Below, in pieces: positions 1 to 64,000 of a stretch of 64,000 bases of DNA. Made by a program: the position numbers and the translations under genes. Where the stretch lies: the sequence record SRR2962707_925, one strand, 5' to 3'. Below the pieces are notes generated by a model. The model was not told where the DNA came from. It saw only the letters and a list, made by a program, of their open reading frames with translations, and did no database searches. Within the stretch, counting starts at the first letter, position 1; each line of letters opens with the position of its first letter.

Positions 1-351
1 CAGGCCAAAGCCCCAGTTGATCCAACTGGCGATCAGCGCGATGAAGGTAACCAGTACAATTGCCTGGCCCGGTGTTCTGGCAAGGCCTGCAATCCGGTTC
101 AGGATGCCACGCACCAGTGGGGTGCTCGCCATCATGAAGCCGGTGACCAGTACCAGCAGCATTTGCATTGAGAAGGTCAGCAGGTTCCAGAAACCGTCCC
201 CCCACATCTTTACTACCGCCATGGGGCTATGCCCCTGGAACACCATAGCGGCAACGAATGACAGCAGTGTCAGTATGATGACGAATAGGTAGGGGTCCGG
301 TAGGTATTTGTCTACCAGACTGACCATAGGTTTGGCTGCTCTGTCTAACAC
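1..351 (-). CDS. atoE: Short-chain fatty acid transporter AtoE family (5' part; runs off the window edge)
   Basis: Not in the ORF track. Manual translation from GTG at 351 gives MLDRAAKPMVSLVDKYLPDPYLFVIILTLLSF...MWGDGFWNLLTFSMQMLLVLVTGFMMASTP, a typical AtoE N-terminus; GGGGA RBS upstream. Confidence 0.85.
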   Translation of the reverse strand, partial: MLDRAAKPMVSLVDKYLPDPYLFVIILTLLSFVAAMVFQGHSPMAVVKMWGDGFWNLLTFSMQMLLVLVTGFMMASTPLVRGILNRIAGLARTPGQAIVLVTFIALIASWINWGFGL

Positions 352-583
352 ATTGTCCCCCAATATTTTTTTCAGCTTGTTTTGTTGCTGGCAAGCTAAA
401 CTAAAAGCCTGGGGTAGCACCAACTATCCTTTCGCCGTATTGCATTACTCATTCATTGGGGGAGGGGGGTACTCCAACCTTCGTCTATTGCTCCCAGATA
501 GCCCGATTTCTATAATCAATCGTTGGTCCGCTGCCTGATAGCGGCACAGCGATCTTCACAATCCCAATAAAAAGGAAAACCAC

Positions 584-1594
584 ATGTTGAAACGTCGCTC
601 TCTTCTTGCTGCCGCGGCGGCTACCCTGCTGTTCAGTGCCGTTGCTCAAGCCGACTACAAGGATGAATACACCGTTTCCACCGTACTGCCGTCTGCGTTT
701 CCCTGGGGCCAGGCTGCCGACAAATGGGTGGAGCTGGTGAAAGAGCGCTCCGATGGGCGTATCAACATGAAAATCTACAGCAACTCCCAACTGGTTTCCG
801 GTGACCAGACCAAAGAGTTCTCGGCGATGCGCTCCGGGCTGATCGATATGTCGGTGGGGTCCACCATCAACTGGTCGCCTCAGGTGCCTGAACTGAACCT
901 GTTTTCCCTGCCTTTCCTGATGCCGGATTATGCCGCCATCGATGCGATCACCCAAGGTGAAGCTGGCGAGGCTGTCTTTGCCGCGATCAAGAAGCGTGGT
1001 GTTACACCGCTGGCCTGGGGCGAGAATGGCTTCCGCGAGCTCTCCAACTCCAAGCTGACCATCGATGAGCCGGCCGATCTGGATGGCCTGAAAATCCGCG
1101 TAGTCGGTTCGCCGCTGTTCCAGGATACCTTTACGGCCCTGGGCGCTAACCCCACCCAGATGAGCTGGGCTGATGCCAAGCCGGCGCTGACCACCGGTGC
1201 CGTCGACGGCCAGGAGAACCCGTTATCGGTCTTTGACGTGGCGCGTATCGATCAGGTTGGCCAGAAGTACCTGACCCGCTGGCACTACATGGCGGACCCG
1301 CTGGTGTTTGCAGTCAGCAACAGCATCTGGGACCAGTTCAGCGAGGAAGACCAGGCGCTGCTGAAGCAGGCGGCGATTGATGCAGGCCAGTGGGAAATCG
1401 AGAAATCCCGTAGCGAAATCGATGCGACCCTGGCCGCCATCAAGGAACGTGGCGTAGAGGTCACCGAACTGACTGATGAGCAGCGTGATGCCTTCATGAA
1501 GGCCACCCAGTCGGTTTATGAAACATGGACTCCGCGCATTGGCGAGGATCTGGTCAAGCAAGCGCAGGAAGCGGTCGCCAACCGTAACCAGTAA
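584..1594 (+). CDS. dctP: TRAP transporter substrate-binding protein DctP
   Basis: Signal peptide, GENGFRE, GLKIRV and VDGQENP motifs; AAGGA RBS. Confidence 0.93.
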   Translation: MLKRRSLLAAAAATLLFSAVAQADYKDEYTVSTVLPSAFPWGQAADKWVELVKERSDGRINMKIYSNSQLVSGDQTKEFSAMRSGLIDMSVGSTINWSPQVPELNLFSLPFLMPDYAAIDAITQGEAGEAVFAAIKKRGVTPLAWGENGFRELSNSKLTIDEPADLDGLKIRVVGSPLFQDTFTALGANPTQMSWADAKPALTTGAVDGQENPLSVFDVARIDQVGQKYLTRWHYMADPLVFAVSNSIWDQFSEEDQALLKQAAIDAGQWEIEKSRSEIDATLAAIKERGVEVTELTDEQRDAFMKATQSVYETWTPRIGEDLVKQAQEAVANRNQ

Positions 1595-1609
1595 GAGCGA
1601 TCTGTTCAG

Positions 1610-1633
1610 GCGCCCACCGGAAACGGTAGGCGC
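1610..1633 (+). other. Intergenic stem-loop after dctP (probable mRNA-stabilising/attenuating hairpin)
   Basis: gcgcc-c-accg GAAA cggt-a-ggcgc inverted repeat between dctP and dctQ. Confidence 0.5.
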
Positions 1634-1654
1634 TCTTTCCGAACCGGAGTTACC

Positions 1655-2149
1655 ATGCCGTCCCGACCTCCCAAATTCCGGCTCGATGCCTGGCTGGCCA
1701 CCATTGCCCTGGTTGCGATCTGCTTGATCAGCCTCGGCAATGTGATCGTGCGCTACGCGACAGATGCCTCCTTTGCCTTTACCGAGGAATTCTCGGTGTT
1801 CCTTTTGGTGGTGCTTACCTTCGCAGGCGCTGCGGTGGCTGCGCGACACAACCAGCACATTCGCATCGAGTTGATCGAGCACTATCTGCCGTCCTGGGCA
1901 CGAAAGGTGGTGTTTGTCCTGCAATGGCTGGGCGGGGTGATGGTCTTGGGGATCATGACGTGGTATGGCAGTACTTTCGCCTTGCAGGAATACCAGTGGG
2001 AGTCATTGTCACCGGGTCTGGGATTACCCAACTGGATTTACGTGATTTGGCTGCCGCTACTATCTGCAGCCATCATCATCCGCATAACCCAGAACCTTGT
2101 TGATCGCCTTCGCGGCCGGGAAGACCCGGAGGTGATCCATGAGTCCTGA
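1655..2149 (+). CDS. dctQ: TRAP transporter small permease DctQ
   Basis: Four TM segments, NVIVRY / FTEE / HIRIE motifs; lies between dctP and dctM. Confidence 0.9.
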   Translation: MPSRPPKFRLDAWLATIALVAICLISLGNVIVRYATDASFAFTEEFSVFLLVVLTFAGAAVAARHNQHIRIELIEHYLPSWARKVVFVLQWLGGVMVLGIMTWYGSTFALQEYQWESLSPGLGLPNWIYVIWLPLLSAAIIIRITQNLVDRLRGREDPEVIHES

Positions 2150-3443
2150 TCTGCTGATGATTGGCAGTTTCCTGCTGGCGTTGCTGTTGGGCATGCCGGT
2201 CGCAATTGCCCTGGGCCTGGGCGGGCTGATGGGTATCGTAGCGGGACTGCCGCCCGCGATGCTGGGCACGTTTGGTACCAACACGTATAACAGCGTAGCC
2301 AAATACCCGCTGATTGCGATTCCCCTGTTTATTCTTACCGGCCTGATCTTCGAGCGTGCGGGCGTTGCTGCCGCGCTGGTGCGATTTGCCCAGTCGATCA
2401 TCGGCCCCCGCCATGGTGGGCTGACCGTTGTTGCGGTGCTGGTGTGTCTGATCATGGGTGGCATGAGCGGTTCTGGTCCAGCTGATGCGGCCGCTGTTGC
2501 CATGGTGATGCTGCCAAGCATGCAGAAGGCCGGTTATCCGAAGCCGTTTTCGGCGTCGTTGATTGCGGCTTCGTCGTCCACAGCAATCCTGATTCCGCCG
2601 TCCATTGCATTGATTCTTTATTCCATCGTGGTGCCTGGTGTTGATCTGCGGGCGCTGTTCGCCGCCGGTATTTTCCCGGGCATCCTGGCGGGTGTGTCTC
2701 TGCTGGCGCCAGCGTTGTATTTCGCGAAAAAGTACCGTTGGGAAGACCCCGAAGCGGTCGAACGCCCGCCTTTCTGGCCCAGCCTCAAGGCGGCCTTGCC
2801 CGCGCTGTTTGCACCGGTGATCATTCTTGGCGGCCTGCGCTCAGGCCTGTTTACGCCCACTGAGGCGGCCGTGGTGGCGGTGGCATACGGCGTGCTGGTC
2901 GGTTGCGTGTTGTATCGCAATCTCAGCTTGCGGAACCTCTGGGGCCTGATGACAGACGCCGCCGTTACCTCCGGTGTGGTGATGTTTATCATTGCGCTGG
3001 CGGGCATCTTCGCCTGGGCGGGGACGACGCTGGGTACTTTCCAGCACCTTGCGGATGCCTTGTTGTCGCTCTCGGAAAACGGCTGGGTGCTGTTGGGTCT
3101 GGTGATGGTCCTGGTGCTGATTGCCGGAATGTTGCTGGATGCAATCTCCATCTACCTGATCCTGATCCCGATTGTTCTGCCGCTGATGAATCACTTTGGC
3201 TGGAACCCGATCTGGTTTGGCATATTGCTGGCCATGAACATCGCCATTGGCCAGTTCACCCCACCAGTCGCCGTGAACCTGATGGTCACCACTCGCATCG
3301 CCAATATCCGCCTGGAACACACCATCGGTTGGGCCATGGTGTTTGTGGCTGCGATGGCTGTCAGCCTGGTGCTGGTGATGTTGGTGCCGGGGATTGCGTT
3401 GTGGTTACCGGAAAAGCTTGGTTATGTCGTGGGTCCATGGTAA
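2139..3443 (+). CDS. dctM: TRAP transporter large permease DctM
   Basis: AIPLFIL, SGSGPADAAA, LIPPSI, FTPTEAA, TPPVAVNL motifs. Confidence 0.93.
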   Translation: MSPDLLMIGSFLLALLLGMPVAIALGLGGLMGIVAGLPPAMLGTFGTNTYNSVAKYPLIAIPLFILTGLIFERAGVAAALVRFAQSIIGPRHGGLTVVAVLVCLIMGGMSGSGPADAAAVAMVMLPSMQKAGYPKPFSASLIAASSSTAILIPPSIALILYSIVVPGVDLRALFAAGIFPGILAGVSLLAPALYFAKKYRWEDPEAVERPPFWPSLKAALPALFAPVIILGGLRSGLFTPTEAAVVAVAYGVLVGCVLYRNLSLRNLWGLMTDAAVTSGVVMFIIALAGIFAWAGTTLGTFQHLADALLSLSENGWVLLGLVMVLVLIAGMLLDAISIYLILIPIVLPLMNHFGWNPIWFGILLAMNIAIGQFTPPVAVNLMVTTRIANIRLEHTIGWAMVFVAAMAVSLVLVMLVPGIALWLPEKLGYVVGPW

Positions 3444-3485
3444 ATAGAGCACCGCTACGCTTCGCGGCCTCCCCAAGGATTACCT

Positions 3486-4277
3486 ATGAACCAACTTGAT
3501 CTGCTTTACGGATTCAGCAGTGTCGTTATCGTTGTAATTCTCTTCATGGCGATAGTTGCGCTTAATGAAGTGGGATTTAGAGTAGGGCGCTTCGTACAGT
3601 CCCATACGGACGATGAAGTTAAAGCGCTTACGAGTTCCATTCAGGCCAGCGTACTGGGTTTATTGGCATTGTTGCTCGGGTTTACATTCAGCATGTCCAT
3701 GCAACGATATGATAATCGAAGTATGGCCTTAATAGATGAAGCGAATGCCATAGGAACCGCAATACTGAGGGTTCAATTGCTGCCAGAGGAATACAGAGAC
3801 GAAGCTGGCAATCTATTCCGGCAATATGTTGGTTTGCGTGTAGAAATTGGCCAGTTGGACCTTACCAAAACGGAAGAGCGTACTTCCTACAATGATAAAA
3901 TCGCCGACTTGCAGAATCGGTTATGGGCATTGGCAATATCAGCTACCGAGGTGGACCCCCGCCCGGTAACAACTGGCGCATTTGTAAAATCACTCAATGA
4001 CGTTATTGATAGCCAAGGTAAAAGAAATGCATTGCTTCAAATGCAAGTTCCAGAAGTTGTACTGGTTTTACTGTTTATAGTGTTCGTCTCCTCCGGGGGG
4101 ATAATGGGGTATTCCGCAGGGTTGAGTGGAAAACGTATGTTCGCGCCGATAGTGTTGGTTTCCATACTGATTACCTTGATCGTCTTTATAATAATTGATC
4201 TGGATCGACCAAAGCGCGGTCTTATACAGGTGAACCAGAGTGTCATGACTCAACTGCTGAATGATCGCAAGGAGTGA
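3486..4277 (+). CDS. Hypothetical membrane protein (DUF4239/bestrophin-like)
   Basis: LLALLLGFTFSMS..RYD.R...EANAIGTA and IIDLDRP..GLI motifs; four TM segments; visibly more AT-rich than flanks. Confidence 0.7.
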   Translation: MNQLDLLYGFSSVVIVVILFMAIVALNEVGFRVGRFVQSHTDDEVKALTSSIQASVLGLLALLLGFTFSMSMQRYDNRSMALIDEANAIGTAILRVQLLPEEYRDEAGNLFRQYVGLRVEIGQLDLTKTEERTSYNDKIADLQNRLWALAISATEVDPRPVTTGAFVKSLNDVIDSQGKRNALLQMQVPEVVLVLLFIVFVSSGGIMGYSAGLSGKRMFAPIVLVSILITLIVFIIIDLDRPKRGLIQVNQSVMTQLLNDRKE

Positions 4278-4278
4278 T

Positions 4279-4524
4279 TCATTCCCTTGCCGTTGTCTTG
4301 TGCTTAGTCACTTGCGCCCGATATTCTGGCACCGGCAATCCCCCGATTCCCCAGTCCTCAAGCGCCACTTCATCAATCACGACCATGGTTGAGGCCGGTT
4401 TCTTGTCCAGAATTCGAACGAGCAAGTCGGTAACGCCTGCGATCAGTTCCGCTTTCTGTTGCGCAGAGGGTCCCTTGCCCTCAGGGCCGCCTTCGCGGGT
4501 AATTTTGATATTGACGTACGGCAT
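4279..4524 (-). CDS. 4-oxalocrotonate tautomerase family protein
   Basis: N-terminal Pro (MPYVNIKIT), QKAELIAGVT, WGIGG motifs; 81 aa. Confidence 0.9.
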   Translation of the reverse strand: MPYVNIKITREGGPEGKGPSAQQKAELIAGVTDLLVRILDKKPASTMVVIDEVALEDWGIGGLPVPEYRAQVTKHKTTARE

Positions 4525-4526
4525 GG

Positions 4527-4916
4527 TCAGTCTCCCTGGCTTGTGATTTCATAGTGAAAGATTTTGGCCATGATGGCCCAGCGGCCTTGATCGTAGATCA
4601 GGGTCAGGAAATCGGTGTAGTCGCGGCCCATCATGGTCATTTCCACTCGCGCGAACGCGAGAGTCGGGCCTCCCGTTTCGATCGAAATGATGCGCTCGTT
4701 GCGGGTTTCTCCGTTGCTTGCTGGCGGCACCCGTTGATCCAGCACCTTCCGGTATTCGTCGAACGACAGTACCCGGTAATCCTCTGGTGTCGCACTCACA
4801 TACTGGGCGTGCGGATGGAACACGCCAGAGAGCATGGCGCTGTCGGCCTTGTGCAGTCCTTCAAAATAGGTTTCGAGCAGGATCGGGATGGCTTCGTAAG
4901 GCTTGGGTGAGTTCAT
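4527..4916 (-). CDS. NTF2-like (putative lumazine-binding/SnoaL-like) protein
   Basis: YFEGLH..D...L..VFHP.A and YTDFLTL....GRWAIMAKIF pattern. Confidence 0.8.
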   Translation of the reverse strand: MNSPKPYEAIPILLETYFEGLHKADSAMLSGVFHPHAQYVSATPEDYRVLSFDEYRKVLDQRVPPASNGETRNERIISIETGGPTLAFARVEMTMMGRDYTDFLTLIYDQGRWAIMAKIFHYEITSQGD

Positions 4917-5515
4917 TGTGCGACCAGTCCTTCCGACGACATTGCGGCTTTAACGCTCGGCCGGGCCGAAATGCGATTCCAGAGGGTGTTCAGGAACGGC
5001 CAATCCTTGATATCGATCCCGGGCACGGCGGCCCAACTGCAGACTACAAAAAGGTAGGCGTCAGCAACGGTGAAGGTGTCGCCCACCAGATAGGCTCGAC
5101 CATCGTCGAGCAGAGACTCCAGGTAGTCGAAATGGCGGGGGATGGTCTCAAGTGCCTGGGCACGTTGTTCGTCCGTTGCGCTGGCTTTGAAGAAGGGACC
5201 AAAGGCCTTGTGCAGCTCCGATGCAATGTAGTTCAGGTGCTCCTGCAAACGGGCTCGCTCAATTGTGCCTACGTCGGGTATCAATGTAGTTGATTCCGCC
5301 AGGTATTGAAGGATCGCAGCGCCTTCGGTCAGTACCGCTCTGCCGGTATCCAGCGCCGGCACATAACCTTTGGGGTTGACGGTTTTATAGTCGATACCGG
5401 ACTCGGTGCGCTGGGTTTGGGTATCAACGGGCTCAAGGGTGAAATCAATACCCAGTTCTCTAAGTACAATGTGTGTCGCCAGTGAGCAGGCGCCGGGCTT
5501 GAAATACAGTTTCAT
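4913..5515 (-). CDS. gstA: Glutathione S-transferase (beta class, GstA-like)
   Basis: MKLYFKPGACSLATHI, NPKGYVPAL, LTEGAAILQYLA, SELHK motifs. Confidence 0.9.
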   Translation of the reverse strand: MKLYFKPGACSLATHIVLRELGIDFTLEPVDTQTQRTESGIDYKTVNPKGYVPALDTGRAVLTEGAAILQYLAESTTLIPDVGTIERARLQEHLNYIASELHKAFGPFFKASATDEQRAQALETIPRHFDYLESLLDDGRAYLVGDTFTVADAYLFVVCSWAAVPGIDIKDWPFLNTLWNRISARPSVKAAMSSEGLVAQ

Positions 5516-5587
5516 GGGTAGATCTCCTTTGTGTGATAAGCACTGGGCTTGGACACAGAGGAGATTACTGCCTGCAATAAGAATAAA

Positions 5588-5602
5588 ATAATATTGAGTT
5601 AT
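5588..5602. promoter_or_regulatory. Putative LysR-type binding site (ATAA-N7-TTAT) in the divergent gst/lysR promoter
   Basis: ataa tattgag ttat contains T-N11-A dyad symmetry, in an AT-rich intergenic region between divergent genes. Confidence 0.5.
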
Positions 5603-5657
5603 TATGATAATGATAATTTAATAGAATCATCTTTGGTTGAAGAAACAAGAGGCGTCG

Positions 5658-6533
5658 ATGAAGCTGGAGCAATTGCGTGTACTGGATGCCATCGTGACGC
5701 AAGGCAGCTTTCGCAAAGCGTCTGAGGTGCTCTACAAATCCCAGCCCGCTTTGAGCCAGGCTATCAAAAGCCTGGAAGAGGAAACCGGGCTAACCCTGCT
5801 GTCCCGGGAGAGTTACCGCCCGGTGCTTACCCCAGCCGGTAAGGCCTATTACCGCCAGGCACGGGGTGTACTGGACCAGGTACAGGCTCTGAAGGAGTTG
5901 GCCGGCAAGTTGTCGGCCAGCCAGGAAGCGGAGGTGCGGCTGTCGGTATCCGCCACTTGTCCGTTGGGTAATCTCCTGTCAGTGATCGGTGAGCTCAAGG
6001 AGGCATACCCAGCCACGGATATCCGGCTGATGTCGGATGCCATGGGTGGCAGTGCAGAACGACTCATGGCGGGCGAGGTTGATTTTATCATCGCCACAAT
6101 GGATGGTCTTTCCACAGAGGCAGTTCATGCTTCGCCCTACACCGCCGTGAATATCATCCCGGTAGCCCATCCCGGCTATGGTCCGGCAAGCAGTCGCAAG
6201 CGGCTGAGCAATGCTGAAATGCGCCCGTACGTTCAGGTTGTGGTGGCGGGTACCGGGCAGGGGCGATATGACCAGAGCCGGGACGTGGTTCCGGAGAGCC
6301 TACGGTGGACGGTGTCGGATTTTGCCGCTAAAAAAGAGATTGTGCTGGCCAGGATGGGATGGGGCGGTCTGCCGGAGCACTTGATTGCCCGTGAATTGGA
6401 GGCCGGCGAACTGGTAACGCTTGACCTGAAAGGTTACCCGATCCGCCGTTCACAGCTTCACCTGGTGCGTCGTCGGGAAGGCGCTCTGGGGGTGGTTGCC
6501 CATGAGCTTTGGGAGCGACTCTCCACCAATTAA
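5658..6533 (+). CDS. LysR family transcriptional regulator
   Basis: N-terminal HTH GSFRKASEVLYKSQPALSQAIKSLE; ATG at 5658 with GAGG RBS (the ORF track starts at 5637). Confidence 0.92.
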   Translation: MKLEQLRVLDAIVTQGSFRKASEVLYKSQPALSQAIKSLEEETGLTLLSRESYRPVLTPAGKAYYRQARGVLDQVQALKELAGKLSASQEAEVRLSVSATCPLGNLLSVIGELKEAYPATDIRLMSDAMGGSAERLMAGEVDFIIATMDGLSTEAVHASPYTAVNIIPVAHPGYGPASSRKRLSNAEMRPYVQVVVAGTGQGRYDQSRDVVPESLRWTVSDFAAKKEIVLARMGWGGLPEHLIARELEAGELVTLDLKGYPIRRSQLHLVRRREGALGVVAHELWERLSTN

Positions 6534-6550
6534 CAATCTAGAGGTAAAAA

Positions 6551-7591
6551 ATGACCATCCAGAATGTGCTGGGAATTGATCTGCCTGTCATCCAGGCGCC
6601 AATGGCCGGCGTGCAGGGGCATGAACTGGCTGTAGCGGTGTCCAATGCTGGAGGGCTGGGCTCGTTGCCCTGTGCCATGCTCAGCTCTGAGGCACTGCGA
6701 AAAGAGTTGGAAGCACTGACAAGCCAGACCAGCAAGCCCTACAACGTCAACTTCTTCTGTCACACCCCGCCAGAGCCCGACGCCGAAGCAGAGCGTCATT
6801 GGCGCAAGGCCCTCTCGCCATATTTTGACGAGCTGGGTATTGATTCCAATGATGTATCCGCACAAGCAGGAAGGGCCCCTTTCAGCTCAGAGGCAGCGGA
6901 TGTGCTGGCGGACTTCAAGCCGCCGGTGGTGAGTTTTCATTTTGGCTTGCCAGCACAAGAGTTGATGGCGCGTATAAGAGGGTGGGGCGGGAAGATACTG
7001 TCGACCGCCACAACCGTGGACGAAGCGCTCTGGCTGGAGGCGCAGGGCGTCGATGCCATTATCGCGCAAGGGCTTGAAGCAGGTGGCCATCGCGGATTTT
7101 TTCTGTCGCGGGATATCAGCACTCAGGTCGGCACTTTTGCCTTGATTCCACAATTGGTAGACGCGGTGAACATTCCCGTTATCGCCGCTGGCGGTATTGC
7201 AGACTCCAAAGGCGTACAGGCTGCAATGGCGCTTGGGGCGGCCGGAGCGCAGATTGGCACCGCGTATTTGTTGTGCCCCGAAGCTCAAACCAAAGCAGTG
7301 CATCGCGCCGCCCTGAAATCAGAGGCCGGCCGTGTTACCGCACTGACTAATGTGTTCAGCGGTGGCGCCGCCCGGGGTATTGTGAACCGAATAATGCGTG
7401 AACTGGGGCCGATGAGTTCCAAAGCTCCTGCTTTCCCCCTGGCGTCATCCGCCATTGCACCATTGCGTGCAAAAGCCGAAGCTGAGGGGAGCGGTGACTT
7501 TTCGCCTCTGTGGGCGGGGCAGAATGTTGGTGGCTGCAAGGAAGTTTCTGCTGCAAGTCTTACACGGGAGATCGGGACTTCTTCGAAGTAA
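6551..7591 (+). CDS. Nitronate monooxygenase family flavoprotein
   Basis: IQAPMAG, VSNAGGLG, QGLEAGGHRG, AAGGIAD, LWAGQ motifs. Confidence 0.9.
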   Translation: MTIQNVLGIDLPVIQAPMAGVQGHELAVAVSNAGGLGSLPCAMLSSEALRKELEALTSQTSKPYNVNFFCHTPPEPDAEAERHWRKALSPYFDELGIDSNDVSAQAGRAPFSSEAADVLADFKPPVVSFHFGLPAQELMARIRGWGGKILSTATTVDEALWLEAQGVDAIIAQGLEAGGHRGFFLSRDISTQVGTFALIPQLVDAVNIPVIAAGGIADSKGVQAAMALGAAGAQIGTAYLLCPEAQTKAVHRAALKSEAGRVTALTNVFSGGAARGIVNRIMRELGPMSSKAPAFPLASSAIAPLRAKAEAEGSGDFSPLWAGQNVGGCKEVSAASLTREIGTSSK

Positions 7592-7752
7592 GAAGCCGGA
7601 GCCGGTGATGTTTGAGGGCTATTCGACGCTATGATGCAGCGAGAAGCCAAATTAACCTTGTCTTCGTAGTTGCCTGCAATAGACTGATAACTGCAGCCGG
7701 AAACCCGTCTTAGGGTGTTGTTGCGGCTTGATAATCAAAGAAAGGCCAACCA

Positions 7753-8685
7753 ATGAGAGGAATAACCGTGCCCGCTATCTCCCCTTTTTACCGCGCAGCG
7801 GCTTTTACCCTTGTTCTGATCTCCGGGCCGGCTCTGGCTGCTGATCCGGTGGTGGTGTCGTCCAAGATCGATACGGAAGGTGCTGTGTTGGGCCAGATGG
7901 TCCTGCAAACCCTTGAAGAAGCCGACATTCCGGTTGAGAACCGCCTGCAGCTCGGCGCGACCAGCATCGTTCGCAATGCTATCAAGGCCGGCGAGATAGA
8001 TCTGTACCCGGAGTACACCGGCAATGCCGCTTTCTTCCATGATCAGGCAGACCGGGACATCTGGAAAGATGCCGCCAAGGCCTACGAGCAGGCTGCCAGC
8101 CTTGATAAGAAGGCCCATAACATTGTCTGGCTAACACCGGCGAAAGCCAACAATACCTGGGCCATGAGTGTGCGGGGCGATCTGGCACGTGAGAACGGCT
8201 TGAACACGCTTGAAGATCTGGCTTCCTATATCAATGGCGGCGGCGCCTTCAAGTTTGCGGCCAGTGCCGAGTTTGTTGAATCCGCCAGTGCCTTGCCGGC
8301 GTTCCAGGAAGCGTACGGTTTCAAACTGGGGTCTGACCAGTTGCTGATCCTGTCCGGCGGCAACACTGCTGCGACGCTCCGGGCTGCGGCCCTGACCGAC
8401 AACGATGTGAATGGCGCCATGACCTACGGCACTGATGGTGGTCTGAACGCACTCGATCTGAAGGTGATGGAGGACACATTGGGTGTCCAGCCAGTCTATC
8501 AGCCCGCGCCTATCGTGCGCGCAGAGGTGCTGGAAACGTATCCGAACATCCGCGAAGTTCTTGCGCCGGTCTTTGAGTCACTGGACCTGGAAACCCTTCA
8601 GCGTCTGAATGGTCAGGTTGCGGTGAATGGTGTACCTGCCGAAGCAGTTGCCCGGGACTATCTGGATTCCCTGGCTCAGGACTAA
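7753..8685 (+). CDS. osmF: Glycine betaine/osmoprotectant ABC transporter substrate-binding protein (OsmF/YehZ-like)
   Basis: VSSKIDTEG, YPEYTGN, ANNTWA, YGTDG, QPVYQPAP motifs; alternative GTG start at 7768. Confidence 0.88.
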   Translation: MRGITVPAISPFYRAAAFTLVLISGPALAADPVVVSSKIDTEGAVLGQMVLQTLEEADIPVENRLQLGATSIVRNAIKAGEIDLYPEYTGNAAFFHDQADRDIWKDAAKAYEQAASLDKKAHNIVWLTPAKANNTWAMSVRGDLARENGLNTLEDLASYINGGGAFKFAASAEFVESASALPAFQEAYGFKLGSDQLLILSGGNTAATLRAAALTDNDVNGAMTYGTDGGLNALDLKVMEDTLGVQPVYQPAPIVRAEVLETYPNIREVLAPVFESLDLETLQRLNGQVAVNGVPAEAVARDYLDSLAQD

Positions 8686-8688
8686 GAT

Positions 8689-9864
8689 TTGGCGATCACC
8701 GAGACTTTGCGCCCAAACCGAGTCATTCCAGTGCTTGGGGGAGTGGCCCTGGCACTGGTCTGGTTGCTGGACCTTGGTACTATCCAACCCAACCGTATTG
8801 TTCCGGGCACCGGCCATGGCCTGTTTTCGGCCGTGGGATGGACAGGGGCAGGGCTGGTTACGGGGATTCTGTTGGCGACCATTGTGCTGTCCACATTGCC
8901 GTTACGTCGTCGCTATGAGCTCCTGCTCGGTCTGATTGGGCTTTCACTGGCAACGATGCCGCTGTTGCTGGATATGTTTGCCGCCCTCCATCTGCCCGAG
9001 GGGTCGCCCTACGCCCGTTCGTCGGTCGGGGCAGGGTTCTGGTCTCTTCTGTTCCTGCTTTCGCTGATGTTGATTGAGACCCTTGGCCGGCTCGAAGCCC
9101 GGCGTTGGCTTCAACTGATACTGCTCGTGTTTATCGGTGGGAGCTGGATTGTCCTGCTGCGTGGCGAGGGCCTGGAAAGTCTGTCGCTGGTGCGGGAGTT
9201 CAACGCTCGCCCCGACAAGTTCCAGCAAGCGCTCTGGACGCACCTGGCCCTGGCATTGGGTGCGGTCACCATCAGTGCGGGCCTGGCGTTCGCCCTGGCG
9301 CTTAAAATGATCCGAAGCCCCGCCTGGCAGCGTCCTCTTCTGGGCGCCGTGAGTTTTCTGCAAACCATTCCAAGCCTTGCGGTATTTGGTTTGCTGATTG
9401 CGCCACTCAGTGCGCTCTCGTCAGCGCTCCCGTTTCTGCAGGATCTTGGCATCCGGGGGATTGGCTGGGCGCCAGCGCTACTGGCGTTGATCGCTTACAG
9501 TTTGCTGCCGATGGTGCGCAACACCTTTGTGGCTCTTACCGAAGTTCCCGAAAGCCTGGCCGATGCGGCGCGGGGTATGGGTATGAATGAACACCAGGTG
9601 TTTTATCAGCTCAAGCTGCCGTTGGCGCTGCCGGTGATGATTGAGGGTGTACGGATCACAACCATTCAGGCAATCGGCCTGACGGCGGTAGCCGCCCTCA
9701 TCGGCGCGGGTGGTTTCGGTGGTTTTATCTTTCAGGGGTTGGGGCAGGCGGCGATGGACCTGGTGTTGCTCGGTGCTTTGCCTACGATTGCGTTGGCGCT
9801 GCTTGCCGACGCGTTACTCACGATGTTGGCGGCCAGTCTCAAGCCGACACCGGCAACGGTCTGA
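8689..9864 (+). CDS. yehY: Osmoprotectant ABC transporter permease (YehY-like)
   Basis: LQTIPSLA, DAARGMGM (EAA loop), AALIGAGGFG; TTG start. Confidence 0.85.
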   Translation: MAITETLRPNRVIPVLGGVALALVWLLDLGTIQPNRIVPGTGHGLFSAVGWTGAGLVTGILLATIVLSTLPLRRRYELLLGLIGLSLATMPLLLDMFAALHLPEGSPYARSSVGAGFWSLLFLLSLMLIETLGRLEARRWLQLILLVFIGGSWIVLLRGEGLESLSLVREFNARPDKFQQALWTHLALALGAVTISAGLAFALALKMIRSPAWQRPLLGAVSFLQTIPSLAVFGLLIAPLSALSSALPFLQDLGIRGIGWAPALLALIAYSLLPMVRNTFVALTEVPESLADAARGMGMNEHQVFYQLKLPLALPVMIEGVRITTIQAIGLTAVAALIGAGGFGGFIFQGLGQAAMDLVLLGALPTIALALLADALLTMLAASLKPTPATV

Positions 9865-9884
9865 TAGGGGAAGGAACTGGTCGG

Positions 9885-10832
9885 ATGATCGAACTGAAGA
9901 ATGTCTCCCGGCGTTTCGGCGATACCGTCGCAGTGGATGGGGTTAACCTGACCATCGAAACGGGTGAAGTCTGCGTGCTGGTGGGCAGTTCCGGCTGCGG
10001 TAAATCGACCACGCTGCGCATGATCAACCGTCTTTTGCCCCACAGCGCTGGCGAGATATTGGTGGATGGTGAGGACATCACCACCATGAATCCGGAACAG
10101 CTGCGGCTGAACATGGGGTATGTGATCCAGGGTACGGGGTTGTTTCCTCACTGGACGGTGGCGCGCAACATCGCCATGGTGCCCAGGTTATTGAACTGGC
10201 CGAGGGAGCGGATCGACGCACGAGTCGACGAGTTGATGACCTTGTTGGATCTCGACCCCAGCGCCCACGCCAACAAATACCCCCAGCAATTGTCTGGCGG
10301 CCAAGCGCAACGGGTCGGTGTTGCGCGGGCATTGGCGGCGGACCCCAACATTCTGCTGATGGACGAACCTTTTGGTGCATTGGATGCCATAACGCGGGAA
10401 AACCTCCAACTGGAAATGCTGCGGATCCAGAAGCAGGTCCGTAAAACCACTGTTTTCGTGACCCACGATATTGATGAAGCACTGAAGCTGGCCACCCGCA
10501 TTGCCGTGATGGATCAGGGGCGCATCATCCAGCATGACACGCCGGAGAATATCCTCCGCCATCCAGCATCGGACTTTGTTGAAAACCTGATTGGCAAGCA
10601 GGACCGCGGTCTGAAACTGATGAGCCTGCGGCCTGTGCGGGACCTGATGGCCAATCACACCGAGCCGCGGCAGTCGGAACCCGGGGAGCATGTGCTCAGG
10701 GAGGAGGACAGTATTCGCCTGGCTCTGTCCGTGATGCTCTGGCAGGACCTGCGGCAGGTCGCGGTGTTCAATGCGCAGGGGCAGGAGACAGGTGTGATTA
10801 CCCGTGAACGCATTATCCAGGAAGGCGTGTAA
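9885..10832 (+). CDS. yehX: Osmoprotectant ABC transporter ATP-binding protein (YehX-like)
   Basis: Walker A GSSGCGKST, LSGGQ signature, LMDEPFGALD, VTHD. Confidence 0.9.
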   Translation: MIELKNVSRRFGDTVAVDGVNLTIETGEVCVLVGSSGCGKSTTLRMINRLLPHSAGEILVDGEDITTMNPEQLRLNMGYVIQGTGLFPHWTVARNIAMVPRLLNWPRERIDARVDELMTLLDLDPSAHANKYPQQLSGGQAQRVGVARALAADPNILLMDEPFGALDAITRENLQLEMLRIQKQVRKTTVFVTHDIDEALKLATRIAVMDQGRIIQHDTPENILRHPASDFVENLIGKQDRGLKLMSLRPVRDLMANHTEPRQSEPGEHVLREEDSIRLALSVMLWQDLRQVAVFNAQGQETGVITRERIIQEGV

Positions 10833-11572
10833 TGCGTGTCTGGTTACCTGCCACTCTTTTGGCCTCACTGCTGCTCGTGCTGAGTGCCGGCATGCCGGTG
10901 CTGGAGCCATTGTTTAACTGGGTGCAGCCGGGCAAGCAGCAGGTGATCTATGAACGGGAGAGCTTTTTATTCCTGCTTCAGAATCACCTGATGCTGGTCG
11001 TCGTATCGGCGGCCGTGGGTACTCTCGTTGCGGTGGCTGGCGGCATCTTTGTCACCCGTCCTTTTGGCCGCGATTTCCTGCCCTTGGTTGGGCAAGTGGC
11101 CTCCATTGGCCAGACCTTTCCGCCGGTGGCTGTACTTGCGTTGGCGGTACCAGTGCTTGGTTTCGGCGAGGCTCCGATTCTTCTTGCGTTGGTCCTTTAT
11201 GGCTTGCTGCCCATTCTGCGCAATACCCTGGCGGGGCTGGAAGGTATCAATCCGGCTGTACGGGAGGCAGCACTGGGTATGGGCATGTCGCCAGTGCAGG
11301 TCCTTGTGCGAGTAGAACTGCCCCTGGCCGGAAGGGTCATTCTCGCGGGTATTCGAACCTCTGTTACTATCAATATCGCGACCGCCGCTATCGGCTCAAC
11401 CATTGGAGCCCGCACCCTGGGCGATCCGGTGATCGCCGGGCTGGTGAACGGCAATACCGCGTATGTGCTGCAAGGGGCGATTCTGATCGGGTTGCTTGCG
11501 CTGACAACGGATAGCCTGTTTGAAGCACTTGAACGATCCTGGGATCGTCGATTGCAATCCGTAGGAGTCTAG
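10832..11572 (+). CDS. yehW: Osmoprotectant ABC transporter permease (YehW-like)
   Basis: GQTFPPVAVLA, EAALGMGM, GIRTSVTINI motifs. Confidence 0.87.
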   Translation: MRVWLPATLLASLLLVLSAGMPVLEPLFNWVQPGKQQVIYERESFLFLLQNHLMLVVVSAAVGTLVAVAGGIFVTRPFGRDFLPLVGQVASIGQTFPPVAVLALAVPVLGFGEAPILLALVLYGLLPILRNTLAGLEGINPAVREAALGMGMSPVQVLVRVELPLAGRVILAGIRTSVTINIATAAIGSTIGARTLGDPVIAGLVNGNTAYVLQGAILIGLLALTTDSLFEALERSWDRRLQSVGV

Positions 11573-12184
11573 ATGGGTAGTTATCTGCTGTTTGTTGTTA
11601 TCGCTATAGCGACTGTCCTCAGCCCGGGGCCAGGCGTTATGTTGACACTGACCAACGCCATTCGGTTCGGTGTGTCCGGTGCCTTCGGCGGAATTCTGGG
11701 GATTGCCTTTGGTACGTTCATTGTTGCGGGTATTTCAGCCACAAGCCTGGGCATTGTACTGGCGACGTCGGCGACGGCATTTAGCATCATGAAGTTTATT
11801 GGTGCCGCCTACCTGATTTATCTGGGGGTAAAACTGTGGCGGTCTCCTGTTACGGAAATGGAGGAAGCGACGGCGGCAGCTCGGAGCAGGAAACTCCAGT
11901 TTCTTGAGGGGCTGACATTGCAACTCACAAACCCGAAAGCCGTATTCTTCTTCCTGTCTGTTTTTCCTCAATTTATTGATTACTCGACTGAATTTGTCGG
12001 CCAGTTTGCCCTTTTGGTCGTCACTTACAGCGCCCTGGTTGTCGCCATCCACTTGCTGTATGCACGCCTCGCCAGATCAGCCCGTGGCTGGCTTTCATCT
12101 GAAAAAGGGGGGCACTTGGTCAATAAACTGGGTGGGGCGACGTTTGTTGGTTTTGGGGTGGGGCTGGCAACGGCGAGCAGGTAG
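11573..12184 (+). CDS. LysE/RhtB family translocator
   Basis: SPGPG, GAAYLIYLG, LTNPKA motifs. Confidence 0.9.
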   Translation: MGSYLLFVVIAIATVLSPGPGVMLTLTNAIRFGVSGAFGGILGIAFGTFIVAGISATSLGIVLATSATAFSIMKFIGAAYLIYLGVKLWRSPVTEMEEATAAARSRKLQFLEGLTLQLTNPKAVFFFLSVFPQFIDYSTEFVGQFALLVVTYSALVVAIHLLYARLARSARGWLSSEKGGHLVNKLGGATFVGFGVGLATASR

Positions 12185-12337
12185 CGGCGAGTCACTTCCA
12201 GCGCTTATAGGGGTGATTCAGTCGTCGGAAACTGCTCCATTGTCTGTGGTGTAGACATCGGTTAGATTCCCCAAACATGTCGGCGATAAAGTCAAAGAAA
12301 GTGGTAATGCCTAGTGCATGTCGAGGGGAGGAAAAGC

Positions 12338-12904
12338 ATGGAGCAAAGTGAAACAAACTCTCAGTTCAACGCGGAATTACTTTGTCCGGCCAAGCCCGGC
12401 GAAGGCGCTCCCTGGGCCTTTATTGTTCTGCCCCGGGAGGCAAGCAAAAAGCTTCCCAGGCGGGGAAGAACAACGGTAGAGGCCAGCCTCAACGGTCATC
12501 ATTTTCAGGTAACGCTCGAGCCCGATGGTCAATTGAGCCATTGGCTAAAGGTGAGCAAGGAACATCTCGAAGCTGCAGGTGTGAGCGTCGGTGATGTTGT
12601 TGATTTGGGCATCAGGCCGGTGGACCAGGAACCTGAACCAGAAGTTCCCTCGGACCTGCAAGAGGCGTTGGAAGCGGCCCCCGAGGCTCGGGTGGTTTGG
12701 AATGAGACAACCACCATCGCGCGTCTGGACTGGATTCATTGGATTGTCTCAGCCAAGCAGGCAAAAACCCGGACGAAGCGAATTAGCGATGCGTGCGACA
12801 TGCTGGCCTCGGGAAAGCGGCGCGTTTGCTGCTTTGATCCTTCAGGGTATTACAGCAAAGCACTCAGTGCGCCCAAGGCGGCGGACACACAGGAGATTGG
12901 ATGA
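12338..12904 (+). CDS. YdeI/OmpD-associated family protein (DUF1905 + OmdA domain)
   Basis: PDGQLSHWL N-terminal domain; VPSDLQEAL...WIHWIVSAKQAKTR.KRI C-terminal domain; GGAGG RBS before ATG 12338. Confidence 0.8.
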   Translation: MEQSETNSQFNAELLCPAKPGEGAPWAFIVLPREASKKLPRRGRTTVEASLNGHHFQVTLEPDGQLSHWLKVSKEHLEAAGVSVGDVVDLGIRPVDQEPEPEVPSDLQEALEAAPEARVVWNETTTIARLDWIHWIVSAKQAKTRTKRISDACDMLASGKRRVCCFDPSGYYSKALSAPKAADTQEIG

Positions 12905-14289
12905 GCAAGCCCGTTGTATCAAGCCCCCTGCGGCGAGCTTTCCCGCTTGTCGCAATCCTTTTGCTCACCGCCTGCGATGCGCCACAACTTCTTCCGCCTG
13001 ACGCCCGCCTTCCGGACGGCAGTACCTATTCCGGTGATATTCAGGATGGTTACTTTCACGGTGAAGGCGTTCAGGAATTTGCCAGTGGCATGGTCTACAC
13101 CGGCCAGTTCCAGGAGGGCTACTGGCACGGCCATGGTGAGCTCGAATCTCCGGCGGGTTGGCATTACGAGGGCGAGTTCCAGAAAGGGACGATGTCGGGA
13201 CAGGGCGTAATCGAAGACGACGGCAGTCGCTACGAGGGGGAATTCCGGAACGGTGAGTTTCACGGTGAGGGGCGTTACGAAGCCGGTGGCAGTGTCTATA
13301 TCGCTGAGTTTGAAGATGGCGAGCCCGTGGAGGGAAAACACGTTACGGATTACGGCACCTACGAAGGGGAGTTCCGTGACTGGTATTACCACGGGGAAGG
13401 CAGCTACGCCTTTACCGGCGAATCGGAGGATCTGGGTAGCCTCACAGGAACCTGGGAGTTTGGTGAGTTCGTCGACCAGGAAGAGTACGTCGCGGAAGCA
13501 CCTGTCCCGGAAGAACCAGCGCTTTTGACTGAGACTGTTCTCGTCGAAGACCGTCGGCGCCTGAGCAACCAGATCGAGAGTCTCGCCCCGGAACAGGCGG
13601 GGGCGGCAGACGCCTACTTCCTGGCCGTGGGTGGCGACGGTACCGAGTCGGTGTTCATGCGCGATATCCAGGTTGCCAAAACTGGCCTTCAGGCGCAGTT
13701 CGATGTGGAAAACCGCATCATCATGCTGCTCAATCACCGGGACTATGAAACGTTTCCTCTGGCTACCCGGCCATCCATTGCCTCAGCTCTGGAGGCATTG
13801 GATGCGCAGATGAACCCGAAGGAAGACCTGCTCGTGGTTCACTTGGTCAGCCACGGTATGCAAAACGGACAACTGCTGTTGCAGCAACCCGGTATCGAGT
13901 TGCCGAACCTCTCGCCGCAGGATTTTGCGGAAATGCTGGAACCACTGAACGTGCGCCGAAAACTGCTAGTGATTTCCGCATGCTACTCCGGCCAGTGGAT
14001 AGAGCCACTCAAGGACGAAGACACACTGATCATGACCTCCGCCCGGTCAGACCGTACCTCTTTCGGCTGTGGTGATGACTCGGAGATGACCTGGTTCACC
14101 AAGGCGGTTTATCAGAGTGTGGGGCTGTCATTGGCCGACCCTGATGCCATGTTCGAGAACATCAACCAGCAGATCCGAACCTGGGAAGAAGAGATTGGTA
14201 TGGAAGAATCGAATTGGTCCTATCCCCAGTCGCACGTCGGTGAGAACCTGCGTAAGTGGTTGAGCCAGATGTCTCAAACTACGCCATAG
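12901..14289 (+). CDS. MORN-repeat C13 (legumain/caspase-fold) peptidase lipoprotein
   Basis: Lipobox LLTAC; repeated Y.G.F..G..HG.G MORN units; catalytic SHG and SACYSG; RTSFGC. Confidence 0.87.
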   Translation: MSKPVVSSPLRRAFPLVAILLLTACDAPQLLPPDARLPDGSTYSGDIQDGYFHGEGVQEFASGMVYTGQFQEGYWHGHGELESPAGWHYEGEFQKGTMSGQGVIEDDGSRYEGEFRNGEFHGEGRYEAGGSVYIAEFEDGEPVEGKHVTDYGTYEGEFRDWYYHGEGSYAFTGESEDLGSLTGTWEFGEFVDQEEYVAEAPVPEEPALLTETVLVEDRRRLSNQIESLAPEQAGAADAYFLAVGGDGTESVFMRDIQVAKTGLQAQFDVENRIIMLLNHRDYETFPLATRPSIASALEALDAQMNPKEDLLVVHLVSHGMQNGQLLLQQPGIELPNLSPQDFAEMLEPLNVRRKLLVISACYSGQWIEPLKDEDTLIMTSARSDRTSFGCGDDSEMTWFTKAVYQSVGLSLADPDAMFENINQQIRTWEEEIGMEESNWSYPQSHVGENLRKWLSQMSQTTP

Positions 14290-14317
14290 AAAGCTAAAAC
14301 ACCGTGATGAGCTCGCG

Positions 14318-15538
14318 ATGGACCCGATGATCACAGCCGCTGGCCGAGCGCTTGCGATGGGCGACCCGTTGGCCGCGCTGAACTGCGTTGCCTTGCGCGA
14401 CGACGCGCAGTCGCTTGCGCTGCGTGGCATCGCCATGGCTCAGCTCGGAGAACTGGACCGGGCCAGGGTGTTGATAGGCAACGCTACCCGTGCTTTTGGT
14501 TCGCGGGAACCGTTGGCACGTGCAAAGTGCATTGTGGCCGAGGCGGAAATTGCGCTTGCTTCCCGTGATCTCGGCTGGCCATCCCGCAAGCTTGACGCAG
14601 CGCGCGAGGTGCTGGAACAGCATGGCGACCGGGTGAATGCAACGCATGCGCGCTATATCGATATCCGGCGCCGGCTGCTGATCGGTCGACTCGATGAAGC
14701 TGAGCTCGAACTGGGGGTTATGGACGTAGCCTCGTTGCCGCCGGCGTTGAGAGCCATCCATGAACTTATTGTTGCCGGGATCGCTATGCGGCGCCTGGAA
14801 ACCCAGGTGGCACGCGATGCGCTCCTGCAGGCCGAACGCGCCTCACAGCACGCCGGTATTCCGGCTCTTGTGGCTGAAGTCGCCAGTAAAGTTGAACTTC
14901 TGGGCTTGCCCGCCGCTCGCCTGACCAGGATGGGGAGTGAGCGGTTGCTGCTTCTAAATGAAGTAGAAGCGTTAATGGCGTCCCAGGCGTTTGTGGTCGA
15001 CGGATGCCGTTTTACCGTGAAGCACAAGGAAGCTGTTGTGTCACTCGCGACGCGCCCTTTGCTGTTTGTGTTGCTTCGCATCATGGCTGAAGCCTGGCCC
15101 AAAGAAGCATCCAGAGACGAGCTGATTGCACGGGCGTTTCGCATGAAACAGGCTGATGATTCCCATCGTGCGCGTCTGCGGGTGGAGATCGGGCGCCTTC
15201 GTGAGTTATTGAAGCCGTTGGCAACCGTGGATGCCACCTCACGGGGTTTTGCACTGGTGCCCCATGAGGCGTGCGAGGTGGCCGTCCTGGCACAGCCAGT
15301 GGAGGAAAAGTACGCGCCTATACTGGCACTGCTTTCCGATGGTGAGTCCTGGTCGAGTTCCGCCTTGGCTCTGGCGTTGAATATCGGCCAGCGCAGCGTG
15401 CAGCGGGCACTCGATACGTTAGCGACAGAAGGCAAGGTTTATTCGTTTGGCCGGGGCCGCAACCGCCGCTGGACAACGCCACCCATTGCCGGATTCGCGA
15501 CAATCTTGTTACTCCCTGGTTCACTGGCCCTTGGCTAA
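14318..15538 (+). CDS. Helical-repeat protein with winged-helix and C-terminal HTH (putative transcription factor)
   Basis: Ala/Leu-rich TPR-like N-terminus; SRDELIARAF...LRVEIGRLR (OmpR-like wHTH); SSSALALALNIGQRSVQRAL (HTH). Confidence 0.75.
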   Translation: MDPMITAAGRALAMGDPLAALNCVALRDDAQSLALRGIAMAQLGELDRARVLIGNATRAFGSREPLARAKCIVAEAEIALASRDLGWPSRKLDAAREVLEQHGDRVNATHARYIDIRRRLLIGRLDEAELELGVMDVASLPPALRAIHELIVAGIAMRRLETQVARDALLQAERASQHAGIPALVAEVASKVELLGLPAARLTRMGSERLLLLNEVEALMASQAFVVDGCRFTVKHKEAVVSLATRPLLFVLLRIMAEAWPKEASRDELIARAFRMKQADDSHRARLRVEIGRLRELLKPLATVDATSRGFALVPHEACEVAVLAQPVEEKYAPILALLSDGESWSSSALALALNIGQRSVQRALDTLATEGKVYSFGRGRNRRWTTPPIAGFATILLLPGSLALG

Positions 15539-15567
15539 TATGGGGACGTGATTCAGTCAACCAGGAG

Positions 15568-16200
15568 ATGACCATGAAACAGTTTAGTGCAGAGATTCTC
15601 AACGAGTACGGCCCCTTCCACGGAGCTGAGCAGATCCATGGGGTTACATTCGATGGGCAGCGCGTCTGGTTTGCGTCCGGTGACAAACTGAATGCAATCG
15701 ATCCGGATAGCGGCAAGCCGGTCGATTCCCTTAGTGTGCCCGCACAAGCCGGGACCGCTTTTGACGGACACCATATTTTCCAGATTGCGGACAGCCAGAT
15801 TCAAAAGGTTGATCCAAAAACCGGCGAGGTACTTGGAACCATCCCTGCGCCAGACGGCTGCTCGGGGCTGGCATGGGCGGAAGGTTCTCTCTGGGTGGGG
15901 CAGTATCAGGCGTGCAAGATTCATCAGCTGGACCCGCAAACAGGGAAGGTTCTTCGTAGCATCGAATCCAACCGACATGTGACCGGTGTTACCTGGATCG
16001 ACAGCGAACTTTGGCACGCCACCTGGGACGGTGACGACAATGAGATCAGGCAGATCGACCCCCAGACCGGGGACGTTCTGAAAAGCATTGCAATGCCGTC
16101 CGGCGTTGGCATATCGGGGCTTGAGGCCGATGGCCGTAGTCGCTTCTTCTGCGGAGGTGGCCAGAGTGGGAAGTTGAGGGTTGTTCGTCGTCCGGATTAG
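15568..16200 (+). CDS. Beta-propeller protein (glutamine cyclotransferase/PQQ-like repeats)
   Basis: Repeated ~40-aa units G.(T/A)(F/W)DG..(L/V)W...I..(I/V/L)DP.TG.V; AGGAG RBS; no signal peptide. Confidence 0.78.
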   Translation: MTMKQFSAEILNEYGPFHGAEQIHGVTFDGQRVWFASGDKLNAIDPDSGKPVDSLSVPAQAGTAFDGHHIFQIADSQIQKVDPKTGEVLGTIPAPDGCSGLAWAEGSLWVGQYQACKIHQLDPQTGKVLRSIESNRHVTGVTWIDSELWHATWDGDDNEIRQIDPQTGDVLKSIAMPSGVGISGLEADGRSRFFCGGGQSGKLRVVRRPD

Positions 16201-16262
16201 CTGCCCAAACCATCCATGGACAGGTGGCTCAGTGGGGTTGTTGCAGGCGCATCCTACGCATC

Positions 16263-17507
16263 CTAGATGTCTCGTGATTCAAACTCTGTATTGCGCGGAT
16301 CAAGTTCCTCAACCCCCAATCCTGCTTCCGGAGTGACGGTGTAGTACTGCTCCTGCTGCTCCACAGTTGGGTGTTGGCGCTTCGGCCCCGCAACCATGAA
16401 CAGGATCAGCCCTCCCAGCATCAGGGCATTGCTGACGAAAAGGCCCCGCGGCCCCAGAAGGTCCATGAACAGGGAACTGACCAGCGGGCCGATGATGCTG
16501 CCAATGCCGTAACTCAGTAACAGTGCTGTGCTCGCTGCGGTGATCTGGTGGGTTTCCATCAGGTCATTGGTGATGGCCACAGCGATGGGGTAGATGGCAG
16601 CACTGATGCCCATGTACAACCCGACAAACAGCACCAGGGCCACCATGCTGATGTTGCCAATAATGGCCGCAGCCAGACTGCACACGGCAGCGACGATGGC
16701 GGCCACCAGCATGACCCGGTATCGGTCGAAGCGGTCGCACAGTTGCCCGATGGGCCAGGCCATCAGCATGGCAGCCACGATGGCCGAAGCCATGAAGTTG
16801 GAGAGCTGCCCGAGGTTCAGGCCAATCTGATTGGCGTACACTGGTCCCATGGCATAGAAGGCACTGATGAGCAGCCCGGCGATCAGTGCGCCGAGCGTGC
16901 CCGTTGGTGACTTGTTATAGAGTTTACGTAATGACAGGCGTTCACCCTGCGAAACCGACGGTGACTCCCGGCGGGTCATTGTCAGGGGGGTGAGGGCGAG
17001 CACCACCAGGATGGTGGCCAGGGAAAAGGGAATAAAGCCCGCCGGGTCGGCGACGCGTATCAATACCTGACCCCCGGCAGTGGATAGGAAGAAGATGACC
17101 TGGTAAATGGCAAACAGGCTGGCCCGGTTACGGTTGTCGGCCTTGCTGCTGAACCAGCTTTCCATCACGATCATCAGGCCGGCCATTACGAAGCCGCCCA
17201 CGGCCCGCAGGCCACCCCAGAGTCCGGCCTGGACGGCCATTGGATAAATCAGAATCGAGGCAGAAAGCACCGCGGCGAAAACCGCGAACGCGCGGATGTG
17301 TCCCACCTTTTCAATGATGCGCCCGGCATAGAGCGTGCCGGCCACAAAGCCGATGGAGTAGAACGCCAGGATCCACCCGATCACACTGGCGCTGAAGTCT
17401 TCGATGCTGAGCCTGAGCCCCAGCAGGGTCATGAGGAAAGCGTTACCCGCGATGAGCAGAATGATGCTCAGGATCAGTGACGTCAGGCTGATGATGGTTT
17501 GCCGCAT
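16263..17507 (-). CDS. MFS transporter (YcaD-like)
   Basis: 12 TM pattern, VGHIRAFA, ESW, DRFDR motifs. Confidence 0.88.
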   Translation of the reverse strand: MRQTIISLTSLILSIILLIAGNAFLMTLLGLRLSIEDFSASVIGWILAFYSIGFVAGTLYAGRIIEKVGHIRAFAVFAAVLSASILIYPMAVQAGLWGGLRAVGGFVMAGLMIVMESWFSSKADNRNRASLFAIYQVIFFLSTAGGQVLIRVADPAGFIPFSLATILVVLALTPLTMTRRESPSVSQGERLSLRKLYNKSPTGTLGALIAGLLISAFYAMGPVYANQIGLNLGQLSNFMASAIVAAMLMAWPIGQLCDRFDRYRVMLVAAIVAAVCSLAAAIIGNISMVALVLFVGLYMGISAAIYPIAVAITNDLMETHQITAASTALLLSYGIGSIIGPLVSSLFMDLLGPRGLFVSNALMLGGLILFMVAGPKRQHPTVEQQEQYYTVTPEAGLGVEELDPRNTEFESRDI

Positions 17508-17681
17508 CAATCGTCGGTCCCCGCTTGTCCGCTAGTCTGGATGTCCGTATAAGTTTGTGGGGTTGTGCGGAAATACTGTAGTGATGGTCTCGCTTGAATT
17601 AAAGGGGCCCATCCGATCCGTCTGTGGTGTGAATTCGTGCGCTGTTGAGAACAGCGCTTCAGAGGTGAGGTAGAAAGTTCA

Positions 17682-17909
17682 TTGACGCCGGAACAAATCG
17701 ATACCCTGCTGGAAACCATCCCCGACGCCCGTGACGGTCTCACCCGCACGGAGCGGATCATTCTCTATGTGTTACACGAAACCCAGCATGAGTTAAAAGG
17801 TCGTAACGTGCCAACGGTTATGCTCTATGGCCGGGTGGTGGAATACGTCAACATCAGCGAAGCGGAGCTCCATGTCTATCTGGACAGGTTGGGTGTGAGG
17901 GGCGGCTGA
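17682..17909 (+). CDS. Small protein resembling the GyrA/ParC N-terminal winged-helix segment
   Basis: IPDARDGL..ERIILY mirrors GyrA [14 protein letters not shown]; TTG start with a GAGG RBS. Confidence 0.7.
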   Translation: MTPEQIDTLLETIPDARDGLTRTERIILYVLHETQHELKGRNVPTVMLYGRVVEYVNISEAELHVYLDRLGVRGG

Positions 17910-18012
17910 GTTGCCCCAGGTCATTGATTTTCGCCGTTCATTATTTGCGCAAACGCTAATCCACTGTTAGGTTTCTAGTCAGGGCTTCATCCTGAATTCA
18001 TAGGGAGAGCGC

Positions 18013-18429
18013 ATGGCAGACACCGTCACTGACTTGCTGGTCCGCTACTGGGCCACCGGCTTCTTCATCGTTGCCACATTGGGCCTTTGTGCCTTTATGG
18101 TGGGTGCCTCCAGCTTGCTTGGAGGGCGTAGCCGGGGTGTCAGCAAATCCCTCCCTTTCGAGTCCGGCATCGTCGGCACCGGTGATGCCAGACAACGCTT
18201 TTCCGTCAAGTTTTATCTGGTCGCGATGCTGTTCGTGATCTTCGATATCGAAGCCGTGTTCCTGTTTGCCTGGGCCATTGTCATTCCCGACGTGGGCTGG
18301 ACAGGATTCTGGGGCGCGGCGGTTTTTATCCTGATTCTGCTGGCCGGTCTGCTCTATGACAGTCGTACCGGTGCCCTGGACTGGGCCCCGGAATCATCCA
18401 GCGGTAGACCTCGTAGTCCGGCAGGCTGA
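18013..18429 (+). CDS. nuoA: NADH-quinone oxidoreductase subunit A
   Basis: [25 protein letters not shown]. Confidence 0.95.
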
Positions 18430-18501
18430 TTCAACGCACCCGATTACGGCGCGGGCCAACGGTGATTTCGCTGTTGGGACCAGCGCCCATGGAGGCGCAG
18501 C

Positions 18502-19179
18502 ATGTCCTACACACTGACCAGAGCGGAACCTTCGCCGGACGGTGACACGCAATACCCGGTACGGCAACAGGAACCGTCGGAAGATCCGGTGAAACGCCAG
18601 CTTGAACGCAATGTGTTCACCGGCAAGCTGAGCGACGTTCTCAATTCCGCGGTCAACTGGGGCCGCAAGAATTCCCTTTGGCCCTACAACTTCGGGCTGT
18701 CCTGCTGCTACGTGGAAATGACCACGGCCTTCACCGCGCCCCACGACATTGCCCGTTTCGGCTCCGAAGTTATCCGCGCATCGCCCCGACAGGCGGATTT
18801 CATGGTGATTGCCGGCACCTGCTTCATCAAGATGGCACCGGTGATCCAGCAACTGTACGACCAGATGCTGGAGCCCAAGTGGGTAATCTCCATGGGCTCA
18901 TGCGCAAACTCCGGCGGTATGTACGACATCTACTCGGTGGTGCAGGGCGTCGACAAGTTCCTGCCAGTGGATGTGTATGTGCCCGGTTGCCCGCCCCGGC
19001 CAGAGGCCTTTCTGCAGGGGTTGCAGTTGCTGCAGGACTCCATCCAGGAAGAACGCCGCCCGCTGTCCTGGGTGGTGGGCGATCAGGGGGTCTATCGGGC
19101 GGAGATGCCGTCCCAGCGTGAAAAATGGCGGGACCAGCGCATCCAGGCCACCGAACTGAGAACGCCGGACAAACTGTGA
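18502..19179 (+). CDS. nuoB: NADH-quinone oxidoreductase subunit B
   Basis: [32 protein letters not shown]. Confidence 0.96.
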
Positions 19180-20936
19180 CAAACGCAACGATGACGACAG
19201 GCACCGCTGACTTCGAGAGCCTGCTGGGCGATTTTAGAGAGGATGTACTGCATGTACAGCCCACGCTGACGGGCATGCCCGTATTCTGGGTGTCTCGTGA
19301 GAGCATCGTGGATATCCTGACCCACTTGAAGCGGCAGCCAGCGCCATTTTCCATGCTCTATGACCTGTCGGCCGTGGATGAGCGCTTGCGTGGTCACAGG
19401 AACGGTCTGCCAGAGGCTGACTTCACCGTGTTCTACCACTTGCTGTCGGTGGAGCGTAATGAAGACCTGATCCTGAAGGTTGGGCTGCCAGAGAGCGATT
19501 TGCGGGTGCCCACCGTTAGCAACGTCTTCGCCAATGCCAACTGGTACGAGCGGGAAATCCTGGATATGTTCGGCATCGCCGTCGCCGGGCACCCGCATCC
19601 GGAGCGGATCCTGATGCCGCCGACCTGGACAGGCCATCCGCTGCGGAAGGATTACCCCGCCCGGGCCACCGAGTTCGACCCCTATACCCTGACTGTGGAA
19701 GGCCAGGATGCCGAACAGGAAGCCATGCGGTTCGACCCGGAAGCCTGGGGCATGCAGCGTGAACGCGACGGGGCGGAGTTCATGTTCCTCAACCTGGGGC
19801 CCAACCACCCATCCGCCCATGGGGCTTTCCGCATTGTGCTGCAACTGGATGGTGAGGAAATCGTCGATTGCGTGCCAGACATTGGCTACCACCACCGGGG
19901 CGCCGAGAAAATGGCCGAGCGCCAGTCCTGGCACAGCTTTATTCCCTACACTGATCGCATTGACTACACCGGTGGCGTGATGAACAACCTGCCTTATGTG
20001 CTGGCCGCAGAAAAACTGGCCGGTATTGAGGTGCCGGACAGGGTGAAGGTGATTCGGGTGATGATGGCCGAGATGTTCCGCATCACCAGCCATCTGTTGT
20101 TCCTCGGGACGTACCTGCAGGATCTGGGGGCCATGACGCCGGTGTTCTACACCTTCAGCGACCGGCAGCGGGGCTACGAGGTGATCGAAGGCATTACCGG
20201 TTTTCGCATGCACCCGGCCTGGTACCGCATTGGCGGTGTGATGCAAGACCTGCCACAGGGTTGGGAAAAATTGGTGCAGGGCTTTCTGGACTGGATGCCT
20301 GCACGCCTGAAGGAATACGAGCGGGCGATGATGGAAAACGCCATCGTGCGCGAGCGGACCCGCCATGTGGCGGCCTTCAATACAGCCGAGGCACTGGAGT
20401 GGGGGGTGACCGGGCCTAACCTGCGGGCCACCGGCTGCGATTTTGATTTGCGTAAGCAGCGGCCTTACTCCGGTTATGAACAGTTCGATTTCGAGGTGCC
20501 GCTGGGCCACAACGGGGATGTGTTCGACCGGGGTCAGTTGCGTATCGATGAAATGCGCCAGAGCCTTCGAATCATCCAGCAGTGCGTCAACAACATGCCC
20601 GCGGGTGACTACAAGGCAGATCATCCTCTGACGACGCCACCACCCCGGGAACGCATGCTCCAGCACATTGAAACCCTCATTACCCACTTCCTGCAGGTGT
20701 CCTGGGGGCCGGTGCTGGAACCCAATGAATCCCTGCAGATGATTGAGGCCACCAAGGGCATCAACAGTTATTACCTGACCAGTGACGGCAACACCATGAG
20801 CTACCGTACCCGCATCCGCACCCCGAGTTTTCCGCACCTGCAGCAGATACCGGCGGTGATGCGCGGAGGCTTCGTGCCGGACCTGATCGCCCACCTGGGC
20901 AGTATCGACTTCGTGATGGCAGACGTGGACCGTTGA
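19176..20936 (+). CDS. nuoCD: NADH-quinone oxidoreductase fused subunit C/D
   Basis: [46 protein letters not shown] overlaps the nuoB stop. Confidence 0.95.
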
Positions 20937-21451
20937 TGATGGCAACAACACCGCAGACACATCGGCTTATCGGCACCGACGGATTCGAACTTGATCCCGC
21001 GGATGAGGCCGCGATGCTGGAAGAAGTAGGGCACTACGAGCAGCCCCAGGCCGCGTGCATTGAGGCCCTGAAAATCGTCCAGCGCCGATACGGCTGGGTG
21101 CCGGATGGTGCCATTGGCGCCATTGCAAAGGTGCTTGGTATCGGCCCCGCGTCGGTAGAGGGCGTGGCGACCTTCTACAGCCTGATTTTTCGACAGCCGG
21201 TGGGTCGGCATGTGGTGCTGGTCTGTGACAGCAGTTCCTGTTTTCTGAGTGGTTTCGACGAATTGAAACAGGCGCTGGCGAGCCATCTTGGAATCGACTA
21301 TGGCCAGACCACAGAAGACGGCCGGTTCACCCTGCTGCCGGTCTGCTGCCTGGGTGCCTGCGATGGCGCGCCGGCGCTGATGATTGACGATGATACCTAT
21401 GGCCCGGTGTCGCCGGACGACCTGCCGGGCCTGCTGGAGGGTTACCCATGA
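20933..21451 (+). CDS. nuoE: NADH-quinone oxidoreductase subunit E
   Basis: VATFY, CDSSSC, CCLGAC 2Fe-2S ligands. Confidence 0.95.
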
Positions 21452-22830
21452 GCGAGTCCATTTCCAGCCAGCGTACGTCCGTGCGTTATCGCAGCCGGCT
21501 GTTGCAACCGGAGGCGGACCGTCATCCGGATAGCCATCCGCTGACCTGGCGGCTGCGGGACGACGGCGAAGTGATCTGGCTTGACGAATACCTGCGCAAG
21601 GAAGGCTACCAGTCGGTTCGCAAGGCGCTGGACAACGGCGACCCCCAGGCCATCATCGCCACCATGAAAGACGCCAATGTACGAGGTCGCGGGGGTGCAG
21701 GCTTTTCCGCCGGGCTCAAGTGGAGTCTGACCCTGCAGGGCGGAAACATGCCCCGGGGCTACCTGATCTGCAATGCGGACGAAATGGAACCAGGCACCTT
21801 CAAGGACCGCCTGCTGATGGAGCAACAGCCTCACCTGCTGATCGAAGGCATGATTCTGGGGGCTTTGGCCAACAATTCCTTTTACGGCTACATCTTCCTA
21901 CGCGGTGAATACGTGGAGGCAGCTCGAGTTCTGAACCGAGCTCTGGACGAAGCCAGGGAGGCCGGTTGGCTGGGCGCCAACATTAATGGCAGCGGCTTTG
22001 ATTTCGACATTGCCGTGCATACCGGCGCAGGGCGGTACATCTGTGGCGAGGAAACCGCACTGATCAATTCGCTGGAAGGCAAACGGGCCAACCCCCGTGC
22101 CAAGCCGCCGTTCCCGGGCCAGTCCGGGGCCTGGGGCAAACCCTCGGTGGTGAACAATGTGGAAACCCTGTGCAACGTGCCGGCGGTGATCCTCAAGGGT
22201 GCGGACTGGTATCAGGCACTTTCCGGAGATCGCACTGAAGACGGCGGCAGCAAACTCTATGGCGTGTCCGGCCCGGTGGAGAAGCCCGGCCTGTGGGAAT
22301 TGCCCATGGGGACAACCGGCGCCGAGATCCTTGAGCGGGCTGGGGGTATGGGTGGCAACCGATCACTCAAGGCCTGGCTGCCAGGCGGCGCCAGCACCGG
22401 GTTTCTGTTGCCGGAGCATCTCGAGCTGCCGCTGGATTTCGACACCGTGGGCAAGGAGGGCAGCCGCCTGGGGACGGGGCTGCTGACGGTGGTGCCTCAG
22501 GAACAGAGCATGGTGGCGCTGATGCGCAACCTGGAGGAGTTTTTTGCACGGGAATCCTGTGGTTGGTGCACCCCCTGCCGGGACGGGCTGCCGTGGACGG
22601 TCAAGCTGCTGTGGGCACTGGAACTGGGGCAGGGTGAAACCGGCGATATCGAACTACTGGACAAGCTGGCGGCGGACTGCGGCCCAGGGCTGACCTTCTG
22701 CGCCCATGCGCCCGGTGCCGCCATGCCGTTACAGACGGCCCTCAAACACTTCCGGCAGGAGTTTGAACAAGGCGTCAGCAAACCCAGGGGTAAGGCCCAT
22801 CAGGACCCGATTCCGGTGGGAGAAGTCTGA
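21448..22830 (+). CDS. nuoF: NADH-quinone oxidoreductase subunit F
   Basis: [38 protein letters not shown]. Confidence 0.96.
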
Positions 22831-22860
22831 GCGAAAGTCATCGAAGGATAGGCAGGCAAC

Positions 22861-25593
22861 ATGGCGACGATTCACGTGGATGGACAACGCTATACGGTCA
22901 ATGGAGCCCACAACCTGCTCCAGGCGTGTCTGTCCCTCGGCCTGGATATTCCCTATTTCTGCTGGCACCCGGCCATGGGCAGTGTGGGTGCCTGCCGCCA
23001 GTGCGCGGTCAAACAGTATAAGGACAAGGACGACGACAAGGGCATGGTGGTGATGTCCTGCATGACGCCAGCCGCAGACCAGACCCGCATTGATATCGAC
23101 GATGAGGAAGCCAAAGCCTTCCGCGCCAGTGTGGTGGAGTGGCTGATGATCAACCATCCCCACGACTGCCCGGTGTGCGAGGAGGGCGGGCATTGTCACC
23201 TGCAGGACATGACGGTGATGACCGGCCATGATCGACGGCGTTACCGATTCCGCAAGCGCACGCGCCGGAACCAGTATTTGGGCCCGTTCATTGCCCATGA
23301 GATGAACCGGTGCATTACCTGTTACCGCTGTGTGCGCTTTTACAACGACTACGCCGGTGGTACCGACCTGGGGGCCTTTGGTGCCAAGGATAATGTCTAT
23401 TTCGGTCGCTACGAAGAAGGCATCCTGGAAAGCCCCTTCGCCGGCAATCTTACGGAAGTATGCCCCACAGGCGTGTTCACGGATCAGAGCCATTCCGAAC
23501 GTTACACCCGCAAGTGGGATTTGCAGTTTGCGCCTGGCATCTGCCACCAGTGTTCAATGGGCTGCAACATCAGCCCGGGGGAGCGGTACGGAGAGTTGCG
23601 CCGTATTGAAAATCGCTACCACGGTGAGGTGAACGGGTATTTCCTCTGTGACCGGGGCCGGTTCGGCTATGGTTACGTCAACCGCGCAGACCGGCCGCGA
23701 CTGCCGGAATGTCGGGAATCGTCAGACAGTGATCCGGTCAGCCTCGAAGTGGACACCGCTCTGGCCCGTATCAGCGACGCACTGCGCCATTCGCACCGGG
23801 TGATCGGCATCGGCTCGCCACGGGCCAGCCTGGAGAGTAATCACCAGTTGCAGGCATTGGTCGGCGTGGAAAATTTCTCCACCGGCATTGAGGCGCGGGA
23901 ACAGGCCTGTCTTGACCTGATGAATCATCTGCAACGCCATACCGGCCTGCCAACGCCCACGCCCCGCGAAATGGAAGATCACGACGCCGTGTTGGTTCTG
24001 GGCGAAGACCCGGTCCAGAGCGCCGGTCGTCTGGGCTTGAGCCTTCGTCAGGCCGCGCTGTCGCGTCGTGAGGCATTGGGCGAGGCCATTGGTGTGCCCG
24101 CTTGGAATGCCGAAGCCCTCAAAACCCTGGCGCAGGATCGTTACCACCCGCTGTTTATCGCCTGGCCTACGACAACGGAGCTGGACGATGTGGCTGCGGC
24201 TCGTTATGCCTTGAGTCCCGATGAGATTGCCAGTCTTGGCTTTGCGGTGGCCCATCGGATCGAGCCGGCCGCCCCGCCGGTGGAAGGGCTTTCTGAGGCC
24301 ATGGTTGAGGCTGCTGAAACCATTGCCACTGCTTTAATGGCGGCGGAGCGCCCTTTGGTGGTGAGTGGTGGGTCGCTGGCCTCCGCACCGGTACTGGAAG
24401 CGGCCGGGAATGTGGCCCGGGCATTGTCCCGGCGCGCCAAACGGGGCGGGCTGGCACTGATACGGCGCGAGGCCAACAGCACGGGCTCGTCGCTGATGGG
24501 CGGCCAACCGCTGGACTGGGCGCTGGAGGAGCTGGCTAAAGGCCACGCGAATGCGGTGGTGGTGCTGGAAAACGACCTGTTCCAACGACTGCCCCGGAAA
24601 ACGGTGGATGCAGCGCTGGCGCAGGCAGAGATCTGCGTGGTGCTTGATCATCAACGCACGGCAACGGCCGAGCGCGCTAACTTCCTGCTGTCCGCGGCCA
24701 GTTTCGCGGAGGCGGACGGTACGCTGGTTAACCTGGAGGGCCGGGCCCAACGCTTCTTCCAGGTATATGACCCAAGTTACATGCGGCCGGAAAGCCGTAT
24801 TCATGAAAGCTGGCGCTGGTTGCACGCACTGGCGGTGAACCTGCAAGGCGAGAAGGCCGGTGATATCACCCTGGATACCGTCATTGCGGCGTGTGTCGAG
24901 GCTCATCCAGAGCTGAGCGGTATGGAGGAGGCCGCTCCCGCCTCACACTACCGCATTGATGGTCTGCAGCTGGCGCGGGAGCCCCACCGGTACAGTGGCC
25001 GTACCTCCATGCGGGCGAACCAGAACGTCAGCGAACCACGGGTGCCGCAGGACCCGGATTCCGCGTTTGCCTATTCCATGGAGGGCTACAGCGGTTATCA
25101 CGAACCCCGGCAGCAGGTGCCCTTTGCCTGGGCGCCAGGCTGGAACTCGCCCCAGGCCTGGAACAAGTTTACCGACGAAGTAGGCGGGCATTTGCGCGGC
25201 GGTGACCCCGGCGTGCGTTTGATGCGCCCGGTTCCGGGGCAGGGCCATTACAGCCGGCCGCCTCAACGTGCCGAGGGCGTCGAAAGTGGAGAACGCTCGC
25301 CAGCTTTACGGGCTCTGATTCTGCCAAGACTGTTCGGTGGCGAAGAGACGTCCTCATTGGCCACGCCCATTCAAAAACGTACGCATACGCCCAGTGTCAC
25401 CCTGAGCCGGGAAGACGCTGAACACTTCTCGGTCCGGGGCGGTGACACGGTGACCATTCTTGGGGAAACGCTATCAGTGGTTCAGCAGGATGGCTGGCCT
25501 AAAGGCTGGATCGGTCTTCCGGCCGGGCTGTTTGCCGGACTGCTTCCGGGAGAGCCAGTCGCACTGAATAACTCCGCCGGAGGTGAACCATGA
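22861..25593 (+). CDS. nuoG: NADH-quinone oxidoreductase subunit G
   Basis: [35 protein letters not shown] Fe-S motifs. Confidence 0.95.
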
Positions 25594-26567
25594 CCTGGTG
25601 GACTCCGCAACTGGCTGCCATTGCTTGGGGGATGTTCCAGGCCCTGGTGATCCTGCTGGGTGCTGTGCTGCTGGGTGCAGTGCTCACGGTAGTGGAGCGT
25701 CGCCTGCTGGGGCTCTGGCAGGACCGTTACGGGCCCAATCGGGTCGGGCCGTTTGGCACGCTGCAATTGGTTGCGGACATGATCAAGATCTTCTTCAAGG
25801 AGGACTGGATACCGCCATTCGCCGACCGGCCGCTGTTCGTCCTGGCGCCGGTGATTGCCTTTGCCTCATTGCTGCTGTCGTTTGTCATTATCCCGATCAC
25901 CCCCGGTTGGGGCGTGGCGGACATGCACATTGGCTTGCTGTTTTTTCTGGCCATGGCTGGGGTCAACGTCTACGCGGTTTTGCTCGGGGGTTGGTCCGGC
26001 GGCAACAAATACGCGCTGCTGGGCGCCATGCGGGCCACGGCCCAGACGCTGTCCTACGAAGTGTTCATGGGGCTGTCGCTGATGGGGGTGGTGGCCCTGG
26101 CCGGGTCGTTCAACCTGCGGGACATCGTCAACGCCCAGGAAGGTTTCTGGTTCATCATTCCCCAGTTCTTCGGTTTTGCCACCTTCCTGATCGCCGGTAT
26201 TGCCGTCACGCACCGCCACCCGTTCGACCAGCCGGAAGCCGAACAGGAGCTGGCCGACGGGTACCACATTGAGTACTCCGGCATGAAATTCGGCCTGTTT
26301 TTCATCGGCGAGTACGTCGGCATGGTGCTGGTGTCGGCGCTTATCGTCACGCTGTTCTTTGGCGGCTGGCACGGCCCGTGGCTGCCGCCAATCCTGTGGT
26401 TTGCGCTCAAGACCGGCTTCTTCCTGATGCTGTTTATCCTGTTGCGGGCGTCGCTGCCCCGGCCCCGCTATGACCGGGTGATGAGCTTCGGCTGGAAGGT
26501 GTGCCTGCCACTGACATTAGTCAACTTACTGGCTACGGGGGCGGTGATGCTCCTGGTGGCTGAATAA
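25590..26567 (+). CDS. nuoH: NADH-quinone oxidoreductase subunit H
   Basis: [27 protein letters not shown]. Confidence 0.96.
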
Positions 26568-26577
26568 GGGAGGGCTT

Positions 26578-27147
26578 ATGGAAAGAGAAAAGGTCCCGAT
26601 CATCAAACATATGCTCTGGCTGTTGCCGGCCACCTGGTCGCAATTGCGTACCCTGGGCATGGTTTTCATGCACAGCTTTCGCAAGCGGGAGACGGTGAAC
26701 TATCCGGAACAACAGGTCTATCTGCCACCGCGTTACCGCGGCCGCATCGTGCTGACCCGCGACCCGGACGGGGAAGAGCGTTGCGTGGCCTGCAACCTGT
26801 GTGCGGTGGCCTGCCCGGTGGACTGCATCTCACTGCAGAAGGGAGAGCAGGAAGGCGGCCGCTGGTACCCGGAGTTCTTCCGCATCAACTTCTCCCGCTG
26901 CATTTTCTGCGGCATGTGCGAGGAAGCGTGTCCCACCTCCGCCATCCAATTGACGCCGGACTTCGAGATGGGCGAGTACGATCGCCAGCAACTGGTGTAC
27001 GAGAAAGAGGATCTGCTGATCAATGGTCCCGGCAAGGACCATGACTACCACTTCTACAAGGTGGCGGGCATGGCCATCGGTGGTAAAGACAAGGGCCAGG
27101 CCCAGAACGAGGAGGCGCCGGAGGATGTGCGCACGTTGTTACCCTGA
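26578..27147 (+). CDS. nuoI: NADH-quinone oxidoreductase subunit I
   Basis: [12 protein letters not shown] and [12 protein letters not shown]. Confidence 0.96.
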
Positions 27148-27189
27148 TAGTCACCGCAATAGCGACCGCAAGCCGGAGGAGGCAACCTG

Positions 27190-27732
27190 ATGGAGCTGGC
27201 CTTCTATGTCAGCGGACTGGTGGCGGTGCTGGCGACCATAGGCGTGATCACCGGCACCAGCCCGGTTCATGCGGTGGTGTATCTGATCGTGTCGCTGATC
27301 GCCGTGGCACTGGTGTTCTTTGCCCTGGGGGCACCATTTGCCGGCGCCCTGGAAATCATCGTGTATGCCGGGGCGATCATGGTGCTGTTTGTGTTCGTGG
27401 TGATGATGCTGAACCTGCGGTCGGATGCGGAGCGGGAACAGTCCTGGCGGAATCCTCGCCATTGGGCAGGGCCATCGTTGCTAACGTTGCTGCTTCTGGG
27501 TGCCCTGGCGGCCCTGATCGGTCAGGGTGGCATGGGGCAGATGATCGATGGTGAGCTGCTGACCGCACGGGCCGTGGCCCTGACTCTGTTCGGGCCCTGG
27601 TTGATGGTGGTGGAGCTGGCCGCCATTCTCCTGCTGGCGGCCCTGGTGACAGCGTCCCATGTGGGGCGGCGATCAAATCCTTTGCGAAAGCAGACGACAT
27701 TGGACAACCGCAACCAGGGAGGCAACTCATGA
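27190..27732 (+). CDS. nuoJ: NADH-quinone oxidoreductase subunit J
   Basis: [25 protein letters not shown]. Confidence 0.94.
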
Positions 27733-28033
27733 CGGGAATTCCCATGGAGCATGGGCTGATCCTGGCCGCCATTCTGTTCAGCCTGGGACTGCTGGGGCTG
27801 ATGCTGCGCCGCAGTATGTTGTTTGTGCTGATGAGCCTGGAAGTCATGCTCAACTCGGCGGCGCTGGCATTTGTGGTGGGGGCCACGGCCTGGAACCAGC
27901 CGGACGGCCAGGCCATGTTCCTGCTGGTCATTACCCTGGCGGCGGCGGAAGCCAGTGTTGGGCTGGCGCTGATGATTCAGCTTTACCAGCGCTTCCGCTC
28001 CCTGAATCTGGATGCCGTTAGCAGGATGCGTGG

Positions 28034-28037
<4 letters not shown>
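27729..28037 (+). CDS. nuoK: NADH-quinone oxidoreductase subunit K
   Basis: [20 protein letters not shown]. Confidence 0.95.
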
Positions 28038-29898
<1,861 letters not shown>

Positions 29899-29902
<4 letters not shown>

Positions 29903-31434
29903 TCCTGGTGTGGCTGATCCTGATCCCGTTTGTGGGTGGGCTGCTGTGCTGGCAGGCGGACCAGTGGGGCGACAGGGCGCCTCGCTGGATAGCGCTGGCC
30001 ACCATGTTGTTTGTACTGGTTATCAGCCTGGTGCTCTGGGTAACCGGTGATTTTGCGTTGCCGGGTGAGGTCACCAGGCATTGGCTGCTGGAATGGAGAA
30101 CGTCCTGGATCCCGCGTTTTGGTATTGAGATTCATCTGGCGATGGACGGCCTGTCGCTGATCCTGGTGGCGTTGACCGGCTTCCTCGGCGCATTGGCTGT
30201 GCTCTGTTCCTGGCACGAGATTGACCACCGTGTGGGCTTTTTCCACCTGAACCTGCTGTTCATCCTCGGTGGTGTGGTGGGCGTATTCCTGGCGCTGGAC
30301 CTGTTCCTGTTCTTCCTGTTCTGGGAAATGATGCTGGTGCCGATGTACTTCCTGATTGCGCTCTGGGGCCACAGCGGCTCGGCGGGGCAGACCCGGATTC
30401 GAGCCGCTACCCGGTTCTTCATCTACACTCAGGCCAGCGGACTGCTGATGCTGGTGGCGATACTCTCACTGGTGTTCGTGCATTACGCCAACACCGGCGA
30501 ACTGTCTTTCAGCTACGATACCTTGCTGGATACTGATGTCCCGGAGGCGCTGGCGCCGTGGCTGATGCTGGGCTTCTTCGTCGCCTTTGCCGTGAAGCTG
30601 CCGGTGGTGCCCTTCCACGGCTGGCTTCCGGATGCCCACGCCCAGGCGCCGACCGCCGGCAGTGTCGATCTGGCCGGTATTCTGTTGAAAACCGCCGCCT
30701 ACGGCATCCTGCGGTTTGCGCTGCCGTTGTTCCCGGAAGAGTCCCAGGCGTTTGCGCCTGTCGCCATGACACTCGGGCTGGTGGGCATTATCTATGGTGC
30801 CGTACTGGCTTGTGGCCAGCAGGACATCAAACGCCTGATCGCCTATACCAGTATTTCCCACATGGGCTTCGTGCTGATTGCTTTGTATTCAGGCTCGGAA
30901 CTGGCGATTCAGGGGGCGATCATCCTAATGGTGGCCCATGCCTTCTCCAGCGCCGGGCTGTTTATTCTCAGCGGCCAACTGTATGAGCGCATTCACACCC
31001 GTGACATGCGGATCATGGGCGGCCTATGGGGTCGAATCCCGGTGCTGCCCGGTTTTACCCTGTGTTTCGTTGCCGCCTCCCTGGGCATGCCCGCCACCGC
31101 CAATTTTGTGGGTGAATTCATGGTGTTGTTTGGCACTTTCCCCAGCGCACCGGTCGTCGTGGTGATCGCCAGCGTGGGGTTGGTGCTGGCGGCGATATAC
31201 TCCCTGCTGTTGATGCAGCGGGTGCATTATGGCCCGGAATACCGCCAGGGCGCCCTGAGAGGGCCGGACGCGAGAGAATACGGCATGATGTTGGTGCTGC
31301 TTGTGCTGACGGTGATGGTGGGGCTCTATCCTCAGCCAATACTCGACATTACCGCCCCGATAGCGGGCCCGGCTGCCGATCTGTTTGAGCAAGCCGGGGC
31401 AGAACTGGCCAGCCGCGCAGGGGAGGTGAACTGA
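29899..31434 (+). CDS. nuoM: NADH-quinone oxidoreductase subunit M
   Basis: FWEMMLVPMY, HGWLPDAHAQAPTAGS, AYTSISHMG. Confidence 0.95.
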
Positions 31435-32873
31435 TGCTGACCCTGGCAAATCTGGTTGCACTCATACCACTGATCGTCGTTGGTGCCACCGCGGTGACCG
31501 TCATGCTTGGCGTAGCCTGGCAGCGGCACCATGGTGCCACAGCGTTGGTTTCGGCCATTGGGCTGGTATTGGCTTTGGCCTGCGTGCCTGTGGCCTCCAC
31601 AGCATTGTCATCGCCGCCACTGATGACTATGGATGGGCTGGCGTTAATGGGCAGCGTGCTGGTGCTCCTGTGTGCGCTGGTCACGGTCGCCCTGAGTCAT
31701 CATTACCTCACCGGTTACATCGGCCCCAAGGAAGAGTTTTACCTGTTGCTCTTGTGTGCGGTGACCGGGGCACTGGGGCTGGTGGCCAGCGACCATCTGG
31801 CGACCCTGTTCATCAGCCTGGAACTGTTGTCGATGCCCCTCTACGGCATGTTGGCCTATAGCTTTCGGGCAGAACGGTCTCTGGAAGCCGGCATCAAGTA
31901 CCTGGTTCTGTCTGCGGCCGCGACGGCGTTCCTGTTGTTTGGCATGGCGTTGATCTATGCCCGTACCGGGCATCTCGACCTGGCGGGCCTGGCGACGGGG
32001 CTGGCAAACACCTCCGATGCGTGGACGCTGGCTGGGGCTGTGTTGATGCTGGTGGGGCTTGGCTTCAAGCTCTCCATTGTTCCCTTTCATCTCTGGACGC
32101 CGGACGTATACCAGGGTGGGCCTGCGCCGGCCACCATTTTCCTCGCCACGGTCAGCAAGTTGGCGGTGTTCGTGCTGTTACTGCGTCTGGTGACCGTTGC
32201 GCCGGTGTTTAACAGCGACTGGTTGAACACGCTGATAACACTGCTGGCCCTGATCACCATGTTGGGGGGCAACCTGTTGGCGTTGTTCCAATCCAACCTG
32301 AAGCGACTGCTTGGCTATTCCTCCATTGCCCATTTTGGCTACCTGATGGTGGCTATCGTTGCAGGTGGGGCACTGGCAGTAGAAACCGTGGGGGTTTATC
32401 TGGTGACCTACCTTGTCACCACACTGGCAGCCTTCGGCGTGGTTACCCAGCTGTCCAGCCCATTCAGTGGTGAAGATGCCGCCGGACTGCACTATTACCG
32501 TGGGCTGTTCTGGCGCCGTCCATGGCTGGCAGCCGTGATGACCGTGAGTTTCCTGTCCCTGGCTGGCATCCCGCTCACGGCGGGGTTTATCGGCAAGTTC
32601 TATGTATTGGCACTGGGGGTTGCTGAAAACCGCTGGTGGCTGGTGGGCGGTATCGTCGCAGGCAGTGCCATTGGCCTGTTCTACTACCTGAGAGTGATGG
32701 TGACCCTGTACCTGCCGGAACCCGGCATGCGCCGGATGGACGCCACCAACGACTGGGGTAACCGCATTGGTGGGCTGACGCTGCTGGTCGTGGCCGTGTT
32801 GATCTTGGTGCTGGGTGTTTATCCCTCGCCAATGATCCAGTGGGTGGCCGGGCTGTCGGCAACGGTTTTCTGA
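31434..32873 (+). CDS. nuoN: NADH-quinone oxidoreductase subunit N
   Basis: LEAGIKY, PFHLWTPDVYQG, YSSIAH, GFIGKF. Confidence 0.95.
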   Translation: MLTLANLVALIPLIVVGATAVTVMLGVAWQRHHGATALVSAIGLVLALACVPVASTALSSPPLMTMDGLALMGSVLVLLCALVTVALSHHYLTGYIGPKEEFYLLLLCAVTGALGLVASDHLATLFISLELLSMPLYGMLAYSFRAERSLEAGIKYLVLSAAATAFLLFGMALIYARTGHLDLAGLATGLANTSDAWTLAGAVLMLVGLGFKLSIVPFHLWTPDVYQGGPAPATIFLATVSKLAVFVLLLRLVTVAPVFNSDWLNTLITLLALITMLGGNLLALFQSNLKRLLGYSSIAHFGYLMVAIVAGGALAVETVGVYLVTYLVTTLAAFGVVTQLSSPFSGEDAAGLHYYRGLFWRRPWLAAVMTVSFLSLAGIPLTAGFIGKFYVLALGVAENRWWLVGGIVAGSAIGLFYYLRVMVTLYLPEPGMRRMDATNDWGNRIGGLTLLVVAVLILVLGVYPSPMIQWVAGLSATVF

Positions 32874-32919
32874 CGTTTAGCTCCGAAAGTTGCGGCCCGG
32901 GTGGAAGCACCGTTTTACT

Positions 32920-34086
32920 CTATTTACCAAGAAGTTCGCCAACCGGACGCAAGTTAACGACATGGTCGCACAATGACTTGACGATCATCAGGATTGGAGT
33001 GGCAACCACGAGGCCTACGGGTCCCCAGAGCCAGCCCCAGAACAGCAGGCCGATAAAGATGGCAACCGCGTTGAGGCTGGAGATATGGCTGGTAAGCCAG
33101 GGCGTCAGCAGATAGCCCTGAACGCTGGTGATGGCCAGCGACGTGCCGGCAACAATGATCGACATCTCCAATTCGCCAAACTGGATAAAGGCGGCCACAC
33201 CTGTACCCATAAGCACCAGGAACGGACCCAGGTACGGCACGGCACTGGCGACGCCTGCCAAAACACCCCAAAAGCCGGCCTGTTCAACGCCCAGTGCCAA
33301 AAACGCCAGCCAGGTCAGCACGCCCACAAATACGGCACCTACAAACATCACAAACAGGAACTGTCGTACGCTGCGATGGAACTCGTTCATGATTCGGGCG
33401 GCTTTACGCATTCGTGCGAAGGATGGCCCGGATATTTTGACGATCTTGCGTCTGTACAGCGAGCCAATGGCGAGCACGAAATACACCAGCAACAACGCCG
33501 AGAAGCACTGGGAAATCAGCACCAGCGCTGCCGGGGAACCCTGAAGTACGTAATCTTTGATCTCGAGGGGTTCGTCCACCACGCGCACGGGCGTTGCACC
33601 CGATCGGGAGGCGTCTTCGTTGCCCTGATCGGGGCTGGCGGTGGCTTCAATTTTCTTTGCGGCGGATTGCGCTTTTTCCATCATGCTTTCCCCGTCCTTG
33701 GGGCGGCTGGCTTCATTCTGCTGAAACTGTTCGATGGCCACCGGTATCTTGTCCAGCATAGCCATGGCTTCCTGCTTCAGGGGAATACTGGCTCCGGCAA
33801 TGATACCGATAAGCAGAATCAACACCACAGCCGCCGCCAGGGGGCGGGGTACTCTCAACCGATTGATTGTGGCGACAAGGGGTTCGAGGGCGTAGCTGAT
33901 TAACACCGCCACCACCAGTGGCAAAAGAACCGCCTGGGCCCAGTCAATAAAATAAAGGGTTGCGATACTTGTGAGTGTGATAAGCGACATGCTGCGCATG
34001 TTGATGGCGTCAATCAGCGCCTGACTGTTCTGGGAGTTGTTGTCTGCTCCCGACTCCTCACGCTTTGTCTTATCGCCGTTCTCCAT
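32920..34086 (-). CDS. AI-2E family transporter
   Basis: VPYLGP, FWGWLWGPVGLVVATP motifs. Confidence 0.88.
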   Translation of the reverse strand: MENGDKTKREESGADNNSQNSQALIDAINMRSMSLITLTSIATLYFIDWAQAVLLPLVVAVLISYALEPLVATINRLRVPRPLAAAVVLILLIGIIAGASIPLKQEAMAMLDKIPVAIEQFQQNEASRPKDGESMMEKAQSAAKKIEATASPDQGNEDASRSGATPVRVVDEPLEIKDYVLQGSPAALVLISQCFSALLLVYFVLAIGSLYRRKIVKISGPSFARMRKAARIMNEFHRSVRQFLFVMFVGAVFVGVLTWLAFLALGVEQAGFWGVLAGVASAVPYLGPFLVLMGTGVAAFIQFGELEMSIIVAGTSLAITSVQGYLLTPWLTSHISSLNAVAIFIGLLFWGWLWGPVGLVVATPILMIVKSLCDHVVNLRPVGELLGK

Positions 34087-34903
34087 GGGATATTGCCTCC
34101 GTGTCTAATCGGTAAAACCGTTGCAGCGCTTCGTAGACTTCCGGCTGTTCCGCTTTCAGGTGCTCCGGTTGTTGGTAAAAGGCTTCCGTCAGCACTGCAA
34201 AAAACTCGGCGGGTTCGGTGGCGCCGTATGGGTCCAGCCAGGGCTTCTGGTGATGTTGAAGCGACTGTCTCAAGTGTTCATAGGCCTGAGTCATCGTTTC
34301 CTGCCAATGTCTTGCCTGTTCGCCGCTAAGTGGCGGAGCGCCGTCCGCAGTGCCGTCCAGATAGTCCAGCTGGTGGGCGAATTCGTGAAGAATGACGTTG
34401 TGGTGCCCAGCAGGATTGACGGCACCTTCCTCGCACTGTGTCCAGGCCAGAACCACCTGTCCATAACTTGAGGCTTCGCCGGCGCGAATCTCGTTACTCT
34501 CGCTCACCACCAGGCCATCATGCTCAATATCCCTGACACGATAGGCATCCGGATAGACCAGGATACTGCGGATGTCGTCGAAGTCGGAATAGCTGCGGTT
34601 CATGATGAGCAGGCAGGCATGTCCCGCGATGGTCAGGCGTACGGTGTCGTCCACCTCGAACCCATCGCAGCCGTAAAAGGATTTCTCCGCCAGGAACAAC
34701 TGTACATGCTGTTCCAGTTGTCGTTTCAGCTTGGCCGGCAACCCGGGGAATAGGGGCACCTGGGACTCGAGCGTCGCGCGCCAGTTCTCCGGAAAGGGAG
34801 TTTGAAGCTGTCTCTCGCGACGCCAGTTGCGGTAGAAAAACAGATAGAAAACCGAGGCGGCAATCACGGAAATCGCGCAGAGAGTGTAGATCAGCATGGG
34901 CAA
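34070..34903 (-). CDS. Zinc-dependent peptidase, MtfA/M90 family, with an N-terminal TM anchor
   Basis: FLAEKSF.G, ILVYP, NVILHEFAHQLD (HEXXH), YGATEPAEFFAV. Confidence 0.88.
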   Translation of the reverse strand: MPMLIYTLCAISVIAASVFYLFFYRNWRRERQLQTPFPENWRATLESQVPLFPGLPAKLKRQLEQHVQLFLAEKSFYGCDGFEVDDTVRLTIAGHACLLIMNRSYSDFDDIRSILVYPDAYRVRDIEHDGLVVSESNEIRAGEASSYGQVVLAWTQCEEGAVNPAGHHNVILHEFAHQLDYLDGTADGAPPLSGEQARHWQETMTQAYEHLRQSLQHHQKPWLDPYGATEPAEFFAVLTEAFYQQPEHLKAEQPEVYEALQRFYRLDTEAISHGERR

Positions 34904-35112
34904 GATTCCGGGGCCGTGTGGTGATTTGACATTTTAGTTCGGTTTGCTAATTAATTAGGTGTTGGGTAGCAACATTCCCACCGTGCGATTGAATTCTGAT
35001 GCCGTTCATCATAGGGGGTTGTAGGGCGGCCGTCAGGGAACTTTTCGTTACTTCCTATCAGTAGTGGCCACCAGGTCGTTCCGTGGCATGGAAGCATAAA
35101 GGAATCTGCTCC

Positions 35113-36192
35113 ATGTATATCGTAACCAATAGAACCGTCGATGAAAGCAAACACACAGAGAGTGAGGCCTTTGGCAGTAAACCCATTGAAGGCCCCAACG
35201 AGTTGCGGCTGGCGGAGGCATCCCGCCGGCGAAACCGCTGGCATATTGATATCCTGCCTGACCAGATCACACCGCAAATGGCGAAGAGTGTCGATCTTAA
35301 TCCCGACAATACCTACCCGGCGAGCGCCTACGTGGCCCGCAAACTGATCGAGAGATCCGGCCACGGCGCTGGTGCGCGCCCGAACGGAAGAAACCTGCTG
35401 TTGTTTGTTCATGGTTACAACAACGATATGACTGATGTGCTTGATCGTGCCGAAAGGCTGGAGCAGAACTTCGGCGTTGAAGTCATTGTGTTCAGTTGGC
35501 CCGCCAATGGTGGAGGGTTGCACGGCGTGCTCAGCTACAAGAGCGACAAGCGGGACGCCCTCGCCTCGGTAGGGGCATTCAATCGCGTGCTGGAGAAGCT
35601 GGAAGCCCTGGTGAGCGACTTTCATGCGCAGTACGTGATGGATCTGGAGGCGCGTGCGGAAGCCCGGTTTGCAGACAACGCCGCCGCGTGGGACCGCTAC
35701 TTTGCGAAGGAAGTCGAGAAGCACTGCCCGTTCACTGTGAATCTGATGTTGCACAGCATGGGGAACTATCTCTACAAGCATTTGCTCGGGAGTTCGGTGT
35801 ACAGCGGAGATCGGCTGTTGTTCGATAACGTTGTGATGGTGGCCGCGGACACCAATAATGAAAACCACGCCGAGTGGGTGGACCGAATTCCCTACCGCAA
35901 TCGTCTCTATATCACCATCAACGAAAACGACGGAGCACTAAAGGCCTCACGCCTGAAAATGGGCGAACAGCAGAAAGCCCGGCTTGGCCATTACCTGCGC
36001 CGGCTGGATTCCAGGGTGGCGACCTATATCGACGTTACGAGCCAGCCTCATGTCGGGGATTCCCACGCCTACTTTGAGGAGTCGCCGTTAAAGAACGCGA
36101 AAGTTCTGGATTTCTTCAAAGCATCGTTGAATGGAAAAGTGGCTGAGAAGCCGACTCGTTATGATCCATCACGAAACGTTCACCGATTGTGA
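35113..36192 (+). CDS. Alpha/beta hydrolase (DUF900 family)
   Basis: LFVHGYNN, FSWPA, LHSMG nucleophile elbow, AAD, D.AL..S; the ORF track starts at 35083. Confidence 0.82.
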   Translation: MYIVTNRTVDESKHTESEAFGSKPIEGPNELRLAEASRRRNRWHIDILPDQITPQMAKSVDLNPDNTYPASAYVARKLIERSGHGAGARPNGRNLLLFVHGYNNDMTDVLDRAERLEQNFGVEVIVFSWPANGGGLHGVLSYKSDKRDALASVGAFNRVLEKLEALVSDFHAQYVMDLEARAEARFADNAAAWDRYFAKEVEKHCPFTVNLMLHSMGNYLYKHLLGSSVYSGDRLLFDNVVMVAADTNNENHAEWVDRIPYRNRLYITINENDGALKASRLKMGEQQKARLGHYLRRLDSRVATYIDVTSQPHVGDSHAYFEESPLKNAKVLDFFKASLNGKVAEKPTRYDPSRNVHRL

Positions 36193-36201
36193 TTGCGGAT
36201 T

Positions 36202-37053
36202 TCAGTTAACCCCAAATCGCCGCTCTCGCTCAAACCGGAAGAATCCGTCCCGTTCCTCAAGGGCAATGGTTTTGGCAGAGCGCCCGAAGTGTTCTGCACG
36301 CAAATCGTCCAGCGCTTTATCCAGTTGATCTCCGGAATAGCGCCGGGCAAGCTGGTTTCGTTCGGCCATGTAGGCTTTGCCATTTTGCCAGCGTTCGTTG
36401 CGTTGCTGGTCCTGCTTTGAAAGGCGGCTGATGGCCTCTTCCGGATAGCCCATCTGGCGGCGCAGGCTGTTGATGCGTTCCTGGCGAGCGTCTGCCGATA
36501 AGGTGTGGAGGTGGCTCTGAACAGCGTCGAGGCTGAACAAGGTGCGAGCCATCACGTCCGGGCCAATAAGCCGTCGGGCCATATCGTTGTTGTAAAGCTG
36601 TTCTACGGAGGTTTTAAGCTGGTGCGCGGTTTCTTCCGGGGTGATTTCGTGGGCTTGGTCCAGTCGCTGCAGTTCCGCCTGAAAGGCGTCCTGATTCGCA
36701 TGCATGGGAGACTCCCGCTCGCCCCATATACGGCTGGCCTCGTCACCGAACAGTGCCTCCCGTTTTTCCCAGAGCGCTGTCTGGCGTTCGAGCATGGGCA
36801 TGCCCTGCAACAGCAGCCGGTTGTCTTCCAGCCATTGCTCGTACGCGGAGAGCTTTGCAAGGTCTTCATTGCTCAGGGCTGATGGCCCCTGGGATTGGGC
36901 CGGCGGTGATGTAGCTGGTTGGCCGGGCAGCACCGGAGTGGACGAGGTCTCGGACGTCAAAGGCTGTACGGGCGTCGTCGACAGGCTAAGGATAAAGCCG
37001 GCCGTGCCCAGAATCACCACGGCCAGCCCTGCAAGCCAAAGGGATGTTTTCAC
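36202..37053 (-). CDS. Lipase-chaperone (Lif/foldase)-like protein
   Basis: N-terminal TM, Pro/Ser/Thr linker, helical domain; C-terminal R..GY.EEAI.RL...DQQR..RW....AY..ER resembles Lif C-terminal repeats. Confidence 0.65.
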   Translation of the reverse strand: MKTSLWLAGLAVVILGTAGFILSLSTTPVQPLTSETSSTPVLPGQPATSPPAQSQGPSALSNEDLAKLSAYEQWLEDNRLLLQGMPMLERQTALWEKREALFGDEASRIWGERESPMHANQDAFQAELQRLDQAHEITPEETAHQLKTSVEQLYNNDMARRLIGPDVMARTLFSLDAVQSHLHTLSADARQERINSLRRQMGYPEEAISRLSKQDQQRNERWQNGKAYMAERNQLARRYSGDQLDKALDDLRAEHFGRSAKTIALEERDGFFRFERERRFGVN

Positions 37054-37119
37054 AAAGTATTTTCCTGTTCACCGGTTGTAAGGGAGCCTTTCAACGTCGT
37101 TGACGGCCCCCTGGTTGAG

Positions 37120-37899
37120 TTACAGCAAAGGCTGGAGTTTCGGCCAGATCAACTCTGCGATCTTTTGGGAGCCACTATCGACCGGGTGTATGCCATCGAA
37201 GATGATGTCGCTCTCCGTCACCACCTGTCTTGGGTCCACGAAGGTGCAGTCGAGAGTGGAATATTCGCAGGCCCTGGCGAGGATTTTGTTGCCGTAGTCG
37301 ACCGCCTGTTTCATGCTTTTAAGACGGAAAAGGCCGTTCTTGGTGTAGTAGTAACCCACCAGCACGCCGTTCTCCACGCCCGCATCGGACAATTCGTTCA
37401 GATAGTTCACGCCGTCCACATACAGATCATCGATCAGATCCTTGCACTTGCTGCTGAGGCGGCCGAACTGATACCACCGGGTTTTGCAGTTGTATGGGTC
37501 AAGGGCAATCGCCGGAATAAGGATGTCGTTACCGCCGCCATTACCAACCATGGTGCGGATGTCGGGATTGTCCTCCTGTGCGGTGGCGAACTGCTCGACA
37601 ACAGAGGGCGCGAGGAACCCACCGGTGAGTTCGGCGCCGGAGACCGTGTAGCGGCGGAAGGTTTCCCCGGCCTTGGCTTCCAGTTCGTCCTGGATCTTGC
37701 CGGACAGGGCGAAGATTGAGTCGCCCAGGAATATCACCTGGTCGTTGTCCGCATCAGAGACCTGGGGATTGCTGAGCAGTTGTCCCAGCTGGCCGCAGCC
37801 TGTCATAGCCATGGCCATCGCAGTGACCGCCAGGAGTCGAAACAGGGAATGGCCTTTGGAGGAGGTGTCTCTTTCGTCACAGTGTCGGATCTTGTTCAT
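37120..37899 (-). CDS. SGNH/GDSL hydrolase lipoprotein
   Basis: FLGDSI (block I), GGGND (block III), DGIHP (block V); lipobox-like MTGC; GGAGA RBS before ATG 37899. Confidence 0.85.
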   Translation of the reverse strand: MNKIRHCDERDTSSKGHSLFRLLAVTAMAMAMTGCGQLGQLLSNPQVSDADNDQVIFLGDSIFALSGKIQDELEAKAGETFRRYTVSGAELTGGFLAPSVVEQFATAQEDNPDIRTMVGNGGGNDILIPAIALDPYNCKTRWYQFGRLSSKCKDLIDDLYVDGVNYLNELSDAGVENGVLVGYYYTKNGLFRLKSMKQAVDYGNKILARACEYSTLDCTFVDPRQVVTESDIIFDGIHPVDSGSQKIAELIWPKLQPLL

Positions 37900-38077
37900 T
37901 ATTGTGTCTCCGTTGTTGGGGATGAATGGTGCCTGGCGAGACACCATTCATTCGCAACTTGCACAAATTATGATCAGCGCAACAGGTCGGAAGTGGCCGT
38001 TTTTTTGTCTTTTTCGGCGGGATGAGCTGGAGTGTGACTGGCCTCTCGAAACGATGTGTTCGCTTTTGACCGGCAGG

Positions 38078-39103
38078 TTATGGTCTGGAGTGATCGGTGA
38101 GCTCATTCAGCAATTCAGAAGCACCCCAGGTTTTTTCCGTTTCCTCCCGTTGATGCATCAGTCGCACGAGTTTGCGGTTGACCGGTGCGTCCGTACCCAG
38201 CTTTTCCGCCAGTTTCACCACTTCGCCATTGATCCAGTCAATTTCGGTTGGGCGCCCGGCCTGGAGGTCTTCCCACATGGAGGAACGTGCAACAGGATCG
38301 ATGGTGAGCATCCGTTTGGCTAGTCGGGTAAACAGCCAATCTGGTAGTGACATCACGGAAGGAATCAGTTTGGTAGGCAGGCCTGTGAGTTTTACCGTGG
38401 GTATGCCTGCCGATTTAAGGAGCTCTAGCGTCTCTCTCTGAGCCATTGCCAGGCAGCGGCGATAGTCCCTTTGCGAGAGCTCTTCCAGCAGCGGAACGCC
38501 AGAAAGGGCGTTGACCGGGTTATTCAGATTGAGTAACAGCTTGGACCACATCACCGATTCGATATCGCGCCGCAGTTCCAGGGGGAGCCCGGCATGCTCA
38601 AACCAGGGCAGGGCCGGTTGCAGTGACGGGTGCCGGTCGGCCATCAGGTGGCCCTGAGTGCCTTGATGGAAATGCCCCGGCTCCTGTTGCAGCACGTTGA
38701 ATGGAACCATCCCGGCCAATACGTTGGCGTTGGGCATAGCGGCCTGGAGGTGCTCTGCGTTGGAGATTCCGTTTTGCAGGCTGACCACCGGTATGCCCTC
38801 GCTCACCCAGGGCGCGAGCTGTTTGCCGGCCTCGGAGGTGGCGGCGGATTTGACCGTTACCAGCACAAGATCGGCGTTGCCTGCCGCCTCGGCGGAGGTC
38901 ACATACTGATGCTCGGCCAGTTGGCTGTGGAAGCGAAACCCTTCATAGTCAGTGACCGTCAGTGGGGAGGTTCGAAGGCGCTCCTGCATGGTCTTTCGGC
39001 CCACCATGACCACGTTCACACCGGAAGAAAGCAGCCTGCCTCCGAGGTAACAGCCGATACTGCCAGCGCCAAATATAACGACCTTGAAAGAACTCTGCGT
39101 CAC
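38078..39103 (-). CDS. 2-dehydropantoate 2-reductase family protein
   Basis: GAGSIG, VTVKS, LQNG, W.KLLLN, SSMWEDL..GRPTEID..NG; probable GTG start at 39103. Confidence 0.85.
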   Translation of the reverse strand: MTQSSFKVVIFGAGSIGCYLGGRLLSSGVNVVMVGRKTMQERLRTSPLTVTDYEGFRFHSQLAEHQYVTSAEAAGNADLVLVTVKSAATSEAGKQLAPWVSEGIPVVSLQNGISNAEHLQAAMPNANVLAGMVPFNVLQQEPGHFHQGTQGHLMADRHPSLQPALPWFEHAGLPLELRRDIESVMWSKLLLNLNNPVNALSGVPLLEELSQRDYRRCLAMAQRETLELLKSAGIPTVKLTGLPTKLIPSVMSLPDWLFTRLAKRMLTIDPVARSSMWEDLQAGRPTEIDWINGEVVKLAEKLGTDAPVNRKLVRLMHQREETEKTWGASELLNELTDHSRP

Positions 39104-39295
39104 GGGCTTTGCCTTATTGTTTTCCCAAATAGTGGAAGGGCTGCCCGCGAGAGTCAACTATCAGGCGGAGCTACGGGGTGAGATGGTCTTTCCCGCCAAC
39201 GACAGTGCCCGGCGATTTTTCTCTCAATTTGAGGGTTGAACACTGCAGTGGTGAGTACGTATAACGGACCTTTATCCCAATAACAGGAGGCTGTC

Positions 39296-39967
39296 ATGCC
39301 TGAACAAAGAACCGTTGTGATTACCGGGGCCAATCGCGGCATCGGGCTTGAGTTGGCCCGTCACTTTGCAGGTGAAGGCTGTGACGTGATTGGCGTATGT
39401 CGGGAAGCGTCTCCCGAGCTCAAGGAGGTGGCGACTCGAGTCATTGAATCTGTTGACGTCACCACGGCAAGTGGACTTCAGTCATTGATTGACGGCGTGA
39501 AGGGCCAGTCGATCGACCTGCTGATCAATAATGCCGGCCTGCTGCAGGATGAAAAACTGGGCAGCATTGATTTCGATTCCATTCGTACCCAGATGGAAAT
39601 CAACGCTTACGCGCCATTGAGGGTGGCGGAAGCGCTGGTGTCCCAGATACCTTACGGCGGTAAGATTGCCAACATCACCAGCCGGATGGGCTCCATCGCG
39701 GACAACGACTCCGGCGGCCGCTATGGCTATCGTGCGTCCAAGGCGGCGCTGAACGCCTTTGGCAAGTCCCTGGCGATGGACCTTAAACCAAAGGGCATTG
39801 CGGTGGCCCAGCTCCATCCCGGCTATGTGCAAACCCGCATGGTGAACTTCGGCGGACTGATTACGCCCGAGGAGTCAGCAAAGGGCTTGGCGGCAAGAAT
39901 CGAGGGCCTGAACCTGGAAAACACGGGCTCCTTCTGGCACAGCAATGGTGAGGAACTGCCCTGGTAA
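39296..39967 (+). CDS. Short-chain dehydrogenase/reductase (CsgA/C-factor-like)
   Basis: TGANRGIG, NNAG, YRASK, HPGYVQT. Confidence 0.9.
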   Translation: MPEQRTVVITGANRGIGLELARHFAGEGCDVIGVCREASPELKEVATRVIESVDVTTASGLQSLIDGVKGQSIDLLINNAGLLQDEKLGSIDFDSIRTQMEINAYAPLRVAEALVSQIPYGGKIANITSRMGSIADNDSGGRYGYRASKAALNAFGKSLAMDLKPKGIAVAQLHPGYVQTRMVNFGGLITPEESAKGLAARIEGLNLENTGSFWHSNGEELPW

Positions 39968-39986
39968 TAACTTGCCAGGGCCTCGC

Positions 39987-40847
39987 TCAGTGGCATAGGT
40001 GGCTGACAAAGCTGGAGACCGGTGGATGCCGGGCAATCGTCTCGGGGCAGATAACCACCAGTTCCTTGGCAAGCCCGGGATCGCTCACGGGGATGGCTCG
40101 CAGGGTGCCTGCTCTCACTTCGTCAGTGACCGAAGCCGCCAACACCAGCGAAATACCCACCCCCGCCTTGACCGCCTGCTTTACGGCTTCGGTACTGCCC
40201 AGTTGCATCGATACCTCCGGAAAAGGCCCGTCGTCGCCAAAGAAATTAGCCAATAAACGGCCAGTGCCGGTCCCTGGCTCGCCGCCCAGTAGCGTCATTC
40301 CTGCCAGGGCTTCCCGGTTGATCTGCGTCATATCGGCACAGGGGTGGCCAGGCGGCACAATCAACACCACTGGCTCCTGTTTCCAGTCACGGGCCTGGAA
40401 GCCGGGCTTGGGGTGCCACCACTCCATGACTGCGATATCCAATTCTCCGCTGGTGAGCTGTCGTGCGATGGCGGGGTTATTGTCGATCACCAGATCCACG
40501 TGCGGAGAGGTCTTCCGGTCCATGAAGGAGCGAACGTGAGGCTGCAGCATGTAGATACCGATGTTGGAGCTGGCACCTACCCGCAGACTTGTTCCCGTGA
40601 CCGCCTCCTGCGCGCGTTGGTCCAGGCGTAACATGCTTAGGGCGAACGGCATCAGCGCCTGGGCCGCCCTGGTGGGTTCGCAACCGGACTTGCCGCGTTG
40701 GATCAATAATACGTCCAGCTGCTCCTCCAGTTTCTGAATGTGCTGGGATAGGGTGGGCTGGGCGATGCCGAGGTGATTGGCGGCGGCCTGGAAACTGCGG
40801 TGCTGAACGAGGGTGATAAAACTCTTGAGCCAGACCAGGTTCAGCAT
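39987..40847 (-). CDS. ptxE: LysR family regulator PtxE
   Basis: LysR HTH; GASSNIG.Y; directly downstream of and overlapping ptxD. Confidence 0.85.
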
Positions 40848-41851
40848 ACTGTTCCCTTGGGTTCGAGCGGTGAGTTGACCGCGTCCTGGGGCTGATGGCC
40901 TCTGAGCGCCTGAAGGATGTTGTCGGCTGCCCGCTGTTCGATGGCAAATCTCACGTCCCTGACGGCCGAGCCCGTGTGTGCGGTGAACAGGGTGTTCGGG
41001 TGGGCCAGCAGTGCCGGATCAATCCGCTGCGGGCGGTCCGGTCTGGCCCAGTCTTCCATTTCAAACACGTCCGCCGCGTAGCCACCCAGATGTCCGTACG
41101 TCAGCGATTGCAGAACGGCTGCCTCGTCCACGACGGAACCCCGGCAGGGATTGATCAGAAAACTACCGCGTTTCATCTGGCGCAGGCGGTCAGCGTTGAG
41201 CGTGTGCAGGGTATGTTCATTAAGCGCCAGGGCCAGTATGACGATGTCGGATTCGGCCAGTAGGTCATCAAGCTCTGACCTGGAAAAGCCCAGGGCGTCT
41301 TCTTCGGCAGCCGGTAGGCTTTCCGGTTGTGAGTACAGTACTCGTGCGCCCCAGCCCTGGAGCCGTGTAGCCACGGCTTTGCCGATGGCTCCCATGCCCA
41401 CAATACCAATGGTCGAGCCTTCAATGCCGAGGCCATAGAATTGAGGCTGCCAGCCCTGGAATTCTCCGGAACGGACGAACTGGTCTGCTGGCCGGATCTG
41501 GCGAATCAGGCCTATGGTTAATCCAACGGTGAGTTCGGCGGTGGGCACGGTCAGCAAATCGGGCACGAAGGTCAGCCAGACTCCGTGACGGGTGCAGGCG
41601 TCCACGTCAAAGTTATCGAATCCCTTCAGGGCAGCGCCGATCACTTTCAGGTCGGGGCAGGCCACCAGAAATTCCTCGCTAACGCGATCTGGCATAAACG
41701 CCATCATGGCATCGGCCGTAGCCGCGCGAGCTCTCACCGAATCCGGTGGCAGGGTGACGGCAGACTGGTTAGTGATCAGCTCGCAGTGGGGCTCCAGGCT
41801 GGCAAGTATACTGTCGTGGACCCGGTGGGTGATGACAACTCTTGGTTTCAT
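40841..41851 (-). CDS. ptxD: NAD-dependent phosphite dehydrogenase
   Basis: [60 protein letters not shown], closely matching P. stutzeri PtxD. Confidence 0.95.
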
Positions 41852-41860
41852 TCGCTGTCC

Positions 41861-42691
41861 TTATTTGAATGTCTTACGGAGGTGGCCGCTCAGGCTGTCC
41901 ACCATCGTTACCATCAGCAGTATGACAATGAGGATGGCACTGACTTCCTGATACTGCATGATGCGCAACGACCCCATGAGCTCGAAGCCGATACCGCCGG
42001 CACCGACCATGCCCATGACGGTGGAGGCGCGAAAGTTGTATTCCCAGCGATAGATAGACACATCGGCAAACTGTGGTAGCACCTGCGGCAGAACCGCGTG
42101 CCAGAGTACTTGCAAACGCGTGGCTCCGGAGGCATCAGCGGCCTCAACGGGGGCTTCATCCACATGCTCTATGGCTTCTGCGAAGAACTTGCCGACCATG
42201 CCGATGGAATGCAGGCCAAGGGCCAACACCCCTGGCAGTGCGCCAAAACCCACGGCCGCGACGAAAATAATGCCCATGATGAGTTCCGGTACGGAACGCA
42301 GGCCGTTCAGCAGGGTGCGGGTCAGGTGAAACACAGCAGGGTGGGGCGTGGTGTTTCGGGCCGCCAGAAAAGCCAGGGGCACAGAGGCCGAAACCGCAAT
42401 CGCGGTGCCGGCGATGCTCATCGCCAGTGTGTCCAGCAGGGGCGACATCCAGTCCATCACATTGGTGAAATCAGGTGGTAGTGACTCTCGCAACAGGGTG
42501 GCGATCGCGGGGACGCCGTTAGCAAGGGTGCGGAAGTCGAGCAGGTCCACGTACCAGCTGGCGAAAAAGACCACCGCCAATACCAGGCCTGCCTGCCAAA
42601 GCTTGCTCCGCCAGCCCCGTGCGTGTTCGTCCAGCACGGAAGCCGACGGAGCCGGCGACAGGGCCGCCGGTTCCGTCGTCGTGTGAGTCAT
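41861..42691 (-). CDS. ptxC: Phosphite ABC transporter permease (PhnE family)
   Basis: RSVPELI, GKFFAEAIE, YRWEYNFRAS, GAGGIG; upstream of ptxD. Confidence 0.9.
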   Translation of the reverse strand: MTHTTTEPAALSPAPSASVLDEHARGWRSKLWQAGLVLAVVFFASWYVDLLDFRTLANGVPAIATLLRESLPPDFTNVMDWMSPLLDTLAMSIAGTAIAVSASVPLAFLAARNTTPHPAVFHLTRTLLNGLRSVPELIMGIIFVAAVGFGALPGVLALGLHSIGMVGKFFAEAIEHVDEAPVEAADASGATRLQVLWHAVLPQVLPQFADVSIYRWEYNFRASTVMGMVGAGGIGFELMGSLRIMQYQEVSAILIVILLMVTMVDSLSGHLRKTFK

Positions 42692-42699
42692 AAAGCCTC

Positions 42700-44411
<1,712 letters not shown>

Positions 44412-44462
44412 GGAATCACCTTTTGCAATACATAAGCTCGCTTTATTGCGAGTTACAATGCA

Positions 44463-44529
44463 ACGGTAATCCTTGAGGGTGACAAAACAGTGTCAGGTAG
44501 GTGACAGGTCAATGACGAAATTATGAAGG
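44463..44529 (-). promoter_or_regulatory. PhoB-dependent ptx promoter: five 11-bp-spaced Pho-box half-sites plus -10
   Basis: The minus strand reads cttcat-N5-cgtcat-N5-tgtcac-N5-tgacac-N5-tgtcac (plus-strand starts 44523, 44512, 44501, 44490, 44479), then 10 nt, then TACCGT. Confidence 0.8.
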
Positions 44530-44535
44530 GGCAAT

Positions 44536-44563
44536 AAAAAAAGGCAGCCGAAGCTGCCTTTTT
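44536..44563. terminator. Rho-independent terminator of cspA (bidirectional form)
   Basis: aaaaaaaggcagc-cgaa-gctgccttttt hairpin with A/T tails, just past the cspA stop. Confidence 0.88.
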
Positions 44564-44582
44564 CAAACGTGCTGACTGTTAT

Positions 44583-44789
44583 TTAAACAGCAACAACGTT
44601 CTCTGCCTGAGGGCCTTTCTGGCCGTCAGTTACGGTGAACTCAACCTGCTGGCCTTCTGCCAGGGTCTTGAATCCGCCGCCTTGAATAGCGCTGTAGTGA
44701 ACGAATACGTCAGGGCCGCTTTCACGAGTGATGAAACCAAAGCCTTTTGCTTCGTTGAAAAACTTAACAGTACCGGTAGTAGTCGACAT
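44583..44789 (-). CDS. cspA: Cold-shock protein, CspA family
   Basis: [15 protein letters not shown] (RNP1), DVFVHYSAI (RNP2), GQKGPQA. Confidence 0.93.
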
Positions 44790-44966
44790 AATCATAATCC
44801 TGAAATCGATAATTTAATGTGCCGCCAGACCATCTTGAACGATGACTGATCAGCGTTGTGCGGAAACAAAAAACGCGCGGAATCAAAAACAGGACGGACA
44901 ACTACCAAAACAACAGAGATGCGTCTTATTCGTGAAATGCTGTGCTAAATCTTTCCTACGAAACGA

Positions 44967-44996
44967 ACTTTACTCCTATGTCCCCGGAATTGCCAA
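44967..44996 (-). promoter_or_regulatory. Possible sigma70 promoter of cspA, implying a long (~170 nt) 5' UTR
   Basis: TTGGCA-N18-TAAAGT on the minus strand; long 5' UTRs are typical of csp genes. Confidence 0.35.
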
Positions 44997-45101
44997 GTTT
45001 ATTTGTAGGCATTTACCGATGCGATCCAAAATCAAAACAATTACTCTGAGAGTCAGAGGCCCGTTATTTGGGAAATTGCCGTTTGGAACGAGGGTGAACT
45101 C

Positions 45102-45425
45102 ATGAAATACATCTTCGAGGTTCGCATACGAGAAGGGCACACGGCAGAGGAATACGCCGATGCCTGGGTTCGTGCCAGCGAGATCATCCAGCAGGCGCCG
45201 GGCGCGCGCGGAACAGAGCTGCACCGGAAAATTGGTGACCCGAATGTGCTGATTGCCATCGCCAGTTGGGACAGCAAAGAGCAGCGGGATGCCATGGAAG
45301 GGCAGCATAACCCGGAAGTGGCCCGAATCATCCGCAGCGCCGCGCCATTTTGCGAAATTACGCCGCTTGGCGAATTCGAGGACCCTGAGTGGGTAGTTAT
45401 GCCGCCTGGCAAGCGAGGTAGATGA
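45102..45425 (+). CDS. Antibiotic biosynthesis monooxygenase (ABM)-like dimeric alpha/beta barrel protein
   Basis: PGARGTELHR...IAIASWDSKE pattern; size 107 aa. Confidence 0.7.
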   Translation: MKYIFEVRIREGHTAEEYADAWVRASEIIQQAPGARGTELHRKIGDPNVLIAIASWDSKEQRDAMEGQHNPEVARIIRSAAPFCEITPLGEFEDPEWVVMPPGKRGR

Positions 45426-46016
45426 GTGGCCATGGCTCGAAAACGCCCGCAGATCCCATCCACGGCCGCATTGGGATTCCAGGCCGGCATTGGTGTGGTG
45501 GGGCTGCTGGCGATTTTTCTGTTCGGTATACCGGTTCAGTACGATGGTTTGAGCTTTGGCTCGGTCGTTCTATGGGGAGTGGCCGGCAGTGTGGCAACGT
45601 ACGTCGTGATCATGATGCTGACCTGGCTTCCGGGCCGGCTTCGTGACTCTCTGGAATCCCAACTGGAGCAGTTGCATCGTTTCGCCTGCGAGTATTCCTG
45701 GTCGGTGCTGGTAGCCTTGGCAGTCTTCGCAGGAGTCGGTGAAGAATTGCTGTTCCGCGGGGCGATCCAGGGTTGGCTGGCCCAACACACCCACGATGCG
45801 GTTGCGATAGTCGCTGCGTCGGTGCTGTTTGGCATGGTGCATTATCTTTCGTTCACCTACTTTCTATTGGCGACCGGGTTGGGAGTGGTGTTGGGAGTAG
45901 CGTATGCACTGACGGACAGCCTGCTGCTGGTAATGGTCTGGCATGGTGTTTACGACATGATTGCGCTGTACTGTCTGCGTCGGTTTCCGGAATGGTTTGG
46001 GGTGCGGGTTGGATAA
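45426..46016 (+). CDS. CPBP (CAAX/Abi) intramembrane metalloprotease
   Basis: EELLFRG, FGMVH, HGVYD motifs. Confidence 0.88.
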   Translation: MAMARKRPQIPSTAALGFQAGIGVVGLLAIFLFGIPVQYDGLSFGSVVLWGVAGSVATYVVIMMLTWLPGRLRDSLESQLEQLHRFACEYSWSVLVALAVFAGVGEELLFRGAIQGWLAQHTHDAVAIVAASVLFGMVHYLSFTYFLLATGLGVVLGVAYALTDSLLLVMVWHGVYDMIALYCLRRFPEWFGVRVG

Positions 46017-46581
46017 ACCAGAAACACATCGTCTGTTCTTCGGGTTGGAAATCCCCGATTCGGTGAAGCAGCGTCTGGTGTCAATTCAGCAACCGGTTGC
46101 AGGGGCGCGCTGGCAGCGACCGGATCAGTTGCATCTTACGCTGGTATTTCTCGGTAGTGTGGCCAGGCAGCGGTTGCCAGATGTATGTGATGCTGCCCGA
46201 AACCTGCCAGTTGGACAATTTGATCTCACCGTTTGCGGCCTGGGCTGCTTCGGCCGACCGGACTTTCCAAAAAATCTGTGGGCCGGAGTTCAGCCAGCGG
46301 ATAAACTGGCTGAGCTTCACGAGGTGCTTAACCAGAGTCTGTGCATGCCTGGGTTTGAGCAGGAAAAACGCCCGTTCTGCCCACATATCACGTTGGCTCG
46401 TTTCAAGAGGCAGCGTGGGTCAGTCGCCGAATTGCTTGAGTCTCAGGAACGACAACCTATAGGGACCTTTTCGGTGGGCGGGATCGCGTTGTTTGAAAGC
46501 ACACAGGGGGCTCATGGGTCTGTCTATCAGATCATTGAACGGTTTCCCCTCGCCGGAAATCCCGAGAGACTTTGCCGCTAA
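46009..46581 (+). CDS. thpR: RNA 2',3'-cyclic phosphodiesterase (2H family)
   Basis: RLFFGL, HLTLVFLG and PHITLAR (two HxT motifs); probable TTG start at 46009. Confidence 0.88.
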   Translation: MDKPETHRLFFGLEIPDSVKQRLVSIQQPVAGARWQRPDQLHLTLVFLGSVARQRLPDVCDAARNLPVGQFDLTVCGLGCFGRPDFPKNLWAGVQPADKLAELHEVLNQSLCMPGFEQEKRPFCPHITLARFKRQRGSVAELLESQERQPIGTFSVGGIALFESTQGAHGSVYQIIERFPLAGNPERLCR

Positions 46582-46601
46582 CACGATGTAAGGGGAGTCA
46601 A

Positions 46602-46997
46602 ATGTTCCACTACGAAACCGAACCAAGATTCAGCGACACCGACGCACTTGGCCATATCAATAACACGGTTTACCCGGTCTGGTTTGAGCAGGCGAGAACA
46701 CCGGTGTTCCGTATATTCCATCCTTCCCTGGAGCCGAAAGGCTGGCCACTGATTCTCGCCCGCATGGAAATTGATCTCAAAGCCCAGTGTTACTGGGCCA
46801 CGCCTGTTAAGGTGCGGTCCGGAATTGGCAAAGTCGGCAACTCTTCCTTCGAGGTAATCCAGGAAGCTTGGCAAAATGGTGTTTTGGTTGCGCGTGGCGT
46901 TACCGTGCTGATTCATTTCGACTACGAGACTCAAAAGTCGGTCCCCATCCCTGAAGCGGTTCGTAGCGAGCTTGCAGTGCATACTTTTGAGGCATAA
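46602..46997 (+). CDS. Acyl-CoA thioesterase (4HBT/YbgC family)
   Basis: RFSDTDALGHINN; GGAG RBS before ATG 46602. Confidence 0.88.
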   Translation: MFHYETEPRFSDTDALGHINNTVYPVWFEQARTPVFRIFHPSLEPKGWPLILARMEIDLKAQCYWATPVKVRSGIGKVGNSSFEVIQEAWQNGVLVARGVTVLIHFDYETQKSVPIPEAVRSELAVHTFEA

Positions 46998-47032
46998 ACC
47001 GCTGGATTGCCAACCACAGTTCCGGAGACAAC

Positions 47033-47461
47033 GTGGACACGCTTAACAATAACGAAGTGGAACGGATTTTTTCATCGGCACCGTTTGTTGCAGATATTGG
47101 TCTGGAACTGGTGTCTATCAAAACCGGTGAATGTCGCTCCCGTCTGGTACTGGCGGAACGGCATCTGCAGCAGGACGGTTTCGTGCACTTCGGGGTGCAG
47201 GCTACGGTGGCGGATCATACGGCCGGTGCTGCCGGTGCCTCCGCTGTTAAATCCGGGCAGATGGTCCTGACATCGGATTTCTCGCTGAAGCTGCTGCGGT
47301 CAGCCAGCGGGACACATATCGAGTGTGTCGCCACTGTGCTCAAGGCAGGCTCCACGTTAACCGTGGTAGAGTCTGAGGTGTACTGTGGCAAGGCCGGCGA
47401 CATGAGGCTTGTCTCCAAGGCAACGGTGACACTGGCCATTGTCAGCCCCAAAAACAGGTGA
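47033..47461 (+). CDS. PaaI family thioesterase
   Basis: HLQQDGFVH.GV.AT.AD hot-dog motif. Confidence 0.85.
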   Translation: MDTLNNNEVERIFSSAPFVADIGLELVSIKTGECRSRLVLAERHLQQDGFVHFGVQATVADHTAGAAGASAVKSGQMVLTSDFSLKLLRSASGTHIECVATVLKAGSTLTVVESEVYCGKAGDMRLVSKATVTLAIVSPKNR

Positions 47462-47472
47462 GGTGGCGTGCA

Positions 47473-47751
47473 GTGAAAGACATTTTTCGAAAGCTGTTCT
47501 GGCCCATTCTCTGTTTTTTCGAGAAAGGTGGAAGCGTCGAGGGTTATCGTCAGTCGCATCGTAAAATACTGCTGGTGGTCGGTTTCCTGTTCCTGGTTCT
47601 GTCCGGGGTGTCGCTTTTCTTTTCAATCTTCGCGGAAACCTTCAGCGCTTTGTTACCTATTGTGCTGTTTTTCGTGATCAGTCTCGTCTGTTTCGTGGTA
47701 GGACTGCTGGGCAGCGATAGTGCTGTAGCCCGGATCTGGGGCACCCGATAG
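47473..47751 (+). CDS. Small hypothetical membrane protein (2 TM)
   Basis: Two hydrophobic segments; tightly packed between same-strand genes; GAGG RBS. Confidence 0.6.
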   Translation: MKDIFRKLFWPILCFFEKGGSVEGYRQSHRKILLVVGFLFLVLSGVSLFFSIFAETFSALLPIVLFFVISLVCFVVGLLGSDSAVARIWGTR

Positions 47752-47754
47752 GCC

Positions 47755-49098
47755 ATGGGCCCCACCATTCCGCCGGAAAGCTTTATCGACCTGCTGCTGG
47801 ACGCACTCTGCGTTGTAGATCGCGATGGCTACGTTCGCTACGTCAGCGCAGCCAGTGAGCGGGTATTTGGTTATCTGCCGGAGGAAATGATTGGACGGCG
47901 AATCCTGGATTTTGTTCATCCGGAGGACCTTGAGAAAACGCGCCAGGCTGTCAAAGAAATCCTGCGGGGAGAGCTGAAGCCGTACTTTGAGAACCGTTAC
48001 ATCCGCAAGGATGGCTCAACAGCCCATATCATGTGGTCTGCCCGTTGGTCTGAAAAGGAACAGATCCGCGTGGCGGTCGCCCGTGACGTGACCCAGCGCA
48101 AGCGGGCCGAGGCTATGCAGGCCGCCATGTATGCCATATCGGACGCAGCGAACAGTTCGGATAGCCTGCCTGCCATGTTCCGGCGAATTCACCAGGTTGT
48201 GGAAGGCCTGATGTCAGCGCCTGCTTTTATGGTGGCGCTCGTGGATACGCAGGGCGGTGAGTTGTACTTTCCCTATAATGCCGACCGTCATGAGACGGGA
48301 ACCCCCGGTTTCTCTCAGGATATCGGTTCTCTCTGTGAACAGGTCATCCGTTCCGCCAGGGCTCTGTTGCTGACGCCCGGAAGCAGCGTGGCTTTTTCGC
48401 CTCAGGCGATCGATACCTCGCACGTTGAGGTACGTCACCACTGGCTGGGTGTGCCTCTGAAATCATCCCAGGGTGTGTTCGGCGCGATTGCCGTACAAAG
48501 GCAATCAAAGAGTGCGTGTTACACGGACGAAGACAGAGAGCTGTTGGAGTTTGTCGGCATACAGGTTGCCGCCGCGGTGGAGCGTAAGCAAATGCAAGCG
48601 CAATTGGAGCATATGGCCAGGTACGACCAGCTGACGGAATTGCCGAACCGTAGCCTGGTCCTGGACCGGATTCAGACAGCGCTTGCGCGTGCAGCCAGGG
48701 AAGTCGGCTTTCTGGCGATACTGTACCTCGATCTGGATGACTTCAAGCAGGTCAACGATACCTACGGACACGCCGTCGGAGATCAGGTCTTGCAGGAAAT
48801 GGCTCGCCGATTGGTGCAGGGGGTTCGGGCCGCAGATACGGTTGGTCGGCTGGGTGGCGATGAGTTCATCGTGCTGCTTGATGGAATTGAACAGCCAAGT
48901 GACGCGGACAGTGTTGCTGAAAAATTGCGGGCAACTCTCAGTGAACCCTACGAGTTGCCGATGGCCTCCCTGACATTGATTCCAAGTATTGGTGTGGCTG
49001 TCTATCCCGAACACGGGGACAACCATGAAGCACTGATTCGCTACGCAGACAGCGCCATGTACCGGATGAAAAAAGGAAGACCGGATCCGGTTTCCTGA
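47755..49098 (+). CDS. PAS-GAF-GGDEF diguanylate cyclase
   Basis: PAS (FVHPED, RKDG), GAF (WLGVPL), DLDDFKQVND, intact GGDEF with RAAD I-site. Confidence 0.92.
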   Translation: MGPTIPPESFIDLLLDALCVVDRDGYVRYVSAASERVFGYLPEEMIGRRILDFVHPEDLEKTRQAVKEILRGELKPYFENRYIRKDGSTAHIMWSARWSEKEQIRVAVARDVTQRKRAEAMQAAMYAISDAANSSDSLPAMFRRIHQVVEGLMSAPAFMVALVDTQGGELYFPYNADRHETGTPGFSQDIGSLCEQVIRSARALLLTPGSSVAFSPQAIDTSHVEVRHHWLGVPLKSSQGVFGAIAVQRQSKSACYTDEDRELLEFVGIQVAAAVERKQMQAQLEHMARYDQLTELPNRSLVLDRIQTALARAAREVGFLAILYLDLDDFKQVNDTYGHAVGDQVLQEMARRLVQGVRAADTVGRLGGDEFIVLLDGIEQPSDADSVAEKLRATLSEPYELPMASLTLIPSIGVAVYPEHGDNHEALIRYADSAMYRMKKGRPDPVS

Positions 49099-49109
49099 AC
49101 GTTTGCGTG

Positions 49110-49511
49110 TTACTCCCCGGCTCGTTTCCTGGCTTCGAAGTTTTCAAGCTCAACGTTGATGGCGTTGGTCGAAATCACGATTTCGTACAGCGAATACAAC
49201 AATGAGACCGACAGTAATATCAGGCTGATGCCGAACGCGATGGCCCCTGCAAGCTGAGCTCCCACAAACAGAACAAACATGGACATGGTGCAGACAAAAA
49301 AGCTGAGTACACCGTAAGCCTGCATCCGTTTAGTCAGCAAAATGCGTTTGCGCAGCATGCTGATCTGGCGGGCGATAAGGGCATGGTCTTCTTCCGTATC
49401 CATTTGCTTAAGCTGGCGTATCAATTGCGCTAGAACAAGAAAGCGATTGGTGTAGGCCAGCAGCAACAGTGAAATGGCGGGAAACAGAAGGGCGGGGGTG
49501 GTCAGTGTCAA
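49110..49511 (-). CDS. DUF2721-family membrane protein
   Basis: TTPALLFPAISLLLLAYTNRF motif; TTG start after a GGAG RBS (the ORF-track extension to 49691 is probably non-coding). Confidence 0.8.
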   Translation of the reverse strand: MTLTTPALLFPAISLLLLAYTNRFLVLAQLIRQLKQMDTEEDHALIARQISMLRKRILLTKRMQAYGVLSFFVCTMSMFVLFVGAQLAGAIAFGISLILLSVSLLYSLYEIVISTNAINVELENFEARKRAGE

Positions 49512-49630
49512 CGTCGACTCCTTGATCTGCACGGACAGGTTTGACCAATATAGCAGGCTTTGTCGGTTGCTGTAGCCCCATCTCATGCTTGGCACTTTGG
49601 CGCGGCTTCCAGGATTCATCACGGTGGTGT

Positions 49631-49694
49631 TGACGTTTTTGGTTGTGCCAGTGTCGTATTGGTTCAACCTGATAACTGAAAACAGGGTCACATT
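49631..49694 (+). promoter_or_regulatory. GlxA/GbdR-type activator site (21-bp-spaced half-sites) plus -10 upstream of the aminomethyltransferase gene
   Basis: TGACGTTTTTGG-N8-GTGTCGTATTGG; CACATT 37 nt after the proximal TGTCG; near-identical copy at 59305-59336. Confidence 0.7.
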
Positions 49695-49728
49695 AGAGCT
49701 ATCGACAACCCGGTAGGGGGAGATAGCA

Positions 49729-51090
49729 ATGGCCGTTAAATTTGAGCAAGCACTTCTGGATTATCCGCAGCAACGGGCGGGCGCCGCCCGCCAGCCTGAC
49801 AGTGTTGACCAGTCCGACCGTCGGGTTCCCATTAACCTGCGCCAGTCCGGCCCCACGCCGGTGGAGATGTTGATCTCCACCCGTGTACGCAAGTCGCCAT
49901 ACTGGCACCTGGCGTACGAAGCTGGATGCTGGCGGGCGACCGTTTACAACCGTATGTATCACCCCCGGGGCTATGTCCGTCCGGAAGATGGCGGCGCCAT
50001 GGTGGAATACGAGTCGCTGATACATGACGTCACCATGTGGAATGTCGCCGTAGAGCGCCAGATTCAGGTAAAGGGGCCGGACGCGGAACGCTTCGTGAAC
50101 TATGTGATTACTCGAGATGCCACCAAGATAAAACCTATGCGTGGCAAGTACGTCATCTTGTGCAATGAAGAGGGCGGCATTCTCAATGACCCGGTTCTGC
50201 TTCGTGTTGCCGAGGACGAGTTCTGGTTCTCCCTTTCCGATAGCGACCTGGAATTCTGGTTGCGGGGCGTCAACATCGGGATGGGCTTCAACGTCACCAT
50301 CGCGGAAATCGATGTAGCACCGGTGCAGATCCAGGGTCCCAAATCTGAGGCGCTCATGGCTGACCTGTTCGGTGAGCGAGTGAAGGATATTCCCTACTAT
50401 GGCTTGATGGAGGGCCAGGTGGCCGGTCATGACGTGATTATCTCCCAAACCGGTTTTACCGGTGAGAAGGGTTACGAGATTTACCTCAAGGAAGCCACCA
50501 AATACGCCGAAGACCTCTGGTACACCGTGCTTGCCGCCGGTGAGGCCCACAATCTGAGAGTGATTGCGCCGGCGCATCACCGCCGAATTGCTGCCGGTAT
50601 CCTTTCCTGGGGCCAGGATGTGGATCAGGAAACCCTGCCATTCCAGTGCAACCTAGCGTATCAGGTGCCTCGCAACAAGGACGCGGATTACATCGGTAAG
50701 CAGAAGCTCGAGAAAGTCCGCGAGCAACTGGACGCTGGCCGACCGCCTTTCAGTCACATCATGGTGGGTATCCGTTTTGGCGGTGGCCAGGTAACCGACT
50801 ATGCCAACGACTTCTGGCTGGTCAGCGGACCAGAAGGCGGCGAGCCAGAGGGCTATGTTACCTCGCCCTGGTATTCGCCCGAGCTGGAAACCAATATTGG
50901 CTTGGCCTATGTGCCGTTTGACCTGCGTGCTGTTGGCACCCGCCTGACGGTCCACCTGCCGGTGGAATACGCCGCTACGGATGGCTCAACGGCTGTCGAG
51001 GCGGAAGTGGTGGAAGTTCCGTTCCGGCCTTCGGTGAACCCCAACGCCCGCGAGAGGGCACGGGCGAAGGGAATCGACTTCGCGGACTAG
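49729..51090 (+). CDS. THF-dependent methyltransferase/aminomethyltransferase (GcvT superfamily, DmdA-like)
   Basis: RVRKSPY..TVYNRM, WNVAVERQ, GGILNDPV, FWFSLSDSDL, QIQGPKS..LM..LFGE, TGFTGEKGYEIY, C-terminal GYVTS barrel. Confidence 0.82.
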   Translation: MAVKFEQALLDYPQQRAGAARQPDSVDQSDRRVPINLRQSGPTPVEMLISTRVRKSPYWHLAYEAGCWRATVYNRMYHPRGYVRPEDGGAMVEYESLIHDVTMWNVAVERQIQVKGPDAERFVNYVITRDATKIKPMRGKYVILCNEEGGILNDPVLLRVAEDEFWFSLSDSDLEFWLRGVNIGMGFNVTIAEIDVAPVQIQGPKSEALMADLFGERVKDIPYYGLMEGQVAGHDVIISQTGFTGEKGYEIYLKEATKYAEDLWYTVLAAGEAHNLRVIAPAHHRRIAAGILSWGQDVDQETLPFQCNLAYQVPRNKDADYIGKQKLEKVREQLDAGRPPFSHIMVGIRFGGGQVTDYANDFWLVSGPEGGEPEGYVTSPWYSPELETNIGLAYVPFDLRAVGTRLTVHLPVEYAATDGSTAVEAEVVEVPFRPSVNPNARERARAKGIDFAD

Positions 51091-51100
51091 CAATGCAGTG

Positions 51101-51129
51101 GGGCAGACGGCGGTGGCCGTCGCCTGCCC
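51101..51129 (+). other. Intergenic stem-loop between the methyltransferase and metF-like genes
   Basis: gggcag-acggc-ggtg-gccgt-(cgc)-ctgccc; no U-tail. Confidence 0.45.
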
Positions 51130-51162
51130 GATGCAAGCAGGTATCAATGGGGTGCGTGATTC

Positions 51163-52092
51163 ATGAAACTGGTGAGTGATAAACAGCCGTTCAGTGCCCA
51201 TGACGCGGAAGCCACCGCACGGATGCAGGCCCTGGTACGTTGGGCGTCCATTGAGGCAACACCCCGCCAGATACTGGCACAGGAGCATTTGCCGGATTTG
51301 CTGCCGCGGGGCACCTGTGTCTACGTGCCTTTTCTGCCAAAAGGCCAGTTCAGCGATACCCTGCGGGCATGCCGACATACGCTGAGCGTTGGCATGCAGC
51401 CGATTCCTCACGTACCCGCACGTATGGCCGAGAGCCGCGGGCAACTTCGGGACTGGCTCTCGCAACTGAATGAAAGCGGCGTTGACCGTTTACTGCTGAT
51501 TGCCGGCGACAGCGATGCGATCGCCGGCCCTTTTCCAGATACCCTGGCCGTTCTGGAATCTGGCTTGCTGGCCCAGTTCCAATTCCATGGTATCGGTGTG
51601 GCAGCCCATCCGGACGGGCATCCCATGGCGGACCGGGCAACACTCATCCAGGCCCTTGGTATCAAACGCGAATACGCGCGCACGACGTCCACGCGGCTCT
51701 GGGTGGTCACCCAGTTCACCTTTGACGCCAACGTGGTCATCGACTGGCTGCAAAGCCTCGGCAGCATCCTGGAAGAGGTGCCGGTATACATTGGCATGGC
51801 CGGCCCGACACGGGTGAAAACGCTCATTGCCTATGCGGCTCAATGCGGAGTGGGAGCATCGGCCCGCCTGATGCTGCGACGCCCTGGCAGCGCCAAACTG
51901 TTGCGTGCGTGGTCGCCGGACGGAATGGTGCGCGCGCTTGTCCAGTATTGCCTGGACAACCCGGATACTTTGCTACGGGGCATTCATCTTTTCCCATTCG
52001 GTGGCCTGCGCCAATCGGCGCAATGGATTCAAGAACACAGTGGGTCCATTGAGGACCAGAGAGGTCAGTTCCATGAGTCTTCAGTACAGTAA
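51163..52092 (+). CDS. metF: Methylenetetrahydrofolate reductase (divergent MetF-like)
   Basis: [41 protein letters not shown]; an MTHFR barrel of the type seen in demethylation operons. Confidence 0.78.
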
Positions 52093-53809
52093 GCTGACAC
52101 CCGCAACACCACCGGAAGCTGACTTTCCGCCGCCGGGCACTCCTGACATTGAGATCGCTCGCTCGGTCCAGCCTCAGTCTATTCTGCTGCTGGCCCAGCA
52201 GCGTTTCGGTCTGCCAGGGGAGAGCCTGGTGCCGTTCGGCCACTACAAGGCCAAACTGGATATGGCCTATGTGGATACCTCTGATAGTGCGCCCCGGGGC
52301 AAGCTGGTACTGGTGACCGCCATAACGCCCACGCCAGCGGGGGAGGGCAAGACCACCACCAGTGTGGGATTGAACGACGGTTTCAATCGCCTGGGCGTGC
52401 GTTCGTCCGTGTGCCTGCGGGAGCCCTCCCTGGGCCCCTGTTTCGGCATGAAAGGGGGCGCAGCCGGCGGTGGCCGCGCGCAGGTGATTCCGATGGAAGA
52501 CATCAATCTGCATTTCAACGGTGACTTCCACGCCATCACCACGGCCCATAATCTGCTGGCGTCGTTGATCGACAACCACATTCACTGGGGTAATGAAACT
52601 GGCCTGGACCCTCGTTATGTGAGCTGGCGGAGGGTGATGGATCTTACCGACCGATCCCTGCGCAACATGGTGTGCGGGCTTGGTGGTGCGGCCCATGGCG
52701 TGCCCCGGGAAACCGGGTTCGATATTACGGTGTCCTCCGAGATCATGGCGATCCTGTGCCTGGCGGACGGTCGGGCGGACCTCAAGCAGCGGCTGGGCAA
52801 TATCATTATCGGCAGGCGCTCTGATATGACTCCGGTGACCGTTCGTGACCTGGGTGTGGAAGGGTCGTTAACCGTGCTTCTGAAAGAAGCGCTGCAGCCT
52901 AATCTGGTCCAGAGTTTGGAGCACAACCCGGTGTTTATCCACGGTGGGCCGTTTGCCAATATCGCCCATGGATGCAACTCCGTGACCGCCACCCGTGCGG
53001 CTCTGGCACTGAACGATGTGGTCGTCACCGAGGCGGGATTTGGCGCCGACCTGGGGGCGGAAAAGTTCATAGATATCAAGTGCCGGCAAACAGGCTTGCG
53101 GCCAGACGCCGCCGTGGTTGTCTGTACCATTAGAGCACTCAAGATGCAGGGTGGGGTCCCTCGCAGCCAGCTCTCCGTTCCCGACCTTGCTGCTTTGAGG
53201 GCCGGTGCCGCCAACCTGGAGCGACACGTTCGTAATCTGCAGCAGTTCGGACTGACGCCAGTGGTGTGCATCAACCGTTTCCCAGACGATACCGAGGAGG
53301 AAATGTCGCTGGTGCAGTCCATCAGTGAGTCGCTGGGTGTGCGTGCTGTGCCTGCCGACCACTGGGCTATGGGTGGTGAGGGTGCCACCGAACTGGCCCA
53401 GGCGGTGCTTGATCAGATGGACGAAGGCACACCTGAGGTGAACTTTCTCTATGAAGACGGCCTGCCGCTGGCGGATAAAATCCGCACCATCGCCACGCGC
53501 ATTTACCACGCCGGTAGCGTGGAATTCACCACGGTGGCGAAGCGGCAGTTGGAGGAATACGAAAGCCTGGGGTTTGGCCACCTGCCAGTATGTATTGCCA
53601 AGACTCAGTACAGCTTTTCGGCGGACTCGTCGGTGAAGGGAGCGCCGTCCGGCCATATGCTTCCGGTAAGGGAAGTGCGCCTGGCGGCCGGCGCCGGCTT
53701 TGTGGTGGCGGTGTGTGGTGACATCATGACCATGCCCGGTTTGCCACGCCATCCCGCGGCACTGGACATTGCTCTGGATGAAAACGGCCTGGTGGTGGGG
53801 TTAACCTGA
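52073..53809 (+). CDS. fhs: Formate--tetrahydrofolate ligase
   Basis: [64 protein letters not shown] 52073 with GAGG RBS. Confidence 0.95.
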
Positions 53810-54913
53810 CCCGGTGTTCTCGAAAATGCCATAGGTCGGCTCAGACCGGGCGCGCCTCAATGCCTGCAGAGAGGAAGACGGCAGGCTGGCCATGGAATCG
53901 GTAAAAACCGCGCTGGAAGAGCCCTGGGAATAAATTTCCATTCGCTCGTGTTTGGGCGCTCGCCCCATGGTCTTGCGATAGCATCGGCTGAAGTGGGTGG
54001 CGGACACGAACCCACACATGGAGGCGATTTCCACAATCGAGCAGGATGTCTGCTTGAGCAATCGGCGTGCCCGGTTAAGGCGCACCCGCAGGTAATAGCG
54101 CGAAGGCGTGCAGCCCGTGTGCTTGAGGAACAACCGTTCCAGTTGCCGCCGCGAAATGCCGGCCAGTGTTGCCAGCTCCTTCAGTTCGATGGGCTCTTCG
54201 ATATTGGCCTCCATCAACTGGGCCGCCTCCGCCAGTTTGGGTTGGGCGCACGCCAGTCGCGGGTGCATGGGCATCGGTTGCTGTTCACTTTCCTCGCGCA
54301 CCCGGTCGCACACAAACATGTGGGATATTGCATTACTGAGCTCCTGGCCGTGACGCCTTGCCAGAAAGCTGAGCATCATGTGCATGGGGACGGTACCACC
54401 GGTACAGGTCATGCGTTCCCGCTCGACGGTGAACAGGCGGTTGTTGGTCTGTACCCGTGGGAAACCCTCCTGCATGGCCTCCAGGCATTCCCAATGGGCG
54501 CTACAGGCATGACCGTCGAGAAGGCCTGCGCTGGCCAGGACATAGGGGCCAGTGCAGACCGCCCCAAGGAGGACGTGGCGACGCGCCATCTGCTTCAACC
54601 AGACGACCTCTTTGCGGGAAAAACTCCGGGTAACATCAATACCGGCCACCACGATCACCAGGTCAAACCGGTGCTCTTCCTGGATCGACCCGTCGGGCAG
54701 CATGGTAATGCCATCGCTGGCACGGGCAGGTTCGCCTTCGGCGGTAAGCAGCTTCCAGGAATAGAGTTCAGTACCGGCCAATTGGTTGGCCATGCGCAGT
54801 GGCTCAACCGCCGTGGCGAGGGCAATCAGGGTGAAATTATCGATCAGCAGGAAGCCGACCCGATAGGGCTCTTGGGCGGGCCTGTCTGTGTGTGAGCCTG
54901 TGTCAGCGGTCAT
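53801..54913 (-). CDS. GlxA family (DJ-1 + AraC) transcriptional regulator, GbdR/SouR-like
   Basis: [51 protein letters not shown]. Confidence 0.9.
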
Positions 54914-55044
54914 GGTAAACCCCCTTGCCCCGCCTGGGCCTGTCGCGGCAATGTCTGGCTGTCACACCAATTGTATTACCTCAACCTGAACACTAGTTGT
55001 TGCCTTTTGATAGTGCAATAAGTGATCAGTTCCAATGTGATCTC

Positions 55045-55118
55045 ATTCTATGCTGGCGGCCCGGTAGCGAATGGTCCACAACCGACACGGAAGTTTGCGG
55101 AATGATCCAGAAGCGACG
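55045..55118 (-). promoter_or_regulatory. Regulator promoter with GTCG half-sites and TAGAAT -10 (probable autoregulation)
   Basis: Minus strand cgtcgcttctgg ... gtgtcggttgtgg; TAGAAT starts exactly 37 nt after the proximal TGTCG (55087). Confidence 0.55.
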
Positions 55119-55147
55119 TTTATGCCACTATTCTGGTTGGTCAGAAC

Positions 55148-55211
55148 TGTCGTAAACCATCGTTCGAATGTCGTCAGCAAGCAGGCGGCGGATCGTCGAA
55201 GGCGCTATCCT
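55148..55211 (+). promoter_or_regulatory. sdaA promoter with TGTCG-N16-TGTCG and -10
   Basis: TGTCG at 55148 and 55169; TATCCT at 55206 (37-nt offset). Confidence 0.6.
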
Positions 55212-55242
55212 TGAAGCACACCCCAAGGTAGGAGGCTGAAAA

Positions 55243-56625
55243 GTGGCTGTCAGTCTGTTTGAGCTGTTCAAGGCAGGCATTGGCCCGTCCAGTTCCCATA
55301 CCGTCGGGCCCATGGAGGCCGCGCGCCGGTTTGCAGGTGGCCTGGACGATGAATGTCTGCTGGCTTCCGTGCATCGACTGAAGGTATCCCTATATGGCTC
55401 TTTAGGTGCTACCGGCAAGGGGCATGGTACTGGACCGGCTGTGATGATGGGGCTGGAAGGCGAGCAACCGGCCCGGATTGATCCGGAGCAAATGCCGGGG
55501 CGGCTTGAGCGTATTCGAAGCACAGGAACACTCAGCCTCGCTGGTCAACATCAGATTCGTTTCCGCGAGAGTACCGATATCGTGTATTACCGACGGAAAT
55601 CCCTGCCAGAACACCCCAACGGCATGGTCTGTCAGGCATTTGACGAGCACGGGCAGTGCCTGTGTGAGCATACCTATTACTCGGTCGGCGGTGGTTTTGT
55701 GGTGGCGGCGAACGCCGATGGCAGCCTGGAAATCCGCGCAGACGACACGCCCTTGCCTTATCCCTTCAACAGCGGGAAAACCCTGTTGGCCCTTTGCCAG
55801 GAACACGAGCTCACCATCGCCGACATAATGTTGGCCAATGAGCAGGCCTGGCGTACGGCCGATGACATTCGAACGGGCATTCTCGAGCTCTGGCGGGTGA
55901 TGCGTGAGTGTGTGCAAAACGGTATCCGCCATGAAGGGGAGTTGCCCGGAGGCCTCAAGGTTCGGCGCAGGGCTGCGTCGCTGTATCGCTCGCTGATGGA
56001 TAAAACGCGAGTGGACCTGATATCGCCGTCGTTGAGCGCGCTCGACTGGGTGAATCTCTATGCCCTCGCCGTCAATGAAGAGAACGCGGCCGGCGGTCGG
56101 ATTGTGACTGCACCGACCAACGGCGCCGCCGGCATTATTCCTGCGGTGCTGCACTACTACTGGGAGTTCTGCCCCCAGGCGGATGAAGACGGCGTTGTCC
56201 GCTTTATGCTGACAGCGGCGGCAATTGGCGTTCTGTTCAAAGAAAACGCGTCCATTTCAGGGGCGGAAGTGGGTTGTCAGGGCGAAGTGGGATCGGCCTG
56301 TGCGATGGCTGCTGCCGGCCTGGCTGCAGCGACAGGCGGCTCACCGGAACAGGTTGAGAACGCGGCCGAGATTGGTATGGAGCACCATTTGGGGATGACC
56401 TGTGACCCCATTGGTGGGTTGGTGCAAATTCCCTGTATCGAGCGTAATGCCATGGCATCGGTGAAAGCCATCGACGCAGCCATTATGGCTTTGCGGGGAG
56501 ACGGCAAGCATTTTGTGTCCCTCGACAAGGTGCTGCACACCATGCGGGAAACCGGTCGCGATATGCTGGACAAGTACAAGGAAACTTCAAGAGGCGGGCT
56601 GGCGGTCAACATCATCGAGTGCTGA
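55243..56625 (+). CDS. sdaA: L-serine ammonia-lyase (Fe-S dependent)
   Basis: [56 protein letters not shown]. Confidence 0.95.
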
Positions 56626-56652
56626 CCGCCAGTGTTGGCTGAACGACAGCGT

Positions 56653-59223
56653 TCAGGACTTGACCCGCTCGTTGTCCGGATCAAACAGCGCCCGGTAGCC
56701 GACGGCTTCGATACGGATGGGGTAGTGCTCCTGGAAGTATTCCAGGGTCAGTTCCCGGCCCTCCTGAGCATACTCCACGGGAATGTACCCCAGCAGGATG
56801 ATCTTGCCCACTGACGGCCCCCACACCACGCTGGTGTTGTAGGAGCGGCGGCCGTGACTGTCCACCAGCACTTCTCCGGTTTGCGGGTCGAGGATCGGCC
56901 ACTGGCCAACCGGGTAGCGCAATACCCCGTTGGCATCCCGATGTTCCGTCATGGTCATGGTGCACAGGTACGCGGCCTGCTGTGACCAGCTTCGTTGTTC
57001 CAGGTAGGCGGCCTTGCCATGGAAGTCTGCCTCCTTGACCTTGGGTCGCTGGAGTCCGGCTTCGTAAAGGTTGTACTCCGTTTCGAGGTCTACGTTCTGC
57101 AGCCGCAGGCTCTTCTCCAGACGGCGCGTGTTGGCGTAGGTTTCGATGCCAACCGGCGTAACGCCAGCGTCGTACAGCAGATCCCAGATTCGCAGGCCAT
57201 AGCTGAACGGGAAGTAGAGCTCCCAGCCCTGTTCGCCCACATAGGATATCCGGAACGCCCACACCGGCACGCCCTGGACATTCAGTTCCCGGGCGGTGGC
57301 AAATGGGAAATTCTCTGCCGACAGCTCGTCAGGGTTGGTGACGAACTGTGCCAGCGTTTCCCGCGCCTTCGGCCCCCAAAGCCCCAGGGTGGCCAGCTCA
57401 TCGGTGCGGTCCTGCAGGCGGATATTGTTCAGGCCTTTTTCCCGTGCGATGCGTTTGATCCAGCAATGGTCCCGATGGCCAGTGTCGCCGCCGCAGACCA
57501 CCCGATAATCGTTGTCGCCCCGCCGGATGATGGTCAGGTCTGAGCGGATGCCGCCACGGGCATCCAGAAAGTGAGTATAAACACCCTTGCCATGAGGGAT
57601 GGTACCGCCCACCTTGGCGACGGACAGATACTCCAGCAGAGTTTCGGCGTCGTCTCCGGAGATGTCGAAAATAGCGAAGTGGGACAGGTTGATCATGCCC
57701 ACCGATTCGCTCATTTCCAGTTGCTCGGCGTTGGACACTTCCCAGAAATGCCGGGCGTCCCATTCATGTTCCCGTACCGGAATGCGGTCGCGGTATTTCG
57801 CCAGCAAAGTGGACTCGTTCGCGGCGTAGCCGTGAGCCCGCTCCCAGCCGGCGGCTTCCATGAAGTAGGCACCCAGCTCGACTTCCCGCAGATAGAAGGG
57901 GCTGGTTCGCATCCTGCGACCGGTCATGTAGGGCTCGCGGGGATGCACCGCCGGGGTGTAGATTTTTTTGGCGGTTTCGTAGCAGCGGTTGTACACGTAG
58001 TTCGGGGTTTTCTGCAGCGGATAGTGGCGGGCGATGTCGATGCTGTGGGGGTCCATCTCCGGAGAGCCATGGGTCATCCAGTCCGCCAGGATTTTGCCTG
58101 CACCGGGGCCATCCTTGACCCAGACCGCTTCACAGAACCAGAGGTTGCGCACTTCCGGGGATTCCCCCATCAGTGATCCGCCGTCGGGTGTGACCGACAG
58201 CAGGCCGTTAAAGGAGTGCTTTTCCTCCCAGCCCAGTTCGCCAAGGATCGGCGTCATTTCGATGGCTTTTTCGTAGGCGTCCATAACCTGATCCAACGTC
58301 AGATCTCGCATGGATGGCGACATCCGCGCCTCGCCGGGCTCGGAAATGGCCGCGGGGTAGACCAGTCGGGGATCTTCCGCTTCGTAATAGCCCCACTCAA
58401 TGCGGCCACCCTCGGTGGTGGTAGGGTCGCCAGTATCCCGCACGTAGGCGGAGTTGCCCTGGTCGCGGAACAAGGGATAGACAATCTGCTTACCGGTGCC
58501 GGCCAGTTCCTCGTAAGGGCCGAAGAACAGCAGCGGGTGTTCCAGTGGCATCAGCGGCAGGGGCGAGTTGGCGGTGTTGGCCATCAGGGGCCCCCAGATG
58601 CCCATGGACAGCACCACATACTCGGTTTCGATATAGCCCTTGTGGGTTTCAACGCCCCGTACCTGGCCGTTCTGTACGTCGATGCGGATGGCCGGTGTGT
58701 AGGCAAAGGCCTGCAATTTTCCGGTAGCGACCGCCTCTTCAACCAGATCGCCTGCAACGCTCTGGGAGCGGGGCACCACCAGCCCCGCGTCCGGGTCCCA
58801 CATGGCGCCCTGGATACAGTCTTCGTTCAGCAGGGGAAACAGTTCTTTCGCCTGTTTCGGTGAAATCATACTGACGTTGGTGCCGAACGCCTTGCCGGAA
58901 CCGACCTTGCGGCGGAGTTCGTCCATGCGCTCGTCGTCATCAGCGCGAGCCACTTCCATGCCGCCGCATTTCACATAGTTGCCGCGCTTTTCATAGAACG
59001 CCTGGCTGTACTTGGTGGTGTAGATATTCAGCTTGTCGTGGGAGGTGGTGAAGCAGAAGTCCGAGGCATGGGAGGTAGAGCCGATGTCCGAGGGAATGGC
59101 GGATTTTTCCAGCCCGACGATGTCATCCCAGCCCTGTTCGATCAGGTGGTGGGCGACCGATGAGCCAACGATACCGCCCTGGCCAATGATGACGACTTTT
59201 GCACGTTTCGGTAGTTGTGCCAT
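56653..59223 (-). CDS. Dimethylglycine oxidase/[17 protein letters not shown] FAD oxidoreductase with GcvT (THF-binding) domains
   Basis: Rossmann IIGQGGIVG, GSTSHA (covalent FAD His), TPDG...GE, GWERA, RISYVGEQGWE, RRLEKS; 856 aa. Confidence 0.85.
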   Translation of the reverse strand: MAQLPKRAKVVIIGQGGIVGSSVAHHLIEQGWDDIVGLEKSAIPSDIGSTSHASDFCFTTSHDKLNIYTTKYSQAFYEKRGNYVKCGGMEVARADDDERMDELRRKVGSGKAFGTNVSMISPKQAKELFPLLNEDCIQGAMWDPDAGLVVPRSQSVAGDLVEEAVATGKLQAFAYTPAIRIDVQNGQVRGVETHKGYIETEYVVLSMGIWGPLMANTANSPLPLMPLEHPLLFFGPYEELAGTGKQIVYPLFRDQGNSAYVRDTGDPTTTEGGRIEWGYYEAEDPRLVYPAAISEPGEARMSPSMRDLTLDQVMDAYEKAIEMTPILGELGWEEKHSFNGLLSVTPDGGSLMGESPEVRNLWFCEAVWVKDGPGAGKILADWMTHGSPEMDPHSIDIARHYPLQKTPNYVYNRCYETAKKIYTPAVHPREPYMTGRRMRTSPFYLREVELGAYFMEAAGWERAHGYAANESTLLAKYRDRIPVREHEWDARHFWEVSNAEQLEMSESVGMINLSHFAIFDISGDDAETLLEYLSVAKVGGTIPHGKGVYTHFLDARGGIRSDLTIIRRGDNDYRVVCGGDTGHRDHCWIKRIAREKGLNNIRLQDRTDELATLGLWGPKARETLAQFVTNPDELSAENFPFATARELNVQGVPVWAFRISYVGEQGWELYFPFSYGLRIWDLLYDAGVTPVGIETYANTRRLEKSLRLQNVDLETEYNLYEAGLQRPKVKEADFHGKAAYLEQRSWSQQAAYLCTMTMTEHRDANGVLRYPVGQWPILDPQTGEVLVDSHGRRSYNTSVVWGPSVGKIILLGYIPVEYAQEGRELTLEYFQEHYPIRIEAVGYRALFDPDNERVKS

Positions 59224-59262
59224 CTCGATTCCCCTTTACCCACAATGGCAGCCGCGTGCGCG

Positions 59263-59336
59263 GCCTTGATTCAATGTGGCCCGGATCGGTCAAGGATGGT
59301 AAATCCAATACGACACCAAGTCGTCCAAAAACGGCA
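59263..59336 (-). promoter_or_regulatory. GlxA/GbdR-type activator site plus -10 upstream of the DMG-oxidase-like gene
   Basis: Minus strand TGCCGTTTTTGG-N8-GTGTCGTATTGG, then 22 nt, then GGGCCACATT; same layout as 49631-49694. Confidence 0.72.
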
Positions 59337-59354
59337 GGGATGCTCGCGTAGCGT

Positions 59355-60473
59355 TCAGGCCAGTTCGCAGGCCTCCGTAATCACCCGGTTTCGGCCAGCG
59401 GCCTTGGCGCGGTATAGCATGGCGTCGGCCCGGCTGATGGCATCCTCGATGCCCTGTCCAGGCAGGTACTCGGCAATACCGACGGTGGCAGTCACGGAGA
59501 CACCCGCGATGGGTGCCCTTTCAATGGCGCGGCGGCAGCGTTGTGCGGCGTGGCGGGCGCTGCGAAGGTCCACGCCCGGTGTGGCGACGAGGAATTCGTC
59601 TCCGCCCCAGCGAGCGGCGAGGTCCACTTCACGAACGGTTTTGGAAAGGATAGCGGCAAATTCGCGAATCACCGCATCACCAACTTCGTGGCCGTAGTCA
59701 TCGTTGATGCTCTTGAATTCGTCAATATCAATCAGAATGATGGTCAGAGGGCGCTGGTATCGGTCTGCCTGGGCGGCTTCGGCAGACAGGAAACGGTCAG
59801 CACCCCGGCGGTTTGCCAGGCCGCATAGCGGATCTGTGTTCGCCCAATGGTGCAGGGTCTCGGCTCGCGCAAAGGCACTCCAGGAGCGTTCACGCAGCAG
59901 CGTTCCGGCGCTGGTAAGCACCAACAGAACGGTGAGGAACAGATGGATGCGCAGCAGGTATACCCAGTTTTGACAGTGATCGCCTGCTGCCAGGAAGCAT
60001 TGAGAGACTTCCTGAGTGGTCAGCGCGCCCGAAAACAGCAAGGTCGCGACACCTGTCACCATGCCGCCCCGAAAACCAAGCGCAATAAAACCGCCAACGA
60101 TCATGATACCCACTGCCCAGTAGTGCCCGCCCGTGAGCAAAAGAAGGTGTTCGCCGAGCGGGTCGCCAACCGCAAAATGCCATGCGAGGCGGCTGAGTAT
60201 CATCGTACCGACCACGGCAACGAGGGTGATTTCCATGGTTCTGAGCTGCAAGGATCGGCGCCAGAATGCGAAGCCAAGAATGGTGAGAATGACAGAAAAA
60301 ACAGGGTAGGCGATGGTAATGAACGGGTCGCCCTGTTCCCGGAAGGCCCAACTGAGCATCATGATAGCCACGGTCAAGGCCAGAACGCCAAGATAGGTGC
60401 GCCGCCGGTAGGTCTCAAGGCGGTTAAGTTCTATTTTGACGGCTTGGAGATGATTTCCGGGTGCTGGGTCCAT
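59355..60473 (-). CDS. Membrane-bound GGDEF diguanylate cyclase
   Basis: N-terminal TM segments, D.LCGLANR, DIDEFKSIND, REVD I-site, WGGDEF. Confidence 0.9.
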   Translation of the reverse strand: MDPAPGNHLQAVKIELNRLETYRRRTYLGVLALTVAIMMLSWAFREQGDPFITIAYPVFSVILTILGFAFWRRSLQLRTMEITLVAVVGTMILSRLAWHFAVGDPLGEHLLLLTGGHYWAVGIMIVGGFIALGFRGGMVTGVATLLFSGALTTQEVSQCFLAAGDHCQNWVYLLRIHLFLTVLLVLTSAGTLLRERSWSAFARAETLHHWANTDPLCGLANRRGADRFLSAEAAQADRYQRPLTIILIDIDEFKSINDDYGHEVGDAVIREFAAILSKTVREVDLAARWGGDEFLVATPGVDLRSARHAAQRCRRAIERAPIAGVSVTATVGIAEYLPGQGIEDAISRADAMLYRAKAAGRNRVITEACELA

Positions 60474-60649
60474 AGCGTTTGTAATTCCGTTTATCGCGGG
60501 CGCGCTTGGGGCGCCGACATAACCACAGAAGATTGTAGATATTTGCTACAGATATTATCGTGCATTCCGTGCGCGAGTCCACGTTTGCCAACCGATGTTG
60601 TCTGGCGGGATCATGGGGACCTGGCAATTTGATAGAGTAGACAGTCGTC

Positions 60650-61045
60650 ATGGGCAACGTTTATCAGATTCTCGCCGATACCGTCCTGACCATTCATCTG
60701 CTGGTGGTGGCCTTCGTTCTGTTCGGGTTGGTTCTGGTGCTGGCGGGCAACGGCCTGGGTTGGCGCTGGGTGAACAATTTGTGGTTCCGGCTGGCTCACC
60801 TGGGTGCGATTGCCATCGTGGTTGCAGAGGCCTGGCTTGGCATTGTCTGCCCGTTGACCACACTGGAAATATGGCTGCGGTCAAAGGCCGGTATTGATGG
60901 CTATACCGGCAGCTTTATCGAGCATTGGCTGCAGCAGATTCTCTATTACGATGCGCCTGCCTGGGTATTCATTGCCGCCTATACGGTATTCGGGCTTGTG
61001 GTCGTCGCTACCTGGTGGTGGTTTCCGCCTCGCTCGCGCAGATAG
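60650..61045 (+). CDS. DUF2784-family membrane protein
   Basis: LAD.V...HL, HL, CPLT.LE.WLR, FIEHW...ILY. Confidence 0.8.
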   Translation: MGNVYQILADTVLTIHLLVVAFVLFGLVLVLAGNGLGWRWVNNLWFRLAHLGAIAIVVAEAWLGIVCPLTTLEIWLRSKAGIDGYTGSFIEHWLQQILYYDAPAWVFIAAYTVFGLVVVATWWWFPPRSRR

Positions 61046-61079
61046 GTGCCATTCTCTCTTTTCCAAGGAGATTTTTAAC

Positions 61080-62117
61080 GTGGAGCTATCGTCTCCCGGA
61101 AGCTGGACCCTTCTTCAGGGTAGTCTCGTGTTTTTCGTGTGTGCCGCCATTATCGCGCTGGCCGGCACGCGTATCACACGGGTTGTGGACCAACTCGCTG
61201 ACCGCACTGGAATAGGAGAGGCCGCTGCGGGCGCGGTGCTTCTGGGGGCGTCGACATCCCTGGGTGGGTCGGTGCTGTCGGTGACTGCAGCGTGGCACGG
61301 CAACGCGGAACTGGCCGTGAGCAACGCTTTGGGTGGCATTGCTGTCCAGACGTTTTTCCTTGCGGTGGCGGATATGGTTTATCGTCGCGCCAATCTTGAG
61401 CATGCGGCTGCGTCTGTGCCGAACATGATGCAGAACGGCTTGCTGATTTGCCTTCTGGCGTTGATCCTGTTCGCGCCCCACCTGCCGGACGTGACGTTCT
61501 TCGGCGTTCATCCGGTCACGCCGGTTCTTCTGGGCGCCTACATCTACGGAATATACCTGGTGCGGGACGCATCGGAATCGCCCATGTGGCGGCCTTCAAT
61601 AACCAGGGACACGCGGCAAGACGAGCCTGACGACGTTACAGCCATGCCGCCGCTGCTGCGGCTTTGGATTGAATTTCTGGCGCTGATGCTGGTGCTCGGA
61701 ATTGCAGGCTGGATGCTGGAGCCGGCGGCAACGGTGATTGCAGACAGGGCTAACCTGAGCCAGACCATTGTTGGCGTGATGTTGACGGCGATCAGTACCT
61801 CAATCCCCGAGTTGGTGACGTCCATAGCCGCAGTTCGCCGAGGCGCTCTGACCTTGGCTGTAAGCGGTATTATTGGCGGCAACGCGTTCGACACGTTGTT
61901 TACTGCAGCCTCCGATATCGCCTACCGGGACGGGTCGATCTACCATGCCATGCCGGAGGATTCGGTATTCTGGGCGGCGCTCACCCTATTGATGTCCGGC
62001 GTGCTGATGATGGGATTAATCCGCCGTGAGCGTCACGGTATCGGTCAGATTGGTACAGAAAGCGTGGTTATCATGGTTCTCTATCTGCTGGGCGTAGTGT
62101 TGTTACTGGCTGGCTAG
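61080..62117 (+). CDS. Sodium:calcium antiporter (CaCA family)
   Basis: Alpha repeats GASTSL and AISTSIPELVT, GGNAFD; GTG 61080 after an AGGAG RBS. Confidence 0.85.
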   Translation: MELSSPGSWTLLQGSLVFFVCAAIIALAGTRITRVVDQLADRTGIGEAAAGAVLLGASTSLGGSVLSVTAAWHGNAELAVSNALGGIAVQTFFLAVADMVYRRANLEHAAASVPNMMQNGLLICLLALILFAPHLPDVTFFGVHPVTPVLLGAYIYGIYLVRDASESPMWRPSITRDTRQDEPDDVTAMPPLLRLWIEFLALMLVLGIAGWMLEPAATVIADRANLSQTIVGVMLTAISTSIPELVTSIAAVRRGALTLAVSGIIGGNAFDTLFTAASDIAYRDGSIYHAMPEDSVFWAALTLLMSGVLMMGLIRRERHGIGQIGTESVVIMVLYLLGVVLLLAG

Positions 62118-62617
62118 TCAAACCGTCTAGCCTGGCTGAAACGATCCCGCCAGTAGTATCCGTTGAGGGACGAGCGGGTAACGCCGATGGAGGTCGAGGA
62201 ATGAATGAAGCTGTCACCACCCATGTAGATGCCAGCATGCTGGTCCTTGCCTTTGATACGGAAAAACACCAGGTCGCCAGCACGCAGTTGGTCACGCCCG
62301 ACCACGTCACCGGATGCCAGCATCTGTGAGGTTGTACGGGGTAACTGACGGCCGAGGGCTTCATCGAAGGCAGTGGCGATGAAGCCAGAGCAATCGAAGC
62401 CATTGGCTGAGGTGCCGCCGTAGCGATAGGGCGTGCCTTCGTAACGCTCGAATACCTGCCATAACCGATCTGCTGTCGCAGCATCCTCGGGTGTGGCGTT
62501 GTGAGGGGGCTGCCAGGTGGTGCCATTCGTTGGAGGCAGGTTCTGGTTACTGGCGCAGCCTGCGAGGCCGACGGCCATCAGGATTGCGAGCATCGGAAGC
62601 ACTGGGCGCCGATTCAT
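62114..62617 (-). CDS. NlpC/P60 (C40) lipoprotein peptidase
   Basis: Lipobox LAGC; PYRYGG, FDCSG, GDLVFF, HAGIY, FIHSS. Confidence 0.92.
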   Translation of the reverse strand: MNRRPVLPMLAILMAVGLAGCASNQNLPPTNGTTWQPPHNATPEDAATADRLWQVFERYEGTPYRYGGTSANGFDCSGFIATAFDEALGRQLPRTTSQMLASGDVVGRDQLRAGDLVFFRIKGKDQHAGIYMGGDSFIHSSTSIGVTRSSLNGYYWRDRFSQARRFD

Positions 62618-62776
62618 GGGAAAGCCTCTAATCGTTTTACATGGGCCTACTCTAAAAGGCCTGGCGCCGGTTTGTCAGGTTAAAGTTTGCTTCGATTTGT
62701 TTTCTGCAGAGGCCACTTGACGGCTCGAGGACATTTCGCGAACTATGCCTTTAGGCTTCCAGCTTCCGAGGTTTCC

Positions 62777-64000
62777 ATGAGTCCTCCCTTTTCAGACAAG
62801 ACACAGCGCCTGTACGTAAGAAACGCCACCCTTGGTGATATACCGGGAATCATCGCCCTGAGCCGCCGAGTGTACGCGGGCACAGGGATGTATGGCTACA
62901 CAGCTGGCCCCCTGACAGGGCAGATCAACACCTTTCCTGAGGGCCAGTTTGTCGCCATGCTGGGTGACCGTGTGGTGGGGTATTGCGCCACGTTTCGTAT
63001 TGGTGAAGACGTTGCATTGGCGCCCCATGACTGGACAGAAATTACTGGTAATGGTTATGCCTCGCGCCACGACCCGGAAGGGGAGTGGCTGTACGGCATG
63101 GAGGTTTGTGTAGACCCCGACTGCCGTGGCTACCGCATTGGTGAGCGCCTGTACAACGAACGAAAAACGCTCTGCCAGGCGCTGGAGTTGCAGGGCGTTG
63201 TGTTCGCGGGCAGGTTACCGACGCTGGCCAAGCGCCTGAAGAAGTTTGAATCGGTGGAAGAGTACGTGGAGGCGGTGAAATCGAAAAAGCAGCGGGACCC
63301 AGTACTGTCGTTCCAATTACACAACGGTTTTGAAATCCACGGCATTATTCCGCACTACCTGGATGCTGACCACGCTTCCCTGGGTTACGGTATTCACCTG
63401 ACCTGGAGGAATCCCAAGGTGGCCCGCAACGGCGACAACGGCAAGCGCAAGCGATACGGCCGGCGAATGCCCGACACCGTTCGGATCGGCACGGTCCAGT
63501 ACCAGCAGCGCCGGGTGGCATCGTTTGAAGAATTCAGCGACATCGTCCGGTACTTTGTGGATGTGGTGTCCACCTACAAAGGTGATTTCGTGGTGTTCCC
63601 GGAGTTGTTCACGCTGCAATTGCTGTCCATTGAAAGCCGTGAAGGGACCCCGGCGGAAGCCATCGAAGCGGTGACGGAATACGCCGAACCCTTCCGCAAC
63701 CTGATGCGCGATCTGGCCCTGAGGCACAACATCAACATTATCGGTGGCTCCACGCCGGTCAAGGAAGAGGACGGCCGGGTTCGCAATGTTGCCTACGTGT
63801 TCCTGAGAGACGGGCAAGTGTTCTCGCAGCCCAAGATTCACCCCACGCCGAACGAAGCCTATTGGTGGAATATCACCGGTGGCAGCCGTGTCACTGCCAT
63901 TGAAACCGATTGCGGCCCCATTGGGGTCCTGGTTTGCTACGACGCGGAGTTTCCCGAGCTGACGCGTCATCTGGTGGACCAGGGCATCCAGATCCTGTTC
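62777..64000 (+). CDS. Bifunctional GNAT N-acetyltransferase / carbon-nitrogen hydrolase (3' end outside the window)
   Basis: Not in the ORF track. Manual translation: MSPPFSDKTQRLYVRNATLGD...FPEGQFVA...LYGMEVCVDP..RGYRIG (GNAT), then VVFPELF, QPKIHPT, VCYDAEFPE (nitrilase E-K-C triad). Confidence 0.88.
   Translation, partial: MSPPFSDKTQRLYVRNATLGDIPGIIALSRRVYAGTGMYGYTAGPLTGQINTFPEGQFVAMLGDRVVGYCATFRIGEDVALAPHDWTEITGNGYASRHDPEGEWLYGMEVCVDPDCRGYRIGERLYNERKTLCQALELQGVVFAGRLPTLAKRLKKFESVEEYVEAVKSKKQRDPVLSFQLHNGFEIHGIIPHYLDADHASLGYGIHLTWRNPKVARNGDNGKRKRYGRRMPDTVRIGTVQYQQRRVASFEEFSDIVRYFVDVVSTYKGDFVVFPELFTLQLLSIESREGTPAEAIEAVTEYAEPFRNLMRDLALRHNINIIGGSTPVKEEDGRVRNVAYVFLRDGQVFSQPKIHPTPNEAYWWNITGGSRVTAIETDCGPIGVLVCYDAEFPELTRHLVDQGIQILF

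Follow-up and report, generated by a model that had tools for sequence, protein, structure and literature searches.

Among the systems closest to the protein described here are the winged-helix domain (WHD) of the topoisomerase subunits GyrA and ParC, small winged helix-turn-helix (wHTH) proteins and domains (MarR/SlyA, Fur, PefI, and the ORC/Cdc6 and MCM winged helices), and small regulators of gyrase. In GyrA the Asp of PDxRDGL, the following Lys and the helix-1 Arg residues are located at the DNA-gate, near the TOPRIM metal site and the DNA backbone. Protein inhibitors of gyrase were covered in a 2024 review and include ParE, CcdB, TsbT, microcin B17, phage peptides, FicT, Qnr/MfpA, YacG, MurI and GyrI; the section headings of that review name no GyrA fragment, and YacG and GyrI are examples of small gyrase regulators encoded on the chromosome (PMC10886550).

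A 64,000-nt stretch of sequence record SRR2962707_925 (the window) was analysed and found to encode a 75-aa protein (the mini-protein, product of the mini-gene; its conserved part is called the mini-domain). The protein shares with the start of the GyrA/ParC WHD (PF00521, about positions 3-65) the PDxRDGL motif, the helix-1 Arg, a helix 2 of the form [ST]-A-x-h-h-G-x-V, and the order and spacing of three predicted helices, and the Pfam, NCBIfam and PDB matches of its family point to that site. Unlike GyrA and ParC it is without the beta-wing, the catalytic Tyr, HPHGD, the tower, the coiled-coil and the C-terminal domain, and the mini-domain either stands alone or is fused to non-topoisomerase enzymes. 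The gyrase regulators YacG, GyrI/SbmC, MurI and Qnr/MfpA are likewise small and chromosomal, and a gyrase link is among the possible functions proposed below, but they have no sequence or fold relation to the mini-protein; scans of Pfam and NCBIfam at E<=10 returned no YacG, GyrI, Qnr/MfpA, CcdB, ParE, TsbT, FicT or MurI family.

Gene, coordinates and leader

The open reading frame (ORF) at 17682..17909 on the + strand encodes 75 aa between a TTG start and a TGA stop, and residues 13-71 of the translation are the peptide quoted in the original prediction. That prediction had described an intact, stand-alone ORF with its own ribosome binding site (RBS) and stop and with no gyrA remnants at its flanks, and the ORF list, the translation and the RBS-like GAGGTGAGG bear this out, the neighbours being an MFS transporter gene and nuoA. 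The features of the region, in window positions, are as follows.

16263-17507, - strand: MFS transporter gene, divergent from the mini-gene
17639..17657, + strand: perfect 7-bp inverted repeat GCGCTGT-TGAGA-ACAGCGC in the leader, just 5' of the RBS-like GAGGTGAGG
17662..17670, + strand: Shine-Dalgarno-like GAGGTGAGG, 11 nt 5' of the TTG, read from the sequence
17682..17909, + strand: coding sequence of the 75-aa protein (ORF list and translation), acidic, pI 5.2, net charge about -4
17721..17741, + strand: PDARDGL, residues 14-20 (family motif PDxRDGL, common to the start of the GyrA/ParC WHD)
17745..17792, + strand: predicted helix 1, residues 22-37, with the invariant R25 (AF2 model; aligns with GyrA WHD helix 1)
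17814..17837, + strand: predicted helix 2, residues 45-52, T.MLYGRV (AF2 model; aligns with the SARVVGDV helix of GyrA)
17859..17891, + strand: predicted helix 3, residues 60-70, net charge not basic (AF2 model; equivalence to the third helix of the GyrA WHD tentative)
18013-18426: nuoA, neighbour downstream of the mini-gene

An RBS-like GAGG or GGAG likewise precedes the start in two related loci (L002 and L004). The inverted repeat at 17639-17657 has an identical sequence in L001 and is absent from L002 and from other species; because it is lineage-specific it probably lies outside the conserved unit. A scan of 17300-18200 for sigma-70-like promoters and intrinsic terminators returned none of either. 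SOS regulation of the mini-gene was considered and dropped, as only 4 of 98 loci had LexA-box-like sites upstream of the gene, and these sites varied in position.

Conservation, selection and RNA libraries

Conserved homologues with dN/dS below 1 had been proposed as a check on the prediction, and these were found. A protein search yielded 587 relatives of 41-132 aa, the best 120 of the 587 being at least 78% identical; those with an organism name were all entered as Marinobacter 'hypothetical protein'. Of the 25 genomes searched from the same genus (Marinobacter), 22 had the gene; among 16 other genera sampled from the order, none did. Where the match of a relative extends to residue 1, the first codon is TTG, ATG or GTG at the same alignment site. 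The median dN/dS was 0.064 (968 pairs from 91 unique sequences over 60 gap-free codons), with dS near saturation in this set, and variable sites numbered 38, 26 and 59 of 60 at codon positions 1, 2 and 3, so that the third position dominates. ORF 17682..17909 is a genuine gene under strong purifying selection. The intact frame, its conservation in Marinobacter and the low dN/dS uphold the earlier view that it is no decayed gyrA pseudogene, and since it is both conserved and divergent from the resident gyrA it is not a recent pseudogene fragment.

Contigs assembled from RNA-seq libraries span the mini-gene in 4 of 4 runs from two studies; this coverage is consistent with expression, such contigs being proof neither of transcription nor of a single transcript. 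Two of them begin at 17570 (run X6) and 17593 (run X14), between the divergent MFS gene and the mini-gene, and bridge to nuoA/nuoB. There are hints that in this lineage the mini-gene and the nuo operon may be carried on a shared transcript.

Could the ORF be a chance reading frame in the leader of the nuo operon, and no gene? The empty promoter and terminator scan around it would suit such a leader, as would RNA contigs that run on into nuoA and nuoB. Against this stand the dN/dS of 0.064, thousands of homologues in unrelated contexts and the 94 of 100 related loci that have no adjoining nuoA; the idea is already contradicted by the conservation data and is almost certainly wrong.

Loss of the gene within the genus is clear from genome G020, in which only the last 22 codons survive (L018:3034-3099) beside the M90 peptidase gene, with a gene for a 118-aa membrane protein in place of the 5' part of the mini-gene. 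The complete genome G007 of the same genus gave no match. As G020 retains 22 codons only and G007 is without a match, the mini-gene is dispensable.

Family size, core and distribution

A family profile was built from 23 Marinobacter-type members and scored against 1.84 billion representative proteins. Clustering at 50% identity gave 417 clusters at E<=1e-3, of which 315 also reached E<=1e-10. Lengths ranged from 57 to 176 aa among the 150 of 417 matches listed, and the majority of the family consists of stand-alone proteins about 65-100 aa long. They have in common a core of approximately 60 residues, [IL]PDVRDGLTRxERxVLxxLxxxQxExxGRNVPTxMLYGRVxEHxxxSxxELxxxLxRL. Across 82 diverse members D18, G19, R25 and G50 are invariant (82/82); E37, P44, L48, R51, V52 and E54 are each retained in 79 or more of the 82, as are P14, D15, R17 and L20 of the motif (each in 79-81).

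A distant subtype with MLWGRVCEHFYISPEDL (the LWGRVCE subtype) has 2539 relatives of its own, nearly all on metagenome contigs, for which the commonest known phylum according to the Atlas is Pseudomonadota. Relatives with an organism name beyond Marinobacter include Halospina and Saccharospirillum; among fused forms the names given are Kofleriaceae and Polyangiaceae. Family members are patchily distributed: two even samples of 401 genomes each, one from the window's phylum and one from its class, contained 4 and 8 genomes with a member, respectively.

This is a large family of small domains without annotation. No Pfam or NCBIfam model reaches its cut-off for it, PADLOC and PHROGs contain no match, and some members are named automatically 'DNA topoisomerase (ATP-hydrolyzing)' in UniRef and the Atlas. 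Viral contigs yielded 58 motif matches and no relative among them, and tblastn against phages and plasmids found no match. An origin from mobile elements was therefore dropped, the viral contigs, phages, plasmids, PADLOC and PHROGs all being empty.

Two unusual forms were recorded. P0150 and P0248, from a 3-member cluster found on 5 contigs, have a SEC-C-type Cys motif (PCPGGSGKKYKQCC) N-terminal to the mini core. In P0220, of 101 aa, a genuine-looking GyrA N-terminal arm runs in frame into the mini core, the junction being precisely the PDVRDGL that both have in common; its source is a single metagenome contig of 582 nt, and it was left out as evidence, being likely an assembly chimera formed at the shared DNA word, or else a rare recombinant.

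Similarity to the start of the GyrA/ParC winged-helix domain

Residues 13-53 of the mini-protein were matched to profile positions 3-42 of PF00521 with E 0.0051; the score, 16.2 bits, falls short of the cut-off (31 bits), and TIGR01063 gave 11.3 bits against a cut-off of 877. All 23 members scanned had a sub-threshold PF00521 match, seen in every case only at E<=1 (best 1.5e-4). The curated cut-offs for membership of PF00521 and TIGR01063 are thus not reached, while PDxRDGL and the helix-1 Arg are both present. Against the PDB, the family profile placed GyrA/ParC in the top 29 of 35 rows in a first run and in the top 32 of 46 rows in a second, all at one N-terminal site; type IIA topoisomerases made up 42 of the 46 in the second run. 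The best E-values were 0.004-0.005 and the confident alignment covers only about 25 residues. When whole genomes were searched with the family profile, GyrA reading frames passed 1e-5 (E 4e-6 to 8e-6) in no more than 3 of 401 genomes. A single BLASTP comparison with the GyrA fragment of the same genus gave 26% identity over 42 residues (E 1e-5).

For profile-profile comparison 26 WHD fragments of GyrA/ParC were taken from genomes of the phylum, in all of which PDxRDGL is invariant. Aligned by hhalign, the family and these fragments matched over 44 columns (mini 12-55 on WHD 1-44) with 95.0% probability and P 3.7e-8; a second, local run gave 95.8%, P 8.2e-9 and a score of 48.9, as compared to a mean of 11.4 and a maximum of 20.1 for 100 column-shuffled controls. 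Removal of PDxRDGL from both sides reduced the score to 17.2 (P 0.012), a value equalled by 3 of 100 shuffles, with the alignment held in exactly the same register. With greedy or global settings residues 12-75 were aligned to WHD 1-65 with one single-residue gap, R69 standing opposite the Arg of VRMAQ; the last third of this alignment has near-zero posterior.

The likeness to GyrA is, on these sequence comparisons, above chance and narrow. The original prediction, that the protein resembles the start of the DNA-gate winged helix of GyrA, is sustained for the first 44 or so residues, which align significantly. Its by-eye alignment, gap-free as far as G.V and then with one gap to an Arg, was reproduced by the profiles, with the near-zero posterior falling on the final third. 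Coverage of the quinolone-resistance helix was not upheld, as it rests on the low-confidence part of the alignment. Likeness beyond the 7-aa motif keeps its register and is marginal in significance. That the protein stops ahead of the catalytic Tyr was confirmed: the Tyr (AAMRYTE region) is at alignment column 90, and even in the greediest alignment the protein ends at column 65. The tower, the coiled-coil C-gate and the C-terminal beta-pinwheel are all absent from the 75-residue chain. Because the wing, the catalytic Tyr and everything after it are lost, no cutting of DNA is possible; the mini-protein is neither a topoisomerase nor a member of PF00521.

From the profiles and models taken together we infer that the mini-domain probably descends from a common ancestor with the start of the GyrA/ParC WHD (its first 45-65 residues). 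The alternative is that an ordinary HTH-type domain came to have a GyrA-like PDxRDGL-helix start by chance or structural constraint, with no shared ancestry. The profile-profile P of only 0.012 once the motif is taken out would agree with such convergence, as would PDB and Pfam E-values of 0.004-0.005 that lie under curated cut-offs, and fold searches that yield only generic matches. It would, however, have to account for a motif-less alignment in exactly the same register, for G50 and V52, which fall on columns invariant in GyrA, for three co-linear helices with a single 1-residue indel, and for the predominance of type IIA topoisomerases (42 of 46) among the PDB sequences matched by the family profile. 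Convergence is accordingly regarded as unlikely.

Predicted structure

The mini-protein was modelled by AF2 with a mean pLDDT of 83.6 and a pTM of 0.70. The model contains a short N-terminal helix (residues 3-11), the motif loop, helices at 22-37, 45-52 and 60-70, and no strands; the PDxRDGL loop has a pLDDT of about 65. Its three-helix core has the helix-turn-helix geometry of wHTH domains. No beta-hairpin wing follows helix 3 in the model, the chain stopping 5 residues past that helix. The predicted fold is a three-helix, wing-less core of winged-helix type behind the conserved PDxRDGL loop.

A 125-residue fragment of GyrA was modelled with a pLDDT of 63 overall and about 70-80 over residues 11-60, with helices at 11-22, 34-44 and 50-61. 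In the hhalign register (mini = fragment + 11) these fall on mini-protein residues 22-33, 45-55 and 61-72, and therefore coincide with the three predicted helices of the mini-protein. The structural neighbours of the model include the protein-binding winged helices of RPA32C, Stn1, the MCM C-terminus and ORC WH. In a set of 82 members the core has a median net charge of 0, helix 3 has a net charge of 0 or below in 68, and conserved Arg residues are located at helix starts.

Domain fusions

The fusion search was limited to longer proteins, with architectures checked by Pfam and by motif position, and 54 proteins of 195-437 aa were found to contain the domain. It was most often C-terminal to a RimJ/RimL-type GNAT (Acetyltransf_3; about 21-25 clusters), and otherwise C-terminal to DUF6929/DUF6910 (6-7 clusters), Nudix (4), LMW phosphatase/ArsC-like proteins (3), other GNATs (2), and HAD, Methyltransf_11 and a radical-SAM-like region (1 each). 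It was N-terminal to DUF924, Peptidase_M1_N and DUF455 in 1 cluster each. None of the partners in the 54 longer proteins was a topoisomerase part. At least one apparent fusion (P0464) is an artefact of a spurious extension upstream, and read-through in gene calling may account for others. In a quick and poorly resolved tree, with 78 of 117 inner branches open, fused forms were scattered among stand-alone ones (16 label changes against a minimum possible of 10).

Enzyme partners of this kind are typical of wHTH one-component regulators, such as the Nudix-wHTH protein NrtR and ArsR-methyltransferase proteins. Fusion to assorted enzymes is more in keeping with a general binding module than with a decoy dedicated to gyrase.

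Gene neighbourhood

The original prediction had placed the gene just upstream of nuoA; this is true in the window, and the position is incidental and lineage-specific, since among 100 related loci found by tblastn the mini-gene has nuoA beside it in 6 and the MFS gene in 1. A convergent Peptidase_M90 gene adjoins it in 34 of the 100, and in 81 Marinobacter-type loci such a gene, present in 27, is the only recurrent neighbour. In 80 soil-metagenome loci of the distant subtype there was no conserved neighbour, the best real ones recurring in 7 and 6 loci; a further 8 gammaproteobacterial loci shared none of their neighbours. No linkage to gyrA, gyrB, parC or parE was present in the loci examined. 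The use of gene neighbourhood as a guide to function was abandoned, there being no conserved partner gene.

In the window the nuo operon (nuoA at 18013, a fused nuoCD at 19125-20936, extending to about 32873) is situated between the mini-gene and the M90 gene, and is followed by an AI-2E transporter gene (32920-34083, - strand) and the Peptidase_M90 gene itself (34070-34900, - strand). The nuo block looks inserted in this lineage, because M90 directly follows the mini-gene in many other Marinobacter.

Proposed function and alternatives

The joint explanation preferred here, to which a probability of roughly 0.5 is given, is that the mini-protein has a three-helix core descended from the GyrA/ParC WHD and serves as a non-catalytic binding module, most likely on DNA. 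A binding module is the best reading because the domain is too small for catalysis and is without the residues for it. Its conserved surface would be made up of the PDxRDGL loop, R22 and R25 where helix 1 begins, R41-N42-P44-T45 ahead of helix 2, R51 and R69. The family keeps Asp-Gly-Leu and one Arg (R25) of the GyrA site, and adds the conserved R22, R41, N42, T45, R51 and R69 at helix starts. By analogy to the corresponding surface of GyrA, we infer that these residues may contact a polyanionic partner, most likely the DNA backbone, in which case the mini-protein would be a small regulator or a tether. Several properties count against DNA as the ligand: the pI of 5.2, the median core charge of 0, the non-basic helix 3 in 68 of 82 members, the lack of a modelled wing and the lack of a conserved neighbouring target gene. 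The acidic charge, the non-basic helix 3 and the missing wing also fit a protein-binding role.

Two protein-binding roles were weighed against this reading. The original prediction had proposed a mimic of gyrase or topo IV (a dominant-negative modulator, or a decoy for gyrase-targeting toxins), with a small DNA-binding regulator as the other option. In the hypothetical decoy scheme the surface formed by PDxRDGL and helix 1 would be offered to the TOPRIM/tail of GyrB or ParE, and the mini-protein would compete with GyrA/ParC or shield the B subunit, thereby tuning supercoiling or blunting gyrase-directed toxins. The best-conserved part of the family is indeed the motif that is invariant in GyrA/ParC, and this motif and the next Arg lie next to the TOPRIM metal site, at the DNA-gate; modelled by itself, the loop has a pLDDT of about 65, which is what a segment that becomes ordered on its partner would show; the acidity of the protein and its non-basic helix 3 suit a binder of protein over one of DNA; and small chromosomal regulators of gyrase such as YacG and GyrI exist (PMC10886550). 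The remaining data speak against a decoy: the gene is not linked to gyrA, gyrB, parC or parE in the loci examined, is spread patchily (4/401 in the phylum sample, 8/401 in the class sample), has been lost from some Marinobacter (in G020 down to its last 22 codons), has GNAT, Nudix, phosphatase, HAD and methyltransferase enzymes as the fusion partners of its domain and never topoisomerase parts, and is absent from the phage and plasmid collections, in which many gyrase inhibitors reside. The decoy is considered quite unlikely.

Equally doubtful is an adaptor unrelated to topoisomerases, a protein-protein module of RPA32C or MCM type that would recruit the fused enzymes to a partner. Structural neighbours such as RPA32C, Stn1, the MCM C-terminus and ORC WH, the acidic to neutral surface and the modular, C-terminal fusion architecture all speak for it, but the gene neighbourhoods yield no candidate partner and the near-invariant GyrA-type motif would be left unexplained. 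A more speculative scheme, held to be less probable than either, is that the family is a new class of trans-acting partners of type IIA topoisomerases, in which a free-standing copy of the DNA-gate entry motif (PDxRDGL with helices 1-3) docks on the TOPRIM of GyrB/ParE or on gate DNA; the domain alone would tune supercoiling and, when fused to GNAT, Nudix, phosphatase or methyltransferase domains, would bring these enzymes to the topoisomerase or to its bound DNA. The non-catalytic binding module with GyrA/ParC ancestry is retained as the working explanation.

Literature and annotation

A full-text literature search for 'PDVRDGL' returned 0 papers, and a search of the literature on GyrA-like small proteins and gyrase protein inhibitors returned no description of the family, subscription journals lying outside the coverage of both. 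The excerpted text of PMC11381327 has no bearing on the PDxRDGL motif.

The automatic label 'DNA topoisomerase (ATP-hydrolyzing)' is misleading for a 75-aa protein without the catalytic residue. If the proposed ancestry is true, part of gyrase's catalytic DNA-gate has become a small domain in its own right, highly conserved, which thousands of bacteria keep alone or attached to metabolic enzymes; there would then be a new domain family to annotate and a readily testable candidate for a regulator of a new type, associated with topoisomerases or with DNA. If the domain is merely a generic helix-turn-helix, the mini-protein is an ordinary conserved hypothetical protein.

Additional observations

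In the nearest genome examined (G001) the topoisomerase genes appeared irregular: the parC match was in two adjacent pieces, the gyrA frame was only 586 aa, and the parE match began at profile position 46. These irregularities, carried in regions C1:106949-108257 and C1:1321097-1322524, are probably assembly indels in a single-contig assembly and of no biological meaning.

Further upstream in the window, 12901-15535 encodes a 462-aa protein with MORN repeats and a legumain-like Peptidase_C13 domain, followed by a 406-aa protein with a weak C-terminal HTH_29 match. In two related loci (L002 and L021) the genes for the 462-aa and 406-aa proteins, together with a 210-aa beta-propeller-like gene, directly abut the mini-gene, with no MFS gene between them.

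Follow-up and report, generated by a model that had tools for sequence, protein, structure and literature searches.

A DmdA-related protein encoded beside a type 4 methylenetetrahydrofolate reductase as a candidate glycine betaine:tetrahydrofolate methyltransferase

Few osmolytes, and few labile sources of nitrogen and carbon, are as abundant in seawater and saline soils as glycine betaine. The way in which aerobic bacteria take off its first methyl group has been debated; the known systems that convert it to dimethylglycine (DMG) are the Rieske monooxygenase GbcAB, BHMT and the cobalamin-dependent MtgBCD. The last of these was proposed in 2025 to close the first-methyl gap alongside GbcAB and BHMT (PMC12478193). 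The window analysed here, a 64-kb stretch of DNA from a Marinobacter-type bacterium, raises the question of whether a further route exists. A preliminary description had recognised on it an operon for a stand-alone GcvT-superfamily protein, a divergent methylenetetrahydrofolate reductase (MTHFR) and formate-tetrahydrofolate ligase (Fhs), and had proposed an undescribed tetrahydrofolate (THF)-dependent demethylation route with glycine betaine as one possible substrate. Here we consider what the first protein is, what it is likely to make and which methyl donor its surroundings suggest.

All three genes are present between positions 49729 and 53809, each where it had been placed. The first (49729..51090, plus strand) encodes a 453-aa protein with a GCV_T domain (137.6 bits in a Pfam scan) and a GCV_T_C domain, and its translation contains every DmdA-like motif that had been ascribed to it (ATVYNRMY, WNVAVERQ, GGILNDPV and WFSLSDSDL). 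The extra N-terminus of about 40 residues was also rightly described, as the alignment with Pelagibacter DmdA (3tfh) pairs residue 50 here with residue 9 there. The family to which the protein belongs, with identities of 69-99% across Gamma- and Alphaproteobacteria (SAR11 relatives included), Actinomycetota and others, conserves this extension from about residue 26, with Q28, R31, V33 and P34 onward invariant, and conserves the C-terminal tail too.

The best solved relative of the protein is DmdA 3tfh (E=1.5e-47), and the best curated model is likewise that of DmdA, NF009133, on which it nonetheless scores 266.4 bits against a cut-off of 410. Both matches would fit a divergent DMSP demethylase with true DmdA function, as would the report that gammaproteobacterial DmdAs 35-40% identical to ratified enzymes are still functional (PMC10746254). 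We nevertheless consider such a function very unlikely. No family member in the 50 genomes scored reaches the DmdA cut-off, the values running from 248 to 276 bits; eight of these genomes encode a true DmdA as a separate gene (471-504 bits), and the window protein is 27-32% identical to the sampled true DmdAs. In an IQ-TREE phylogeny of 41 rows, in which the true DmdA set was defined by the NF009133 cut-off and not by assay, the family forms a clade (support 99/100) on a long stem of 2.84 changes per column. Intermediate DmdA-like paralogues separate it from the DmdA clade (100/99), and the DmdA-like superclade that includes the family stands apart from GcvT and from fused domains (100/99). 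Furthermore, no cluster of AMP-binding ligase, acyl-CoA dehydrogenase or enoyl-CoA hydratase genes recurs beside the family gene. The intermediate DmdA-like paralogue of Halomonas salinarum, by contrast, has an AMP-binding ligase and an enoyl-CoA hydratase among its neighbours, together with an MTHFR, a PurU-like protein and FolD.

Three other identities were rejected on their profile scores: LigM (NF047885, 29.5 bits of 580), DesA (NF047633, 45.2 bits of 800) and GcvT (141.4 bits of 235.85 on TIGR00528 and 158.4 of 300 on NF001567). In the nearest complete genome, G001 (one contig of 4.6 Mb, completeness 97), a GDC-P search found no GcvP to accompany a T-protein. Since the protein falls outside the bona fide DmdA clade and far under the LigM and DesA cut-offs, a place within the DmdA or LigM clades, which the preliminary description had regarded as fatal to its proposal, is not what we find. 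Judged from its sequence, the protein is a member of a clade of its own and is neither DmdA nor LigM, DesA or GcvT.

Compared with DmdA of Pelagibacter ubique, the family has the GcvT fold in common, is of similar length apart from its conserved N- and C-terminal extensions, and is expected to pass a methyl group from an onium compound to THF by the same redox-neutral chemistry. It differs in occurring in betaine, not DMSP, gene neighbourhoods, and in having the amides Asn105 and Gln306 in place of an Asp and a Glu of DmdA. These amides are found in 21 of 21 family rows of the alignment and the acidic residues are invariant in the sampled DmdA, DmdA-like and GcvT rows, a substitution that we count against betaine as the donor. 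Thirty-seven family-invariant residues are common to the DmdA rows and to at least 85% of the intermediate rows.

The product of the second gene (51163..52092, plus strand) bears on what the putative demethylase makes. Pfam gives it no match at E<=0.001, and on TIGR00676 it scores only 30.5 bits where the cut-off is 293.7; its family profile matches the S6MTHFR structure 7xg9 at E=3.1e-82 (279 bits), as against 2.3e-13 for the best ordinary MTHFR. S6MTHFR (7xg9/7xlf) is the type 4 MTHFR of Sphingobium SYK-6, which oxidises CH3-THF, barely reacts with NADH and partners THF-dependent demethylases; DmdA, GcvT and betaine go unmentioned in the report on it (PMC11868366). In a mapping made by hand via an ungapped profile alignment, Leu58-Pro59 of the window enzyme equate to S6MTHFR Leu48-Pro49 in the NADH-blocking loop beta2-alpha3, both being at least 90% conserved in a 15-row family alignment. 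Cys219 (helix alpha8) is matched by the Cys of AAQCGVG, the invariant Arg87 aligns with Arg77, and Pro268-Phe269-Gly-Gly-Leu of loop beta8-alpha11 equates to Pro278-Phe279-Gly-Gly-Leu in HLFPFGGL, where Phe279 is invariant and Gly280 and Gly281 nearly so. The window enzyme differs from S6MTHFR in having Met88, in a column variable within the family, in place of Arg78, which holds Leu48 in position. From these likenesses it is expected to oxidise 5-methyl-THF to 5,10-methylene-THF.

The third gene (52073..53809, plus strand) encodes Fhs (FTHFS, 833.9 bits; NF010030, 842.2 bits, cut-off 652), and translation probably begins at the in-frame ATG at 52073, so placed that the gene overlaps the MTHFR stop codon (52090-52092). 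Fhs is fused to type 4 MTHFR at locus L047, and three further ORFs of the Fhs cluster, of 912-1307 aa, are presumed from their length alone to be fusions. The preliminary description had likened the operon to ligM-metF-ligH of Sphingobium lignivorans SYK-6, and the likeness goes further than gene order: because the window MTHFR belongs to the same type 4 family as the SYK-6 metF product, analogy becomes homology for this gene. Both operons follow the same order and logic, with a THF-dependent demethylase, a methyl-THF-oxidising MTHFR and Fhs, whereas the methyl donor expected here is an N-methyl onium compound and that of LigM is an aryl methyl ether.

A type 4 MTHFR as partner implies methyl-THF as the demethylase product. 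This weighs upon the idea that the protein makes methylene-THF, as a free-standing T-protein-like module trapping an iminium or formaldehyde equivalent from an amine oxidase, in the way that SoxA and DMG oxidase do with their C-terminal domains. The GcvT fold, the presence of amine oxidases as neighbours and the lack of any other stand-alone GcvT protein in G001 speak for that idea. However, it would leave the conserved, methyl-THF-oxidising partner without a substrate, the DMG-oxidase-like enzyme and SoxA already have GcvT domains of their own, and G001 has no GcvP. The protein moreover groups with DmdA and not with GcvT or fused domains, and has Asn where the sampled GcvT rows have an invariant Asp, so that we regard a methylene-THF-forming role as highly improbable.

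The genes downstream suggest where the methyl group comes from. A GbdR-type AraC/DJ-1 regulator of choline and betaine catabolism (53801..54913, minus strand), with DJ-1_PfpI and HTH_18 domains, matches NF052371 over its full length and above the equivalog cut-off (506.5 bits, cut-off 480). It is followed by L-serine ammonia-lyase, SdaA (55243..56625, plus strand; TIGR00720, 690.5 bits against 345.1), and by an 856-aa FAD oxidase-GcvT fusion (56653..59223, minus strand; DAO+FAO_M+GCV_T+GCV_T_C) whose best solved relative, over its full length, is the N,N-dimethylglycine oxidase of Arthrobacter (1pj5, E=2e-108). Dimethylglycine is the probable substrate of this DMG-oxidase-like enzyme, and that it is no more than probable we count against the betaine reading. 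The preliminary description had noted all three neighbours, the regulator as GlxA, and the absences it listed also hold, with no gcvP, gcvH, Rieske oxygenase, BHMT-type protein or sarcosine oxidase subunit among the 59 ORFs of the window compared with Pfam.

The two transcription units may also share a regulatory site. One copy of the 12-mer GTGTCGTATTGG, at 49651..49662 (plus strand), precedes the demethylase start codon by 67-78 nt; the other, at 59305..59316 (minus strand), precedes the DMG-oxidase-like gene by 82-93 nt and faces the same way with respect to transcription. These are the only exact copies in the 64-kb window, both at promoters of this gene cluster, and with at most one mismatch there are three matches against 0.18 expected. 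The 12-mer occurs at the same two places in G001 (L020) and at Marinobacter loci L022, L024, L025, L030, L031 and L032, and is a candidate shared activator site to which GbdR might bind.

Gene neighbourhoods in other genomes likewise point to glycine betaine, as the preliminary description had thought possible. Within 10 kb on either side of the family gene at 79 places, a DMG-oxidase-like gene is found at 57, a type 4 MTHFR at 52, a sarcosine oxidase gene, soxB or soxA, at 30 and a GbdR-like gene at 29. At least one of the DMG-oxidase-like, sox and GbdR-like genes is present at 64 of the 79; where the flanks extend for 8 kb or more on each side, the figure is 48 of 56. The cluster of Photobacterium satsumensis (L043) runs soxB, soxA, the family gene, type 4 MTHFR, Fhs, M19 peptidase, DUF5943, DgcA-like and DgcB-like. 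The same pepD-hp-dgcAB and sox arrangement has been described in Vibrio natriegens (PMC12093977), but the Photobacterium cluster is without gbcAB, and neither GbcA nor MttB had a match in that genome.

These neighbourhoods must be weighed against a THF-dependent methyltransferase of the same kind with another onium osmolyte as donor, such as choline, carnitine or gamma-butyrobetaine, proline betaine, beta-alanine betaine, trigonelline or homarine, or dimethylsulfonioacetate, in which case the FAD-GcvT fusion would process the demethylated product. The type 4 MTHFR tells that methyl-THF is made and not where it comes from, 15 of the 79 places have none of the DMG-oxidase-like, sox and GbdR-like genes, and in four annotated GbcA-containing genomes (L036, L046, L051 and L062) the module lies away from the DMG and sarcosine genes, which we count against betaine. 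So too we count the MttB-family gene that shares an operon with the family gene at L047 and L050, since one enzyme of the pair might then have another substrate. On the other side, the commonest neighbours belong to the betaine-to-glycine route, the regulator is over the GbdR cut-off, the Photobacterium cluster combines sox and dgcAB-like genes without gbcAB, and no gene characteristic of proline betaine or carnitine breakdown recurs as a neighbour in three or more places. Another onium donor is thus possible, and on balance we think it unlikely.

The known betaine demethylases are missing from G001. GbcA was not found there, the large Rieske protein of this genome being BenA, nor was any member of the MttB/MtgB family; the S-methyltransferase domain occurs only in a 1235-aa MetH frame, with no stand-alone BHMT-type protein, and no SoxB scores over its cut-off. 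G001 does encode BetA and three BCCT transporters, and folD is located elsewhere in the two nearest genomes, as had been predicted. It should be noted that these genome-level absences come from a related genome with which the window has 77% of sampled words in common, a point that we count against the betaine reading. Among the 50 family-carrying genomes, GbcA is over its cut-off in six and an MttB-family protein is present in eight; as no genome has both, 36 have neither. Stand-alone S-methyltransferase-domain proteins are common in these genomes, and because Pfam cannot separate BHMT from other homocysteine methyltransferases, BHMT is ruled out for G001 only.

The same survey bears on whether the protein could be the methyl-corrinoid:THF methyltransferase of a cobalamin-dependent MttB/MtgB system. 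That the MttB-family gene follows in the same operon at L047 and L050 would be in keeping with this, but 42 of the 50 genomes, and G001, have no MttB-family protein and no corrinoid-protein cluster recurs in the neighbourhoods, making it extremely unlikely. By analogy with MetE and MetH, the paired enzymes at these two loci may instead be B12-independent and B12-dependent isozymes.

We therefore favour, with moderate confidence and from comparative genomics only, the reading of the 453-aa protein as a B12- and O2-independent glycine betaine:THF methyltransferase. The enzyme would move one N-methyl group of glycine betaine onto N5 of THF, giving dimethylglycine and 5-methyl-THF, as DmdA does with a methyl group of DMSP. 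The type 4 MTHFR would oxidise 5-methyl-THF to 5,10-methylene-THF with an acceptor other than NAD, FolD, encoded elsewhere, would yield 10-formyl-THF, and Fhs, working in reverse, would release formate, make ATP and recycle THF. The DMG-oxidase-like enzyme would strip further methyl groups as methylene-THF, and glycine would pass via serine to pyruvate through SdaA, with GbdR probably turning on the transcription units. Sarcosine and DMG are unlikely as direct methyl donors because they are not onium compounds. A quaternary ammonium methyl is, chemically, a harder target for THF N5 than a sulfonium methyl, and the betaine methyltransferases known so far rely instead on a zinc-thiolate or Co(I); both points we count against betaine. 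We found no paper describing such an activity or testing it biochemically or genetically.

The family is found in SAR11 relatives, Marinobacter, Halomonas, Vibrionaceae and Actinomycetota. We judge it slightly more probable than its contrary that the family constitutes a fourth, and widespread, way of taking the first step in betaine breakdown, a single-protein betaine:THF methyltransferase paired with type 4 MTHFR. It would take the same place in the pathway as GbcAB, BHMT and MtgBCD, is homologous to none of them, and unlike them would need no oxygen, homocysteine or cobalamin. With MtgBCD it would share the net reaction, and a metF paralogue partners both (PMC12478193). The claim that the route is undescribed holds for the function and not for the genes, as the pair SAR11_1264 (metF) and SAR11_1265 of 'Ca. 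Pelagibacter ubique' HTCC1062, the latter a DmdA-like aminomethyltransferase of unknown substrate beside a putative metF, was pointed out in 2011, when demethylation of MMPA, not betaine, was the authors' speculation (PMC3160333). Pelagibacteraceae and SAG loci (L068, L069, L072-L076, L078 and others) have the same adjacent pair, with type 4 MTHFR directly upstream of a family member, and from the Pelagibacteraceae locus L069 we infer that SAR11_1265 belongs to the family. If the proposal is right, it adds a betaine route that needs neither cobalamin nor oxygen, gives a function to a SAR11 gene pair unexplained since 2011, changes gene-based estimates of betaine turnover in ocean metagenomes, and extends DmdA-type chemistry from sulfonium to ammonium methyl donors.

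The 453-residue protein encoded at 49729-51090 (+) consists of GCV_T and GCV_T_C domains and no others, with an N-terminal extension of about 40 residues. It is followed on the same strand by a 309-residue MTHFR (51163-52092), which has no Pfam match at the default threshold, and by a formate-THF ligase gene (fhs); a start at the in-frame ATG at 52073 gives fhs a 20-base overlap with the stop of the MTHFR gene. Adjoining fhs tail to tail is a gene for a GbdR-type regulator (506.5 bits against an NCBI equivalog cut-off of 480), and beyond it are an L-serine ammonia-lyase gene (+) and, on the minus strand, a gene for an 856-residue DAO, FAO_M and GCV_T fusion that is here called DMG-oxidase-like, its best solved relative being Arthrobacter dimethylglycine oxidase over the full length. 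All of this gene content, together with the sequence motifs and the N-terminal extension quoted in the preliminary description, was present in the window, and comparison of 59 of its ORFs with Pfam bore out the statement that it holds no glycine cleavage P or H protein, gbcAB-type or other Rieske oxygenase, BHMT-type protein or sarcosine oxidase subunit. The reading given there, of a THF-dependent demethylase in a betaine-type cluster, is supported overall by the analysis reported here. Judged from sequence, the protein very likely demethylates an onium osmolyte to form methyl-THF, and we lean towards its being a glycine betaine:THF methyltransferase, which would pass a methyl group of glycine betaine to THF and so feed a methyl-oxidation line of type 4 MTHFR, FolD and Fhs.

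The best-scoring curated model for the protein is that of DmdA, at 266.4 bits and under the cut-off of 410, the GcvT, LigM and DesA models being much more distant, and its best solved relative is the DmdA of Pelagibacter (3tfh, 1.5e-47). Running the DmdA model over 50 genomes that encode a family member gave three score bands. True DmdA scored 471-504 bits and was found in eight genomes, of which seven are SAR11-like and one is actinobacterial; an intermediate DmdA-like group, found in 12, scored 302-390 bits; and the family itself, present in all 50, scored 248-276 bits. Identity of the window protein is 27-32% with the sampled true DmdAs, 34-41% with the intermediate group and 22-23% with GcvT. 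In a maximum likelihood tree of 41 rows (LG+C20+F+G4) its family comes out as a clade (ultrafast bootstrap 99, SH-aLRT 100) whose stem measures 2.84 changes per column, and true DmdA as another (100/99), which places the protein outside the DmdA clade that had been named as the phylogenetic comparison to make. Both, with the intermediate rows, belong to a superclade (100/99) outside GcvT and the GcvT domains of SoxA and DMG-oxidase-like proteins. The sister relation of the family with one intermediate row is unsure because long branches meet at their join; that the family is a clade separate from the others is not in doubt. It is also set apart by Asn105 and Gln306, found in 21 of 21 family rows, where all six DmdA, nine intermediate and three GcvT rows have Asp and Glu at the equivalent positions. 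A 1410-residue ORF at locus L063 that resembled a fusion was rejected as an over-long ORF call, there being no domain before residue 1037.

The nature of the reaction is indicated by the partner gene. The 309-residue MTHFR family, as a 15-row profile, matched PDB entries 7xg9/7xlf at E=3.1e-82, the next match, an ordinary MTHFR, reaching 2.3e-13. Entry 7xg9 is the S6MTHFR of Sphingobium lignivorans SYK-6, which according to passages of Yu et al. (2025, PMC11868366) oxidises CH3-THF, hardly reacts with NADH, is encoded in a ligM-metF-ligH operon and founds a 'type 4' of MTHFR coupled with THF-dependent demethylases; the parallel with this operon drawn in the preliminary description is therefore matched at the level of the MTHFR itself. 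The searches in that paper used LigM, DesA, CmuAB and Dmt, and in the accessible portion of its text DmdA, GcvT and betaine are unmentioned. By hand mapping through ungapped alignment blocks, Leu48-Pro49 of S6MTHFR correspond to Leu58-Pro59 of the window protein, Cys219 is likewise a Cys, and Pro268-Phe269-Gly-Gly-Leu corresponds to Pro278-Phe279-Gly-Gly-Leu, whereas Arg78 is replaced by Met88 and the invariant Arg87 of the window protein aligns with Arg77. At locus L047 (11320-13887) a single 855-residue protein combines type 4 MTHFR and Fhs (BLASTP identity to the window proteins 47% over 275 residues for MTHFR and 63% over 554 residues for Fhs), a fusion that joins the three genes in one pathway; three more ORFs of the Fhs cluster (912-1307 residues; L050, L053 and L049) are presumed from length alone to be such fusions. 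The partner gene implies that the enzyme makes methyl-THF and not methylene-THF.

The family is large and strongly conserved. At least 4396 homologues were found at E<=0.001 among 8000 scored candidates, and the best 120 of these are 74-96% identical to the window protein and bear generic names only; a protein atlas likewise gave nothing beyond generic names. A protein of Marinobacter adhaerens falls in the same 90% cluster as the window protein. In a scan with one genome per species, 595 of the 600 stretches listed encode a relative, so that there are at least 595; the best 80 of them are 69-99% identical to the window protein. Hosts among these 80 include gammaproteobacterial types (Marinobacter, Halomonas, Litchfieldella, Vibrionaceae, Woeseiaceae, Spiribacter and Azotimanducaceae), Pelagibacteraceae and many single-cell alphaproteobacterial genomes, Geminicoccaceae, Caenispirillum, Hyphomicrobiales, Micrococcaceae, Brevibacterium, one Gemmatimonadota MAG and two Spirochaetia MAGs. 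Mean column identity in a 15-row alignment of the family was 78%, and the long stem with short inner branches suggests a function that was fixed early and has been under strong constraint since.

ORFs called in the window and the 80 loci were clustered, the cluster representatives named by NCBIfam and Pfam, and clusters counted within 10 kb on either side of the candidate demethylase, which was placed in the window and 78 loci (79 places), two loci being lost to over-long ORF calls. A DMG-oxidase-like fusion lies within this distance at 57 of the 79 places, type 4 MTHFR at 52 and Fhs at 31; type 4 MTHFR or Fhs, the latter counted to catch fusions, is found at 58. A soxB or soxA gene (sarcosine oxidase) is present at 30 places, a GbdR-like regulator at 29, serine dehydratase at eight and a BCCT transporter at four. 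At least one of the DMG-oxidase-like, sox and GbdR-like genes occurs at 64 of 79 places, or 48 of the 56 that have 8 kb or more on each side, and no Rieske, MttB or BHMT cluster occurs at three or more of the 79. SAR11-like loci have the order soxB-D-A-G, DMG-oxidase-like gene, type 4 MTHFR and candidate demethylase. At 27 places there is also a conserved protein of about 276 residues, absent from the window, with only a weak PhyH-type match (E=3e-4) and encoded either upstream of soxB or between Fhs and the DMG-oxidase-like gene (L074:521-1351, L047:13905-14735, L050:13885-14727 and 24 further loci).

The most telling arrangement is that in Photobacterium satsumensis (L043): soxB, soxA, candidate demethylase, type 4 MTHFR and Fhs, followed by genes for an M19 peptidase, a DUF5943 protein, a 686-residue OYE/Pyr_redox protein and a DUF3483/CCG protein. 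The four genes after Fhs correspond to the pepD-hp-dgcAB arrangement of Vibrio natriegens (PMC12093977), in which a second cluster is reported with gbcAB and soxBDAG; on domain architecture the final two would be DgcAB. The P. satsumensis genome gave no GbcA and no MttB match, and at L043 it looks as if the three-gene module occupies the place where gbcAB would act.

Known betaine demethylases were sought in the carrier genomes, the relative G001 and in part a second genome, G002, standing in for the window's own. G001, the nearest complete genome, is one 4.6-Mb contig (completeness 97, contamination 6) with 77% of sampled words in common with the window. A search for gbcAB and sox had been advised, and in G001 neither GbcA nor SoxB was found over its cut-off: the single large Rieske oxygenase is BenA (763.5 bits; GbcA model 119.9 against 670 bits), and the best SoxB score was 67.7 against 529 bits. 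Nor did G001 yield an MttB-family member (cobalamin-dependent) or GcvP; its only two GCV_T genes are the family member and the DMG-oxidase-like gene. BHMT (homocysteine-dependent) is not separable by Pfam from other homocysteine methyltransferases or S-methyltransferase-domain proteins, and in G001 the S-methyltransferase domain occurs only within a 1235-residue MetH frame. One ordinary MTHFR is encoded elsewhere in G001, and FolD, correctly expected to lie outside the cluster, is at another place in both G001 and G002. Both genomes also encode three BCCT transporters, and their BetA scores exceed the model cut-off. A 684-residue OYE protein of G001 is encoded beside an enoyl-CoA hydratase and seems to be a dienoyl-CoA reductase rather than DgcA. 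In G001 the DMG-oxidase-like gene and that for Mrp antiporter subunit A are each split into two neighbouring frames (G001:C1:3707339-3708183 and L019:11933-14334), probably by assembly indels and not by real breaks.

In the 50 carrier genomes, picked for diversity out of the 80 loci, GbcA exceeded its cut-off in six and an MttB-family protein was present in eight; none had both and 36 had neither, absences that are soft because MAGs and single-cell genomes are numerous among the 50. In four of the six GbcA-containing genomes (L036, L046, L051 and L062) the module stands apart from DMG or sarcosine genes, and at two loci an MttB-family gene, possibly of the non-Pyl type, is in the same operon as the candidate demethylase, directly downstream of the DMG-oxidase-like gene (L047:17059-18765 and L050:17236-18777), no corrinoid protein being seen in these 21-kb loci. 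Each of these observations fits redundancy, for example O2- or B12-dependent isozymes beside an independent one, but each could instead mean that the substrate is an onium compound other than glycine betaine. Chemistry also weighs against glycine betaine, in that a methyl on a trimethylammonium group is less electrophilic towards THF N5 than one on a sulfonium group, and the Asn105 and Gln306 substitutions are a further point on this side.

The sulfonium compound DMSP, the substrate of DmdA, is argued against by context. Gammaproteobacterial DmdAs are functional at only 35-40% identity to ratified enzymes (as given in part of PMC10746254), and low identity alone therefore does not exclude it. 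However, in Halomonas salinarum the intermediate paralogue adjoins an AMP-binding ligase, enoyl-CoA hydratase, MTHFR, PurU-like protein and FolD, as would be expected for a DMSP demethylation cluster; the candidate gene lies at another place in that genome, accompanied by a type 4 MTHFR and an Fhs of its own. These separate contexts, and the coexistence of true DmdA with a family member in eight genomes, argue for a division of labour. The Halomonas context (L137, genome G015) is one of three seen for intermediate paralogues; the others combine formate dehydrogenase subunits, a 318-residue protein without Pfam match and FolD (L136, Marinobacter sp., G007), and PhyH with a second FAD-GcvT fusion (L138, G022). 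The intermediate paralogues may represent several further substrate classes.

Our full-text search found no published function for the family; the supplementary tables of PMC11868366 and PMC12478193 lay outside it and might list homologues. In the accessible text of Sun et al. (2011, PMC3160333), SAR11_1265 is a DmdA-like aminomethyltransferase adjoining the putative metF SAR11_1264, its substrate given as unknown with speculation on MMPA, and expression of both genes is altered under sulfur limitation according to a portion of Smith et al. (2016, PMC5069961). The betaine routes named in the available part of Mausz et al. (2025, PMC12478193) are GbcAB, Bhmt and MtgBCD, the present family being unmentioned there.

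Two promoter regions of the cluster have a short sequence in common. The 12-mer GTGTCGTATTGG occurs exactly twice in the whole window, 67-78 nt upstream of the demethylase start (49651-49662) and 82-93 nt upstream of the DMG-oxidase-like gene (59305-59316), in the same orientation to transcription; with up to one mismatch there are three matches against 0.18 expected. It is kept at both places in G001 and six Marinobacter loci, and the gbdR-sdaA spacer has the flanking GTATT...TCAACCTGA in common. We infer that GbdR binds at the 12-mer. A sigma-70 scan of 49000-60000 gave no site against 3.9 expected, an uninformative outcome. Four RNA libraries from two studies held 69-86% of the operon's sampled words, and their contigs span the demethylase/MTHFR (X13, X6) and MTHFR/fhs (X7, X2) junctions, although DNA carry-over is possible and a contig is not a single transcript, so that they do not prove an operon transcript. 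The 72-nt spacer between demethylase and MTHFR carries a GC-rich inverted repeat, GGGGCAGACGGCGG...CCGTCGCCTGCCC (51098-51130), which has no T run after it and is crossed by RNA-library contigs.

The betaine cluster lies between genes for two diguanylate cyclases, one a PAS-GAF-GGDEF protein (47755-49098) and the other a membrane GGDEF protein (59355-60473). At 39987-44411 (-) are genes for an ABC ATPase, a phosphonate/phosphite-type binding protein (PF12974), a permease, a 336-residue D-2-hydroxyacid dehydrogenase and a LysR regulator, a layout matching that of a ptxABCDE phosphite-oxidation operon. A glycine betaine ABC transporter of the OpuAC type, made up of a binding protein, two permeases and an ATPase, is encoded at 7753-11572 (+), 38 kb upstream of the cluster, and may supply the substrate.
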